Shown: positions 1 to 64,000 of the stretch, piece after piece
Layout of the letters: each line of letters begins with the position of its first letter
How positions within the stretch are numbered: the stretch's first letter is position 1
Translations under genes and position numbers: made by a program
Notes under the pieces: generated by a model
Databases searched by the model: none
The model's input: the letters and a program-made list of their open reading frames with translations, nothing else
What the model was told of the DNA's origin: nothing
Assembly (NCBI RefSeq): GCF_041886205.1
Contig: NZ_CP169030.1
DNA from: Escherichia coli
GTDB taxonomy: Bacteria > Pseudomonadota > Gammaproteobacteria > Enterobacterales > Enterobacteriaceae
DNA length: 64,000 nucleotides
Strand: one strand, 5' to 3'

Positions 1-978
1 GTGGATAAGTCGTCCGGTGAGCTGGTGACACTGACACCAAACAATAACAACACCGTACAACCTGTGGCGCTGATGCGTCTGGGCGTCTTTGTACCGACCC
101 TTAAGTCACTGAAGAACAGTAAAAAAAATACACTGTCACGCACCGATGCCACGGAAGAACTGACGCGTCTTTCCCTGGCCCGTGCAGAAGGATTTGATAA
201 GGTTGAGATCACCGGCCCCCGGCTGGATATGGATAACGATTTCAAGACCTGGGTGGGGATCATTCATTCCTTTGCCCGCCATAACGTGACTGGTGACAAA
301 GTTGAACTGCCTTTTGTCGAGTTTGCAAAACTGTGTGGTATACCCTCAAGCCAGTCATCACGCAGGCTGCGTGAGCGCATCAGCCCTTCCCTGAAACGCA
401 TTGCCGGTACCGTGATCTCCTTTTCCCGCACCGATGAGAAGCACACCCGGGAATACATCACCCATCTGGTACAGTCAGCCTACTACGATACTGAACGGGA
501 TATTGTTCAGTTACAGGCTGATCCCCGACTTTTTGAACTGTACCAGTTTGACAGAAAGGTCCTTCTTCAGCTTAAGGCGATTAATGCCCTGAAGCGACGG
601 GAGTCCGCCCAGGCACTTTACACCTTTATAGAGAGCCTGCCCCGGGATCCGGCACCGATATCGCTGGCGCGGCTGCGTGCCCGCCTCAATCTGAAGTCTC
701 CTGTATTTTCCCAGAACCAGACGGTCAGACGGGCAATGGAGCAGTTGCGAGAGATTGGATATCTTGATTACACGGAGATCCAGCGGGGGCGGACAAAATT
801 CTTCTGTATTCACTACCGGCGTCCCCGGTTAAAAGCGCCGAATGATGAGAGTAAGGAAAATCCGTTGCCACCTTCACCTGCGGAAAAAGTCAGTCCGGAG
901 ATGGCGGAGAAACTTGCCCTGCTTGAAAAACTGGGTATCACGCTGGATGACCTGGAAAAACTCTTCAAATCCCGCTGA
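1..978 (+). CDS. repA: RepFIB-type plasmid replication initiator RepA
   Basis: 325-aa ORF with GTG start exactly at the window edge; translation matches my recollection of IncFIB RepA ([17 protein letters not shown]...); followed by a repeat-rich non-coding region. Confidence 0.85.
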
Positions 979-989
979 ACATAAACTGT

Positions 990-1250
990 AATCAGTGAAG
1001 AGTGCTCCTTTACTGACTACAACTTATATTATCAGGTGCAGTGAGTGGTCTGCTCACTGCAGTTTATATTCAGTTTCCTGCAGTGCTGCCTGTGGCTGAG
1101 CTGCCATCTGCCTGTCCCTTACGTGAGTCACCCCGTAACCTGATGCTGAGGCATTGCTCCCTTCATAAAACATGGTTTACTCACTACAGCTTATCTACCT
1201 GCTCCAGCTTATGTTATGTCTGTTCTGCTGACCACTGCTTATATAAGGAA
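990..1250. repeat. repA-downstream repeat region (putative iterons); contains palindrome GCAGTGAG..CTCACTGC and reiterated CTTAT(A/G)T-containing motifs
   Basis: Read directly; exact iteron units not resolved by eye. Confidence 0.3.
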
Positions 1251-1256
1251 GTGCCG

Positions 1257-1997
1257 TTACTTCAGGGGAGGCAGTGTACGCAGGATCTCCGCAGCATCCC
1301 GCCCGTCACCTGTGAAAGGCACTGCCAGCGTGGCAGCCATATCCAGCGCAAACACTCTGGTATAAACCTCCATCGAACGTGGATCCCTGTGACCAGCCAG
1401 TGCCTGGATGACTTTCCGGGGCTGGCGGTGATAGAGCATGTGCATGATATAGCTGTGCCGGAAGGTATGTGGTGTGACCGGAATCGAAAAGTGCACCCCG
1501 TCAGCTTCGGCCCGCTTCACTGCCTGTTTCAGCCAGTTCCGCATCGTTTCATCCGTCACAGCCCATAACGGTGCACGGCGCCGGGGCCGGGTGGTGATCA
1601 TCCAGCTCTCCATCTGCCTGACATAGCTTATATCCGTCAGCGGGACCAGGCGGACTTCATCTTTTGGAGGGCGCCCGCGTCGCGCACGCACTTTTTCGGA
1701 CAGGATCCGCACAAACGGTCTTACACCATCCAGATCAAATGATTCCGGTGTCAGCATCCGGGCTTCGCCAATACGCATTCCGGTATTCCAGAGGGTGGCG
1801 AACAGCATATGGTGACGCTGATCCGGCATATAGAAAAGAAGGGCACTCACTTCCGGGGCCAGCAGGTAGGCCGGTGTGGCCCCCGTGGAAGTGGCCATTC
1901 TTCTCAGGGAGAGCGCTGTTGCAAAATCCACCCCCGGCGCAATGGGTAACAGGGAGACGCGTTCTGGTGAATTCTGCAGGGGAATGACATTGTTCAT
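1257..1997 (-). CDS. tyrosine site-specific recombinase (phage integrase family)
   Basis: 246 aa; C-terminal HTFRHSY...[15 protein letters not shown] fits the R-H-R-Y catalytic region of tyrosine recombinases. Confidence 0.8.
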
Positions 1998-2752
1998 GAG
2001 TTATTTTTCACGTAGCACACGCACTGTTTATGGATACAGGTATTCTGACCTGAACGCCCGGATCCTTCCACGACAATAAATCGCAGCGCGCGGATCCTTT
2101 TGTTTGCTTATCACGCATTATTGCGGGTAAAACCAAATACGTAAAGGTACGTTTTGCAGCAGGGATCCCGTATTAAGCCAGTCGTGGCGCGGGCTGAGGG
2201 CTGGTTTGCCGTTTTTGGGAGAATTGGGGTAATGCCAGGATGAATGGGATCAGAGAAAACAGAGAAAGGGAACAGAAAGGGAGAAGGTGCACCACGTGTA
2301 TTCTGGCCCGGGACGTCACCGCCCCCTGACAGTTTGACTTTACACAGGAAGGTTGCAGACTCAGCATAATGACTGATTTATATGCAATCCTGCCCATGAT
2401 TAATATAAATCATAATAATGATTATGCAGAAAATCACTTTCGATAAGATGTATATAATTACTACATTTCCATATAGCATTTTCCGCATAAAATAAGAAAA
2501 TATATGTAACTAAAATGTATCAAGTCTGAGATATGATATTATATTAGTGCCTTATTCATTGCCTGATATCCTCTTTCCGTAACCTGCATGTACATGAATC
2601 TTACTCATGATTGCCACTCTCTTATTTATCCTAAGTCCTGTCCCCTCTGAACTGGCGTTTCCTGCGCTCAACTGATATCAAAAGAGGGTTAGCAGGCCCT
2701 GACATCAAAGCACTGATGTTATTTAATGTCGGGAGTAATATTTTATTTAATA

Positions 2753-4252
2753 TCAGTTAGTGTCTCCGGTACCACTTCCCTGACACGTTATATCTTCAGA
2801 TTTCCCCGGAAACAGGAGGTGACGAACAACAGCCTCATCCACACATAAATTAGAGCCAGCTAGCGCCAGCGTATGCCCGTCACCGTTAATAGTCAGTAAC
2901 GGAGCTGAAAATTTATCTGCCATTTTACGGGCATTTATCCAGGGAGTTGTCGGATCATATTTGTGTGCCACAAACAGTAAACCGGATGGTAAAACAGTAT
3001 TCTTCAGGCGTGTCTGTTGCAGATCGCGATGAATTGGCCATAATTCACAAAATTCAGGTAAATCGGACTGTTCCCTCTCAAAATTAACGGCCGGAAATGC
3101 GTCAGCAAGAGCTTTTTTTCGCGATTTTCGTTGTTCCTGTGATAATTGTTCATCACTCTGATCAACACATAATATTACACCCAGAGCATCACTGACTTTT
3201 TCCGATGCTATGGAAGAATTAAGTGCAGTTTCAATTTCATTGCTGACAATACCCTGAGAGAACTGACGTACGGCCGTTGCAAGTGTTGGCCATGATGAGC
3301 GCCATAACAGAAGCTCTGTCGTTAATGATATGAGATCATCTGAAGATATACTTTCCCCCCTGCTGTCTGTTAAAGGAGAATTATGTAATTTTAATAAAAG
3401 CTGATGGAACTGATGTATTGCCTGATTCCTGTCTGAAGAAAGTGGACAACTTTTTGTCCTGGCACACCATGCAGCAAAACGATCAAACGTTTCCTGATAA
3501 CTGTGGGCCTGCCTGAGTTTCCATGAAAAATTATCATTTAAATCATCAATATCAACGACACCGTCAAAAACTATAGATCTGATACTGGATGGAAAGCGTT
3601 CGGCATATAAGGCTGCAATCTGTGTACCGTATGAATATGCTACAGCTGTCAGTTGTTTATCTCCCAGAGCTTGTCTGATGCGTTCAATATCATATACAGC
3701 CTCATGAGATCCAATATGGCGAATGACTTCAGCTCCTGTATTATGGATACAGGCATTAATTTTCTGTAAAATTAGTTGCTTTTCACTTACATTCACCAAT
3801 CTTTCTTGATTGGATTGCTGGCAGTTTATGGCAGGAAAGGACTGACCGACACCTCGTGGATCAAAACCGATAATATCCCATGATTCCCGAAGATTTGTGA
3901 CCGGCCAGTCAAAATTGATATAAGGATTAATTCCGGGTAATCCAGGTCCGCCACTTATTATAATAACACTCCCTTTACGTTTACTTTTTGCCGGCAACTT
4001 TGTCATCGCCAGTCTGACAAGTGGTATATTTTCATCTGACACATCCTCACCTGTGTCGGTATATTTTAGCGGTACAGATAGATATCCGCATAACAACTCA
4101 GGTGAAGAGCTTTCTTTACCAAACCAGTCACTGTATGGGCTGGTCATACAGGATTGCCACTCGATCTGTCTGGCAGACACAGTTCCGCAAAGAAAAACAG
4201 AAAAGATAAAGAATACTAAAGTCCTTCTTAAAGGCTTCATTATCACACGCAT
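2753..4252 (-). CDS. secreted alpha/beta-hydrolase-fold peptidase (S33 prolyl/tripeptidyl aminopeptidase-like)
   Basis: 499 aa; N-terminal signal peptide (MKPLRRTLVFFIFSVFLCGTVSA); GGPG oxyanion-like motif and AYSYGT nucleophile-elbow-like motif; start codon uncertain (M1 or M5). Confidence 0.55.
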   Translation of the reverse strand: MRVIMKPLRRTLVFFIFSVFLCGTVSARQIEWQSCMTSPYSDWFGKESSSPELLCGYLSVPLKYTDTGEDVSDENIPLVRLAMTKLPAKSKRKGSVIIISGGPGLPGINPYINFDWPVTNLRESWDIIGFDPRGVGQSFPAINCQQSNQERLVNVSEKQLILQKINACIHNTGAEVIRHIGSHEAVYDIERIRQALGDKQLTAVAYSYGTQIAALYAERFPSSIRSIVFDGVVDIDDLNDNFSWKLRQAHSYQETFDRFAAWCARTKSCPLSSDRNQAIHQFHQLLLKLHNSPLTDSRGESISSDDLISLTTELLLWRSSWPTLATAVRQFSQGIVSNEIETALNSSIASEKVSDALGVILCVDQSDEQLSQEQRKSRKKALADAFPAVNFEREQSDLPEFCELWPIHRDLQQTRLKNTVLPSGLLFVAHKYDPTTPWINARKMADKFSAPLLTINGDGHTLALAGSNLCVDEAVVRHLLFPGKSEDITCQGSGTGDTN

Positions 4253-4344
4253 TGCATCTCCTGCATTGGTAAATTATTACCCTGACCAACAGACAGAATC
4301 CCCGGCGGTATAATTCTCACCGGGGATGATGACAGTTAAAGTTG

Positions 4345-5292
4345 TTAAAACGTGTACTTCAGACCGGCCGTCGTAATGAAGTTGTAATTTTCAATTCCAG
4401 CCCCGTTATTATTATGCTCCGAAGTATTATCACTACGGTCGTAAAGAGATGTATCCCCTTTTTTATTTGTGAGACGACTCCATACACCCTCGATGTACAC
4501 TTTTGCCTCTGGGGTAATATAGTAACCGGCATTAACTGCAACAGAATAGTAATTCTGGTTTATTACTTTGCTTCGGAATGTAGTTTGTCTTACATAATGC
4601 TCATCATTATCAGATCCCCTGACCCACCCGCTGTATTTAAATGCACCACCAAACTCAAAATTATCGTAACGGTAGTTTCCTGTCAGACCGACATAAGGAA
4701 TTTTAAAATGTTGTTTATAACCAATCACTTTTATTTTATCAGGTAACGCTCCCGTTTCATTCCGGAAACCACCATTCTCACTATAAATATAAGTTCCTCC
4801 TGTAGCATTAAAACTGTAACGGCTTTCCTGATAACCTGCCATAATAGCAAGGCGATAATCAGATTCTTTTAAAAACCAGCCTTTAACGTTCAAATCAAAT
4901 TCGTTGGCATAATTAAGACGTGTATCAGGATGCCTGCTTTCATCTGTCCATGTTCCGGGAGTCCCGGAATCCATCCAGTCCTGATCAACCATATTCCCCC
5001 CCCGACTATTGAGAGTGGTCCAGCCAGCTGCACCAACAGATAACCATGGATTCAGCTCCCAGTTAACGGCGCCTTTAAGAATGGCGGCGTTACTGTATTT
5101 CCAGTCCAGTTGGCTGACTTTACGTCCACCTTCTTCAGGCTCATAAACCCGTTCTTTTGTTTTGCCACTCAGTGTACCTAAATTAATCTCTGTACTTATT
5201 TTCTCCGGGCCGAAGAAATCAGAAGCAGAAGCTTCCTGAGAACTGAATACCACAGGTGCTGCAAGCATAATTGCCAGAAGCTTAGTTTGCAT
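4345..5292 (-). CDS. ompT: omptin-family outer-membrane protease (plasmid OmpT-like)
   Basis: 315 aa; clearly homologous but not identical to E. coli OmpT by recall (shared DQDWMDS, TWTDESRHPDT and C-terminal GLKYTF). Confidence 0.85.
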   Translation of the reverse strand: MQTKLLAIMLAAPVVFSSQEASASDFFGPEKISTEINLGTLSGKTKERVYEPEEGGRKVSQLDWKYSNAAILKGAVNWELNPWLSVGAAGWTTLNSRGGNMVDQDWMDSGTPGTWTDESRHPDTRLNYANEFDLNVKGWFLKESDYRLAIMAGYQESRYSFNATGGTYIYSENGGFRNETGALPDKIKVIGYKQHFKIPYVGLTGNYRYDNFEFGGAFKYSGWVRGSDNDEHYVRQTTFRSKVINQNYYSVAVNAGYYITPEAKVYIEGVWSRLTNKKGDTSLYDRSDNTSEHNNNGAGIENYNFITTAGLKYTF

Positions 5293-5940
5293 AACAATGA
5301 CTCCCTTCTGTCACTTCTACATATGTATATGATTCTTTTGATGTACACCGGTAAGTCAATTATCAGTACTTAATTTGTTTAGCTTTTGTTTAACCTAATA
5401 GTTTGTTTTTGTGAGGTATATCAATATATCTAAATGATATGCGGTAATGGTGTGTATGTCATCTGAACATTCTTTATGGATAGTCTGTATAGACAGAACT
5501 TAATGTTAACATGGCTATTTGTTTATATAGATAGTCATTTTTATCTTAATACATCTGGCACATTATCTATTTGATATACTGATATGGTTCTGTAATGAGG
5601 TAAGAGTTTAGCTACTAAATGGAGGGCCTGACGCAACTACAGGATATGAGGTGAAAATATCGTCCTGATATGGCATAGTGAAATATTATAGTCGCTTTCT
5701 TAACTTATCCGGGCCTGGATAAAGTCCTCAGTTTTTTCTGATGGATTGTTGGATTTTTTAAGATTTTTTTATCTTTTTACTTCAAAAAAGATCTTGTAAT
5801 TATTGCAGTAAGTTGCATTGATAATGATTTTGCTATTGTATACAAAAAAACAGACCTCATAGCATAGCACTTTTAAATTTGTATATTACAATATACATAA
5901 AAGTCATGTCAATTATCACTTAAGGTTTGTTAAAAATCAT

Positions 5941-8900
5941 ATGAGCCATAAATTTTATTATGTTATCTCTTTCCTTCTCTCTCTGGCATCATCACCTTCG
6001 ATAGGTGATGAAATGAATTGCCAACGTTATTTTTGTTTTGTTAATGGCATTGTTGAAATAAGGACTGCTCCCGAAGAATATCAAAACAAGCCAGTTCTGG
6101 TTGGTTCACAAAGTGACGGGCTATTAATTATTGATAATCATGCGGATATTGAGGATGGTATATTTTCCACACTTCATATTGGTAATGGATATAATGGTGC
6201 TGTTGATGTTATTAATGGTGCTGCTTTACATATGGATAATCGTTCAGGAAGCGCACCTCTTATTGTAGGTGCATTCGGTAATGATATTGCAGGAAAACTT
6301 AATATTTCTGGCAGAAACAGTATAGTATCATATAGAGATACGCCCAGCAGTTCTGGACATAACGAATCTATTTATGTCGGTTTTGGGCTTGGTGCAACAG
6401 GATGGATTAATATTTTTAATGGTGGAGTATTTGAAGTTTTAAATAGTACTAATATATATGTAGGTTCAGATACTCCTGGTGGGGGAGATGGCAGTATCGT
6501 GATTGATGGCAGCAACAGCAAGATGACCGCAGATTTTTCTGAGGCATATGTCGGGCTTTATGGTAATGGTGATATTTCCTTAAAAAATGGAGGTCAGTTA
6601 TCTGCCAGTAACTTATATATAGGAGGTAATGGTAGAGCCATTGTTAATATAAGCGGTACTGATTCCAGATTAATTGCAAATATGATAACCATATCAGGAA
6701 GTTCTGGTGCGCCGGGCATTTACATAGCAGATCAAGGAATTCTTAATGTAGATAACTACATCAATATAACTACGGCAAATGACACAAAAGGGAAATTATT
6801 CATCAATAGCGACATGCCTGGAACTATTGAATCTAAAGGGATTCTTTTTGGTGTTGGGAAGGCAGAGTTGATTTTTAAACATAACTCTGACAATTATGCT
6901 TTTTCATCACCTTTAATTTCTAAAAACACAGGTAATGGTATAGTTAATGCAGAGAGTGGCGAGACGCATCTCACGGGAGATAATACCGATTATAGTGGTT
7001 TGTTGAATATTTTACCCACGGCAAGTATTGATATCAGTAGTCAAAAAAATATCGGCAAGTCAGTAATTGTTAATAATGGGGTGCTGCAAATAACCAGCCA
7101 GGATGACTGGACATTCAATAATAATATGACTGGTAACGGTTATCTTAATGTTCATACTGGTGGACATAATTTTGCTTTCCAGAATTCAACGAATACACAG
7201 GAATTTACAGGTACGCTGGCATTGTCTGATACACTCTTTGACTTGAGTGACGACAATACCACTGCACTAACTTCAGCACTAGTGCTTGCTGGGGTCGGGA
7301 GTGTGATAACTGCAGGTACTGGAACTCAGGTTATTAACGGATTTTCATTTGACGGTGGAGCCGTAAATTTCGGTGCCGTAACTCAGGGAGCTCAGCAAAC
7401 TGAATCCCAGATTCAGGTTACTGACAATCTGTATATCAATGGAAATGGTGCTGTACGGGTTTCAACACCCACAGATGTGAATGGTATTCCACAGGTCATT
7501 AATTCTTCACTTTCATTGCTGGAACAGGATGACAGTAATGCCACCATTAAACTTGTAGATGCAAGTTCCGCAGTTGTAAAGGGGAATGGTGGAAACCTTC
7601 AACTGCAGGATGCCTCCGGGCAAGTAATATCCTCAGGTAAGCAAAGGAATATAGTTCAACAGGGAAAAAATGTTGCTAAGGGGGTATACGATTATCGTCT
7701 GACATCAGGGCCCCATAATGATGGACTGTATATAGGTTATGCTCTGACTCAGCTTGATTTGCTAGCCTCTGGTGTTGATGCACTCGTGCTTGATGCTGCA
7801 GGTACAACTGGAAATGCAGCAGACATGAGTGCCCGTATCACAGGTGCCGGAGACCTGGCTTTCAACAGTCAGAAAGGAGAAACCGTTTCTCTGTCGAATC
7901 AGGATAATGATTACACAGGAGTTACAGCTATCCGCGGTGGTAATGTCCTCATGAACAGCAACAGTGTTCTGGGACAGACCAGCGAGATTCGTCTGGCTAC
8001 TGATACCCGGCTGGACATGAACGGTCATAGCCAGACTGTTGGTAAGCTTAATGGTGCTGCAGGTTCTGTACTGAACATCAATGGCGGGAATTTGACCCTG
8101 ACTGATGATGGCGTATCTGCCGGTACTCTGACTGGAGGTGGCTTCCTGAATATCAGCGGCGGCGTCCTCGATATTACAGGAGGCAACCACACTTTTGCTG
8201 TCAGCACCATAATAGCAAAAGATGCAACTGTCCGAATGAACGATGTTTCCGGACTGGGTACTGGTAACATCAGTAACGCTGGGACATTATCTCTTACTCA
8301 TGCCTCAGGCTTGCTAAGTAATAATCTGAGTGGTTCTGGTACAGTATCTTTGATCAATAGTGATACCCAGATTTCAGGAAATAACAGTAACTACTCAGGG
8401 CTGTTTGTAGTAGATACCAGCTCTCAGTTGACTGCCACTGGAGCGCAGAATCTTGGGATTGCTTCCGTGAGTAACCGTGGAATCTTGCAGCTGAACAACA
8501 CAACAGACTGGCAACTTATAAATAATGTTACTGGAACCGGTAATGTCCGTAAAACCGGTTCCGGTTCACTGACTGTCCGAAGCAATGCTGCCTGGAGCGG
8601 ACAGACAGATATTGATGACGGCTCTCTGATTCTTGGGCAATCTGATGCACCTGTCATGCTCGCCAGTAGCCTGGTCAATATTGCAAAGAACGGTAAACTT
8701 ACCGGATTTGGTGGCGTAGTAGGGAACGTAACCAATAGTGGAAGCCTTGACCTGCGATCGGCGGCTCCGGGAAATATTCTGACGATTGGAGGTAACTACA
8801 CCGGTAATAATGGCACGCTGCTCATTAACACAGTGCTGGATGATAGCTCTTCTGCAACCGACAAACTGGTAATTAAAGGCGATGCGTCCGGTAAGACCCG

Positions 8901-10128
8901 AGTGGCTGTTACGAATGTTGGTGGTTCAGGCGCTAATACGCTGAATAGTATTGAAGTTATTCATGTTGATGGTAATGCAGCTAACGCTGAATTTATTCAG
9001 GCCGGACGTATAGCGGCCGGCGCTTATGACTATACTCTTGGACGTGGGCCGGGAAGCAACTATGGAAACTGGTATCTGAGCAGTAGTAAAAATACTCCAG
9101 AACCAAGGCCTGATCCTGAACCTACTCCGGAAGGGCATGATAACAACCTGCGTCCGGAGGCTGGCACATACACCACAAACCTCGTTGCTGCGAACACCAT
9201 GTTTGTGACCCGCCTTCATGAACGTCTGGGGCAGACGCAATACGTCGATGCAATTACCGGAGAACCGAAAGCAACCAGTATGTGGATGCGCCATGAAGGA
9301 GGACATAACCGCTGGCGCGACGGTTCTGGTCAACTGAAAACTCAAAGTAATCGTTATGTGATTCAACTGGGTGGTGATATCGCACAATGGGATTGGGGTG
9401 GAACTAACCGCTGGCATCTGGGGGTTATGGCTGGTTACGGTAACAACCATAGCAGTACAGGTGCAGTACGCACCGGATACCATTCAAAAGGCAGCGTAAA
9501 TGGTTACAGTACCGGGCTGTATGCTACCTGGTATGCTGATGATGAGACTCATAACGGAGCTTATCTGGATACCTGGGCTCAGTACGGCTGGTTCGATAAC
9601 CATGTGAAAGGTGACGGACTGCCGGGTGAATCCTGGAAATCAAAAGGACTTACCGCCTCACTGGAAACAGGTTATGCCTGGAAAATCGGGGAATTCAGCA
9701 GCAACTATGGCAATCTGAACGAATGGTATGTTCAGCCTCAGGCCCAGCTTGTCTGGATGGGGGTTAAAGCTGATGAACTCTATGAAAGTAACGGTACTCT
9801 TATTGAAAGCACCGGAGACGGTAATGTCCATACCCGTCTGGGCGTGAAAACCTGGATTAAAAGGCTCAATAAAATGGATGATGGTAAATCACGTGAGTTC
9901 AGCCCATTTGTGGAGGTGAACTGGTTGCATAATACCCGTGATTTTGGGGTTCGTATGAACGGCGAACCGGTGTATCAGGATGGTACCCGTAATATCGGAG
10001 AGGTCAAAACTGGTGTGGAAGGTCAAATAAATCCCCATCTGAACCTGTGGGGGAATGTGAGAGTTCAAGTTGGTGATAAAGGGTATAACGACACCTCAGC
10101 CATGCTGGGTGTGAAGTATACATTCTGA
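5941..10128 (+). CDS. AIDA-type (type Va) autotransporter, 1395 aa
   Basis: Long Gly/Asn/Thr-rich beta-helix-like passenger; C-terminal region with autotransporter beta-barrel hallmarks ending in KYTF; AT-rich. Confidence 0.75.
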   Translation: MSHKFYYVISFLLSLASSPSIGDEMNCQRYFCFVNGIVEIRTAPEEYQNKPVLVGSQSDGLLIIDNHADIEDGIFSTLHIGNGYNGAVDVINGAALHMDNRSGSAPLIVGAFGNDIAGKLNISGRNSIVSYRDTPSSSGHNESIYVGFGLGATGWINIFNGGVFEVLNSTNIYVGSDTPGGGDGSIVIDGSNSKMTADFSEAYVGLYGNGDISLKNGGQLSASNLYIGGNGRAIVNISGTDSRLIANMITISGSSGAPGIYIADQGILNVDNYINITTANDTKGKLFINSDMPGTIESKGILFGVGKAELIFKHNSDNYAFSSPLISKNTGNGIVNAESGETHLTGDNTDYSGLLNILPTASIDISSQKNIGKSVIVNNGVLQITSQDDWTFNNNMTGNGYLNVHTGGHNFAFQNSTNTQEFTGTLALSDTLFDLSDDNTTALTSALVLAGVGSVITAGTGTQVINGFSFDGGAVNFGAVTQGAQQTESQIQVTDNLYINGNGAVRVSTPTDVNGIPQVINSSLSLLEQDDSNATIKLVDASSAVVKGNGGNLQLQDASGQVISSGKQRNIVQQGKNVAKGVYDYRLTSGPHNDGLYIGYALTQLDLLASGVDALVLDAAGTTGNAADMSARITGAGDLAFNSQKGETVSLSNQDNDYTGVTAIRGGNVLMNSNSVLGQTSEIRLATDTRLDMNGHSQTVGKLNGAAGSVLNINGGNLTLTDDGVSAGTLTGGGFLNISGGVLDITGGNHTFAVSTIIAKDATVRMNDVSGLGTGNISNAGTLSLTHASGLLSNNLSGSGTVSLINSDTQISGNNSNYSGLFVVDTSSQLTATGAQNLGIASVSNRGILQLNNTTDWQLINNVTGTGNVRKTGSGSLTVRSNAAWSGQTDIDDGSLILGQSDAPVMLASSLVNIAKNGKLTGFGGVVGNVTNSGSLDLRSAAPGNILTIGGNYTGNNGTLLINTVLDDSSSATDKLVIKGDASGKTRVAVTNVGGSGANTLNSIEVIHVDGNAANAEFIQAGRIAAGAYDYTLGRGPGSNYGNWYLSSSKNTPEPRPDPEPTPEGHDNNLRPEAGTYTTNLVAANTMFVTRLHERLGQTQYVDAITGEPKATSMWMRHEGGHNRWRDGSGQLKTQSNRYVIQLGGDIAQWDWGGTNRWHLGVMAGYGNNHSSTGAVRTGYHSKGSVNGYSTGLYATWYADDETHNGAYLDTWAQYGWFDNHVKGDGLPGESWKSKGLTASLETGYAWKIGEFSSNYGNLNEWYVQPQAQLVWMGVKADELYESNGTLIESTGDGNVHTRLGVKTWIKRLNKMDDGKSREFSPFVEVNWLHNTRDFGVRMNGEPVYQDGTRNIGEVKTGVEGQINPHLNLWGNVRVQVGDKGYNDTSAMLGVKYTF

Positions 10129-10761
10129 CTATGGTTTTCTGTAAATTCAAAATATACTTAGTTTATTTTGAGTCAAGTTTAATCATAAATTAAATGGCTG
10201 ATAATTTCATACTAATTACTGACAAAACAGAATTAAGAATAACAACAAGAAGTAAATACAAATAAAATAGCATAAATATAATTATTTTTATCCATTCATG
10301 TCATCTGTAATATACATAAAGATATTAATGTGTTTAATCTGAATCAGGTGCTCTCAGAATATCAATTTATTATATATGGTAACTATCTGTTCAGTAAATA
10401 ACATACTCATCTTTAAGTTGATGATGTAGTAAGAAACACCACTGCGCAACTTGTTCTGGCTATTATTGTTAACATTGTTTATGGATAGACATGCTTTGGT
10501 ATTTTGAATATAAAGAAAAATAAGCAATTTCACAAACAAATTCAGATAAGTAGTCATAGCAAAAGAGAGCCCCTCTTTGGGAGTTTGCACGAAAGTTAAC
10601 ATTTTTTTTGTCATAAAATACATAGCATTACGATGGCGCTTGATGATTTGTGCTCAAACTGAAAAGAATATTCTGATTTTTCGTGATGTTGAGGGTATTC
10701 TGTAAAAAAACGTTATCTATTTCCTCAGTTTTAATTTTGTTTTATTTTTACTTTATCTATT

Positions 10762-22216: not shown

Positions 22217-22819
22217 ATGTATTGTATAAATACTGATTGCACATATACAAAGATTGCAATAGAGCAGCTACTGCACGAAAAGTATTTTGATGACAGGCGT
22301 TATTGCCATAGTATTAAGATCTATGATTTAAGGTTTTTTAAAATAGAGGATGTTGCCTACAAATTAATACAGTTATTTAAGGAGAGAAGAAAAGAAAATA
22401 TAATATTTCTCTGTTCCGATAGGTTTATACACAGCAAAGAAAAACCAAGAAACATTTTTTTTCTGGATACAAAAGATAGCATACGCAACTGGAGTAGACA
22501 TTTAAAAAAACTTCGTTATTGTAATAGTAACTTGCTTATATGCTTTTTATTTTTATGTGGCCTCTACCATATATCTGTATTTACAGGAAAAAAACAGGTG
22601 ATTATTGCCTGTATAAAAAAAGGATTTTCTTTTGCTGAAATTGTGAATTTTCTTAACATTAATGCGAGAACATTAGTTAATTATCTTGGGGGGCTTACAA
22701 CTTATTTTATTCTTCCATATAGTGATTCTTTATATAAATATATTATAGATAATATTATAGCATCATCTACCGAAGAGTATCATATTCTTTTGACAAATCA
22801 AAGGAGATATTATGTTTAA
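22217..22819 (+). CDS. putative transcriptional regulator with LuxR/GerE-like C-terminal HTH
   Basis: 200 aa; weak HTH-like segment KGFSFAEIVNFLNINARTLVNYLGGL. Confidence 0.4.
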   Translation: MYCINTDCTYTKIAIEQLLHEKYFDDRRYCHSIKIYDLRFFKIEDVAYKLIQLFKERRKENIIFLCSDRFIHSKEKPRNIFFLDTKDSIRNWSRHLKKLRYCNSNLLICFLFLCGLYHISVFTGKKQVIIACIKKGFSFAEIVNFLNINARTLVNYLGGLTTYFILPYSDSLYKYIIDNIIASSTEEYHILLTNQRRYYV

Positions 22820-23225
22820 TAGGCGCGTCTTATTTCTGTCTGTTTTTTCCTGTGCTGTATTCATGTTATCAGGTTGTTCATCTAATAGATTTGCCTCCAG
22901 GGATGCAAATGCTACGTATGTTAATACGCAGCTAAAAATAATACCTCGATCCCAGGAGAAAATACAAGCTCAATCACAATGCTCAAGGAGCTTTTCGCTA
23001 CTGCAAAAATTAAACACGGATAAGTTTAGCATGTATAGAAATCAGTTCGATGAGATAAATGATGCATACTTTTTTTATAAAAGAAATGTTGATTTAATGA
23101 ATAAAGACTCTAAAGAGTTAATGGCAAGCGTTCTTGATTCTAAACTAGATATGGTATGTGTACGAGTTGATAACGCCTCATTTGTAGGTATTTATGGGAA
23201 AATGAAAAAAGTTATGGACTTATAA
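22812..23225 (+). CDS. lipoprotein (paralog A)
   Basis: 137 aa; lipobox LSGC; AGGAGA Shine-Dalgarno upstream; C-terminal LMNKDSKELMASVLDSKLDMVCVRVDNASF shared with paralog B. Confidence 0.5.
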   Translation: MFNRRVLFLSVFSCAVFMLSGCSSNRFASRDANATYVNTQLKIIPRSQEKIQAQSQCSRSFSLLQKLNTDKFSMYRNQFDEINDAYFFYKRNVDLMNKDSKELMASVLDSKLDMVCVRVDNASFVGIYGKMKKVMDL

Positions 23226-23399
23226 ACAGGAATGAGGGCTTACTGCCCTCATTATCAATTTATGTTATTTTGGATCGCATCACTGTGTTGGTTTTCTCTA
23301 ATTGTGTTATGGGGGACTGGATTTTATTCATTGCTCTTTTATATCATTTCTGTATTACTGATAATCATTTTATATACTTTATATTTTATTGGAGAGAAT

Positions 23400-23795
23400 A
23401 TGTTTTCTAAAGGAAAAATAAAGGAAAGTGATTCGACCACGACAATTATTTCAAAAAATACTTCGTTTGTTGGCGATATTAGTTCTGGTGAAAAAATAAT
23501 AATTCACGGAAAAATTAATGGTAATATAAATACTAACAATGGTGTGGTATTTATTGATAAAGGAGGAGTTGTTAATGGTAGGGTTTTATGTGAAAAAATG
23601 ATTTTAAATGGTGAATTGTATGGTGAATGCTGTTGCTCCACGTTAGATGTTTATGAAAATGGTTTTTTACAAGGAGAAGTTAGCTATCGATTTCTGGAGA
23701 TTCGCAATGGCGGATGTATTACAGGGATTGTAAACAAGGTGACTGACGAAGTGCAAAACAATGTATCTGAGTTAGTAAAAGCGAGAGAAAGTTAA
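23400..23795 (+). CDS. bactofilin (CcmA-like polymer-forming protein)
   Basis: Beta-helical repeat pattern ([30 protein letters not shown]...) typical of bactofilin domain; start chosen at ATG 23400 preceded by GGAGAG; longer ORF from 23232 would add a hydrophobic N-terminus. Confidence 0.55.
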
Positions 23796-23949
23796 AAATA
23801 TGAAATTCGAGAATGTTATCTTACTCCTTGTTCTTGTCATTATGTTTTATTTTGTAATAACAAATTTAATTGAAGCGAATGATTACTACAAAGAAATACA
23901 TGTATATTCCGATGTATACAAGTGATTACATTTAATGTAATGATTACGT

Positions 23950-24372
23950 GTGGATAATATGATGATTATATTTCGATATTTAATTATTATTATTTTAAGC
24001 GTATACATGACAGGGTGTACTAATAATAATTTAAAGAAAGAAGATATCCCCGAAGATATGTTCGCAATAATTTATGGTTCGGATAGCATAAAAAAATATG
24101 AACACGGACAGATGGAGCTTACAAAAAATATCAACAGTGGATGTATTGAAGCCTTGGTTTTTTTAAGTGAAGAGGACCCCGAGAAATATAGCGATTATAT
24201 AAATGATTATCATAAAATTGCAGAGGGGTATCGTTTTCTTGATGATAACAGAACATTCATGAATAAAGATTCAATTGAATTATTGGTAAGAGGGTTAAAT
24301 GTTAAAAAGGATGTCCTCTGCTCAAGAGTAAAGTTTGAAAGCTTTCAGCACCTTAAAAACAAATTCCAATAA
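23950..24372 (+). CDS. lipoprotein (paralog B)
   Basis: 140 aa; lipobox MTGC; C-terminal region paralogous to 22812-23225 product. Confidence 0.5.
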   Translation: MDNMMIIFRYLIIIILSVYMTGCTNNNLKKEDIPEDMFAIIYGSDSIKKYEHGQMELTKNINSGCIEALVFLSEEDPEKYSDYINDYHKIAEGYRFLDDNRTFMNKDSIELLVRGLNVKKDVLCSRVKFESFQHLKNKFQ

Positions 24373-24469
24373 TAGAAAAAACAAATGCCAAGGTAATGCA
24401 ATTCAGTTATTGCAGAAAATATACTTTATCTATCATCCTCACATTAGATGGGGATGATTAATATATTTC

Positions 24470-24698
24470 ATGAGACTCTTTATGAATACTATAAAAATAA
24501 AGCTAAACCTAATTGATTATGATTCAATTGTAAATATTGAACTTCCCTGTCTTCTATCTGAAATAGAGATAGAGTTATTATCTCAATTACTGAAGGGGTA
24601 TTCTGTAAATGAGATTTCCAAGCGAAGAAACAGAAGTATAAAAACAGTCTCGTGCCAAAAAATGAAATTATATAAAAAACTTAACGTAAAAAGCGATC
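24470..24698 (+). pseudogene. 5' part of a pdeL(yahA)-like gene: LuxR-type HTH domain, interrupted by IS629-like element
   Basis: LSEIEIELLSQLLKGYSVNEISKRRNRSIKTVSCQKMKLYKKLNVKSDL is a clear LuxR HTH; reading frame continues in frame into the EAL ORF once the IS and its 3-bp duplication are removed. Confidence 0.65.
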
Positions 24699-24740
24699 TG
24701 AACCGCCCCGGGTTTCCTGGAGAGTGTTTTATCTGTGAAC

Positions 24741-25631
24741 TCAGGCTGCCAGATCATCGTTTCCGATGGAAGCATAATAAGCTTTTTCTGCTTCTGCCGG
24801 AGGAGTATGGCCCAGCCTTTCCAGCAATCGTCGATTGTTATACCAGTCCACCCACGTGAGTGTGGCCAGTTCCACTTCTGCACGGTTTTTCCAGCTCTTA
24901 CGGTGTATTACCTCCGCTTTGTAAAGACCATTGATGCTCTCCGCCATCGCGTTGTCATACGAGTCGCCTGTACTTCCTGTTGATGCCAGTAATCCGGCTT
25001 CCTTAAGCCGCTGTGTGTAGGCCAGCGATACATACTGAGAACCTTTATCACTGTGATGGACCGTGCCGGACGGTCGACGGGCCCATAACGCCTGCTCCAG
25101 TGCATCCAGCACGAATGTCGTTTCCATGGACGATGAGACCCGCCACCCCACGATGTATCCGGCAAACACATCAATGATGAACGCCACATAGACGAAGCCC
25201 CGCCATGTGCTGACGTAAGTAAAATCAGCCACCCACAGCTGGTCAGGTCGTTCTGCCACGAACTGACGGTTTACGCGGTCGCCTGCGGCAACGGCTTTCC
25301 GGCTGATGGTCGTACGGACCTTTTTACCCCGGAGAACACCGGCAAGTCCCATAACCGCCATGAGACGTGCCACAGTGCATCTGGCCACTCTGATACCTTC
25401 CCGTAACAACTGACGCCAGACTTTACGCACACCGTATACCTTGTGATTTTCATCGTATACGCGCTGTATCTCTTTCTTCAGCCAGTCATCGCGCTGCGCA
25501 CGGGCACTGCGTTTATCCGGATGATGTCGCTGTTGCTGACAGTGGTAATACGTTGACGGGGCAATATGCAGTTCGCTGCATAGCGGTCCGACCCCGTACT
25601 GCTCACGCAGCTTATCCAGCAGTGGCATCAT
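24741..25631 (-). CDS. IS3-family transposase OrfB (IS629-like)
   Basis: 296 aa DDE transposase. Confidence 0.8.
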
Positions 25632-25954
25632 TTTTTCCAGAGGCGGTCGAACTCCGCCTTCGCAAAATAAGCGGAAGCCTGGCGAAGGATATCGTTACTG
25701 CGGCGCAGTTCACGATTTTCACGTTCCAGCTCTTTCAGACGCTGACGTTCAGCGGTGGTGAGCCCTCCATCACCGCCCCCGGTATCCCGCTCATGCTGGC
25801 GAACCCAGACACGCAGAGTCTCCGGCGTACAGCCAATCTTTGGAGCAATGGAACAAATTGTCGCCCATTGTGAGTCATATTCGCTCTGACTTTCCAGAAC
25901 CATACGGACTGCCCGTTGACGGACTTCGGGGGAAAAACGAGTATTTTTAGTCAT
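25628..25954 (-). CDS. IS3-family transposase OrfA (IS629-like)
   Basis: 108 aa HTH protein [19 protein letters not shown]... Confidence 0.8.
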
Positions 25955-26008
25955 CCTGTTTACCTCTTTCTCAGGAAGTTTAGTCTCCAGGATTCCCGGG
26001 GCGGTTCA

Positions 26009-26856
26009 ATCTGACTTTATGGCGAGATGTTTTTTTAAGATTTAAAGTCTACCTACAACCTAAAAATATCATCTGTGATAATTTTAATAGCTCTGTTTTA
26101 CCAGTTGTTTCATCTAAAGGGGAGAGTATGGCGCACTACAACATATATTACCAACCGATCTATAACGCAAAAAATGGAAATATTGCTGGATGTGATGTTA
26201 CTATTGCGTTAAAAAATTCAGATGGTAGTGCTTTTGCACTAGATTCTGACAGAATTAATTATAACCCCAATGATAACAAAGTATCTTATTTGTTTGGACA
26301 TATCAACAAACTATTCTCACCGATTAAAAATAATCTTCCACATGGTTTTTTTATTACGATAAACATTAATCCTGAAGATATTCTTACCTGTGATATCGAA
26401 AGGGAGTGTTTACATTTTATTAAAGTTTTCGGAACGGAACGGATAAGACTTGTCTTGCAGTTTTCAACTAAAGAAGAACTTTACATAATAAGAAGATACC
26501 AGTCTTCTTTAAGACGTATCAGAAATAATAATGTTTATTTATCGCTTAATGATTTCGGTATGGGATATGCTGAGCTTTCACACTTGCAAAACATACCTTT
26601 CTCCTATGTAAACCTACATAAAACAATGTTCCATGATATAGAAAGCAATAGTTTAACAGATATAATAGCAACTACAATTATTGATTTATCAAAACAACTG
26701 CATATAGATGTTATTGCTGATGGTATAGAAACGAAGAAACAGGCAGGTTATATGATTGAAAGAGGAGTTAAATATTTAAAAGGCATTGCATTATCATCAC
26801 CGCTACCTGCAGATGCATTTGTACGAAAATTGTTAGCTTCATTAAAACAAGTCTAA
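26009..26856 (+). pseudogene. 3' part of the pdeL-like gene: EAL domain (c-di-GMP phosphodiesterase); an internal ATG at 26128 could still give a stand-alone EAL protein
   Basis: YQPIY motif near start of EAL domain; no stop codons between IS end and 26128 in the same frame as the upstream HTH. Confidence 0.65.
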
Positions 26857-26897
26857 AAATCAGAACCACCCATATAGCGGGTGGTTCTGATTTTTTT
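26857..26897. terminator. Rho-independent terminator hairpin (CAGAACCACCC-loop-GGGTGGTTCTG followed by T7)
   Basis: Read directly after stop of EAL ORF. Confidence 0.6.
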
Positions 26898-27313
26898 AAT
26901 ATCACCTGGTAAATATTATACCATTTTCATTTGATATGAATTTTCTTAAAATTGATATCAGCGAAGATTATAATTTTCGAGTGCGCAAAACCTGTCTGAT
27001 TTGTTAAACAACAAAAAGATTAAGGGTTTATTGGTATGAAATAAGAAAAAAACCTCCTTTGAATTCAAAGGAGGAGAAAAATAAGGCTTACTTCAAGTCA
27101 CCCCCACTATCAATGGAAGTTTCTTATTTATACATGTTCTTAATGTTAAATATGATGTGTAAATTCCTAAATTTAAATCTATTGCCCATTTTGGGGTAAA
27201 TTTCTTTGCTCGAGTAGGCAGCCTGACGGCTGCGGCTTGTCATGGTCTGCCATTACCGTTATAAAAATAAACAATGTCATTGCCTTTCAGGTGGTTAACT
27301 TCCCCGCTATGTC

Positions 27314-27646
27314 GTGAAGCTTCACAACGATGACTTCTTTGACGAAGAAGACGTAGAAGTTCTGCGCTTTGATAGTTTTGACGATGCAGTTGAGTGCTGC
27401 GCAGACCTGGGTATTCCGTTCTTTCTGGATGCAGGAAACAAAAAGCTGGTCTTCTGGTTTGTTCGTGTCGATGACGAAGGGTATCCGGAAATAGCCCGCT
27501 GTACGGAACGAGAGTTTGCGACCATTCTTGCCGGTATCAGCGCCGGCGGTATGTACTGCCAGGAATGCGGCACTGTTCACTGGCCGGATGGAGTTACCCC
27601 GCCTTCTGATGCTTCCCCGTTTTGCAGACATCTTGCAGCAGGGTAA
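27314..27646 (+). CDS. hypothetical protein (110 aa) upstream of IS91-family transposase fragments
   Basis: ORF only; acidic N-terminus; function unknown. Confidence 0.3.
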   Translation: MKLHNDDFFDEEDVEVLRFDSFDDAVECCADLGIPFFLDAGNKKLVFWFVRVDDEGYPEIARCTEREFATILAGISAGGMYCQECGTVHWPDGVTPPSDASPFCRHLAAG

Positions 27647-28680
27647 CCGCTGGCTTAACTGGCTGGAGAAGCAGCCGGAAGGGGCAGTGCGTCTGGTGGT
27701 GATTGAGTCAGTGACAAAAATCACGGCGTGCGGGATCACGCTGATGGGGTACACGCAGTGGTGCTGTTCATCACCGGACTGTTGCCACACCAAAAAGGGC
27801 TGCTTCCGGTGTAAAAGCCGTTCCTGCCCACACTGCGGAGTGAAGGCTGGCGCACAGTGGATACAGTATCTGCTGAGTCTGGTCCCCGACTGCCCGTGGC
27901 AGCATATTGTGTTCACACTTCCGTGCCAGTACTGGTCCCTGGTGTTCCACAACCGGTGGTTACTGGCAGAGATGAGCCGTATCGCAGCCGACGTGATCGC
28001 CAGACAGATGTGGAGCCGGGGATATTCACGGTAATCCACACCTGGGGACGTGACCAGCAGTGGTATCCGCATATCCATTTATCGACAACAGCCGGAGGCG
28101 TGACGTCGGCTCTGACCTGGAAAAACCTTCATTTTTACGCCCGTAAGGTGATGAGCATGTGGCGTTACCGGATAACGCGGTTGCTGTCACGGAAATACCC
28201 GGACCTGGTGGTACCGGATGAGCTGGCAGCAGAAGGAAGCAGCAGACGGGAATGGAATCACTTCCTGGACAGTCATTACCGCCGTGGCTGGAATGTCAAC
28301 GTCTCCAGGGGGATGGATAACGCCACACATGTGGCGGTGTACTTTGGCTCTTACCTGAAAAAACCGCCGGTTCTGATGAGCCGTCTGGAGCATTATGCCG
28401 GTCGGGATGAAATTGGTCTGCGTTACAACAGTCACCGGACAAAACGGGAAGAATACTTGGTGATGAGTGGCGATGAATTCATGGAAAGGTTCTCCTGGCA
28501 TGTGGCGGATAAGGGGTTCCGGATGGTGAGTACTACGGGTTCCTGAGTCCGGTGAAGCGCCGGTTGCTGGAAGAGGTGGTGTACGTCATAACGGAGACGG
28601 TGAGAAAAACGGTGAAACAAATCAGGTGGAGAGGGATGTATCAACGATTACTGAAGGTTGACCCGCTGAAGTGTGTGCTG
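27516..28680 (+). pseudogene. IS91-family (HUH rolling-circle) transposase, frameshifted and truncated by IS21
   Basis: Cys-rich zinc-binding segment (CKSRSCPHCG) and HUH-like segment (HTWGRDQQWYPHIHL) split over at least three frames. Confidence 0.5.
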
Positions 28681-28740
28681 TGTCAACGCCACGATTTTTA
28701 ACCGTTATTTGCCATTTTCATGCCCGCTAAAATACTTTCG

Positions 28741-30710
<1,970 letters not shown>

Positions 30711-30821
30711 GTTGATGTCCTTTCTGGTGTGGGAACCTTAAGGAAACAACATGTTGGGTGGAGCGGACAATCCAAATGGTGAATTACCGTCTTATATCAC
30801 TGGCGCTAACAGATCTGTAAT

Positions 30822-33004
30822 ATGAAGATACTGAGGCAGCTGTGGAACCAGAAAGGGCTTGATGCGGCAGTTGAAGATGTACCTGAGGATCGATACGGTT
30901 TCGGTAATATCGCAGAAAATATATCCCGTTCCATCCTTACTCTTCCTCTGGAGGCTTCAAATGTTGTCGGAATAGAAGGTGCATGGGGATCGGGTAAAAC
31001 AAGCCTCCTTAATCTGATCCTGAGAAACCTTGCCCTGAAAAAAGATGCTCACACGCATGTGCTGCATATTTCTCCCTGGCTGAGTGGTGGCAGTCCGGTT
31101 GAAGCGCTCTTTCTTCCGGTTGCCACGGTTATCCAGCAGGAAATGGAAATACGCTATCCCCCGAAGGGCTTCAAAAAGCTCTGGCGTAAATATCTGTTGT
31201 CACCGGAAGCTCAAAAAGTGATTGAGTATGCTCAGGATACTTCATCGCGCGTCCTTCCACTGGTTCAATATATCGGACAGTTTTCCAGCATTATTAACTG
31301 GATAGCAGGCGGAATAAAGGTATTTTCAGACAGCCGTCTGGCTGTTGATCAGAAAACCACGACAAAGCTTCGGGCTGAAATTGCAGGACAACTGGTGAGT
31401 CTGGATCTGAAGTTCATTGTTGTCATGGATGATCTGGACCGACTGGAGCCATCCCAGGTGGCGGAAGTGTTCAGGCTTGTGCGTGCAGTAGCCGATCTGC
31501 CCCGCTTTACCCATATTCTCTGTTATGACAGGCAGATTATCACTCATGCCGTTGAACATGCGCTGAATATCGAAGATGGCAGCCGTTATCTCCAGAAAAT
31601 CATTCAGCTTAGTTTTAAATTACCCCGACCTGAAGCCTTTGATTTACGTAATGAATTTCGCCAGCGGGCTGAGGCTCTATATCAGCAAATTAATAATCAA
31701 CCGCCAGACTCTGGAATGGTAAGGGATCTCATCGCGGTGACTGATACCTATGGTGCCGCACTTTCGACGCCACGGGAAATCCATCAGGCCATTAATTCCC
31801 TGATTTGTGCCTGCTTCAGCTTATACGGGTGACAAACCCGGCTCTGTATGACTGGACAGAGCATTACCTGACAGAACGGTCCGTGATTGAAACCGGTCAG
31901 GGTATGCTTTCTGACGGAGAGAAAGCAGACTTCCGGGAGGGGCTTATCAGATGTATGAAGACGTTCAGGGCATCAAATGCAGACTCGTTTCTGACACTTG
32001 CAGACTGGATCCCAGGTATCAGTGGACATAATGATGAATATCTGAATCTTTTTGAGCCCGTCAGTGAGGATTTTCGTCATATCCAGACGACCGGTAAACG
32101 ACTCAGCAGCCTGACGCACTGGCGATATTATTTTGCCTTCTCCTCACCACAGAATGTTCTGCCACCTGAATTCTTCAGACAGCTTTTTGAACAGGCTGGC
32201 GTATCGGAAAAACAGCAGCAGCTTTCTGAATTGCTGCTCTCAAAAATCAACAGTGTGGGCAGTCTGTCCGGAACCTGGTTTGAACATATACTGAGCAGAC
32301 TGACTCCAGGCCTGATAAGAGAACGTAATTTCGAAGAGTGCGCAGGACTGGTTCATTTTTTCTTCGATCACACCGATGAGGTGAGCACTCGCTTCAGTAT
32401 CCGTAACCCATGGTTTTCCCTGCGTGAAATGGCCATTAATGAGGTTGTACGGCATCTGCTGAAGCATATGCAGGATATTGATGAGACCAGAACGATCACG
32501 CTTATGGAAAAACTGATCGTTACGGGTGCTTCGCCGTTCTGGATAGCCGATTTTATGCGGGATCTTATCTGGGAACATGGACTTGCTCAGAATGCAGTAC
32601 CTTCGCCTTCAGACGCTCTTTTCAGTCGCGATATTACGGAACGGTTGCGTGACAGGTTTGCGGAACGTATGAATCAACCAGAACTTCAGCAACAGCTTCT
32701 CCTGCGCAAGTCTCTTCTCGGGTATCTCTACGCCTGGAGAGACATGAGTTCAGGTGAAACCGTGAAGCAATGGGTCAGAGAAGTTACTACCACTGATGAA
32801 GGCCTTGTTAACCTGTTGATACGATTACAGACCAGTGTCTTCAGCTCCCACCGAGGGGCATATCGCCGGATTGCGCGTGACCAGGTCAGTCCGTTCTTTG
32901 ATGACTGGCCAGCAGTCGAAGAGAAGTTGAAGGTTATGCTGTCCGGCAACGAGCTGACTCCGGAGCAGGAAGCGCTCAAAACAGCGCTGGAAAATGACGA
33001 CTGA
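30822..33004 (+). pseudogene. KAP-family P-loop NTPase, split by a frameshift near 31805-31832 (about 730 aa if repaired)
   Basis: Walker A GAWGSGKTS, Walker B FIVVMDDLDR and PREIHQAINSL motif in ORF 30822-31832; continuation in the next frame at 31805-33004; IS21 ends 10 bp upstream of the ATG. Confidence 0.6.
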
Positions 33005-33013
33005 CCAAAAATT

Positions 33014-33036
33014 AAGGCCGCTTAGCGGCCTTTTTC
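33014..33036. terminator. bidirectional terminator hairpin between convergent genes (AAGGCCGC-TTA-GCGGCCTT then T-run)
   Basis: Read directly. Confidence 0.5.
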
Positions 33037-33053
33037 TTACTAAATGAAGGAGA

Positions 33054-33953
33054 TCAGGCGCTTAATGCTTTATCCTTGTCAAAAGGAACACCGGCATACG
33101 CAAGCTCACTCAGCAGTTTGCGTTTCCATCCACCATGCTCATCAAGCTCGGTATAGAGAACCCCGGCAAGATCTGAAGGGATTTCGATATCTCCCTTCCT
33201 GAGTACAAGTACTTTCCCGCGTCCAAGCTTCCCGGCGAAATATCCGAGCTCATACAGGACATTCTGGCGTGCGCGGAGACGTGTGCTTTCAGATGCCAGA
33301 GCACTGCCGCTATCGTCGGGCGTCATCAGCACGATGGCAAAACTGACATCCCCTGACTCTGCTTCAAATTTCTCGATAATCGTCCTGGAGCCGTCAGGAC
33401 GTTCTGAAAGAATGATTTCCTCAAGACCTATCCGGGATATAAAACGGGCAACAGACTGAAGGGCATCATTATCATGGCCATGAACAATAAAAATTTTTCG
33501 GGAAACCGGCCGAAACACTGCAGGCTCAGGATCGTGTTGGTTTTCCACATACAACTGGTAATCGCGCACGAACGGGGCAACTAATGACGACGTGAATTTT
33601 CGAATGGATTCAATAATGTTTCGATCATAGAAAAATGTATGACAGAAATTAAAGGAAAAATTGTTATCGTCTGCCATTTTCTCGATCAGCAGCAACTTCA
33701 GGCCCAAAATATCAGCGGGCTCATCAGGCCACTGTAGAACAGCGGAACCAGCCATGCTGGATTCAGTATCTTCACTCCTGGCCAGAAAGGTATCAAGTTC
33801 AACATTGCGGGTCAGATGTGCATTAACTGACTGCAGATTCTCTGAGTTCAAGAGCCGGGCCAATTGCTTAAGAGGTTGCTGATAGTTCTGAACGTCAGCG
33901 CGCTGAAGGTCGAATACGCAATTTTTAAGTGACTGAAAGATATCAATTGCCAT
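33054..33953 (-). CDS. protein with C-terminal TIR-like (COG4271-type) domain and unknown N-terminal domain
   Basis: 299 aa; C-terminal KIFIVHGHD ... AIVLMTPDD ... RARQNVLYELGYFAGKLGRGKVLVL matches recalled hallmarks of the TIR-like domain found in CBASS/Pycsar-type effectors. Confidence 0.5.
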   Translation of the reverse strand: MAIDIFQSLKNCVFDLQRADVQNYQQPLKQLARLLNSENLQSVNAHLTRNVELDTFLARSEDTESSMAGSAVLQWPDEPADILGLKLLLIEKMADDNNFSFNFCHTFFYDRNIIESIRKFTSSLVAPFVRDYQLYVENQHDPEPAVFRPVSRKIFIVHGHDNDALQSVARFISRIGLEEIILSERPDGSRTIIEKFEAESGDVSFAIVLMTPDDSGSALASESTRLRARQNVLYELGYFAGKLGRGKVLVLRKGDIEIPSDLAGVLYTELDEHGGWKRKLLSELAYAGVPFDKDKALSA

Positions 33954-34233
33954 CCTGCCCGCTCTCCTGTCTTTGTTGTTCTGCTCTGTCCAGAATCTGT
34001 TGGCGCAGATTTTCTTTCATGTGTTCGATTAATGGGCTGACCATCGGATTAGTGGCATAACCAGAAGCGCGTTCGTACACCATGGAATAGGCTTCCTGAA
34101 TCGCGTTCTCAATGCTGACAGGATCGTTAGCATCGAAGTGGACATCATAACTTCCGTTTAATGCCTCTGTTGCTCTCTCAACCTCTTTTAGCTGTTTCTG
34201 CATTTTGTCTAAACCTGTGATTTTGACGCTCAT
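33943..34233 (-). CDS. small hypothetical protein (96 aa), translationally coupled to the TIR-like gene
   Basis: Stop overlaps downstream start by 11 nt; helical, charged; no recognisable domain. Confidence 0.4.
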   Translation of the reverse strand: MSVKITGLDKMQKQLKEVERATEALNGSYDVHFDANDPVSIENAIQEAYSMVYERASGYATNPMVSPLIEHMKENLRQQILDRAEQQRQESGQDGN

Positions 34234-34380
34234 AACAACCTCCGGACTAAGTGAGATGTATCAACCTTTATAGATAGCACGTTGGAGATGTGGGGTAAGG
34301 GATATCACTCAAATTCCATGTAATTTCATTAAGATCAGACTTAACCTTTTTTCGGATCTCAGATAAAAAAGAAAGAAATA

Positions 34381-34511
34381 GAGATATGCTAAACATATGC
34401 CTGGCATCTACATATGCTACCGCTATACATATGCCACACATCTGCCTATACTAAACATATGCACACACCCGGTGCTTTGAATATTCCGGATATGTTTCAC
34501 ATATCCATATG
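34381..34511 (+). promoter_or_regulatory. array of five or more direct ACATATGC-type repeats upstream of vapB (putative operator)
   Basis: ACATATGC at 34392, 34409, 34426, 34454 plus variants AGATATGC (34381) and CCATATGC (34504); read directly. Confidence 0.4.
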
Positions 34512-34528
34512 CTCGGGAGAGAAAAAAC

Positions 34529-34759
34529 ATGAGAACCGTATCGATATTTAAAAATGGCAACAACCGCGCCATCCGTCTGCCTCGTGATCTGGATTTTGAG
34601 GGGGTGAGCGAGCTCGAGATCGTCCGGGAAGGGGACAGCATCATCCTGCGCCCCGTCCGGCCAACCTGGGGATCATTCCTAGAGTACGAAAAAGCCGATC
34701 CAGATTTTATGGCGGAGCGCGAGGATGTTGTCAGCGACGAAGGGCGATTTAACCTGTGA
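34529..34759 (+). CDS. vapB: VapB-type antitoxin (AbrB/SpoVT fold)
   Basis: 76 aa; overlaps vapC start by 4 nt; resembles VagC/VapB of enterobacterial plasmids by recall. Confidence 0.8.
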   Translation: MRTVSIFKNGNNRAIRLPRDLDFEGVSELEIVREGDSIILRPVRPTWGSFLEYEKADPDFMAEREDVVSDEGRFNL

Positions 34760-35172
34760 ACAAGACTTATATGCTTGATACCTGTATCTGCTCGTTCATC
34801 ATGCGTGAACAGCCAGAAGCCGTCCTGAAGCGTCTGGAGCAGGCGGTGCTACGCGGCCACCGTATAGTGGTCTCGGCCATCACCTACTCTGAAATGCGCT
34901 TCGGGGCTACCGGCCCAAAGGCCTCACCACGTCACGTCCAACTGGTCGATGAATTCTGCGCCCGCCTCGATGCCATCCTGCCCTGGGATCGCGCCGCAGT
35001 AGACGCCACCACGAAGATTAAAGTGGCACTGCGGCTGGCCGGGACGCCGATCGGCCCGAACGACACGGCGATTGCCGGGCACGCCATCGCCGCCGGGGCG
35101 ATACTGGTAACGAATAATACAAGAGAATTTGAGCGAGTGCCTGACCTGGTGCTGGAAGACTGGGTGAAGTAA
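34756..35172 (+). CDS. vapC: VapC PIN-domain toxin
   Basis: 138 aa; N-terminal MLDTCI with acidic Asp typical of PIN domains. Confidence 0.8.
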   Translation: MNKTYMLDTCICSFIMREQPEAVLKRLEQAVLRGHRIVVSAITYSEMRFGATGPKASPRHVQLVDEFCARLDAILPWDRAAVDATTKIKVALRLAGTPIGPNDTAIAGHAIAAGAILVTNNTREFERVPDLVLEDWVK

Positions 35173-35210
35173 GACACTCTTTTCAAAGTCAGGAGATAAG
35201 GGCACCAAGA

Positions 35211-35235
35211 AACAGCCCGTATACGGGCTGTTTTA
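35211..35235. terminator. terminator hairpin after vapC (CAGCCCGTATACGGGCTG then TTTT)
   Basis: Read directly. Confidence 0.55.
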
Positions 35236-35333
35236 ACAGATATCTACAGTAAGCGGTCCTAAACTGTAGGGTATCTTCGAAGATCAGACTATCAGGGAGC
35301 TAAAGCCTATCTTCCGGCGGCAAAAACAGTGGC

Positions 35334-37472
35334 TCAAGCGATACGGGCAACCGAGCTCTGGTTTGCTGCCGGTGGCAGGGCGATGAGCTTGTCACATTCC
35401 ATAATCACGTACTCCGGGATGAGATCGAATCTGGACGGATCTAGTTGACAGATGAACTCATTTTCAATGTGGTACGTTTCGTTAACGAATTTTCGTATTA
35501 CCGGATGGTCCTGATCCAGTTCCAGTAAACGGAATACCTGCAGTTTTTCATAGCCGTTACGACAGCGACGGTACAGGTTTTTTATTTCATCTGGGCTGCT
35601 GACGAGAGCCTGAAGTCGCGGGTAATCAAAACTGTCCACATACTCCCGGATATCCCGCAAGGCCTGCTGAATTTTCTCAGGAGCCATTTTGGGATAGCCC
35701 GAGCCCGCAGCGGCAGGCTCGCGATAATCCAGCGGGACGACGCGTCGATGGAATAGATTGGATAGAAGCTGATAAGCATCACCACGTTCGTCAACGATTT
35801 CAAAGTAGCGACGAAGATAGATGAGCTTAATGATCTCCTCACAGTCTGCTGACGCGGTGATGGATTTGCAGATCTGCATGAATGTCATGATATCGCCGTC
35901 GTTAACAGGTAATTCTTCTATGACTCCAGCAGACAGGCGCAGGCAGGAGGCGGTCACCTGATTACTGAACAACCTTCTGACTGACTTCAGCGTGTCAATC
36001 ACAGGCTCCACGTCATGCGTCAGCATAAGTACAGTCCGGTTCTTCAGGCATTCACCACTTGCACGTCTGAACAGCATTTCAAGAATGGCAAACTTCTTGT
36101 TTTTATCAAAAGAAGATATGGGATCATCAAGGATAATCAGTCCCGGGTTTTTTGACAGGCATTCATACATGAATAACACAATCGCAAAGGCGTTCCGTTC
36201 TCCATAGCTGAGATGCTGGCTACCGCCGCTGACGTACCCGTCAAAATCTATGTGTCGTAGCCTGAGTTTTCTCTGCTCTCCCTCGCCGGCTATATCCACC
36301 CTGTATTTATAGCCTGCATAAGTGAGGAAATTATTGATGTTTGTTTTGTGCTGTGCGATCAGCCGGATCATGCTGTCCCGGTGCCGGTTAATTTTTCCCT
36401 GCAGCGGTCCGGCAAGGTTTATCAGGTCCATAAGGGCCGCGTTCAGTCTGTCGGTGATCCCCTGCATGAGTTCGGATTGCAGATCAGGGAAGAACTGCAG
36501 GTCAATCAACCTGGCAGTGAGCACCTCCCGAACGTTCTGCTGTTCCTGCAGGCTGAAAACATTCAGGCCTCTCAGCGCAGTGAGTTTCTCTGTCAGCGTA
36601 TCGGTCTGGCGTTTCAACGCCACTAGGTACTCGATATGTTCGGCTTCCGGACCGTTCTGAAGCATAGTAATGGCCAGAAGGCGTTCTCTGGCGCTCTCCG
36701 TCAGGTAATTACCGAGGTTTTCCACCAGTCTGATGATAGCGGTCAGGTTTTTAATGGTGGATTTATCGTATTCCTCTCTGACTTGGCGAATTTGTGCTTC
36801 CTTTCCCGTGATATCACCGGTACAGAACGGACAGCAGCCATCCGAAAGGGGCGAAAACTCGAGTCCCTTTGTCTGCCAGTCAATCCATTCCACGCGGCGT
36901 TCACTGCGGATGTAGGGTTGATAGTTCTCAAGACCAGCCGGAATGTGGTGTATTTTATTTCCGCCTGACAGACCTCTCATGCCGGTTGAAGAACGTGAAA
37001 TCCCGGAACTGGTTGATCTGAAAGCATTACTGAGTTCCTGTAGATGGTCTATCAGAGAGTTCAGCTCAGTGTGATCCGTGAAAACAGCCCGGATCTTTTG
37101 CGTCATTTCTTCTATTTCACGCTCTCTTTCCGCATGGGCTTGATTGCGGATAAGAATATTAAAGCTATCACTGATGAGCTCGTCCGGTTGGAACGTAAAC
37201 TGACTGACGTACTCCTCGTTGAAGCACATCACGTCCCCAATCCCGTCAGCACCGATGACAATGGGCCCGGTGCTATCGGGGTTTTCTCCGCGCAGCCGGA
37301 AGGGTATCAGTGCCTGTAGTCCCTGAATGTCGTCCCGCGCCGCACAGCTTATGGCCCGTGACAGCGTACTTTTTCCAGTACCATTTGGCGCAAACTTAAT
37401 GTTCAGTTTATCGGCAGTGAGGGTGATATGTGCTCGTACGATGTTATTGCAGTGGCGTATTTCAATGTCCAT
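35334..37472 (-). CDS. RloC/Rad50-like ABC ATPase with CxxC motif in the inter-lobe insert and an uncharacterised C-terminal domain
   Basis: 712 aa; Walker A APNGTGKST near N-terminus; CCPFCTG about residue 213; signature-like LSYGERN, Walker B LIILDDPISSFD and H-loop LTHD about residues 415-480; roughly 230 aa beyond the ATPase. Confidence 0.55.
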   Translation of the reverse strand: MDIEIRHCNNIVRAHITLTADKLNIKFAPNGTGKSTLSRAISCAARDDIQGLQALIPFRLRGENPDSTGPIVIGADGIGDVMCFNEEYVSQFTFQPDELISDSFNILIRNQAHAEREREIEEMTQKIRAVFTDHTELNSLIDHLQELSNAFRSTSSGISRSSTGMRGLSGGNKIHHIPAGLENYQPYIRSERRVEWIDWQTKGLEFSPLSDGCCPFCTGDITGKEAQIRQVREEYDKSTIKNLTAIIRLVENLGNYLTESARERLLAITMLQNGPEAEHIEYLVALKRQTDTLTEKLTALRGLNVFSLQEQQNVREVLTARLIDLQFFPDLQSELMQGITDRLNAALMDLINLAGPLQGKINRHRDSMIRLIAQHKTNINNFLTYAGYKYRVDIAGEGEQRKLRLRHIDFDGYVSGGSQHLSYGERNAFAIVLFMYECLSKNPGLIILDDPISSFDKNKKFAILEMLFRRASGECLKNRTVLMLTHDVEPVIDTLKSVRRLFSNQVTASCLRLSAGVIEELPVNDGDIMTFMQICKSITASADCEEIIKLIYLRRYFEIVDERGDAYQLLSNLFHRRVVPLDYREPAAAGSGYPKMAPEKIQQALRDIREYVDSFDYPRLQALVSSPDEIKNLYRRCRNGYEKLQVFRLLELDQDHPVIRKFVNETYHIENEFICQLDPSRFDLIPEYVIMECDKLIALPPAANQSSVARIA

Positions 37473-37825
37473 TTATCTGTCCTTTGCCAGTTATTCCGGG
37501 GGGATTCATATCCTTCCGCAAAATGTGCCCGCATGCTGTGATGCAGATACATAATACATTTCGTTTATACCATTGCTTACACCTCTCCGAGGTGTTCATA
37601 TCAGAAACAAAGATTAGGTCGATCCGACTTAGCCGGAAACCGGATCTGCGCGGCAGAAAAGACGCAAATGATATGATAATTAAGAAATATACATAAAATC
37701 ATATCAGATATGATTTTAATCATTAAAAATGAAACAATATCTGATATTATCAGAAATCAAAAGCACACAAATCATACATGATATGATTTTTACCTGTCAG
37801 AACATTATCAGATGGAGCGTGCAGG

Positions 37826-38083
37826 ATGGATCAGGAAATGACGTTTTCACTCAGCTATGAACAACTGACCCGGTTTGCGGAACGACGCATCCGGGAATGC
37901 AATCTGGACAGCCAGGGCGCGATTTATCTCTGCGAGTCAGCCAAAGCCGGAGCCGTGCTGATCTTCTGGCATGAACTGGCCATAAATGGCTATGCCTCAA
38001 TGAATGCCATAAAGAGACAGGAGCTCATTGACGCCGACTTTCAGCGCCTCAGAAAGCTCATCTGGCCGGAGGATGACAGGTAA
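37826..38083 (+). CDS. hypothetical protein (85 aa)
   Basis: ORF; stop overlaps next start. Confidence 0.35.
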   Translation: MDQEMTFSLSYEQLTRFAERRIRECNLDSQGAIYLCESAKAGAVLIFWHELAINGYASMNAIKRQELIDADFQRLRKLIWPEDDR

Positions 38084-38673
38084 TGACCCAGAGCCGCCGA
38101 CCGTCGCCACTGCAGCGGAGAGTGCTGATTGTGCTGGCTGCCCTTGATGAAAAACGGCCAGGACCCGTGCTGACGCGGGACATAGAACGGGTGCTGGAGC
38201 GAAGCGGGGAAGCCCCGGTCTACGGGCCAAACCTGCGCGCCTCCTGCCGTCGTCTGGAGGATGCCGGCTGGCTGCGTACCCTGCGCGCTCCGAACCTGCA
38301 GCTGGCAGTGGAGCTGACGGACGCCGGCCGGGCCGTGGCACAGCCTCTGCTGCTGGCAGAACAGGACCGCCTCCGGGCAGAACAGCGTGCGGCAGAAGTC
38401 GTCGTACTGCCGCTGGTCCCGGCAGCAGGTCTGCACGCAGACGGCACTTCTGCCACTGATCTGGCGGTGGAGCTGAACGGCATAACGTATCAGGCCTGCC
38501 GTGGGGATTTTGTGGTGCGTCTCGACGGCAGCACCTGTCTGCAGTTATGGAATAAAGAAGGCAGAGTGGTACGCCGGGAGGGCGATCCGCTGGAAGTGGC
38601 GCAGTGGCTGCAGGCCTGTCATGATGCCGGAATAGAAGTTCGTGTACAGGTTAATGAAAGCGTCACTCCGTAA
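38083..38673 (+). CDS. hypothetical protein with N-terminal winged-helix-like segment (196 aa)
   Basis: ORF in GC-rich plasmid backbone; domain guess only. Confidence 0.35.
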   Translation: MTQSRRPSPLQRRVLIVLAALDEKRPGPVLTRDIERVLERSGEAPVYGPNLRASCRRLEDAGWLRTLRAPNLQLAVELTDAGRAVAQPLLLAEQDRLRAEQRAAEVVVLPLVPAAGLHADGTSATDLAVELNGITYQACRGDFVVRLDGSTCLQLWNKEGRVVRREGDPLEVAQWLQACHDAGIEVRVQVNESVTP

Positions 38674-38690
38674 AAACATGCCAGCACGGT

Positions 38691-39038
38691 TTACACGTCA
38701 TCCCATGATGGCAGCCGGTTAACTTTCCTGCGCCACCAGTGGAAAGAGGCCATGAGCAGTCCGAACAAAAAACCACCCGTGATACTTATAATAATGGCCT
38801 CACCTGCCACCATTCCTGACGGCCTCCAGTAGATAAACCACATTGCACATCCCCAGGAAATGCCCCATAAGCCCCCCGTCAGCACCGTGACCTGCCAGAA
38901 CGGCATAAAGGGTAATGGCGGAAGCCGGATACCCAGCCGCCAGAGAATACGCAGAAGAGGAGGGGCATAATTGCTCCGCCACATCTTTTTGCTGTCCATC
39001 AGGGCAATGGCCCGGGCTTTTTTCTGCTCAAAGGTCAC
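38691..39038 (-). CDS. hypothetical membrane protein (115 aa)
   Basis: Two hydrophobic helices; Trp/Arg-rich. Confidence 0.35.
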   Translation of the reverse strand: MTFEQKKARAIALMDSKKMWRSNYAPPLLRILWRLGIRLPPLPFMPFWQVTVLTGGLWGISWGCAMWFIYWRPSGMVAGEAIIISITGGFLFGLLMASFHWWRRKVNRLPSWDDV

Positions 39039-39166
39039 AGGAGCACCTCCGTTCCATGATGTAAACGTGACACAGCTTATTGTTATTGATTATTATTATC
39101 ATGCTGTGATTATGTTGTCATGCATCAGTACACTGACAAAAGTGCAAAAGAAAGGAAAACAGGCAG

Positions 39167-39502
39167 ATGAACAGAAAATATTATTTTAATAATATGTGGT
39201 GGGGATGGGTGACGGGGGGATATATGCTGTATATGTCATGGGATTATGATTTTAAATACAGATTACTGTTCTGGTGTATTTCTCTCTGCGGAATGGTTTT
39301 GTATCCGGTTGCAAAATGGTATATTGAAGATACAGCTCTGAAATTTACCCGGCCTGATTTCTGGAACAGCGGTTTTTTTGCTGATACACCTGGAAAAATG
39401 GGATTGCTTGCTGTTTATACGGGTACTGTTTTCATATTATCTCTTCCGTTAAGTATGATATATATTCTTTCTGTTATTATAAAAAGGCTGTCTGTAAGAT
39501 AG
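39167..39502 (+). CDS. iia: colicin Ia immunity protein
   Basis: 111-aa membrane protein matching my recollection of colicin Ia immunity (MNRKYYFNNMWWGWVTGGYMLYMSWDY...); convergent with colicin remnant. Confidence 0.8.
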   Translation: MNRKYYFNNMWWGWVTGGYMLYMSWDYDFKYRLLFWCISLCGMVLYPVAKWYIEDTALKFTRPDFWNSGFFADTPGKMGLLAVYTGTVFILSLPLSMIYILSVIIKRLSVR

Positions 39503-39523
39503 ACAGCCTGTCTTATATTTTAT

Positions 39524-39638
39524 TTAAATACCCCAGAACTTATTCGCTTTTTCCACAAGCGATTCATCAATCAGCGCACCGGTGACAGCCATCAGTAAAC
39601 CATACCCGATAATGCCTAAAGCGCTTCCGGTAAGAATA
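39524..39638 (-). pseudogene. cia: 3' remnant of colicin Ia structural gene (last 38 codons)
   Basis: Minus-strand translation ...ILTGSALGIIGYGLLMAVTGALIDESLVEKANKFWGI-stop matches the channel-domain C-terminus; abuts IS903-like inverted repeat. Confidence 0.7.
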
Positions 39639-40695
39639 GGCTTTGTTGAATAAATCAGATTTCGGGTAAGTCTCCCCCGTAGCGGGTTGTGTTTTCAGGC
39701 AATACGCACGCTTTCAGGCATACCTGCTTTCGTCATTTTGTTCAGCGCTCGTACCAGGGCCATAGCCTCTGCAACCTGACCATCGTAGTCACGCAGCGTC
39801 AGTGAACCCCCGAACAGCTGTTTTACCCGGTACATCGCCGTTTCCGCTATCGAGCGACGGTTGTAATCTGTTGTCCATTTCCACCGCGCATTACTCCCGG
39901 TCATTCGCTGATTAGCCACTGCACGGTTACGGTCTGCATATTCACCGGGCCAGTAACCCGCACCTTTTCGGGGAGGGATAAGCGCGCTGATTTTCTTACG
40001 CCGCAGTTCATCGTGACATAGCCGGGTATCGTAAGCGCCATCGGCGGCGGCTGACCTGATTTTCCGGTGGGTTTGCCGGATTAACCCGGGGAAGGCCTCT
40101 GAGTCCGTAACGTTGTTCAGCGACAGGTCAGCGCAGATGATTTCATGTGTTTTACTGTCAACGGCGAGATGCAGCTTACGCCAGATACGGCGGCGTTCCT
40201 GGCCATGCTTTTTGACTTTCCACTCGCCTTCACCGAAGACCTTCAGCCCGGTGGAATCAATTACCAGGTGTGCGATTTCACCCCGGGTGGGCGTTTTGAA
40301 ACTGACATTAACCGACTTTGCCCGCCTGCTGACACAGCTGTAATCCGGGCAGCGTAGCGGAACGTTCATCAGAGAAAAAATGGAATCAATAAAGCCCTGC
40401 GCAGCGCGCAGGGTCAGCCTGAATACGCGTTTAATGACCAGCACAGTCGTGATGGCAAGGTCAGAATAGCGCTGAGGTCTGCCTCGTGAAGAAGGTGTTG
40501 CTGACTCATACCAGGCCTGAATAGCTTCATCATCCAGCCAGAAAGTTATGGAGCCACGGTTGATGAGGGCTTTATTGTAGGTGGGCCAGTTGGTGATTTT
40601 GAACTTTTGCTTTGCCACGGAACGGTCTGCGTTGTCGGGAAGATACGTGATCTGATCCTTCAACTCAGCAAAAGTTCGATTTATTCAACAAAGCC
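39639..40695 (-). mobile_element. IS903-like element (IS5 family, 1057 bp)
   Basis: 18-bp terminal inverted repeats GGCTTTGTTGAATAAATC at 39639-39656 and 40678-40695 (reverse complement); 9-bp flanks differ (GTAAGAATA vs CGTAATTCA). Confidence 0.85.
39695..40663 (-). CDS. IS903-group transposase
   Basis: 322-aa DDE transposase. Confidence 0.85.
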   Translation of the reverse strand: MKDQITYLPDNADRSVAKQKFKITNWPTYNKALINRGSITFWLDDEAIQAWYESATPSSRGRPQRYSDLAITTVLVIKRVFRLTLRAAQGFIDSIFSLMNVPLRCPDYSCVSRRAKSVNVSFKTPTRGEIAHLVIDSTGLKVFGEGEWKVKKHGQERRRIWRKLHLAVDSKTHEIICADLSLNNVTDSEAFPGLIRQTHRKIRSAAADGAYDTRLCHDELRRKKISALIPPRKGAGYWPGEYADRNRAVANQRMTGSNARWKWTTDYNRRSIAETAMYRVKQLFGGSLTLRDYDGQVAEAMALVRALNKMTKAGMPESVRIA

Positions 40696-40810
40696 CGTAA
40701 TTCATTTTATCTCCTACAAGATTATTTAATGGAATGAAAAATATCTGGCCTGATAATAATGTTCCAGAATTAATATCTGCAGGCTATGTTAAGTTGTCCC
40801 CACACACAAT

Positions 40811-41086
40811 CTACCTGTTTTCTCGTGTGTGCCACAGGCGCAATACATAAATAGTCTGGCCATTAAGTTCGTAACGGATTTCGTACTCGCCAGCAAAAAT
40901 CCGTCTGACCTCCCTGGGTTCAAACTGAAACAACTGTTCTCCCATACGTGGATGAGTTAACAGAATGACCGGTGCCTGTGTCAGGGATTGCACCGTTCTG
41001 GCGGCCGCAGGTTTACTGGCCAGCACCAGAAAATCATATAACCGCGCCAAATCAGAAAGCGCCTTACTGGTCCACTTCAGTTCCAT
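40811..41086 (-). CDS. ParE/RelE-family toxin
   Basis: 91 aa; C-terminal YVLRLWHTRE typical of ParE/RelE fold. Confidence 0.7.
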   Translation of the reverse strand: MELKWTSKALSDLARLYDFLVLASKPAAARTVQSLTQAPVILLTHPRMGEQLFQFEPREVRRIFAGEYEIRYELNGQTIYVLRLWHTRENR

Positions 41087-41370
41087 CAGCGTGGCACCGG
41101 TAACGGATTGTCAGTACTGAGGCTGTCCGCCCAGGCCTGTACAGCCTGATGGTCGATAACCTGTCCGGATGTCACATCGTCCAGGGCTTCCAGCGTCAGG
41201 CGATTACGCTCCTCCTCCTGGGCAAGCCATGCAGAAAGCGCCTGTTTGATAACCCAGCCCCGGGAGCGTTCCAGCCTGGCGGCCATCTGGTCGACTTTAT
41301 CAGCCATAGGTAATGGCACATGCGCGGTAATGACTTTTGTTGCTTGTGCACTATTGTTTTTCATTTGCAT
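41086..41370 (-). CDS. ribbon-helix-helix antitoxin (ParD/CopG-like)
   Basis: 94 aa; overlaps toxin start by 1 nt. Confidence 0.65.
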   Translation of the reverse strand: MQMKNNSAQATKVITAHVPLPMADKVDQMAARLERSRGWVIKQALSAWLAQEEERNRLTLEALDDVTSGQVIDHQAVQAWADSLSTDNPLPVPR

Positions 41371-41466
41371 ATCCGATTAGTTGTTAATCATATTTAATCA
41401 TAGTGATTACATTCAGACCGAACAAGGCAAATAATGCGCATCTGCGCATGTAAGGCAGCATACGGA

Positions 41467-41520
41467 GGTTACATGTAACACAGGTGTAAAACCGCCAAAG
41501 CCCGGCGTAAGCCGGTACGG
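41467..41520. repeat. 54-bp GC-rich element with internal palindrome CCGGC..GCCGG, copy 1
   Basis: GGTTACATGT...GTAAAACCGCC(A/G)AAGCCCGGCGTAAGCCGGTACGG; second copy at 63652-63705. Confidence 0.6.
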
Positions 41521-41565
41521 TCGTCCGAATATCACCAGTCCCACTCCGGCCCTGCGAGGCCATGT

Positions 41566-41603
41566 GGGGGGAACCGCAGAATTCGGAAAAAATCGTACGC
41601 TAA
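41566..41603 (+). repeat. 38-bp terminal inverted repeat (mcp end) GGGGGAACCGCAGAATTCGGAAAAAATCGTACGCTAAG
   Basis: Read directly. Confidence 0.85.
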
Positions 41604-41755
41604 GCTAACGGTGTTCTCGTGACAGCTCTTTGACTAGGCTTTCTAAGGCCATTCTGATAGCCCTGACTTCCTGAAAAGCCATGGCTAAAATTTGTGCGGC
41701 TAAAAGGGATAACCGATGGTAAAGTAAGTTATCCCTGTCGAGATACTGAAAAGCG

Positions 41756-43333
41756 TTATCCTCGTTTTTCCCAAAACTGTTTTGCCAGTTCGCTCAGAGC
41801 GCTAGTTAACTGAGCGACAGATTTCGCACTTTGCAAATTATTCTGCCCGGTCTGTACATTGGTATCAGCAGCATCGCGTATATTGATAATACTGCGGTTT
41901 ATGTCTTCACTTACTGCTCCCTGCTGCTCGACCGCAGTCGCTATTTGCGCGTTCATGTCGGTAATTTCGTTAACGCGTTGGCCAATTCCATCAAGAGCTG
42001 TAGCTGCTTCCTCTGCGTGAGCTACACTCGTGTGCGCTTGCCGACTACTTTGCTCCATGACTGTAACAGCGGATTGCGCTCGCTCTTGTAGAGCGCTGAT
42101 CATGCTTTGAATATCCGTTGTCGATTGCTGTGTGCGAGCAGCAAGACTGCGAACCTCATCGGCGACAACAGCAAAACCACGCCCCTGCTCACCAGCACGC
42201 GCGGCCTCAATTGCTGCGTTGAGTGCCAACAAATTCGTTTGCTCGGCGATCCCTCGTATAACGTCAAGAACTTTTGATATCTCGTTACTTTGACCTTCAA
42301 GCTCATGAATAACCTGAGTGGCTTGCCTAATTTCACCTTCAAGGGCAGTGATTGACTGGCTTGTGTGGGCTACCAGACGCTGGCCAGATGCCGTCTCAGT
42401 GTCTGCTCTTCCGGCCGCATCTGCAGCATGCTGTGCATTGCTCGCAACCTCTTGAATGCTTGCCACCATTTGGTTTACTGCCGTTGCTATTTGATCTGTC
42501 TCTGCCTGCTGCTCAACTGTAAGTACATTGCTTGACTCAATATCCTTTAGTAGGCCTCGGGTGTGTTCGCTAAGCCGATTTGATGCATCACCTATGCGAC
42601 CTACTATGGCGCCTGTTTCAGCTTGCATCATTCGTAAAGCAAACTCTATTTGGCCAAACTCATCGGTGCGCCCAGTGTAGAGGGATTGACTTAATGGGTT
42701 ATTGGAAATATTCTTGGCTCTTTCAACCAGTCTTCCAAGAGGAGAGAGAATAGCCAAAACACTAACAGAGCTTAAGCTTCCTGACATTAAAGTGGCTAAC
42801 AATAAGCTGCTTATTGATGTATCAGTAAGCATGCCGGCAGCCATTGCGCTTGATATAATACTACCCCATATGAGCAAGAGTATTTTCACGGAAAAGCTAG
42901 CAGCCAATTTCGGCCTCGCGGCCTTCCCGCTTCTCAATTGAGCATATAATTTTTCCGCAGCCAAAACCTGCTCAGGTTCAGGCTTGGTCCTTACAGACTG
43001 GTATTCAACAATCGAACCATTCTTAGCTATTGGCGTTACATAAGCACTTACCCAATAGTGGTCGCCATTTTTACAGCGATTTTTTACTAGCCCCATCCAT
43101 GAGCGGCCAGATTTTAATGTACTCCACATATGCTCAAATGCAGCAGGCGGCATATCTGGGTGTCTTACGATGTTGTGAGGCTGGCCTAATAGTTCTTCCT
43201 CAGTGAAACCACTGATTTTAATGAAGTCAGGATTAACGTACGTGATATGGCTTTGAGGGGAGGTAGTCGAAAGAATATTGGCATCTTTTGGGAGTTCTAA
43301 GTTTCGACCCGTCACTGGTAAATTCTGGCGCAT
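41756..43333 (-). CDS. methyl-accepting chemotaxis protein with PAS domain (Tn1721 orfI-like)
   Basis: 525 aa; PAS-like N-terminus, transmembrane segments, MCP signalling domain. Confidence 0.8.
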
Positions 43334-43625
43334 AAGAACCTCAAGGGTTGGCTGTTTTATTTTATTGTTTTCGGCATTAAGCCCAATTTCTTGAGCGTTA
43401 CGATAAAGCTAGCATGGAAACGATAGGTGCAAGCAAGTTAAGGGTTGCATCGCGCATGTCAATCTAGGCTATACCCTAACTTGATGTCAGGCAGGGCCGC
43501 GCCGCTTCGTCAGAATAGAGTCTGCTTTCCCATTTTTTGACACATGCCCGCGAAGGTTATAGATTTCAGCCTGACAGAAATGGGCTTTGAGGCACAACGG
43601 AACAGAAAGTGCACTTAAGCCGCCT

Positions 43626-43650
43626 TGTCATTTTCAGAAGACGACTGCAC
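43626..43650 (+). repeat. Tn402 IRt (TGTCATTTTCAGAAGACGACTGCAC)
   Basis: Read directly. Confidence 0.85.
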
Positions 43651-43766
43651 CAGTTGATTGGGCGTAATGGCTGTTGTGCAGCCAGCTCCTGACAGTTCAA
43701 TATCAGAAGTGATCTGCACCAATCTCGACTATGCTCAATACTCGTGTGCACCAAAGCGAGGTGAGC

Positions 43767-45446
43767 ATGGCGACGGACACCCCACGGATTCCAGAACAAG
43801 GCGTGGCCACTCTGCCTGATGAGGCTTGGGAGCGTGCGCGCCGTCGTGCGGAGATCATCAGTCCGTTGGCGCAGTCGGAGACGGTCGGGCACGAAGCGGC
43901 CGATATGGCGGCTCAGGCGCTGGGCTTGTCTCGGCGCCAGGTATACGTTCTGATCCGGCGTGCCCGGCAAGGCAGCGGCCTCGTGACGGATCTGGTGCCC
44001 GGCCAGTCCGGTGGAGGTAAAGGTAAGGGGCGCTTGCCGGAACCGGTCGAGCGCGTCATCCACGAGCTACTGCAAAAGCGGTTCCTGACCAAGCAGAAGC
44101 GCAGCCTAGCGGCCTTTCACCGCGAAGTCACTCAGGTGTGCAAGGCTCAAAAACTGCGAGTGCCGGCGCGCAATACCGTGGCCTTACGGATCGCTAGCCT
44201 TGACCCGCGCAAGGTCATCCGCCGGCGGGAAGGCCAGGATGCCGCTCGTGACCTACAAGGTGTGGGCGGCGAGCCTCCTGCCGTGACCGCGCCGCTGGAG
44301 CAGGTGCAGATAGACCATACGGTCATCGACCTGATCGTGGTCGATGACCGCGACCGGCAACCTATTGGCCGCCCGTACCTGACCCTCGCCATCGACGTGT
44401 TCACCCGCTGCGTGCTCGGCATGGTCGTCACGCTGGAAGCGCCGTCTGCCGTTTCGGTTGGCCTGTGCCTCGTGCATGTCGCCTGCGACAAGCGCCCTTG
44501 GCTGGAAGGACTGAACGTGGAAATGGATTGGCAGATGAGCGGCAAGCCCTTGCTGCTCTACCTAGACAACGCGGCCGAGTTCAAGAGCGAGGCCCTGCGC
44601 CGGGGTTGCGAGCAGCATGGCATCCGGCTGGACTATCGCCCGCTGGGACAGCCGCACTATGGCGGCATCGTGGAACGGATCATCGGCACGGCGATGCAGA
44701 TGATTCACGACGAACTGCCGGGAACGACCTTCTCCAACCCTGACCAGCGCGGCGACTACGATTCCGAAAACAAGGCCGCCCTGACGCTGCGCGAGCTAGA
44801 GCGCTGGCTCACATTGGCGGTCGGCACCTACCACGGTTCGGTGCACAACGGCCTGCTCCAACCGCCGGCCGCGCGCTGGGCCGAGGCCGTGGCGCGTGTC
44901 GGCGTACCGGCCGTCGTCACACGCGCTACTTCGTTCCTGGTCGATTTTCTGCCGATCCTCCGGCGCACGCTGACCCGCACCGGCTTTGTCATCGACCACA
45001 TCCACTACTACGCCGATGCGCTCAAGCCGTGGATTGCGCGGCGTGAACGCTGGCCGTCCTTTCTGATCCGGCGCGATCCGCGCGACATCAGCCGTATCTG
45101 GGTCCTGGAACCGGAGGGACAGCATTACCTGGAAATTCCCTACCGTACCTTGTCGCATCCGGCTGTCACCCTCTGGGAACAACGGCAGGCGCTGGCGAAA
45201 CTGCGGCAGCAAGGGCGCGAACAGGTGGATGAGTCGGCGCTGTTCCGCATGATCGGCCAGATGCGTGAGATTGTGACCAGCGCGCAGAAGGCCACACGCA
45301 AGGCGCGGCGTGACGCGGATCGCCGCCAGCACCTCAAGACATCAGCTCGGCCGGACAAGCCCGTTCCGCCGGATACGGATATTGCCGACCCGCAGGCAGA
45401 CAACTTGCCACCCGCCAAACCGTTCGACCAGATTGAGGAGTGGTAG
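43767..45446 (+). CDS. tniA: TniA transposase (DDE)
   Basis: 559 aa starting MATDTPRIPEQG, as recalled for Tn402 TniA. Confidence 0.85.
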   Translation: MATDTPRIPEQGVATLPDEAWERARRRAEIISPLAQSETVGHEAADMAAQALGLSRRQVYVLIRRARQGSGLVTDLVPGQSGGGKGKGRLPEPVERVIHELLQKRFLTKQKRSLAAFHREVTQVCKAQKLRVPARNTVALRIASLDPRKVIRRREGQDAARDLQGVGGEPPAVTAPLEQVQIDHTVIDLIVVDDRDRQPIGRPYLTLAIDVFTRCVLGMVVTLEAPSAVSVGLCLVHVACDKRPWLEGLNVEMDWQMSGKPLLLYLDNAAEFKSEALRRGCEQHGIRLDYRPLGQPHYGGIVERIIGTAMQMIHDELPGTTFSNPDQRGDYDSENKAALTLRELERWLTLAVGTYHGSVHNGLLQPPAARWAEAVARVGVPAVVTRATSFLVDFLPILRRTLTRTGFVIDHIHYYADALKPWIARRERWPSFLIRRDPRDISRIWVLEPEGQHYLEIPYRTLSHPAVTLWEQRQALAKLRQQGREQVDESALFRMIGQMREIVTSAQKATRKARRDADRRQHLKTSARPDKPVPPDTDIADPQADNLPPAKPFDQIEEW

Positions 45447-46357
45447 CCGTGGACGAATATCCCATCATCGACCTGTCCCACCTGCTGCCGGCGGCCCAGG
45501 GCTTGGCCCGTCTTCCGGCGGACGAGCGCATCCAGCGCCTTCGCGCCGACCGCTGGATCGGCTATCCGCGCGCAGTCGAGGCGCTGAACCGGCTGGAAGC
45601 CCTTTATGCGTGGCCAAACAAGCAACGCATGCCCAACCTGCTGCTGGTTGGCCCGACCAACAATGGCAAGTCGATGATCGTCGAGAAGTTCCGCCGCACC
45701 CACCCGGCCAGCTCCGACGCCGACCAGGAGCACATCCCGGTGTTGGTCGTGCAGATGCCGTCCGAGCCGTCCGTGATCCGCTTCTACGTCGCGCTGCTCG
45801 CCGCGATGGGCGCGCCGCTGCGCCCACGCCCACGGTTGCCGGAAATGGAGCAACTGGCTCTGGCACTGCTGCGCAAGGTCGGCGTGCGCATGCTGGTGAT
45901 CGACGAGCTGCACAACGTGCTGGCCGGCAACAGCGTCAACCGCCGGGAATTCCTCAACCTGCTGCGCTTCCTCGGCAACGAACTGCGCATCCCGTTGGTT
46001 GGGGTAGGCACGCGCGACGCCTACCTAGCCATCCGCTCCGATGACCAGTTGGAAAATCGCTTCGAGCCGATGATGCTGCCGGTATGGGAGGCCAACGACG
46101 ATTGCTGCTCACTGCTGGCCAGCTTCGCCGCTTCGCTCCCGCTGCGCCGGCCTTCCCCAATTGCCACGCTGGACATGGCTCGCTACCTGCTCACACGCAG
46201 CGAGGGCACCATAGGGGAACTGGCGCACTTGCTGATGGCGGCGGCCATCGTCGCCGTGGAGAGCGGCGAGGAAGCGATCAACCATCGCACACTCAGCATG
46301 GCCGTTTACACCGGACCCAGCGAGCGGCGGCGGCAATTCGAGCGGGAACTGATGTGA
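45440..46357 (+). CDS. tniB: TniB ATP-binding protein
   Basis: Walker A GPTNNGKS; exact start codon uncertain. Confidence 0.8.
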   Translation: MVAVDEYPIIDLSHLLPAAQGLARLPADERIQRLRADRWIGYPRAVEALNRLEALYAWPNKQRMPNLLLVGPTNNGKSMIVEKFRRTHPASSDADQEHIPVLVVQMPSEPSVIRFYVALLAAMGAPLRPRPRLPEMEQLALALLRKVGVRMLVIDELHNVLAGNSVNRREFLNLLRFLGNELRIPLVGVGTRDAYLAIRSDDQLENRFEPMMLPVWEANDDCCSLLASFAASLPLRRPSPIATLDMARYLLTRSEGTIGELAHLLMAAAIVAVESGEEAINHRTLSMAVYTGPSERRRQFERELM

Positions 46358-47571
46358 AGCCTGCGCCGCGCTGGCCGCTGCATCCCGCCCCGAAAGAAGG
46401 CGAGGCGCTGTCCTCATGGCTCAACCGCGTGGCCCTTTGCTATCACATGGAGGAGCCCGACCTGCTGGAGCACGATCTTGGTCACGGCCAGGTCGATGAC
46501 CTGGACACCGCGCCACCACTCTCGCTGCTGGCGTTGCTTTCCCAGCGGAGCGGCATCGAGCTGGACCGGCTGCGCTGTATGAGTTTCGCCGGATGGGTGC
46601 CTTGGCTACTGGACAGCCTTGATGACCAGATTCCAGACGCCTTGGAAACCTATGCGTTTCAGCTCTCGGTGTTGCTGCCAAGACTCCGCCGTAAGACGCG
46701 ATCCATCACGAGCTGGCGTGCCTGGCTGCCCAGCCAGCCGATAAACCGCGCCTGTCCGCTCTGCCTGAGCGATCCGGAGAACCAAGCCGTACTGCTCGCG
46801 TGGAAGCTGCCCCTGATGCTGAGCTGCCCGCTGCATGGCTGCTGGCTGGAATCCTATTGGGGCGTGCCAGGGCGGTTTCTCGGCTGGGAGAACGCCGACG
46901 CCGAACCGCGCACCGCCAGCGACGCGATTGCGGCGATGGACCAGCGTACCTGGCAGGCACTGACAACCGGTCACGTGGAGCTGCCGCGCCGACGCATCCA
47001 CGCCGGATTGTGGTTTCGACTTCTTCGCACGCTGCTCGATGAGCTGAACACCCCGCTTTCCGCGTGCGGAACCTGCGCGGGGTATCCCCGCCAAGTCTGG
47101 GAAGGCTGCGGGCATCCGCTGCGTGCTGGGCAAAGTCTGTGGCGACCGTATGAAACCCTGAATCCGATAGTACGGTTACAGATGCTGGAGGCGGCGGCAA
47201 CGGCAATCAGCTTGATTGAGGTGAGGGACATCAGCCCGCCAGGCGAGCAGGCAAAGCTATTCTGGTCCGAGCCCCAAACCGGGTTCACCAGTGGCCTGCC
47301 GACGAAAGCGCCGAAGCCCGAGCCCATCAATCACTGGCAGCGTGCAGTCCAGGCCATCGACGAGGCCATCATTGAAGCGCGACACAACCCCGAGACGGCA
47401 CGCTCGCTGTTCGCGTTGGCTTCCTATGGTCGGCGCGATCCCGCTTCCTTGGAACGGTTGCGCGCCACCTTCGTGAAGGAAGGCATCCCGCCGGAATTTC
47501 TGTCACATTACCTGCCTGATGCACCCTTTGCATGTCTTAAACAAAATGACGGGTTAAGTGACAAATTTTGA
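46354..47571 (+). CDS. tniQ: TniQ
   Basis: 405 aa from GTG at 46354; ORF-track extension from 46084 judged spurious. Confidence 0.75.
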   Translation: MKPAPRWPLHPAPKEGEALSSWLNRVALCYHMEEPDLLEHDLGHGQVDDLDTAPPLSLLALLSQRSGIELDRLRCMSFAGWVPWLLDSLDDQIPDALETYAFQLSVLLPRLRRKTRSITSWRAWLPSQPINRACPLCLSDPENQAVLLAWKLPLMLSCPLHGCWLESYWGVPGRFLGWENADAEPRTASDAIAAMDQRTWQALTTGHVELPRRRIHAGLWFRLLRTLLDELNTPLSACGTCAGYPRQVWEGCGHPLRAGQSLWRPYETLNPIVRLQMLEAAATAISLIEVRDISPPGEQAKLFWSEPQTGFTSGLPTKAPKPEPINHWQRAVQAIDEAIIEARHNPETARSLFALASYGRRDPASLERLRATFVKEGIPPEFLSHYLPDAPFACLKQNDGLSDKF

Positions 47572-47617
47572 CGGATAGAGCTTTCCGGCTCACACTGTCA
47601 CATAATCGAACGTATAC

Positions 47618-48256
47618 GTGACGGGTGAAAAGGTGCTGATCGGCTACATGCGGGTATCGAAGGCGGACGGATCCCAGTCCACCAATTTGCAACGCGATGC
47701 GCTCATCGCCGCTGGTGTGAGCCTTGCGCACCTTTACGAGGATCTGGCCTCGGGCAGGCGCGATGATCGCCCAGGGTTGGCTGCTTGCCTGAAGGCGCTT
47801 CGTGAAGGGGACACGCTGATCGTGTGGAAGCTCGATCGGCTTGGCCGTGATCTGCGCCACCTGATCAACACCGTGCACGACCTAACTGCGCGTAGCGTGG
47901 GCCTGAAGGTCCTGACCGGTCACGGTGCGGCGGTCGACACGACGACTGCCGCCGGCAAGCTTGTGTTCGGTATTTTTGCCGCGCTGGCCGAGTTCGAGCG
48001 TGAGTTGATTTCCGAGCGAACAGTCGCTGGACTTATCTCGGCGCGCGCTCGCGGCAGGAAAGGGGGGCGCCCCTTCAAGATGACCGCCGCCAAGCTACGC
48101 CTGGCGATGGCCAGCATGGGGCAACCGGAAACCAAGGTGGGCGATCTCTGCGAAGAACTCGGGATTACCCGGCAGACGCTCTACCGGCACGTGTCGCCCA
48201 AGGGCGAACTGCGGCCAGACGGCGTAAAGCTGCTCTCCCTCGGTTCAGCCGCATAA
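47618..48256 (+). CDS. tniR: TniR (TniC) serine resolvase
   Basis: 212 aa; N-terminal LIGYMRVSKADGSQ serine-recombinase motif. Confidence 0.8.
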   Translation: MTGEKVLIGYMRVSKADGSQSTNLQRDALIAAGVSLAHLYEDLASGRRDDRPGLAACLKALREGDTLIVWKLDRLGRDLRHLINTVHDLTARSVGLKVLTGHGAAVDTTTAAGKLVFGIFAALAEFERELISERTVAGLISARARGRKGGRPFKMTAAKLRLAMASMGQPETKVGDLCEELGITRQTLYRHVSPKGELRPDGVKLLSLGSAA

Positions 48257-48460
48257 ATGGAGGCGACCTGGAACGGGGCGCTGTTCAGTGCGGCAACGAT
48301 CCGATTACCGGTGTCGACCCAGAGCAGCCGTAGAGCTTTTGGGAAAGCTGTCGTTCAACGTTTGACGTGAGGGGCCGCCGTAGCGGCGAAGCCGCGAAGG
48401 GAACCCGCAAGCGCAGCTTGTGGGCGGTCCCTCTCGACGGAATGGTTAGATGCGACCGTT

Positions 48461-48793
48461 TTAGTGAACACTTGCCTTAGATAGCAAGTTGAGCACAGCA
48501 ACGCCGCTGATAATGAAGCCGACACCAACAAATCCCCACATATCTAGTTTTTGACCATGCAAAACCCATGCAATCGCAGTGACCAAGACGATCCCGAGGC
48601 CCGACCAAACTGCGTAGGCGATTCCAACAGGAATCGATTTGAGTGTCAGCGACAGGAAATAAAAAGCAGCAGCGTATCCCGCTACGACGATAAAAGACGG
48701 TACTAACCTAGTAAAGCCCTCACTAGACTTGAGCGCAGAGGTTGCAATGACCTCAAAAATAATGGCCGTAGCCAGAAATAACCAATTTTTCAA
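48461..48793 (-). CDS. qac: SMR-family quaternary-ammonium efflux protein on a gene cassette (qacE-related, full length)
   Basis: 110 aa (TTG start) immediately downstream of attI1; intact SMR C-terminus ...[10 protein letters not shown] rather than the qacEdelta1 tail. Confidence 0.75.
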
Positions 48794-48895
48794 AATATTT
48801 CTCCATGGAGTTCCGCGAAGAAATTTTAGGTTCGATTTAAGAAAAAAAACAGTCTTGTTGCTGGCCGAAATTTGTGCGCACAGCAAAGCATCTAA

Positions 48896-48960
48896 CTTTG
48901 TTTTAGGGCGACTGCCCTGCTGCGTAACATCGTTGCTGCTCCATAACATCAAACATCGAC
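48896..48960 (-). promoter_or_regulatory. attI1 integron recombination site (copy 1, intact)
   Basis: GCCCTAAAACAAAG|TTA junction read on minus strand at 48893-48909. Confidence 0.65.
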
Positions 48961-49031
48961 CCACGGCGTAACGCGCTTGCTGCTTGGATGCCCGAGGCAT
49001 AGACTGTACAAAAAAACAGTCATAACAAGCC

Positions 49032-50045
49032 ATGAAAACCGCCACTGCGCCGTTACCACCGCTGCGTTCGGTCAAGGTTCTGGACCAGTTGCGTGAGCGC
49101 ATACGCTACTTGCATTACAGTTTACGAACCGAACAGGCTTATGTCCACTGGGTTCGTGCCTTCATCCGTTTCCACGGTGTGCGTCACCCGGCAACCTTGG
49201 GCAGCAGCGAAGTCGAGGCATTTCTGTCCTGGCTGGCGAACGAGCGCAAGGTTTCGGTCTCCACGCATCGTCAGGCATTGGCGGCCTTGCTGTTCTTCTA
49301 CGGCAAGGTGCTGTGCACGGATCTGCCCTGGCTTCAGGAGATCGGAAGACCTCGGCCGTCGCGGCGCTTGCCGGTGGTGCTGACCCCGGATGAAGTGGTT
49401 CGCATCCTCGGTTTTCTGGAAGGCGAGCATCGTTTGTTCGCCCAGCTTCTGTATGGAACGGGCATGCGGATCAGTGAGGGTTTGCAACTGCGGGTCAAGG
49501 ATCTGGATTTCGATCACGGCACGATCATCGTGCGGGAGGGCAAGGGCTCCAAGGATCGGGCCTTGATGTTACCCGAGAGCTTGGCACCCAGCCTGCGCGA
49601 GCAGCTGTCGCGTGCACGGGCATGGTGGCTGAAGGACCAGGCCGAGGGCCGCAGCGGCGTTGCGCTTCCCGACGCCCTTGAGCGGAAGTATCCGCGCGCC
49701 GGGCATTCCTGGCCGTGGTTCTGGGTTTTTGCGCAGCACACGCATTCGACCGATCCACGGAGCGGTGTCGTGCGTCGCCATCACATGTATGACCAGACCT
49801 TTCAGCGCGCCTTCAAACGTGCCGTAGAACAAGCAGGCATCACGAAGCCCGCCACACCGCACACCCTCCGCCACTCGTTCGCGACGGCCTTGCTCCGCAG
49901 CGGTTACGACATTCGAACCGTGCAGGATCTGCTCGGCCATTCCGACGTCTCTACGACGATGATTTACACGCATGTGCTGAAAGTTGGCGGTGCCGGAGTG
50001 CGCTCACCGCTTGATGCGCTGCCGCCCCTCACTAGTGAGAGGTAG
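49032..50045 (+). CDS. intI1: class 1 integron integrase IntI1 (copy 1)
   Basis: 337 aa; matches recalled IntI1 sequence. Confidence 0.95.
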
Positions 50046-50222
50046 GGCAGCGCAAGTCAATCCTGGCGGATTCACTACCCCTGCGCGAAGGCCATCGGTG
50101 CCGCATCGAACGGCCGGTTGCGGAAAGTCCTCCCTGCGTCCGCTGATGGCCGGCAGCAGCCCGTCGTTGCCTGATGGATCCAACCCCTCCGCTGCTATAG
50201 TGCAGTCGGCTTCTGACGTTCA

Positions 50223-50247
50223 GTGCAGCCGTCTTCTGAAAACGACA
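50223..50247 (+). repeat. Tn402 IRi (internal copy)
   Basis: GTGCAGCCGTCTTCTGAAAACGACA read directly. Confidence 0.85.
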
Positions 50248-50329
50248 TTTGAACCGGGAACCTTCCCTTTTTGGCTAGGCGTGAAACAATGGTCATTTTC
50301 CCTATACCCAAAATGACCAGGAGGCCCGC

Positions 50330-50407
50330 ATGAAAGTCGCACGCATCTACCTGCGCGTGAGCACGGAGGAACAAGACCTAAGCCGGCAGGATGCCATCGT
50401 GGAGAGC
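50330..50407 (+). pseudogene. 5' fragment of a serine resolvase gene (MKVARIYLRVSTEEQDLSRQDAIVES), truncated by the 88-bp repeat
   Basis: 26 codons with serine-recombinase N-terminal motif, then abrupt junction. Confidence 0.5.
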
Positions 50408-50495
50408 TTAAATAAGACCGTCCCGTAAATTTCAGCCGAATCCGACAAAAAGGCGTGAAGATTTCCTTTAAATAGAGAGACCGAAGGTCATCCTT
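50408..50495 (+). repeat. 88-bp direct repeat flanking the tet(M) segment, copy 1
   Basis: TTAAATAAGACCGTCCCGTAAATTTCAGCCGAATCCGACAAAAAGGCGTGAAGATTTCCTTTAAATAGAGAGACCGAAGGTCATCCTT; identical at 52999-53086. Confidence 0.85.
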
Positions 50496-50968
50496 TTCCT
50501 AAAAAAGGGGGGGGCCATGGTTCCAAGATGTAAAATCGAGGGCTAATTCAGGCTATACTTGAACTATCCTTAATGGAATCTTTAGCCAGCGGTATCAACG
50601 AAGCAAGAAACATCGAAGACTAATTAAAAGAATCCATACATAACGGAAAGAGCCGATAAAATGAGATTGTATTAATCTCATTTTATCGGCTCTGCGTCTT
50701 TGCGTCTGGCTCTGTAATCGCAGTTACTTTGAACTGCTTTATTTCAATTAAATTTTCTTGTCTGCATTTCGGACAATAGAGGGGGAATTTTTTTAATTCA
50801 GTATCTTCCCTTATCTTTAATCGTGTTTTATTTCCACATACAGGACACAATATCCACTTGTAGTTTATAATAACTATCTCCTCCTTTACACTTTAATTCA
50901 AATCTTTATTAAAAAATATTTCATCTTATTTAACAAGAAACCATATTTATATAACAACATAAAATACA

Positions 50969-52888
50969 CTAAGTTATTTTATTGAACATATATCGTACTT
51001 TATCTATCCGACTATTTGGACGACGGGGCTGGCAAACAGGTTCACCGGTAGTAACATGGTACCCTTTTAACTCTGTTAAACAAACACTACGTCCATTTGT
51101 AAAGAAAGTTAAATCACTACGATATTCTTGAATACACCGAGCAGGGATTTCTCCACTAAGAATGACCTCATTATTTTTCAATTGAGTGTCTACGATGTTC
51201 GCACAATATTTAGGAGCATCGTTGTATGCTCGTGAAAGATATTCCTGTGGCGCATAAATTTTAAAACTAAGATATGGCTCTAACAATTCTGTTCCAGCTT
51301 TTTTTAAGACTTGTTCCAATACAATAGGAGCAAGCATCCGAAAATCTGCTGGGGTACTAACAGGGCTATAGTATAAGCCATACTTAAAACAGATTTTACA
51401 GTCCGTCACATTCCAACCATACAATCCTTGTTCACAGCCATAGCGTATCCCTTCCATAACTGCATTTTGAAATGATTGATTTAAGTATCCAAGAGAAACC
51501 GAGCTCTCATACTGCATTCCACTTCCCAACGGAAGCGGTGATACAGATAAACCAATGGAAGCCCAGAAAGGATTTGGCGGCACTTCGATGTGAATGGTAT
51601 ATTCTGCATTTTTTAACGGTCTCTCCATATAAATGACTGTAGGCTCTTTTAGTTCTATCTCCACATGATACTTTTCTTGCAACAGTGCACTAATCACTTC
51701 CATTTGTACTTTCCCTAAGAAAGAAAGTATAATTTCATGTGTCGTAGAATCCACGTAATATCGTAGAAGCGGATCACTATCTGAGATTTCCAAAAGGGCA
51801 TCAAGCAACATTTCTCTCTGTTCAGGTTTACTCGGTTCAACAGTTGTTTGTAGTAGAGGGTGCGGATTTTCAATCTTTTTTCTCTGTGGCAATAGTTTTG
51901 TATCTCCAAGAACACTATTTAACTTCAAAAACTCATTTTGCAAAATAACAATTTCCCCGGAATAAGCCTTATCGATTTTACATAATTCACCATTTATTGA
52001 AGTATACATTTCTGTAATTTTTATTTTTTCCTTTTCCGATATTCTAACCGAATCTCGCAAATGCAGTACGCCACTATAAAGACGTATATATGCAAGACGT
52101 TGTCTTTTTTTTGTATATTCAATTTTGAAAACATTTCCGCAAAGTTCAGACTGACCTCGATGTGTTGATGAATAAAATTTATTCGTAATCACTTCTATAA
52201 GGTTATCAATCCCTATATTGTTTTTTGCACTTCCATGATAAAGAGGGAACAGAGAACAATTCTGAAATCTTATGCTTTCCTCTTGTTCGAGTTCCAATGC
52301 TTCTAATGATTTACCGGACATATATTTCTCTAAAAGGTCATCGTTTCCCTCTATTACCGTATCCCATTGTTCAGATTCGGTAAAGTTCGTCACACACATA
52401 TTAGGATACAGTTCTACCTTCTGTTTGATTACAATTTCGGCAGAAAGTTTCTCTTTAATATCCTGATAAACCGTTGATAAATCAATTCCATTTTGGTCAA
52501 TCTTATTGATAAAAAAGATTGTGGGAATCCCCATTTTCCTAAGTGCATGAAATAATATACGAGTTTGTGCTTGTACGCCATCTTTTGCAGAAATCAGTAG
52601 AATTGCCCCATCTAAAACTGATAATGAACGATATACTTCTGCTAAGAAATCCATATGTCCTGGCGTGTCTATGATGTTCACCTTCGTATTTTCCCACTGA
52701 AAAGAGGTTATTCCTGTCTGAATTGTAATTCCTCTCTGACGTTCTAAAAGCGTATTATCCGTCCTCGTTGTACCTTTGTCCACGCTTCCTAATTCTGTAA
52801 TCGCTCCACTGTTATATAATAAGCTTTCTGTTAAGGTAGTTTTTCCCGCATCAACATGAGCTAAAACTCCAATATTAATAATTTTCAT
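50969..52888 (-). CDS. tet(M): Tet(M) ribosomal-protection tetracycline resistance protein
   Basis: 639 aa from [39 protein letters not shown]...; translational GTPase fold; very close to recalled Tet(M). Confidence 0.95.
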
Positions 52889-52903
52889 GTGATTTTCCTC
52901 CAT

Positions 52904-52990
52904 TCAAAAGCCCAAAAGGGCATAAAAATCCCAGTGATAAATACTCTTATCACTGGGATTTTTATGCATAACCATAGGCATACAAAGCAT
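52904..52990 (-). CDS. tet(M) leader peptide (Tn916 orf12-like attenuation leader)
   Basis: 28 codons MLCMPMVMHKNPSDKSIYHWDFYALLGF directly upstream of tet(M). Confidence 0.7.
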   Translation of the reverse strand: MLCMPMVMHKNPSDKSIYHWDFYALLGF

Positions 52991-52998
52991 ACAGATAT

Positions 52999-53086
52999 TT
53001 AAATAAGACCGTCCCGTAAATTTCAGCCGAATCCGACAAAAAGGCGTGAAGATTTCCTTTAAATAGAGAGACCGAAGGTCATCCTT
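52999..53086 (+). repeat. 88-bp direct repeat flanking the tet(M) segment, copy 2
   Basis: Identical to 50408-50495. Confidence 0.85.
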
Positions 53087-53131
53087 GAAGAAGGAGTCCT
53101 CGGTGAGATTCAGAATGCCGAACACCGTCAC
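53087..53131 (-). pseudogene. sul1: sul1 5' fragment (codons 2-16: VTVFGILNLTEDSFF) fused to truncated attI1
   Basis: Minus-strand GTGACGGTGTTCGGCATTCTGAATCTCACCGAGGACTCCTTCTTC matches recalled sul1 start; joined at ...CAGCAGG|GTGACGG. Confidence 0.7.
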
Positions 53132-53247
53132 CCTGCTGCGTAACATCGTTGCTGCTCCATAACATCAAACATCGACCCACGGCGTAACGCGCTTGCTGCT
53201 TGGATGCCCGAGGCATAGACTGTACAAAAAAACAGTCATAACAAGCC

Positions 53248-54261
53248 ATGAAAACCGCCACTGCGCCGTTACCACCGCTGCGTTCGGTCAAGGTTCTGGA
53301 CCAGTTGCGTGAGCGCATACGCTACTTGCATTACAGCTTACGAACCGAACAGGCTTATGTCCACTGGGTTCGTGCCTTCATCCGTTTCCACGGTGTGCGT
53401 CACCCGGCAACCTTGGGCAGCAGCGAAGTCGAGGCATTTCTGTCCTGGCTGGCGAACGAGCGCAAGGTTTCGGTCTCCACGCATCGTCAGGCATTGGCGG
53501 CCTTGCTGTTCTTCTACGGCAAGGTGCTGTGCACGGATCTGCCCTGGCTTCAGGAGATCGGAAGACCTCGGCCGTCGCGGCGCTTGCCGGTGGTGCTGAC
53601 CCCGGATGAAGTGGTTCGCATCCTCGGTTTTCTGGAAGGCGAGCATCGTTTGTTCGCCCAGCTTCTGTATGGAACGGGCATGCGGATCAGTGAGGGTTTG
53701 CAACTGCGGGTCAAGGATCTGGATTTCGATCACGGCACGATCATCGTGCGGGAGGGCAAGGGCTCCAAGGATCGGGCCTTGATGTTACCCGAGAGCTTGG
53801 CACCCAGCCTGCGCGAGCAGCTGTCGCGTGCACGGGCATGGTGGCTGAAGGACCAGGCCGAGGGCCGCAGCGGCGTTGCGCTTCCCGACGCCCTTGAGCG
53901 GAAGTATCCGCGCGCCGGGCATTCCTGGCCGTGGTTCTGGGTTTTTGCGCAGCACACGCATTCGACCGATCCACGGAGCGGTGTCGTGCGTCGCCATCAC
54001 ATGTATGACCAGACCTTTCAGCGCGCCTTCAAACGTGCCGTAGAACAAGCAGGCATCACGAAGCCCGCCACACCGCACACCCTCCGCCACTCGTTCGCGA
54101 CGGCCTTGCTCCGCAGCGGTTACGACATTCGAACCGTGCAGGATCTGCTCGGCCATTCCGACGTCTCTACGACGATGATTTACACGCATGTGCTGAAAGT
54201 TGGCGGTGCCGGAGTGCGCTCACCGCTTGATGCGCTGCCGCCCCTCACTAGTGAGAGGTAG
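53248..54261 (+). CDS. intI1: class 1 integron integrase IntI1 (copy 2)
   Basis: Identical 337-aa translation to copy 1; at least one silent nucleotide difference (49121 T vs 53337 C). Confidence 0.95.
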
Positions 54262-54438
54262 GGCAGCGCAAGTCAATCCTGGCGGATTCACTACCCCTGC
54301 GCGAAGGCCATCGGTGCCGCATCGAACGGCCGGTTGCGGAAAGTCCTCCCTGCGTCCGCTGATGGCCGGCAGCAGCCCGTCGTTGCCTGATGGATCCAAC
54401 CCCTCCGCTGCTATAGTGCAGTCGGCTTCTGACGTTCA

Positions 54439-54463
54439 GTGCAGCCGTCTTCTGAAAACGACA
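54439..54463 (+). repeat. Tn402 IRi (outer copy) followed by target duplication CGCCT
   Basis: Read directly. Confidence 0.85.
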
Positions 54464-54485
54464 CGCCTTCAACCAAGGAGACATC

Positions 54486-55046
54486 GTGCAGGGGCACCGC
54501 ATCGGCTACGTCCGGGTCAGCAGCTTTGACCAGAACCCGGAACGCCAGCTGGAACAAACCCAGGTGAGCAAGGTGTTCACCGACAAGGCATCGGGCAAGG
54601 ACACCCAGCGCCCCCAGCTCGAAGCGCTGCTGAGCTTCGTCCGCGAAGGCGATACAGTGGTGGTGCACAGCATGGATCGGCTGGCCCGCAACCTCGATGA
54701 CCTGCGTCGCTTGGTACAGAAGCTGACTCAGCGCGGCGTGCGCATCGAGTTCCTGAAGGAGGGCCTGGTGTTCACTGGCGAGGACTCGCCGATGGCCAAC
54801 CTGATGCTGTCGGTGATGGGGGCCTTCGCTGAGTTCGAGCGCGCCCTGATCCGCGAGCGGCAGCGTGAGGGCATCGCCTTGGCCAAGCAGCGTGGCGCGT
54901 ACCGGGGCCGCAAGAAAGCCCTGTCCGATGAGCAGGCTGCTACCCTGCGGCAGCGAGCGACGGCCGGCGAGCCCAAGGCGCAGCTTGCCCGCGAGTTCAA
55001 CATCAGCCGGGAAACCCTCTACCAGTACCTCCGCACGGACGACTGA
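54486..55046 (+). CDS. tnpR: Tn3-family serine resolvase TnpR
   Basis: 186 aa MQGHRIGYVRVSSFDQNPERQ...; IRi lies only 22 bp upstream, i.e. within the expected res region. Confidence 0.9.
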   Translation: MQGHRIGYVRVSSFDQNPERQLEQTQVSKVFTDKASGKDTQRPQLEALLSFVREGDTVVVHSMDRLARNLDDLRRLVQKLTQRGVRIEFLKEGLVFTGEDSPMANLMLSVMGAFAEFERALIRERQREGIALAKQRGAYRGRKKALSDEQAATLRQRATAGEPKAQLAREFNISRETLYQYLRTDD

Positions 55047-55049
55047 CAC

Positions 55050-58016
55050 ATGCCGCGTCGCTTGATCCTCTCGGCCACGGAGCGGGACACCCTGCTTGCG
55101 CTGCCGGAAAGCCAGGATGACCTGATCCGCTACTACACCTTCAACGACTCCGACCTGTCGCTGATCCGCCAGCGACGCGGCGACGCCAACCGCCTCGGCT
55201 TCGCCGTGCAGCTCTGCCTGCTGCGCTACCCCGGTTACGCGCTGGGAACCGACAGCGAGCTGCCCGAGCCGGTCATCCTGTGGGTGGCGAAGCAAGTCCA
55301 GGCCGAGCCGGCGAGCTGGGCAAAGTACGGCGAGCGCGACGTGACCCGTCGCGAGCATGCCCAGGAACTGCGCACCTACCTGCAACTGGCCCCGTTCGGC
55401 CTGTCCGACTTCCGCGCCCTGGTGCGCGAGCTAACCGAGCTGGCCCAGCAGACCGACAAAGGCTTGCTGCTGGCCGGTCAGGCCCTGGAGAGCCTACGGC
55501 AGAAACGACGCATCCTGCCGGCGCTGAGCGTGATTGACCGGGCCTGCTCGGAAGCCATTGCGCGAGCCAATCGGCGGGTCTACCGCGCCCTGGTCGAACC
55601 ACTCACGGACTCGCATCGGGCCAAGCTGGACGAGCTGTTGAAGCTCAAGGCCGGCAGCAGCATCACCTGGTTGACCTGGCTGCGCCAGGCACCGCTGAAA
55701 CCCAACTCTCGGCACATGCTGGAACACATCGAGCGGCTGAAGACATTTCAGTTGGTGGACTTGCCCGAAGGCCTGGGCCGGCACATCCACCAGAACCGCC
55801 TGCTCAAGCTGGCCCGCGAGGGTGGGCAGATGACGCCCAAAGACCTCGGTAAGTTCGAGCCGCAGCGCCGCTACGCGACCCTGGCCGCCGTGGTGCTGGA
55901 GAGCACCGCGACCGTGATCGATGAGCTGGTCGATCTGCATGACCGCATCCTGGTCAAGCTGTTCAGCGGCGCGAAGCACAAGCATCAGCAGCAGTTCCAG
56001 AAGCAGGGCAAGGCGATCAACGACAAGGTGCGCCTGTACTCCAGGATCGGCCAGGCGCTGCTGGAAGCGAAGGAAAGCGGCAGCGACCCCTATGCCGCCA
56101 TCGAGGCGGTGATTCCCTGGGACGAGTTCACCGAGAGCGTCAGCGAGGCCGAGCTGCTGGCCCGGCCGGAAGGCTTCGACCACCTGCACCTGGTCGGCGA
56201 GAACTTCGCCACCCTGCGCCGTTACACGCCGGCCTTGCTGGAGGTGCTGGAACTGCGCGCCGCGCCGGCCGCGCAAGGCGTGCTGGCAGCCGTGCAGACC
56301 CTGCGTGAGATGAACGCCGACAACCTGCGCAAGGTGCCGGCCGATGCACCCACGGCCTTCATCAAGCCGCGCTGGAAGCCGCTGGTGATCACCCCGGAAG
56401 GCCTCGACCGGAAATTCTACGAAATCTGCGCCCTGTCCGAGCTGAAGAACGCCCTGCGCTCCGGCGACATCTGGGTCAAGGGCTCGCGGCAGTTCCGCGA
56501 CTTCGACGACTACCTGCTGCCGGCCGAGAAGTTCGCCGCACTCAAGCGCGAGCAGGCCCTGCCCCTGGCGATCAACCCGAACAGCGACCAGTACCTGGAA
56601 GAGCGTTTGCAGCTGCTGGACGAGCAGTTGGCCACCGTCACCCGCCTGGCCAAGGACAACGAGCTGCCCGATGCCATCCTCACCGAGTCAGGGCTGAAAA
56701 TCACCCCGCTGGATGCGGCGGTGCCGGATCGGGCGCAGGCGCTGATCGACCAAACCAGCCAGTTACTGCCGCGCATCAAGATCACCGAACTGCTGATGGA
56801 CGTGGACGACTGGACGGGCTTCAGCCGCCACTTCACCCACTTGAAGGACGGGGCCGAGGCCAAAGACAGGACGTTGCTGCTGTCCGCAATCCTCGGTGAT
56901 GCGATCAACCTCGGGCTGACCAAGATGGCCGAGTCGAGCCCCGGCCTGACCTACGCCAAGCTGTCCTGGCTGCAAGCCTGGCACATCCGCGACGAAACCT
57001 ATTCGGCGGCCTTGGCCGAGCTGGTCAACCACCAGTATCGCCACGCCTTTGCCGCCCACTGGGGCGACGGCACGACCTCATCCTCCGATGGCCAGCGCTT
57101 CCGCGCGGGTGGCCGGGGCGAGAGCACCGGGCACGTCAACCCGAAGTACGGTAGCGAGCCGGGACGGCTGTTCTATACCCATATCTCCGACCAGTACGCG
57201 CCGTTCAGCACCCGCGTGGTGAATGTCGGCGTCCGCGATTCCACCTATGTGCTCGACGGCCTGCTGTACCACGAGTCCGACCTGCGGATCGAGGAGCACT
57301 ACACCGACACGGCCGGCTTCACCGATCACGTCTTTGCCCTGATGCACCTGCTAGGCTTCCGCTTCGCGCCGCGCATCCGCGACCTCGGCGAAACCAAGCT
57401 GTACGTGCCGCAGGGCGTGCAAGCCTACCCGACGTTGCGCCCGCTGATCGGCGGCACCCTGAACATCAAGCACGTGCGTGCCCACTGGGACGACATCCTG
57501 CGCCTGGCCAGCTCGATCAAGCAGGGCACCGTCACCGCCTCGCTGATGCTGCGCAAGCTCGGCAGCTACCCGCGCCAGAACGGACTGGCCGTGGCCCTGC
57601 GCGAGCTGGGCCGGATCGAGCGCACGCTGTTCATCCTGGACTGGCTGCAAAGTGTTGAACTGCGCCGCCGCGTGCATGCCGGCCTGAACAAAGGTGAGGC
57701 GCGCAACTCGCTGGCCAGGGCGGTGTTCTTCAACCGCCTTGGGGAAATCAGGGATCGGAGCTTCGAGCAGCAGCGCTACCGGGCCAGCGGCCTCAACCTG
57801 GTGACGGCGGCTATCGTGCTGTGGAACACGGTGTACCTGGAACGCGCCACCCAGGGGTTGGTCGAGGCCGGCAAGCCGGTGGACGGCGAGCTGCTGCAAT
57901 TCCTGTCGCCGCTGGGCTGGGAGCACATCAACCTAACCGGCGATTACGTCTGGCGGCAGAGCCGCAGACTGGAAGACGGGAAGTTTCGGCCCTTACGGAT
58001 GCCCGGAAAACCTTAG
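55050..58016 (+). CDS. tnpA: Tn3-family transposase TnpA
   Basis: 988 aa; reads toward the terminal inverted repeat. Confidence 0.9.
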
Positions 58017-58049
58017 CGTACGATTTTTTCCGAATTCTGCGGGCTCCCC
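58012..58049 (-). repeat. 38-bp terminal inverted repeat (tnpA end) GGGGAGCCCGCAGAATTCGGAAAAAATCGTACGCTAAG
   Basis: Read directly as reverse complement; overlaps tnpA stop. Confidence 0.85.
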
Positions 58050-58567
58050 TTGTTTGTACGATTCGATATCGATACTGCGTAATGGCCGGTACTTCCCTGT
58101 ACCCAGCTTAAGATTATTACGCCAGACATCATCCCCATTAAGATTGATATGCTCCCAGCCCAACGGCGAAAGGTGAGTGCAGTTGGTCATTAATCGGGAG
58201 CTTTTTTCGTTTCAGGGACTCAATGGCTCTTTCTATGTATACCGTGTTCCATAATTTTTCACTCCGTTGAAAACGGAGTACGTGGCAATCGTATCAGTGA
58301 TACAGTTGAGGCAATTGACACGAATACCCTTTCCGGTATTGATGGCATCAGTTGAAGAGCATGTTATTCTCTTGAGCTATTTGTGCCACACAGGCGCGGG
58401 GGGCGTTTTTTACCACGGGGACTTCGGGCATAAAAACAAGGGGCCGCAAACACGGCCCTTAATTCAGATCTAACCGGGTACGCTATCTGTTGCCCTGGAA
58501 AATTGATCTGACAACTCAGTAAAGATCAATACGGTTCTGACGAGCAGCTTACCTGCCTGTTTGCGTT

Positions 58568-59863
58568 TCAGAGCTTATTCTCTGCTGTCTGATAGCCACG
58601 GCTGAGACGAACAAACAGCATTGCCGTTGCGGCGAGTCCGCATAGCGCCGCGCACATGAGCCACCACCCCGGAGAACTCTTATCGCCGGTCAACTGGACC
58701 AATGCGGTGGAGATAGCAGGCGTCAGGCCGCCGAAAATCGCAGTCGCAAGACTAAAGGCCAGCGAAAAACCCACGGTTCGGACATAAACCGGCATCACTT
58801 CGGTCAGGGCCGCCACCATCGCACCGTTATACATGCCAAAAAAGAACGAGAACCAGAGCAGCACCAACGTCATGCGGGTGAAGTCAGGGGCAGCGGTAAG
58901 CCAGTTCATCACCGGCCAGGTGGTGACGAGGGCGAGCAAGGTGATGCCCATCAGCACCGGGCGTCGCCCGATCCGATCAGAGATAGCGCCGCCAATCGGC
59001 AGCCAGATGAAGTTAGAAATCCCTACCAGCATGGTGACAACCAGGCTGTCACGTGCGCTCAGGTTCAACACCGTTCTCCCGTAAGTGGGGGTATAGACAG
59101 TAATAAAATAAAAGGTCGTGGTCGTCATCGCTACCAGCAGGGTACCCGCGGTGATGATGCGCCAGTTTTTAGCAATGGTGGTAAAAATTTCCCGGGTGTC
59201 CGGACGGTGTTTACGTTGTAAAAAGGCTTCAGTTTCCTGTAGCGAACGTCGAAGAACAAAAATCAGCGGAATAATCATGCAGCCAATGAAGAACGGGATT
59301 CGCCAACCCCATTCGGAGATTTCATCGTGTCCCAGCGTGACATTCAGACCGTAGCCGATCAGCGCGGCGACGACAATCGCCACCTGCTGGCTGGCCGATT
59401 GCCAACTGGTGTAAAAGCCTTTATTGCCTGGTGTAGCGATCTCAGAAAGATAAACAGAGACGCCGCCCAGTTCGACGCCAGCAGAAAATCCCTGTAGCAG
59501 ACGCCCCACCAGGACCAGCACGGGAGCCAGCAGGCCGATAGTCTGATAACCCGGCACGAGGGCGATGAGCAGCGTGCCGCAGCCCATAATCGCCAGGGTG
59601 ACCATCAGCCCTTTCCGTCGGCCGATTCTGTCGATATATGCGCCCAACACCACGGCCCCGATAGGGCGCATTAAAAATCCGGAGCCAAAAACGGCAAAAG
59701 TAAGCATTAATGCGGCAAACTCACTTTCGGCAGGAAAAAACGTCTTTGCGATATAAGTGGCGTAAAAACCAAACAGGAAAAAATCGAACTGTTCGAGAAA
59801 ATTACCGCTGGTCACACGCAGTATTGCGCCGAACGTGCCAGCGCGCGATGGTTGTTGAGTCAT
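58568..59863 (-). CDS. tcuC: MFS transporter, tricarballylate/citrate-type (TcuC-like)
   Basis: 431 aa, 12-TM MFS; located downstream of tcuA/tcuB. Confidence 0.65.
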
Positions 59864-59917
59864 TGAAGTTGCTCCACTGTCTTATCAGAATTATGTATAG
59901 AGGTAAGAGTTTGCGGG

Positions 59918-61057
59918 TTAGTCGCCTGAGACCCCCGCCTGTTTTCCACGTCGCTTCTCAATCGCCCATTTGAGTAAAGACGCGCAGCGGTAAAATCCGT
60001 GGGCAAATTTTCCGTATGGAATGGTCAAAAAAAGCGCCATGACCACGCCAAGATGGATGGCAAGCAGGATCCCCATCCATGAGGTGTCTCTTCCCGCCAG
60101 CAAACCTATACCGGTCAGGCTGGTCAGGAGCAGCAGTAAAATAAAACCGCGATCCATCGGTTTCTGTCGCGCGTCGCCATGCAGTGGCGAGCGCTTAAGG
60201 TTTAACCACAGCAGGCCTGCCGGGCCGACAATTAAACCGATTCCTCCGAGCGTGCCAAGCATGACCGGCACGCTGAAGAACGGGTAGGGGGCTTCCCAAC
60301 CGGCGAAGTAGTGGTAACCCGTCGCCACCACGGTCGCGGCGAAACAGAGCATAAAGCCGTAGAAGGTGAAATGGTGGAAACGACGACGCATCAATGTGAA
60401 AGCATCGTCCGCCTCGTTGCAGCCTTTGCCATGACCGCCGTCGAGGTATTTCAGCGTCAGCGCGTTGTGCGACGCTTCGGCAATTTCCGCCGGACGCGGC
60501 CCGACGTGAGAGATCTCGCGCCAGAAGCGGATCACCCCTGCCATTAGTAAACCGATCGCCAGCATGAAAACCGATCCAAACATCCATGCCAGCAGGTTGT
60601 GCGGGAAGATTTGGTAGAAATCACCGGCCAGCGGCGGATGGAGTAGCGATCCCTTCATCCCCATCGCGAGGAGTAAAAAGAGGATCAGACTAAAGACCAG
60701 TGCCAGCGTCACGGTGACGCCAGCCTGGCGATACAGCGCCCCGAAGGCCGCCGGTTGCGCGTAGTGTTGATACGTTTCCAGACGCACTTCCGCCATTGCT
60801 TTCGGCACGTTAATCGCAAACTCATGGGGTGGAGCATACTGGCAGGCGTGCAGGCAGGCGCCGCAGTTATGGCACAGGTTTGCCAGATAGTTAATGTCGG
60901 CTTTGCCAAATTCCAGTCGCTGAGTCATCGCCGGGAACACGGCGCAAAACCCTTCGCAATAGCGACAGGCATTACACACCTGCATCACCCGCTCGACTTC
61001 AGCTTCTGGCTCGGTGAGAATTTTGGCCTCGATGATCAGTTTTTCAAGCTGCTTCAT
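59918..61057 (-). CDS. tcuB: TcuB-like Fe-S membrane protein
   Basis: 379 aa from ATG at 61055-61057 (MKQLEKLI...); two Cys clusters [11 protein letters not shown] and [11 protein letters not shown]; overlaps tcuA stop. Confidence 0.7.
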
Positions 61058-62447
61058 GATGCGCCTCCTTACGTGCTGCCTGCGCGGCTTCTTTACCTGC
61101 GATGCGACCAAACGTGGTGCCGATGGACATGCCGACACCGGCGGTATAGCCCTTGCCCAGTACGTTGCCAGCCATCATCTCACCGGCAACGAACAGGTTA
61201 CGGCTGGGGGTGCCTGCGAAGTGAACCGCAGCGTGTTCATTCACTTTCAGTCCCAGGTAGGTAAAGGTGATCCCCGGTCGCAGGGCATAACCGTAGTAAG
61301 GGGGCGTATTAATAGGCCGCGCCCAGTGCGTTTTCGGTGGCGTCAGGCCCTGAGTCGCGCAGTTATCCAGCTTCGTGTGATCAAACTGACCCGGCTGACA
61401 GGCCTGATTGTAGTGCTCCACGGTATGGGTAAAGCGTTCGGGATCCAGCCCCAACTGGCGGGCCAGTTCACTCAGCGTATTGGCCTGTGCGCCGGGGAAA
61501 ACCGGCGGCATAAAGTGACCGATCGCTTTGCTGTCGATAATGGAGTAGCCAATCTGCCCCGGCTGTTGGGCAACCAGACGCCCCCAGATGGCATAGCGTT
61601 TCGGCCAGAAATCTTCGCCTTCATCGTAAAAGCGCTCCGCGTCCCGGTTGACTACCACACCCAGTGAGACGCAATCCACGCGGGTACAAATGCCGCCGTC
61701 GTACAACGGAGCCCGGGCATCAATCGCCACACAGTGGGACTGAGACGGATCGCCGATAATGTCAGCACCGGCATCGATCATAAACTTGAGCAAGACGCCC
61801 TGATTAAAGCGGGTGCCGCGAATGAGGAAGTTATCGGCTGGCCATTCGCCACGAGCGTTCTCTCCCCAGGCGTCGCGCAGCCATTCGCGGTTGGATTCAA
61901 ATCCACCGGCGGCGAGTACGCAGGCTTTCGCCTCAATGCGCTCGTGGCCTGCCAGGGCTGCGATGAATTCGCCGTTGTGCAATTCAAGTGCCTGTACCGG
62001 CGTGTTGTAGCGAATCTGTACCCCCAGCTTTTCTGCGCTGCGGTAATAGGCGTTCACGAGGGCTTTACCGCCGCCCATGAAGAAGGCATTGGTACGCGCC
62101 ACGTGCAGCGCGCCAGAGAGCGGAGGCTGAAAATTAACGCCGTGATGACGCATCCAGTCGCGACACTGGGAAGAGGTCCGGATCACCAGTCGCGCCAACG
62201 CTTCATTGGTATTGCCTTCGGTGACACGCCAGAGATCCTGCCAGAACTCCTCTTCGGGATAACTCTCGACCAGCACATCCTGTGGCGCATCGTGCATACA
62301 GCGTAAATTGCGCGTGTGTTGGGAATTCCCGCCGCGCCATTCCCGGGGCGCAGCCTCTAACAGCAGCACGGAAGCTCCTGCCTCACGGGCGGTTAAGGCG
62401 GCACATAACGCGGCATTACCACCGCCAATCACCAGTACATCAACCAT
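61044..62447 (-). CDS. tcuA: TcuA-like FAD-dependent tricarballylate dehydrogenase
   Basis: 467 aa; N-terminal [14 protein letters not shown] dinucleotide-binding motif. Confidence 0.7.
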
Positions 62448-62543
62448 CGTCTACTCCATTACCATTTAACTATTTGTTAAATTTGTAATTGAAATGTATA
62501 CGTATGATTGTATGGGCGCTATAACGAATAGCTAAAGATGGGT

Positions 62544-63470
62544 TTAGGGAGCGTAAAGGGTTGCGCCCGGCCAATGACCGGTTTCAACGAGTTCACGCAT
62601 GACTTTTGTGAGTATTACGCGGACTGCAAGACCGGCAGGGGTGAGTTCATCGTCCGACAGACTGACCAGAAAATTGGGGCGGCTGAGGACAGGATTATGG
62701 ACGCCGATCACTCTTAGCGCTTCCCTCTCAAGATGCGAAATGGCTGCACCGGGTTGCAGCGTGGCGCCGAGTCCGCTGCTAACGGCGCGCATCAGTAACG
62801 TCAGGCCGTCAATTTCCGTGGCAATATCGACCTTCAGTCCGTGTTCCTGACAGATGGCTTCCAGTCTGCCACGCAGGCCGTGTCCCTGGCTTGGCATGAT
62901 CAGGGGAATATTCGCCAGTTGAGCAGGCGTTATGGTGTCATCCGGAATATCCGCCAGCAGCTCGTGTGTGCCAATCAGAAACAGGCGCTCCTCAAGAACC
63001 GGTCTGGCGTTCCAGCGCAGGATTTTCTCTTTTTGAAACACGACCGCCAGATCAATCTGGCGCGTGTTGATCATCCGTTCCAGATTACCCGACAGGCTTT
63101 CCACCACATGCAGGCGAACGTCGGCGTAATGTTCCCGCATGGCATGAATAAACGGTATTCCCAGGATGGAGGCGGTGCTGGGGGCCATGCCGACGCTGAC
63201 GTGTCCAGAGAGACGCGCCTCGCGAGAGGCCAAGATCGCATCATCGGCGTGGCGTAGCGCCAATTGTGCCTGCGAGTAAAAAGCCAGACCGGCGTTAGTG
63301 GGCGTGACGCCGCGCGAGGTTCGTTGCAACAGACGAATGGAGAGTTCATTCTCCAGCCTCGTCATCTGTTGACTAAGTGCTGAGACACCGATACCGAGAT
63401 CAAGCGCCGCAATGCCCATACTACCGGTTTCCACAATACGAACAAAATAACGTAGCTGGCGAAGTTCCAT
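62544..63470 (-). CDS. tcuR: LysR-family transcriptional regulator (TcuR-like)
   Basis: 308 aa; N-terminal LysR HTH MELRQLRYFVRIVETGS. Confidence 0.7.
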   Translation of the reverse strand: MELRQLRYFVRIVETGSMGIAALDLGIGVSALSQQMTRLENELSIRLLQRTSRGVTPTNAGLAFYSQAQLALRHADDAILASREARLSGHVSVGMAPSTASILGIPFIHAMREHYADVRLHVVESLSGNLERMINTRQIDLAVVFQKEKILRWNARPVLEERLFLIGTHELLADIPDDTITPAQLANIPLIMPSQGHGLRGRLEAICQEHGLKVDIATEIDGLTLLMRAVSSGLGATLQPGAAISHLEREALRVIGVHNPVLSRPNFLVSLSDDELTPAGLAVRVILTKVMRELVETGHWPGATLYAP

Positions 63471-63651
63471 TGCGATTCTCCGGAGAAGGCTGGGATATTT
63501 ACATTAAATCAACATGCTGTCAGAAGAAAGCACTAAGTAGAGAATGGCGCGCATAACAAAACAACCGACAGGTTGACTTTTCAGAATAGGGGCAGTTTGG
63601 TGATCGTCACCAGTATATGCAGCGTCAGCTGCATGGAAGGCGGCACGCTGT

Positions 63652-63705
63652 GGTTACATGTGATACCGGAGTAAAACCGCCGAAGCCCGGCGTAAGCCGG
63701 TACGG
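63652..63705. repeat. 54-bp GC-rich palindromic element, copy 2
   Basis: About 85 percent identical to 41467-41520. Confidence 0.6.
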
Positions 63706-64000
63706 ATTGACAGATTTCACCTTACCCATCCCTTGCCCTGCCAGACCATACCTGCTTTCAGCCATGACAGAGCTTTTGTGCGCGGTCGGAGTGGTCCCGA
63801 CGAGGGTTTACCCGAAGTCGGGGCGTATCTCCGCGTTAGCGGGCCATCAGGGCCGCTTACGAGCGTGTACTCAATACTTCCAGCGAGAAGACTGACAGCG
63901 ATGAAGATGTAGTTACAACATTCATAATTAAAAGCGACTCTGTTCCGGCCCTTTGGGCCGGGGCGGGGCCGCTTTTCAGTTATGAGGGTGGGGCTTTGTG

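Follow-up and report, generated by a model that had tools for sequence, protein, structure and literature searches.

Direct repeats around a Tn916-derived tet(M) in Escherichia coli are probably oriIS-side ends of an unnamed ISCR-type element

How a piece of Tn916, cut down to tet(M) and a few neighboring features, came to lie between two perfect direct repeats beside class 1 integron DNA is the question raised by a stretch of 64,000 nucleotides from the Escherichia coli contig NZ_CP169030.1 (assembly GCF_041886205.1), referred to here as the window. Jones et al. 2006 (J Bacteriol 188:7151) is reportedly the first paper on tet(M) in E. coli, and the arrangement in the window is itself already known and common in sequenced E. 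coli and Salmonella plasmids. Positions 40000-64000 are 100% identical to the E. coli JML285 plasmid AP024116.1, and the sequence of the tet(M) unit recurs byte for byte in no fewer than 17 plasmids of E. coli and Salmonella. The source element to which the repeats are traced below is a new member of the ISCR family.

Homology to Tn916 is confined to an internal fragment of 2,438 bp (50561-52998, minus strand), which is 99.1-99.2% identical to Firmicute Tn916-type DNA and was aligned across both junctions. This fragment comprises the last 63 bp of orf9 (50561-50623, plus strand), orf6/KTR (50683-50850, minus strand), tet(M) as an open frame of 639 codons (50969-52888, minus strand), and the 28-codon leader orf12 (52904-52990, minus strand) together with the attenuator hairpin (52920-52967). 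The Tn916 origin and intact coding sequence ascribed to tet(M) in the preliminary description are borne out, as the 639-residue protein is residue-for-residue that of complete Tn916 elements in Firmicute chromosomes; an exact-protein lookup returned it solely from Tn916 in Firmicutes and from this same enterobacterial structure, with no environmental intermediate among the matches. The “intact leader” of that description stands for the leader frame and the hairpin but not for the promoter and ribosome-binding site. Upstream of the leader ATG only 8-9 nt are Tn916-derived, and transcription in Tn916 starts 171 nt upstream of that codon (bioRxiv 10.1101/2021.03.24.436905); the promoter Ptet is missing, as are some 160 nt of leader RNA and the leader's GGAG Shine-Dalgarno sequence, and the coding sequence, the leader frame, and the terminator are kept. 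Neither int/xis nor the ends of a Tn916-family integrative element occur in the window, and complete elements with Xis and Int were found in Firmicute loci only.

The whole structure is carried by a TnAs1/Tn1721-like transposon of the Tn3 family (41567-58049, plus strand) with 38-bp terminal inverted repeats at 41567-41604 and 58012-58049, in which TnAs1-like tnpR (54486-55046) and tnpA (55050-58016), both on the plus strand, are named from the annotation of identical DNA. Within this transposon, the first part of a Tn402-like class 1 integron (43626-50247, plus strand) extends from IRt (43626-43650) through tniA/B/Q/R (43731-48256), a qacG2 cassette (48464-48793, minus strand) followed by attI1, and intI1 copy A (49032-50045) with the PcH1 promoter variant to the IRi of copy A (50223-50247). 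The 5'-CS with intI1 and IRi makes up copy A (48915-50247, plus strand) of a 1,333-bp direct repeat. Copy B (53131-54463, plus strand) is a 5'-CS truncated inside attI1, with the crossover site lost and a sub-threshold Rfam attI match; it holds a second intI1 (53248-54261, plus strand), a second IRi (54439-54463), and, on the minus strand, the PcW promoter (-35 at 53363-53358, -10 at 53340-53335), with P2 inactive. The two copies differ by one mismatch, T/C at 49121/53337, which is the Pc -10 position separating PcH1 from PcW, and the tet(M) segment between them measures 4,216 bp.

On its left, the tet(M) unit is separated from copy A by a foreign IRi flank (50248-50407, plus strand), of which 50248-50362 also adjoins IRi in about 195 IncU, IncP-6, and other plasmids, and which contains the opening 26 codons of a gene for a parA-type resolvase (50330-50407, cut at 50407). 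On its right lie nucleotides 5-48 of sul1 (44 bp; 53087-53130, minus strand), a remnant of an integron 3'-CS that exactly matches sul1 in locus L017. The earlier placement of tet(M) inside a class 1 integron on an enterobacterial replicon can thus be kept in part: integron DNA adjoins the unit, on an enterobacterial plasmid, but tet(M) is not a cassette and lies between two intI1 copies, joined to the parA and sul1 fragments. No attC-like inverted repeat accompanies the gene, and the adjoining attI1 is truncated at 53131. No insertion sequence flanks the unit in the window as in an IS26-type composite transposon, and neither an IS91-like transposase nor ISCR1 is present there; in pEGYMCR_IncHI2, a 19-bp remnant of an IS26 end adjoins the tet(M) unit.

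The perfect 88-bp direct repeats that had drawn attention to this locus are present at 50408-50495 and 52999-53086, identical at 88 of 88 positions and 2,591 bp apart, an agreement for which chance is negligible. The first copy is the leading part of a longer, non-Tn916 unit of 153 bp, here termed R153 (50408-50560, plus strand), which ends in CTATACTT and is followed at the Tn916 junction by GAACTATCC. The second (52999-53086, plus strand) is another R153, cut after its first 88 bp; the other unit junction reads CAGATAT followed by TTAAATAAG. An end of IS26 or ISVsa3 was considered as the identity of the repeat and discarded, as neither matched and locus L002, which contains ISVsa3, has no repeat of the unit within it. 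A scan of 50300-53200 against Rfam returned nothing for the repeat, its only matches being the sub-threshold attI match and a partial match to Enterococcus sRNA_0030 over the retained Tn916 leader. Viral contigs searched for the 153-bp unit held no copy, and literature searches (an “88-bp” repeat with Tn916 in E. coli, pABF9692, and the MAG accessions) returned no description of it.

The 153-bp unit recurs, with the same two borders and at 91-100% identity, in MAG, metagenome, and plasmid contigs, where it has 20 distinct left flanks and 17 distinct right flanks; the environmental contigs belong to Oligoflexia/Bacteriovorax, Saprospiraceae, and Flavobacterium. Its position relative to one gene, that of a transposase, is constant: wherever this gene occurs (14 loci), the unit lies 44 bp past the stop codon. 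The full element of 1,789 bp consists of the terIS side, a Y2-HUH transposase of 462 amino acids, the 44-bp spacer, and the 153-bp unit as its 3' (oriIS-side) end, the general layout of ISCR elements being described in PMC13393415. The 462-residue frame matches Pfam Zn_Tnp_IS91 and Y2_Tnp, in agreement with the ISCR/IS91 group, whose single frame encodes a Y2 HUH rolling-circle transposase with a zinc-binding domain at the N-terminus. Against NCBIfam it matches ISCR_clade_Ia (E 8.5e-90) and transpos_IS91 (E 1.7e-33), both below the curated cut-offs of these named models, and it shares 38% amino acid identity with ISCR1 over 96% of its length and at most 39% with anything in 72,556 plasmids.

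Both borders of the element are sharp. The right one, ending in CAGGCTATACTT, lies 197 nt past the stop codon wherever the gene is present and is followed by nine different sequences; among ten loci with exactly the same transposase, the DNA past this border differs in nine. A sharp right border with variable DNA beyond it is the expected signature of an ISCR oriIS, and the boundary of ISCR1 was verified in the same way. The left border, beginning CATTCGTTTTGAG, lies 203 bp upstream of the ATG and is preceded by GAAC, AAAC, TAGT, or TAAT, as befits a terIS. The tetranucleotide GTTC/CTTG of IS91-type elements is not consistently present at the right border. Aligned from its end with the oriIS of ISCR1 (GGTTTATACTTCCTATACCC), the terminus of the unit agrees at 12 of 20 positions, both ending in CTATAC plus 2 nt, a weak likeness next to a background maximum of 11 of 20.

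Taken together, these observations indicate that the 88-bp repeats are probably two copies of an oriIS-side ISCR end, the first with all 153 bp and the second ending after 88, and that the tet(M) unit in enterobacteria is non-autonomous and moved by homologous recombination, transposition, and conjugation; this judgment extends to the history of capture proposed below. The preliminary description had not recognized the repeats as ends of an insertion sequence. They are assigned here to the terminus of an IS91-family element, of the same family as ISVsa3/ISCR2. The kind of end that it had named as telling against its own account, one of IS26 or ISVsa type, is represented in kind by this ISCR end, although the member concerned is unnamed and stands at the 38% identity to ISCR1 given above.

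The variety of contexts in which the unit occurs might also be read in other ways. In most environmental loci resolvase genes lie within a few kilobases of it, and its flanks are reassorted in all combinations (the same left with different right flanks, and the reverse), a pattern that could arise if the unit were a res- or att-like site for nearby serine recombinases and its link to the ISCR transposase incidental. This is improbable, as the unit keeps its fixed distance from that gene in 14 of 14 loci, a site alone cannot give rise, at both of its ends, to sharp joins with some 20 unrelated sequences, and homologous recombination between copies that are 100% identical would reassort the flanks just as well. 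The dyad symmetry and internal repeats typical of res sites were sought in the 153 bp and not found, and neither strand folds better than its shuffles (z-scores of +0.8 and +2.4). The folding result and the lack of an Rfam match weigh against an independent MITE or small structured RNA gene that prefers sites by the ISCR-like gene and resistance genes. For such a MITE or gene one could cite the discrete borders in many contexts, the diverged copies (91-94%) in ordinary chromosomal surroundings of a Bacteriovorax MAG, and a left flank that ends in a pyrimidine in 20 of 20 contexts and in C in 16 of them.

Strict co-orientation with the transposase gene at constant spacing further argues against an independent MITE or RNA gene, which we consider unlikely. 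Terminal inverted repeats and target-site duplications are absent at all 20 left and 17 right junctions of the unit, on which ground a MITE was rejected, and are lacking in the ISCR-like element too. The unit shows no similarity to the left end of that element (score 14-16; 95th percentile of the null, 22), so that a two-ended deletion derivative was rejected as well. If the unit were mobilized in trans by the same transposase, the MITE or RNA alternative would overlap with the explanation by ISCR ends.

The solo copies of the unit all lie downstream of the ISCR copy in the same orientation, and copies are direct in every multi-copy contig. They punctuate resistance-gene arrays containing tet(X), mph, lnu, OXA, aadA, and floR-like genes, in which the repeating pattern is cargo plus 153-bp end in one orientation and the cargo consists mostly of resistance genes. 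The left border of the solo unit falls inside a hairpin (CGGTCTT/AAGACCG), which hints at a possible internal termination site. The natural hosts of the element are probably environmental Bdellovibrionota and Bacteroidota. It is tempting, if still speculative, to regard the unit as the working module of an undescribed ISCR-type capture system, in which a minimal oriIS unit freed by termination at the internal hairpin would seed sites by genes, pick these up by one-ended rolling-circle transposition, and stack them in the same orientation downstream of a master element. Such a system would build integron-like resistance arrays in predatory and environmental bacteria of the Bdellovibrionota and Bacteroidota, and these arrays would already have supplied E. 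coli and Salmonella with tet(M) and Acinetobacter with tet(X).

In enterobacteria, the unit comes without a transposase and appears passive. The preliminary description had suggested that the 88-bp repeats could let it move or be lost by homologous recombination; in such a scheme it would loop out as a 2,591-bp circle and be reinserted or lost. Perfect identity over 88 bp suffices for low-frequency RecA recombination, and the repeats are perfect in most carriers. Even so, there is no sign of such events, and we give the idea little credence. Exactly two repeat copies are present in 18 of 18 enterobacterial plasmids and in 8 of 8 complete E. coli genomes with the sequence, and neither a one-copy scar nor a three-copy amplification was seen among them. 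The 50408-53130 unit is identical in plasmids and chromosomes with differing cassette arrays, and its outer junctions are constant, parA' on the left and sul1' on the right, in all enterobacterial carriers compared; therefore, no independent reinsertion of the unit at other sites has taken place. In lineage L040, moreover, one 88-bp repeat has a 6-bp deletion, which shows that repeat identity is not maintained. The flanking 1,333-bp intI1 repeats are a 15-fold longer and far better substrate, and for these there is evidence of exchange, as the Pc alleles are swapped between lineages.

The two-end arrangement suggests how tet(M) was captured. The 2.4-kb piece of Tn916, with orf9', orf6, tet(M), the attenuator, and the leader, would have become cargo between two sequential oriIS ends, most likely through one-ended rolling-circle transposition from an ISCR end inserted in the leader region of tet(M). 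Searches outside enterobacteria found no contig in which the Tn916 fragment is flanked by complete 153-bp units or adjoins the transposase. The sandwich may then have inserted into parA on a plasmid of broad host range, next to a class 1 integron, the second end losing its distal 65 bp on joining the sul1/5'-CS remnant. Entry into the Tn402-like integron inside the TnAs1/Tn1721-like transposon would have followed by homologous recombination in intI1/5'-CS, giving the 4,216-bp segment between two intI1 copies. This last step is proposed because the 5-bp target duplication CGCCT (43621-43625 and 54464-54468) pairs IRt with the IRi of copy B and so spans both intI1 copies, because the tet(M)-less counterpart pSH111_166, which matches 41567-50247 and 53131-58050, has a single intI1, and because of the swapped Pc alleles. 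Spread among enterobacteria probably combines homologous recombination through the 5'-CS, Tn3-family transposition, and plasmid conjugation.

Loss of the native control region raises the issue of how the gene is expressed. The PcW of intI1 copy B, on the minus strand, lies 345 nt ahead of the leader and is directed at tet(M). A promoter inside the 88-bp repeat or the sul1 remnant was considered and rejected, as a tool scan and our own scan of the coding strand both found no sigma-70-like site between Pc and tet(M), these two segments included. Because Ptet and the leader Shine-Dalgarno sequence are gone, tet(M) is most likely transcribed by read-through from this Pc, with the Tn916 terminator/attenuator presumably still in the transcript. 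PcW is a weak promoter, and pEGYMCR_IncHI2, which has the same tet(M) unit without a Pc upstream, counts against expression driven by Pc.

Comparison with known systems illustrates which parts of this arrangement are shared. A sandwich of two oriIS ends is the published capture model for ISCR28 and armA (Yuan et al. 2024, Int J Antimicrob Agents 64:107250, as cited in PMC12772301); as summarized in PMC12772301, that case likewise places a resistance gene between two sequential oriIS ends, one a remnant without transposase, and attributes capture to rolling-circle transposition. Relative to that summary, the element here is a different one, the remnant is a precisely bounded 153-bp unit that also occurs solo in arrays, and the cargo is a fragment of a Gram-positive integrative element. 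With the complex class 1 integrons of ISCR1, the present case shares an IS91-family element, an oriIS some 200 bp past the transposase gene, a right boundary that is razor-sharp and has variable resistance genes beyond it, physical association with sul1/3'-CS DNA, and spread by homologous recombination through conserved integron segments. It differs in that no transposase accompanies the unit in enterobacteria, in the weak likeness of the oriIS (12/20), and in that fixed-length solo oriIS units of ISCR1 were not met in the checks made here.

The ISCR2(ISVsa3)-tet(X) modules of Acinetobacter and Enterobacterales are also alike in associating a rolling-circle insertion sequence with tetracycline resistance of environmental (Bacteroidota) origin, and in one region of pABF9692 both ISVsa3 and tet(X)/estT are accompanied by a single solo 153-bp unit; the unit, however, is not part of ISVsa3 and belongs to another ISCR-like element. 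In the IS26-bounded tet(M) transposons of E. coli, Tn6539, Tn7124, and Tn6942 (PMC6340991, PMC11539080), a Tn916-derived lp-tet(M) fragment has similarly moved into enterobacterial multiresistance regions. Those fragments retain some of orf13 ahead of the leader and have IS26 on both sides, whereas the present one stops 8-9 nt short of the leader ATG and has ISCR ends; the IS26-associated tet(M) record H19 matched only part of the query, at 96.8% identity. Tn916 itself is the DNA source, with a 100% identical Tet(M) and the same orf6, orf12, and attenuator sequences, but of its 18 kb only 2.4 are present here, without int/xis, conjugation genes, Ptet, or element ends.

These findings offer a concrete, checkable route by which a Gram-positive resistance gene may have reached the E. 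coli and Salmonella of food animals, leading from a Tn916 fragment through an ISCR-type array in environmental bacteria and a broad-host-range plasmid beside an integron to the TnAs1/integron platform. The 153-bp marker connects the tet(M) unit with tet(X) modules and also with the ISCR-arrayed resistance genes of wastewater-type metagenomes, a large pool of which most is unseen. In these plasmids, tet(M) probably depends on the integron promoter and would be a passenger of the integron 5'-CS that can hop between integrons by homologous recombination.

Between the repeats of the preliminary description, which are perfect and 88 bp long (50408-50495 and 52999-53086, spaced by 2,591 bp), lie an open tet(M) of 639 codons (50969-52888), its 28-codon leader orf12 (52904-52990), and the Tn916 attenuator hairpin (52920-52967), all on the minus strand. 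The repeats and the Tn916-type assignment noted in that description are confirmed, and its interpretation is supported in part. The Tet(M) matches, at every residue, the protein encoded by complete Tn916 elements in Firmicute chromosomes, and a check for inactivating mutations found none. When the junctions are aligned, the match to Firmicute Tn916-type DNA is limited to 50561-52998 (99.1-99.2% identity) and takes in orf6, tet(M), the attenuator, orf12, and, of orf9, the final 63 bp. By sequence, the cargo between the repeats is an internal Tn916 fragment. The 88-bp repeat forms the first part of a 153-bp non-Tn916 unit (50408-50560).

In the plasmid collection outside the tet(M) plasmids, a single 153-bp unit was found, adjoining tet(X)/estT in A. 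baumannii pABF9692. A further search of species-representative genomes and metagenomes recovered it with the identical two borders at 100% identity in Oligoflexia, Saprospiraceae, and Flavobacterium MAGs, and at 91-94% identity in a Bacteriovorax stolpii MAG; over all loci its left flanks fall into 20 distinct sequences and its right flanks into 17. A 462-aa ORF ends 44 bp before the unit in 14 loci. Its product has the Pfam domains Zn_Tnp_IS91 and Y2_Tnp, matches, under their curated cut-offs, the NCBIfam models ISCR_clade_Ia (E 8.5e-90) and IS91 transposase, and finds its closest plasmid relatives among ISCR1-type transposases (~38% identity); 350 indexed assembly blocks, one being a complete 3.77-Mb chromosome, hold exactly this protein. 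The element is 1,789 bp long with a sharp left border; on the right, where it ends with the 153-bp unit, nine different DNA contexts follow. A sharp right border followed by differing contexts is the behavior of an ISCR oriIS end in a family layout as described in PMC13393415, and the right boundary of ISCR1, checked by the same approach, behaves alike. Similarity of the terminus to the ISCR1 oriIS is weak (12/20 identical, with a CTATAC-NN end common to both). No TIR or TSD was found at the 153-bp unit, which has no Rfam match, no significant folding, and no similarity to the left end of the element. Sequence comparison establishes the 88-bp repeats as ISCR-type ends; the view that they are not known IS-type ends gives way to their identification as the oriIS-side end of an ISCR-family element.

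Solo 153-bp units, which lack the transposase, all lie downstream of an ISCR copy and in its orientation, and several units on one contig are always direct. In the native element, the point that corresponds to the left border of solo units lies within a perfect hairpin (CGGTC/TT-AAAT-AAGACCG, border at the slash), where internal termination or nicking may occur, and the last base of the left flank is C in 16 of the 20 contexts. Two metagenome contigs that start and finish within the unit represent either circles or cargo between two units. The B. stolpii copies diverged to 91-94% (L004 129-281, 1284-1395, 2627-2740; L011) are partly truncated or internally deleted and lie among ordinary chromosomal genes, such as those for lipoproteins and pilin-like proteins, which suggests that the unit has long resided in this lineage and spread there in a MITE-like manner.

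In the window, a sul1 remnant (nucleotides 5-48 of sul1; 53087-53130) is followed from 53131 by a truncated 5'-CS, broken inside attI1, with a second intI1. The two copies of the resulting 1,333-bp direct repeat, A (48915-50247) and B (53131-54463), differ at one base, the Pc -10 (49121 vs 53337), so that copy A has the PcH1 variant and copy B has PcW. The DNA to the right of the IRi of copy A is foreign: a flank that commonly adjoins IRi in IncU/IncP-6-type plasmids, and then codons 1-26 of a parA-type resolvase gene. The 5-bp target duplication CGCCT (43621-43625 and 54464-54468) of the Tn402-like integron, which carries tniABQR, qacG2, and intI1, encloses both intI1 copies, and the same TnAs1/Tn1721-like transposon occurs in pSH111_166, there with a single intI1 and without tet(M). 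These two observations indicate that the 4,216-bp tet(M) segment joined a pre-existing integron through homologous recombination in intI1/5'-CS. The class 1 integron context proposed earlier holds in that tet(M) lies between two intI1 copies, but the segment is not a gene cassette. The flanking intI1 repeats evidently recombine: their Pc alleles are swapped among carrier lineages (L001, L034, L038, L040), which implies exchange via the 1.3-kb repeats, by crossover or gene conversion. One of these lineages has PcH1 in both copies. The TnAs1/Tn1721-like transposon has good 38-bp IRs; its 5-bp flanks are unequal (ATGTG, 41562-41566, vs TTGTT, 58050-58054), so that no intact target duplication surrounds it in this plasmid. 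The sul1 breakpoint at nucleotides 4-5 is common to two different joins, to the truncated 5'-CS in the window (53130/53131) and to a 19-bp IS26 IRL remnant, with mef(B)-delta beyond it, in pEGYMCR_IncHI2 (L003 8723/8724).

Transcription from the Tn916 Ptet starts 171 nt upstream of the leader ATG, and the E. coli MIC is reported to be unchanged after loss of that ATG (preprint, bioRxiv 10.1101/2021.03.24.436905). As only 8-9 nt of Tn916-derived sequence remain 5' of the ATG, the fragment lacks Ptet, the GGAG of the leader, and ~160 nt of its RNA; the 28-codon ORF is intact as first described, but given the unchanged MIC its intactness tells little about function. Since Ptet is lost and the DNA between Pc and tet(M) contains no sigma-70-like site, the best candidate promoter would be PcW of intI1 copy B, which is on the same strand as tet(M) and 345 nt upstream of the leader. 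In Pc read-through the Tn916 terminator would still be part of the transcript, and a caveat to Pc-driven expression is that pEGYMCR_IncHI2 carries the same tet(M) unit without Pc upstream.

The enterobacterial structure has been sequenced many times already and is ordinary for a multiresistance region. Over 40000-64000 the window is 100% identical to plasmid AP024116.1 of E. coli JML285, and 50200-53300 is found at 99.8-100% identity in 17 E. coli/Salmonella plasmids whose sources were cattle, pigs, veal, pork, and humans. Carriage in complete E. coli genomes is 8/5,426, each time on a plasmid; three NCBI records of 4.9-5.6 Mb additionally contain the tet(M) region. The segment 50408-53130 is byte-identical next to qacG2/tni, dfrA1-aadA1, dfrA17-aadA5, and sul3-type arrays. 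The proposal that the 88-bp repeats move or excise the tet(M) unit found no support, as every enterobacterial record has exactly two copies and none shows a sign of either event. The repeats are not perfect in every lineage: in one chromosomal carrier the first copy lacks 6 bp, ATAGAG (L040, reverse complement, ~7500, corresponding to 50479-50484 of the window), and NZ_MZ666126 (96.2% identity) may be the same variant.

No IS91-family transposase was found in the window. In the capture route proposed here, an ISCR end would have inserted into the tet(M) leader region of Tn916, and tet(M)-orf6-orf9' would then have been moved along by one-ended rolling-circle transposition. Set behind another ISCR end, the product would form a sandwich of two sequential oriIS, as proposed for ISCR28/armA (Yuan 2024, as cited in PMC12772301). 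The sandwich may then have inserted next to an integron, in parA of a broad-host-range plasmid, with illegitimate joins to sul1 and 5'-CS afterwards.

The tet(M) structure is unlike Tn6539, Tn7124, and Tn6942, the tet(M) transposons bounded by IS26. The searched material contains no description of its repeats as the terminus of an ISCR-family element other than ISCR1, ISCR2, and ISCR28, nor of the arrays that this element forms in Bdellovibrionota/Bacteroidota contigs, with fixed 153-bp solo ends in a single orientation. The element appears to belong to the known theme of ISCR gene capture, with fixed-length solo ends as a variant feature.

Serine-recombinase (Resolvase) genes lie 1-3 kb from the element or arrays in most environmental loci (L020, L021, L024-L028, L009); Tn402 targets res regions. 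Directly left of the element, a segment of ~125 bp (~5670-5797, locus coordinates) has opposite orientations in L020/L023 vs L021. Bounded by inverted repeats AATGGTTCC/GGAACCATT, which take in the first bases of the element's left end, this segment beside aadA-like genes looks like an invertible or palindromic structure. Array cargo includes tet(X) with a fabF-like gene, a CmlA/FloR-family exporter, Mph-like and Lnu(H)-like enzymes, a class D beta-lactamase, AadA-like enzymes, a streptothricin-acetyltransferase-like GNAT, an ABC-F protein, DHFR, and a Sul-like protein. Array genes of L009, L013-L016, and L019-L027 (among them Mph(E)/(G)-family, Lnu(H)-like, class D beta-lactamase, CmlA/FloR-family, ABC-F, and CPT-like genes) are divergent relatives of clinical resistance genes, well under the NCBIfam allele cut-offs. 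The arrays may be a reservoir of new resistance-gene variants.

Follow-up and report, generated by a model that had tools for sequence, protein, structure and literature searches.

What does a tricarballylate utilization locus, familiar from the Salmonella chromosome, do on a stretch of Escherichia coli DNA that bears plasmid replicons and resistance transposons, and how did it arrive there? The genes in question occupy positions 58568-63470 of the 64 kb of DNA analyzed here, the whole of which we call the window. The reading we prefer, at a probability of about 0.88, is that they form an intact and probably functional tcuRABC system, that is the plasmid 'Cit' determinant citA/citB together with a dehydrogenase and a regulator, which is carried as accessory cargo beside a RepFIC/IncFII replicon, has a Citrobacter-like origin and predates the adjoining transposon.

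The open reading frame listing contains four intact minus-strand genes without internal stops, tcuR, tcuA, tcuB and tcuC, and these are real gene content and not a chance pattern. The tcuR gene (62544-63470) is intact, encodes a LysR-type regulator of 308 amino acids with HTH_1 and LysR_substrate domains, and lies directly upstream of tcuABC in the same orientation. NCBIfam holds no model named TcuR, and the top match there, NAC, scores below the NAC cut-off; public records of identical sequence carry the TcuR annotation. The FAD-dependent tricarballylate dehydrogenase encoded by tcuA (61044-62447, 467 amino acids) reaches 791 bits against the TcuA equivalog NF006130 (cut-off 369) and exhibits a GGGNAA dinucleotide-binding motif for FAD at its N-terminus. 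The product of tcuB (old name citB; 59918-61057), a membrane 4Fe-4S protein, matches the TcuB model NF011607 with 712 bits (cut-off 524) and contains the CxxCxxCxxxC motif twice (residues 28 and 62) as well as about five hydrophobic segments. Its reading frame is listed as 59918-61138, but the gene actually begins with the ATG at 61057, which yields 379 amino acids, is preceded by the Shine-Dalgarno sequence AAGGAGG and causes tcuB to overlap the end of tcuA by 14 nt. The last gene of the operon, tcuC (old name citA; 58568-59863), specifies an MFS (MHS-type) tricarballylate/citrate:proton symporter of 431 amino acids (TcuC model NF011656, 733 bits, cut-off 445). Judged by these signatures, the locus is a TcuRABC tricarballylate utilization system in all four of its components.

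The earlier note had recognized the tcuRABC arrangement and likened it to that of Salmonella, and on both points our analysis agrees. In Salmonella enterica LT2, the subject of work by Lewis et al. (2004) and of studies on TcuA (2006) and TcuB (2007), all cited within PMC10468695 and PMC8593673, the chromosomal locus reads fur-tcuRABC-ybfN, and the four genes share order, orientation and the tcuA/tcuB overlap with those in the window. In the Salmonella locus used for this comparison, the termini of TcuC match the LT2 cloning primers given in PMC10468695. Protein identities amount to 86.7% for TcuR, 92.7-93% for TcuA, 88.9% for TcuB and 94.0% for TcuC, the latter having 431 residues in the window versus 434 in Salmonella and a different N-terminus. 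At the nucleotide level identity is only 80.6%, and the Salmonella copy is chromosomal whereas that in the window resides on an F-like plasmid.

We infer the expression, substrate range and phenotype of the window copy from the Salmonella system, the mechanistic references for which are cited within PMC10468695 and PMC8593673. In the presence of tricarballylate, the LysR-type activator TcuR would switch on tcuABC. TcuC would take up tricarballylate, and likewise citrate, in symport with protons, and the FAD enzyme TcuA would oxidize tricarballylate to cis-aconitate, which could enter the TCA cycle. Reoxidation of the flavin would fall to TcuB, a membrane-bound protein with two 4Fe-4S clusters and haem, which would deliver the electrons to the respiratory chain. 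The tcuABC promoter is presumed to lie in the tcuR-tcuA intergenic region (62448-62543, minus strand), where a LysR-type dyad, GCTAT-N5-ATAGC, can be read within a T-N11-A pattern; a consensus promoter scan of this spacer found none.

The four genes belong to a conserved unit of 5.04 kb (58555-63588, minus strand), as delimited by alignments with copies from Citrobacter amalonaticus, from plasmid R27 and from E. coli. According to the boundary alignments, the module ends coincide with the positions of the terminator hairpins of the chromosomal loci. The region upstream of tcuR (63471-63589, minus strand) has as its outer end the hairpin located just 3' of fur in those loci, and at the other end only half of the native tcuC/ybfN terminator hairpin is left, the break being at 58553. 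Another terminator-like hairpin is present at 58441-58458 (minus strand), about 110 nt 3' of tcuC and beyond the conserved module. A search for terminal repeats or insertion sequences that would make the module itself mobile found none.

The earlier note had set a citrate system against the tricarballylate reading, but this is no true alternative. On the IncHI1 plasmid R27 the TcuC and TcuB genes are named citA and citB and described as 'citrate transport' (PMC7366339). TcuA, TcuB and TcuC are 98.4-99.8% identical between R27 and the window (TcuC 98.4%, TcuB 99.2%), and the carrier and tcuB genes of the window are by sequence orthologs of R27 citA/citB. Since the R27 determinant consists of these very genes, 'tricarballylate' and 'citrate' are two readings of one system. 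The copies differ at their ends: R27 has kept roughly 31 nt of fur and a complete terminator hairpin, and both are trimmed in the window. A further difference exists with respect to Tn3411, a composite transposon with flanking IS3411: no insertion sequence or transposase gene directly flanks the tcu module among the open reading frames of the window, its neighbors being a Tn3-family fragment and a Tn1721 inverted repeat on the left and the RepFIC backbone on the right.

Which of the two activities has been selected for in E. coli is a separate matter. The species is devoid of an aerobic citrate carrier, and TcuC alone should also provide the classical, plasmid-determined citrate-positive phenotype. 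It is thus conceivable, though in our estimation appreciably less probable than the contrary, that aerobic citrate uptake via TcuC/CitA is the selected function and that tricarballylate oxidation by TcuA and TcuB is incidental. The identity of TcuC to R27 CitA is in line with this, as is its UniRef name, 'Citrate-proton symporter'. Citrate-utilizing plasmids are moreover documented in livestock E. coli and among H1 plasmids, and references in PMC6385356 and PMC2842699 attribute citrate utilization to H1 and other E. coli plasmids. On the other hand, tcuA, tcuB and tcuR have all been kept intact and nearly identical in about 18 F-type plasmids, which argues for selection of the whole pathway. 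Citrate uptake and tricarballylate oxidation are mutually compatible functions.

A second doubt about a functional tcuRABC system is that it might be a silent relic that has lost expression. Features that could be taken in this sense are the truncated native terminator, the mosaic 5' end of tcuR and the occurrence of a tcuC pseudogene in one relative. We nevertheless regard this as improbable, because all four reading frames are intact, the Shine-Dalgarno sequence and the tcuA/tcuB overlap are preserved and TcuC differs by a single residue from a chromosomally encoded Citrobacter protein.

That protein leads to the question of origin. According to a review, the origin of citrate-utilization plasmids 'appears to be obscure' (PMC2842699). 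A tentative idea was that a close chromosomal donor is lacking, C. youngae and a Raoultella metagenome-assembled genome reaching only about 82% nucleotide identity as the best species representatives among the matches listed, which included neither Salmonella nor C. amalonaticus; this was abandoned in view of the fur-tcuRABC-ybfN locus of C. amalonaticus (GCA_023035355.1 and related metagenome contigs). Over 5042 bp the fur-ybfN interval of this chromosome is 97.9% identical to the module and its ends match exactly, rendering it the nearest source found, compared with 80.6% for Salmonella. TcuC is 99.8% identical to a C. amalonaticus TcuC, and TcuR is 97% identical to Citrobacter TcuR proteins. 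The C. amalonaticus copy is embedded in a chromosomal core-genome context, unlike that on the F-like plasmid. Taken together, the alignments suggest that the module was captured from the fur-tcuRABC-ybfN locus of a C. amalonaticus-like bacterium. An origin from the E. coli chromosome was considered and rejected for the F-type module: the tcu copies located there, at ydeP-hipA, are 92-94.6% identical with ends as in the window module, and the Citrobacter match is much closer, above all in tcuR. The E. coli chromosomal copies, like R27, retain the last 31 nt or so of fur.

The module is not uniform in its relationships. Compared with R27 it is 95.9% identical as a whole and mostly 99-100% across tcuABC, but only 91% at the 3' end of tcuC and about 86% in tcuR (90% at the amino acid level), and must therefore be considered a mosaic. 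The tcuR gene is itself composite, being 98-99% identical to Citrobacter except for its 5' 250 nt with only 88.8%; it follows that the donor was not one single sampled genome. Classical F matches the window at 63446-63619 on the RepFIC side. Of the module it keeps just the first 25 nt (8 codons) of tcuR and the region upstream of that gene, a 144-bp remnant with the look of a scar left by deletion; at 63619 F bears a Tn1000 insertion. We lean, by a small margin, towards the wider proposal that all Cit/Tcu determinants on enterobacterial plasmids of the IncHI1 and F types, together with the E. coli ydeP-hipA copies, descend from capture of a C. amalonaticus-like fur-ybfN locus and that F arose by deletion from an ancestor with the tcu genes.

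The accessory, plasmid-like setting noted earlier is borne out: the window is F-like plasmid DNA throughout, and the top match of every segment is a plasmid of 77-115 kb. Positions 1-24701 are about 99% identical to F, the backbone from 1 to 39 kb resembles other (bovine) F-like plasmids and the part from 39 to 64 kb matches plasmid NZ_AP024116.1 at 100%. A RepFIB-type initiator with a Rep3_N domain lies at 1-978, about 57.6 kb from the tcu genes and hence within the 60 kb previously claimed. At the opposite end, the F backbone on the RepFIC/IncFII side (63590-64000) is followed in relatives by repA, about 465 bp past the end of the window, and then by finO and the tra genes, which are outside the window. 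Judged within these 64 kb, replicons and backbone point to an F-like (IncF) plasmid. An insertion of about 1.3 kb at 24702-26008 belongs to the IS3 family. The alternative entertained in the earlier note, a chromosome with an integrated F-like plasmid, draws on the ability of F to integrate and on the few E. coli chromosome records, for example of K-12 derivatives, that contain F sequence; it is very improbable here given that the entire window lacks chromosomal genes and that its best matches are all plasmids, including the perfect match to NZ_AP024116.1.

The resistance region immediately beside the tcu genes is a Tn1721-family composite transposon of 16.5 kb (41567-58050; features mapped from CP063715.1), with inverted repeats of 38 bp at its two ends (41567-41604 and 58013-58050). 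Its genes comprise one for an MCP, tni genes of Tn402 type, qacG2, tet(M) between two copies of intI1, tnpR and tnpA; it lacks the Tn1721 tet(A) segment found in NZ_AP024116.1 and CP063715.1. Clear 5-bp target duplications were looked for around the transposon and none were seen. The tcu module is situated outside its inverted repeats, with 517 bp separating the end of the nearer repeat from the stop codon of tcuC. Between the two remains the 3' fragment of a Tn3-family transposase gene (58051-58254, minus strand), a pseudogene that differs from the transposase gene of the adjoining transposon, is kept beside tcuC in the F-type tcu plasmids and is annotated as a frameshifted fragment in NZ_AP024116.1 and p5735-2. 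The bovine F-like plasmid p5735-2 has the arrangement CopG/RelE, Tn3 fragment, tcuCBAR and repA(IncFII) without the resistance transposon, and 41568-58049 of the window is consequently an insertion relative to it. The transposon is a separate insertion beside a tcu module that was resident earlier. The notion that the tcu genes were mobilized with the resistance region, as passengers of the adjacent transposons, is the least probable of all and is largely refuted: closeness to the inverted repeat and the intervening Tn3-family fragment might suggest it, but tcu lies beyond the repeats, p5735-2 shares the tcu-repA junction and the Tn3 fragment without the transposon, F has its tcuR scar at the corresponding site, and IncHI1 plasmids and E. 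coli chromosomes harbor the module without these transposons.

The tcu genes, their biochemistry and their carriage on plasmids are already established, and identical copies are annotated in GenBank/RefSeq. In practical terms, a plasmid of this type can turn E. coli citrate-positive and thereby confuse classical identification. It also places the use of a niche-specific carbon source on the same conjugative plasmid as multiple resistance, such that antibiotic use could co-select the metabolic trait and vice versa. In the rumen, trans-aconitate is converted to tricarballylate. An enrichment of tcu plasmids in bovine or ruminant hosts was considered but finds no support in the recorded hosts of the F-type copies, which are mostly human with a few veal, calf or bovine sources. 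Tracing the module to a Citrobacter-like fur-ybfN locus and to a scar in F is a minor evolutionary footnote.

In E. coli the module is rare, occurring in 33 of 5426 complete genomes. The F-type tcu plasmids (NZ_AP024116.1, CP063715.1, p5735-2 and others) are 99.3-100% identical to the window in this region and share its junction with the IncFII/FIC replicon, and PGAP already labels their genes tcuR, tcuA, tcuB and tcuC. That the trait can decay is seen in p5735-2, where a stop codon interrupts tcuC.

The locus is a plasmid-borne tcuRABC unit. As the earlier note had claimed, it consists of four genes. All four open reading frames lie on the minus strand: tcuR (62544-63470) for a LysR regulator of 308 aa with HTH_1 and LysR_substrate domains, tcuA (61044-62447) for an FAD enzyme of 467 aa with an N-terminal dinucleotide-binding motif, tcuB (59918-61057) for an Fe-S membrane protein of 379 aa with two CxxCxxCxxxC motifs and about five hydrophobic segments, and tcuC (58568-59863) for an MFS transporter of 431 aa. 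TcuA, TcuB and TcuC were assigned by the curated NCBIfam cut-offs for these families, which all three far exceed (791, 712 and 733 bits versus 369, 524 and 445, respectively); NCBIfam holds no dedicated TcuR model for the LysR regulator. The mechanical open reading frame of tcuB spans 59918-61138; its real start is the ATG at 61057, with AAGGAGG in front of it and an overlap of 14 nt with the end of tcuA. Internal stops were found in none of the four genes.

The same 90% cluster also includes a TcuA of Salmonella, and through it a Salmonella contig was reached; the gene order there is pgm-seqA-fldA-fur-tcuR-tcuA-tcuB-tcuC-ybfN-chiP-glnS, and the TcuC (N-terminus MAQHTP, C-terminus AENKA) agrees with the primers for cloning LT2 tcuC that PMC10468695 lists. 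Comparison with this locus, a check proposed in the earlier note, gave protein identities of 86.7% (TcuR), 92.7% (TcuA), 88.9% (TcuB) and 94.0% (TcuC) at a DNA identity of 80.6%, with gene order and overlap alike. By these identities, order and overlap the unit belongs to the tcuRABC family in every feature open to judgement from sequence.

A citrate system is not a distinct alternative. The 5.04-kb module (58555-63588) is 95.9% identical overall to that of the IncHI1 plasmid R27 (TcuC 98.4%, TcuB 99.2%, TcuA 99.8% at the protein level), where citA and citB are the names of the genes for TcuC and TcuB, described as 'involved in citrate transport' (PMC7366339). Citrate utilisation conferred by H1 and other E. 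coli plasmids has been recorded since the late 1970s, according to references in PMC6385356, PMC9830988 and PMC2842699. Furthermore, the exact TcuC of the window is still labelled 'Citrate-proton symporter' in UniRef, and Pfam names the TcuB family 'CitB'. The locus would thus be both a tricarballylate and a citrate system, and the distinction drawn in the earlier note is a matter of naming only. By homology, TcuR would activate tcuABC, TcuC would act as a substrate:proton symporter (PMC10468695), TcuA would oxidize tricarballylate to cis-aconitate, and the electrons from FADH2 would reach membrane acceptors through the 4Fe-4S clusters and haem of TcuB; the latter two functions are named in article titles by Lewis and Escalante-Semerena (2006, 2007), as cited in other papers, PMC10468695 and PMC8593673 among them. 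The tcuR-tcuA spacer (62448-62543) contains a LysR-type dyad, GCTAT-N5-ATAGC; a scan of the same spacer detected no consensus sigma-70 promoter.

Adjacency to resistance genes was borne out: a Tn1721-family composite transposon, bounded by 38-bp inverted repeats, occupies 41567-58050. Its genes comprise an MCP gene, Tn402-like tni genes, qacG2, tet(M) between two copies of intI1, tnpR and tnpA. The suggestion that both were mobilised together was not supported, since the tcu module lies outside the transposon boundaries and the bovine F-like plasmid p5735-2 has the order CopG/RelE - Tn3-family fragment - tcuCBAR - repA(IncFII) without the resistance transposon, aligning to 40696-41567 and then 58050-64000. 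The transposon is therefore a later arrival, inserted beside a pre-existing tcu module. The annotation marks the tcuC of p5735-2 (12016-13311) as a pseudogene interrupted by an internal stop, which points to decay of the trait in some lineages. The intI1 region is present in duplicate, as copies of 1333 bp (48915-50247 and 53131-54463) that are 99.9% identical to one reference and flank a low-GC segment (about 36%; within 48915-54463) with a leader peptide and tet(M), a Gram-positive-type gene here set in a class 1 integron/Tn402 context within Tn1721. In the closely related F-type tcu plasmids CP063715.1 and NZ_AP024116.1, Tn1721 is complete, tetR-tet(A) lying between tnpA and a second tnpA that is partial; window 55050-58050 (compared with record L001, 11263-19751) has one tnpA and no tet(A), the outcome that recombination of one tnpA with the other would give.

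The classical F plasmid (NZ_CP099589.1) matches the window up to 27214 and, after 26 unrelated bases, again at 63446-63619, with Tn1000 inserted at 63619; it is devoid of 27215-63445. The resumed stretch (6001-6174 of F) opens with the initial 25 nt of tcuR (MELRQLRY) plus 119 nt upstream, and the 26 bases connect this remnant to the EAL-gene region. The 144-bp scar matches the window at 143/144 positions, R27 and an E. coli chromosomal copy at 134/144 each, and the Citrobacter locus at 125/144. It is best read as the trace of a deletion, and supports a tcu module predating the resistance transposon. In about 35 other E. coli records this scar is all that is present. The slot adjoining repA is variable between plasmids: pC4101 (NZ_CP127254.1, 3837-6726), which has its backbone in common with window 1-38.7 kb, bears asrABC (anaerobic sulfite reductase) at the position next to repA(IncFII) that tcu occupies in the window. 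This would point to a site that takes up metabolic cargo genes repeatedly.

By sequence matches, F-like plasmid DNA makes up the whole window. Positions 1-24701 are about 99% identical to F and include ompP (4345-5292) and, at 1-978, the RepFIB-type initiator that the earlier note had reported; 27-38.8 kb matches bovine and environmental F-like plasmids, and 39001-64000 is 100% identical to NZ_AP024116.1, bar a 5.5-kb segment extra in the latter. The flank of an IncFII/FIC replicon follows at 63590-64000, repA lying about 465 bp past the window end in relatives. An integrated plasmid is improbable, with no chromosomal gene across the 64-kb window and no chromosome among the best matches. An IS3-family insertion sequence of about 1.3 kb (24702-26008) is missing from F. 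A defence-like pair at 30822-33953 consists of a KAP-family P-loop NTPase and, adjacent to it, a CAP12/Pycsar-type TIR-domain protein (33054-33953); the KAP gene, a single 2226-nt gene in pC4101, is seemingly split into overlapping frames (30822-31832, 31805-33004), and close by are a VapBC pair and, at 35334-37472, a large AAA ATPase.

Among cluster members compared, a C. amalonaticus protein shares 99.8% identity with TcuC, and a Citrobacter protein 97% with TcuR. The order fur-tcuRABC-ybfN occurs on the C. amalonaticus chromosome (GCA_023035355.1) and on three metagenome contigs; these match 58555-63588 at 97.9% nucleotide identity, confined exactly to the module. The copies in R27 and E. 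coli chromosomes also contain roughly 31 nt from the 3' end of fur, together with the whole tcuC-ybfN hairpin, which indicates that the mobile copies were excised from a chromosomal locus of this type. The window copy itself is a mosaic (62442-63589 versus 58853-62400): tcuABC is 99-100% identical to R27 and 95.6-100%, mostly 98-100%, to Citrobacter per 250-nt window, whereas most of tcuR is 98-99% identical to Citrobacter and about 86% to R27, with the same figure of about 86% for the copies on E. coli chromosomes. The 5' 250 nt of tcuR (R27 86.0%, Citrobacter 88.8%) reach about 89% at most with any copy found.

The module (at least 80% covered) occurs in 33 of 5426 complete E. coli genomes, in approximately 18 on F-type plasmids (99.3-100% nucleotide identity to the window), in approximately 7 on large plasmids of 217-273 kb (94-96%) and in approximately 11 on chromosomes (92-94.6%). 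In PLSDB (72,556 plasmids), 48 entries span 80% or more of 58300-64000, and all of these already have the PGAP labels tcuR/A/B/C or MFS transporter. The system is already known and annotated; only the tracing of its origin and the scar in F, both minor, go beyond database labels. In the two of the 11 chromosomal cases examined (NZ_CP076262.1, NZ_CP100994.1; 9001-14040), tcuRABC sits in the variable ydeP-hipA region, not between fur and ybfN; one of them shares 5467 bp with R27 at 97.7%, including flanks of about 200 bp on both sides.
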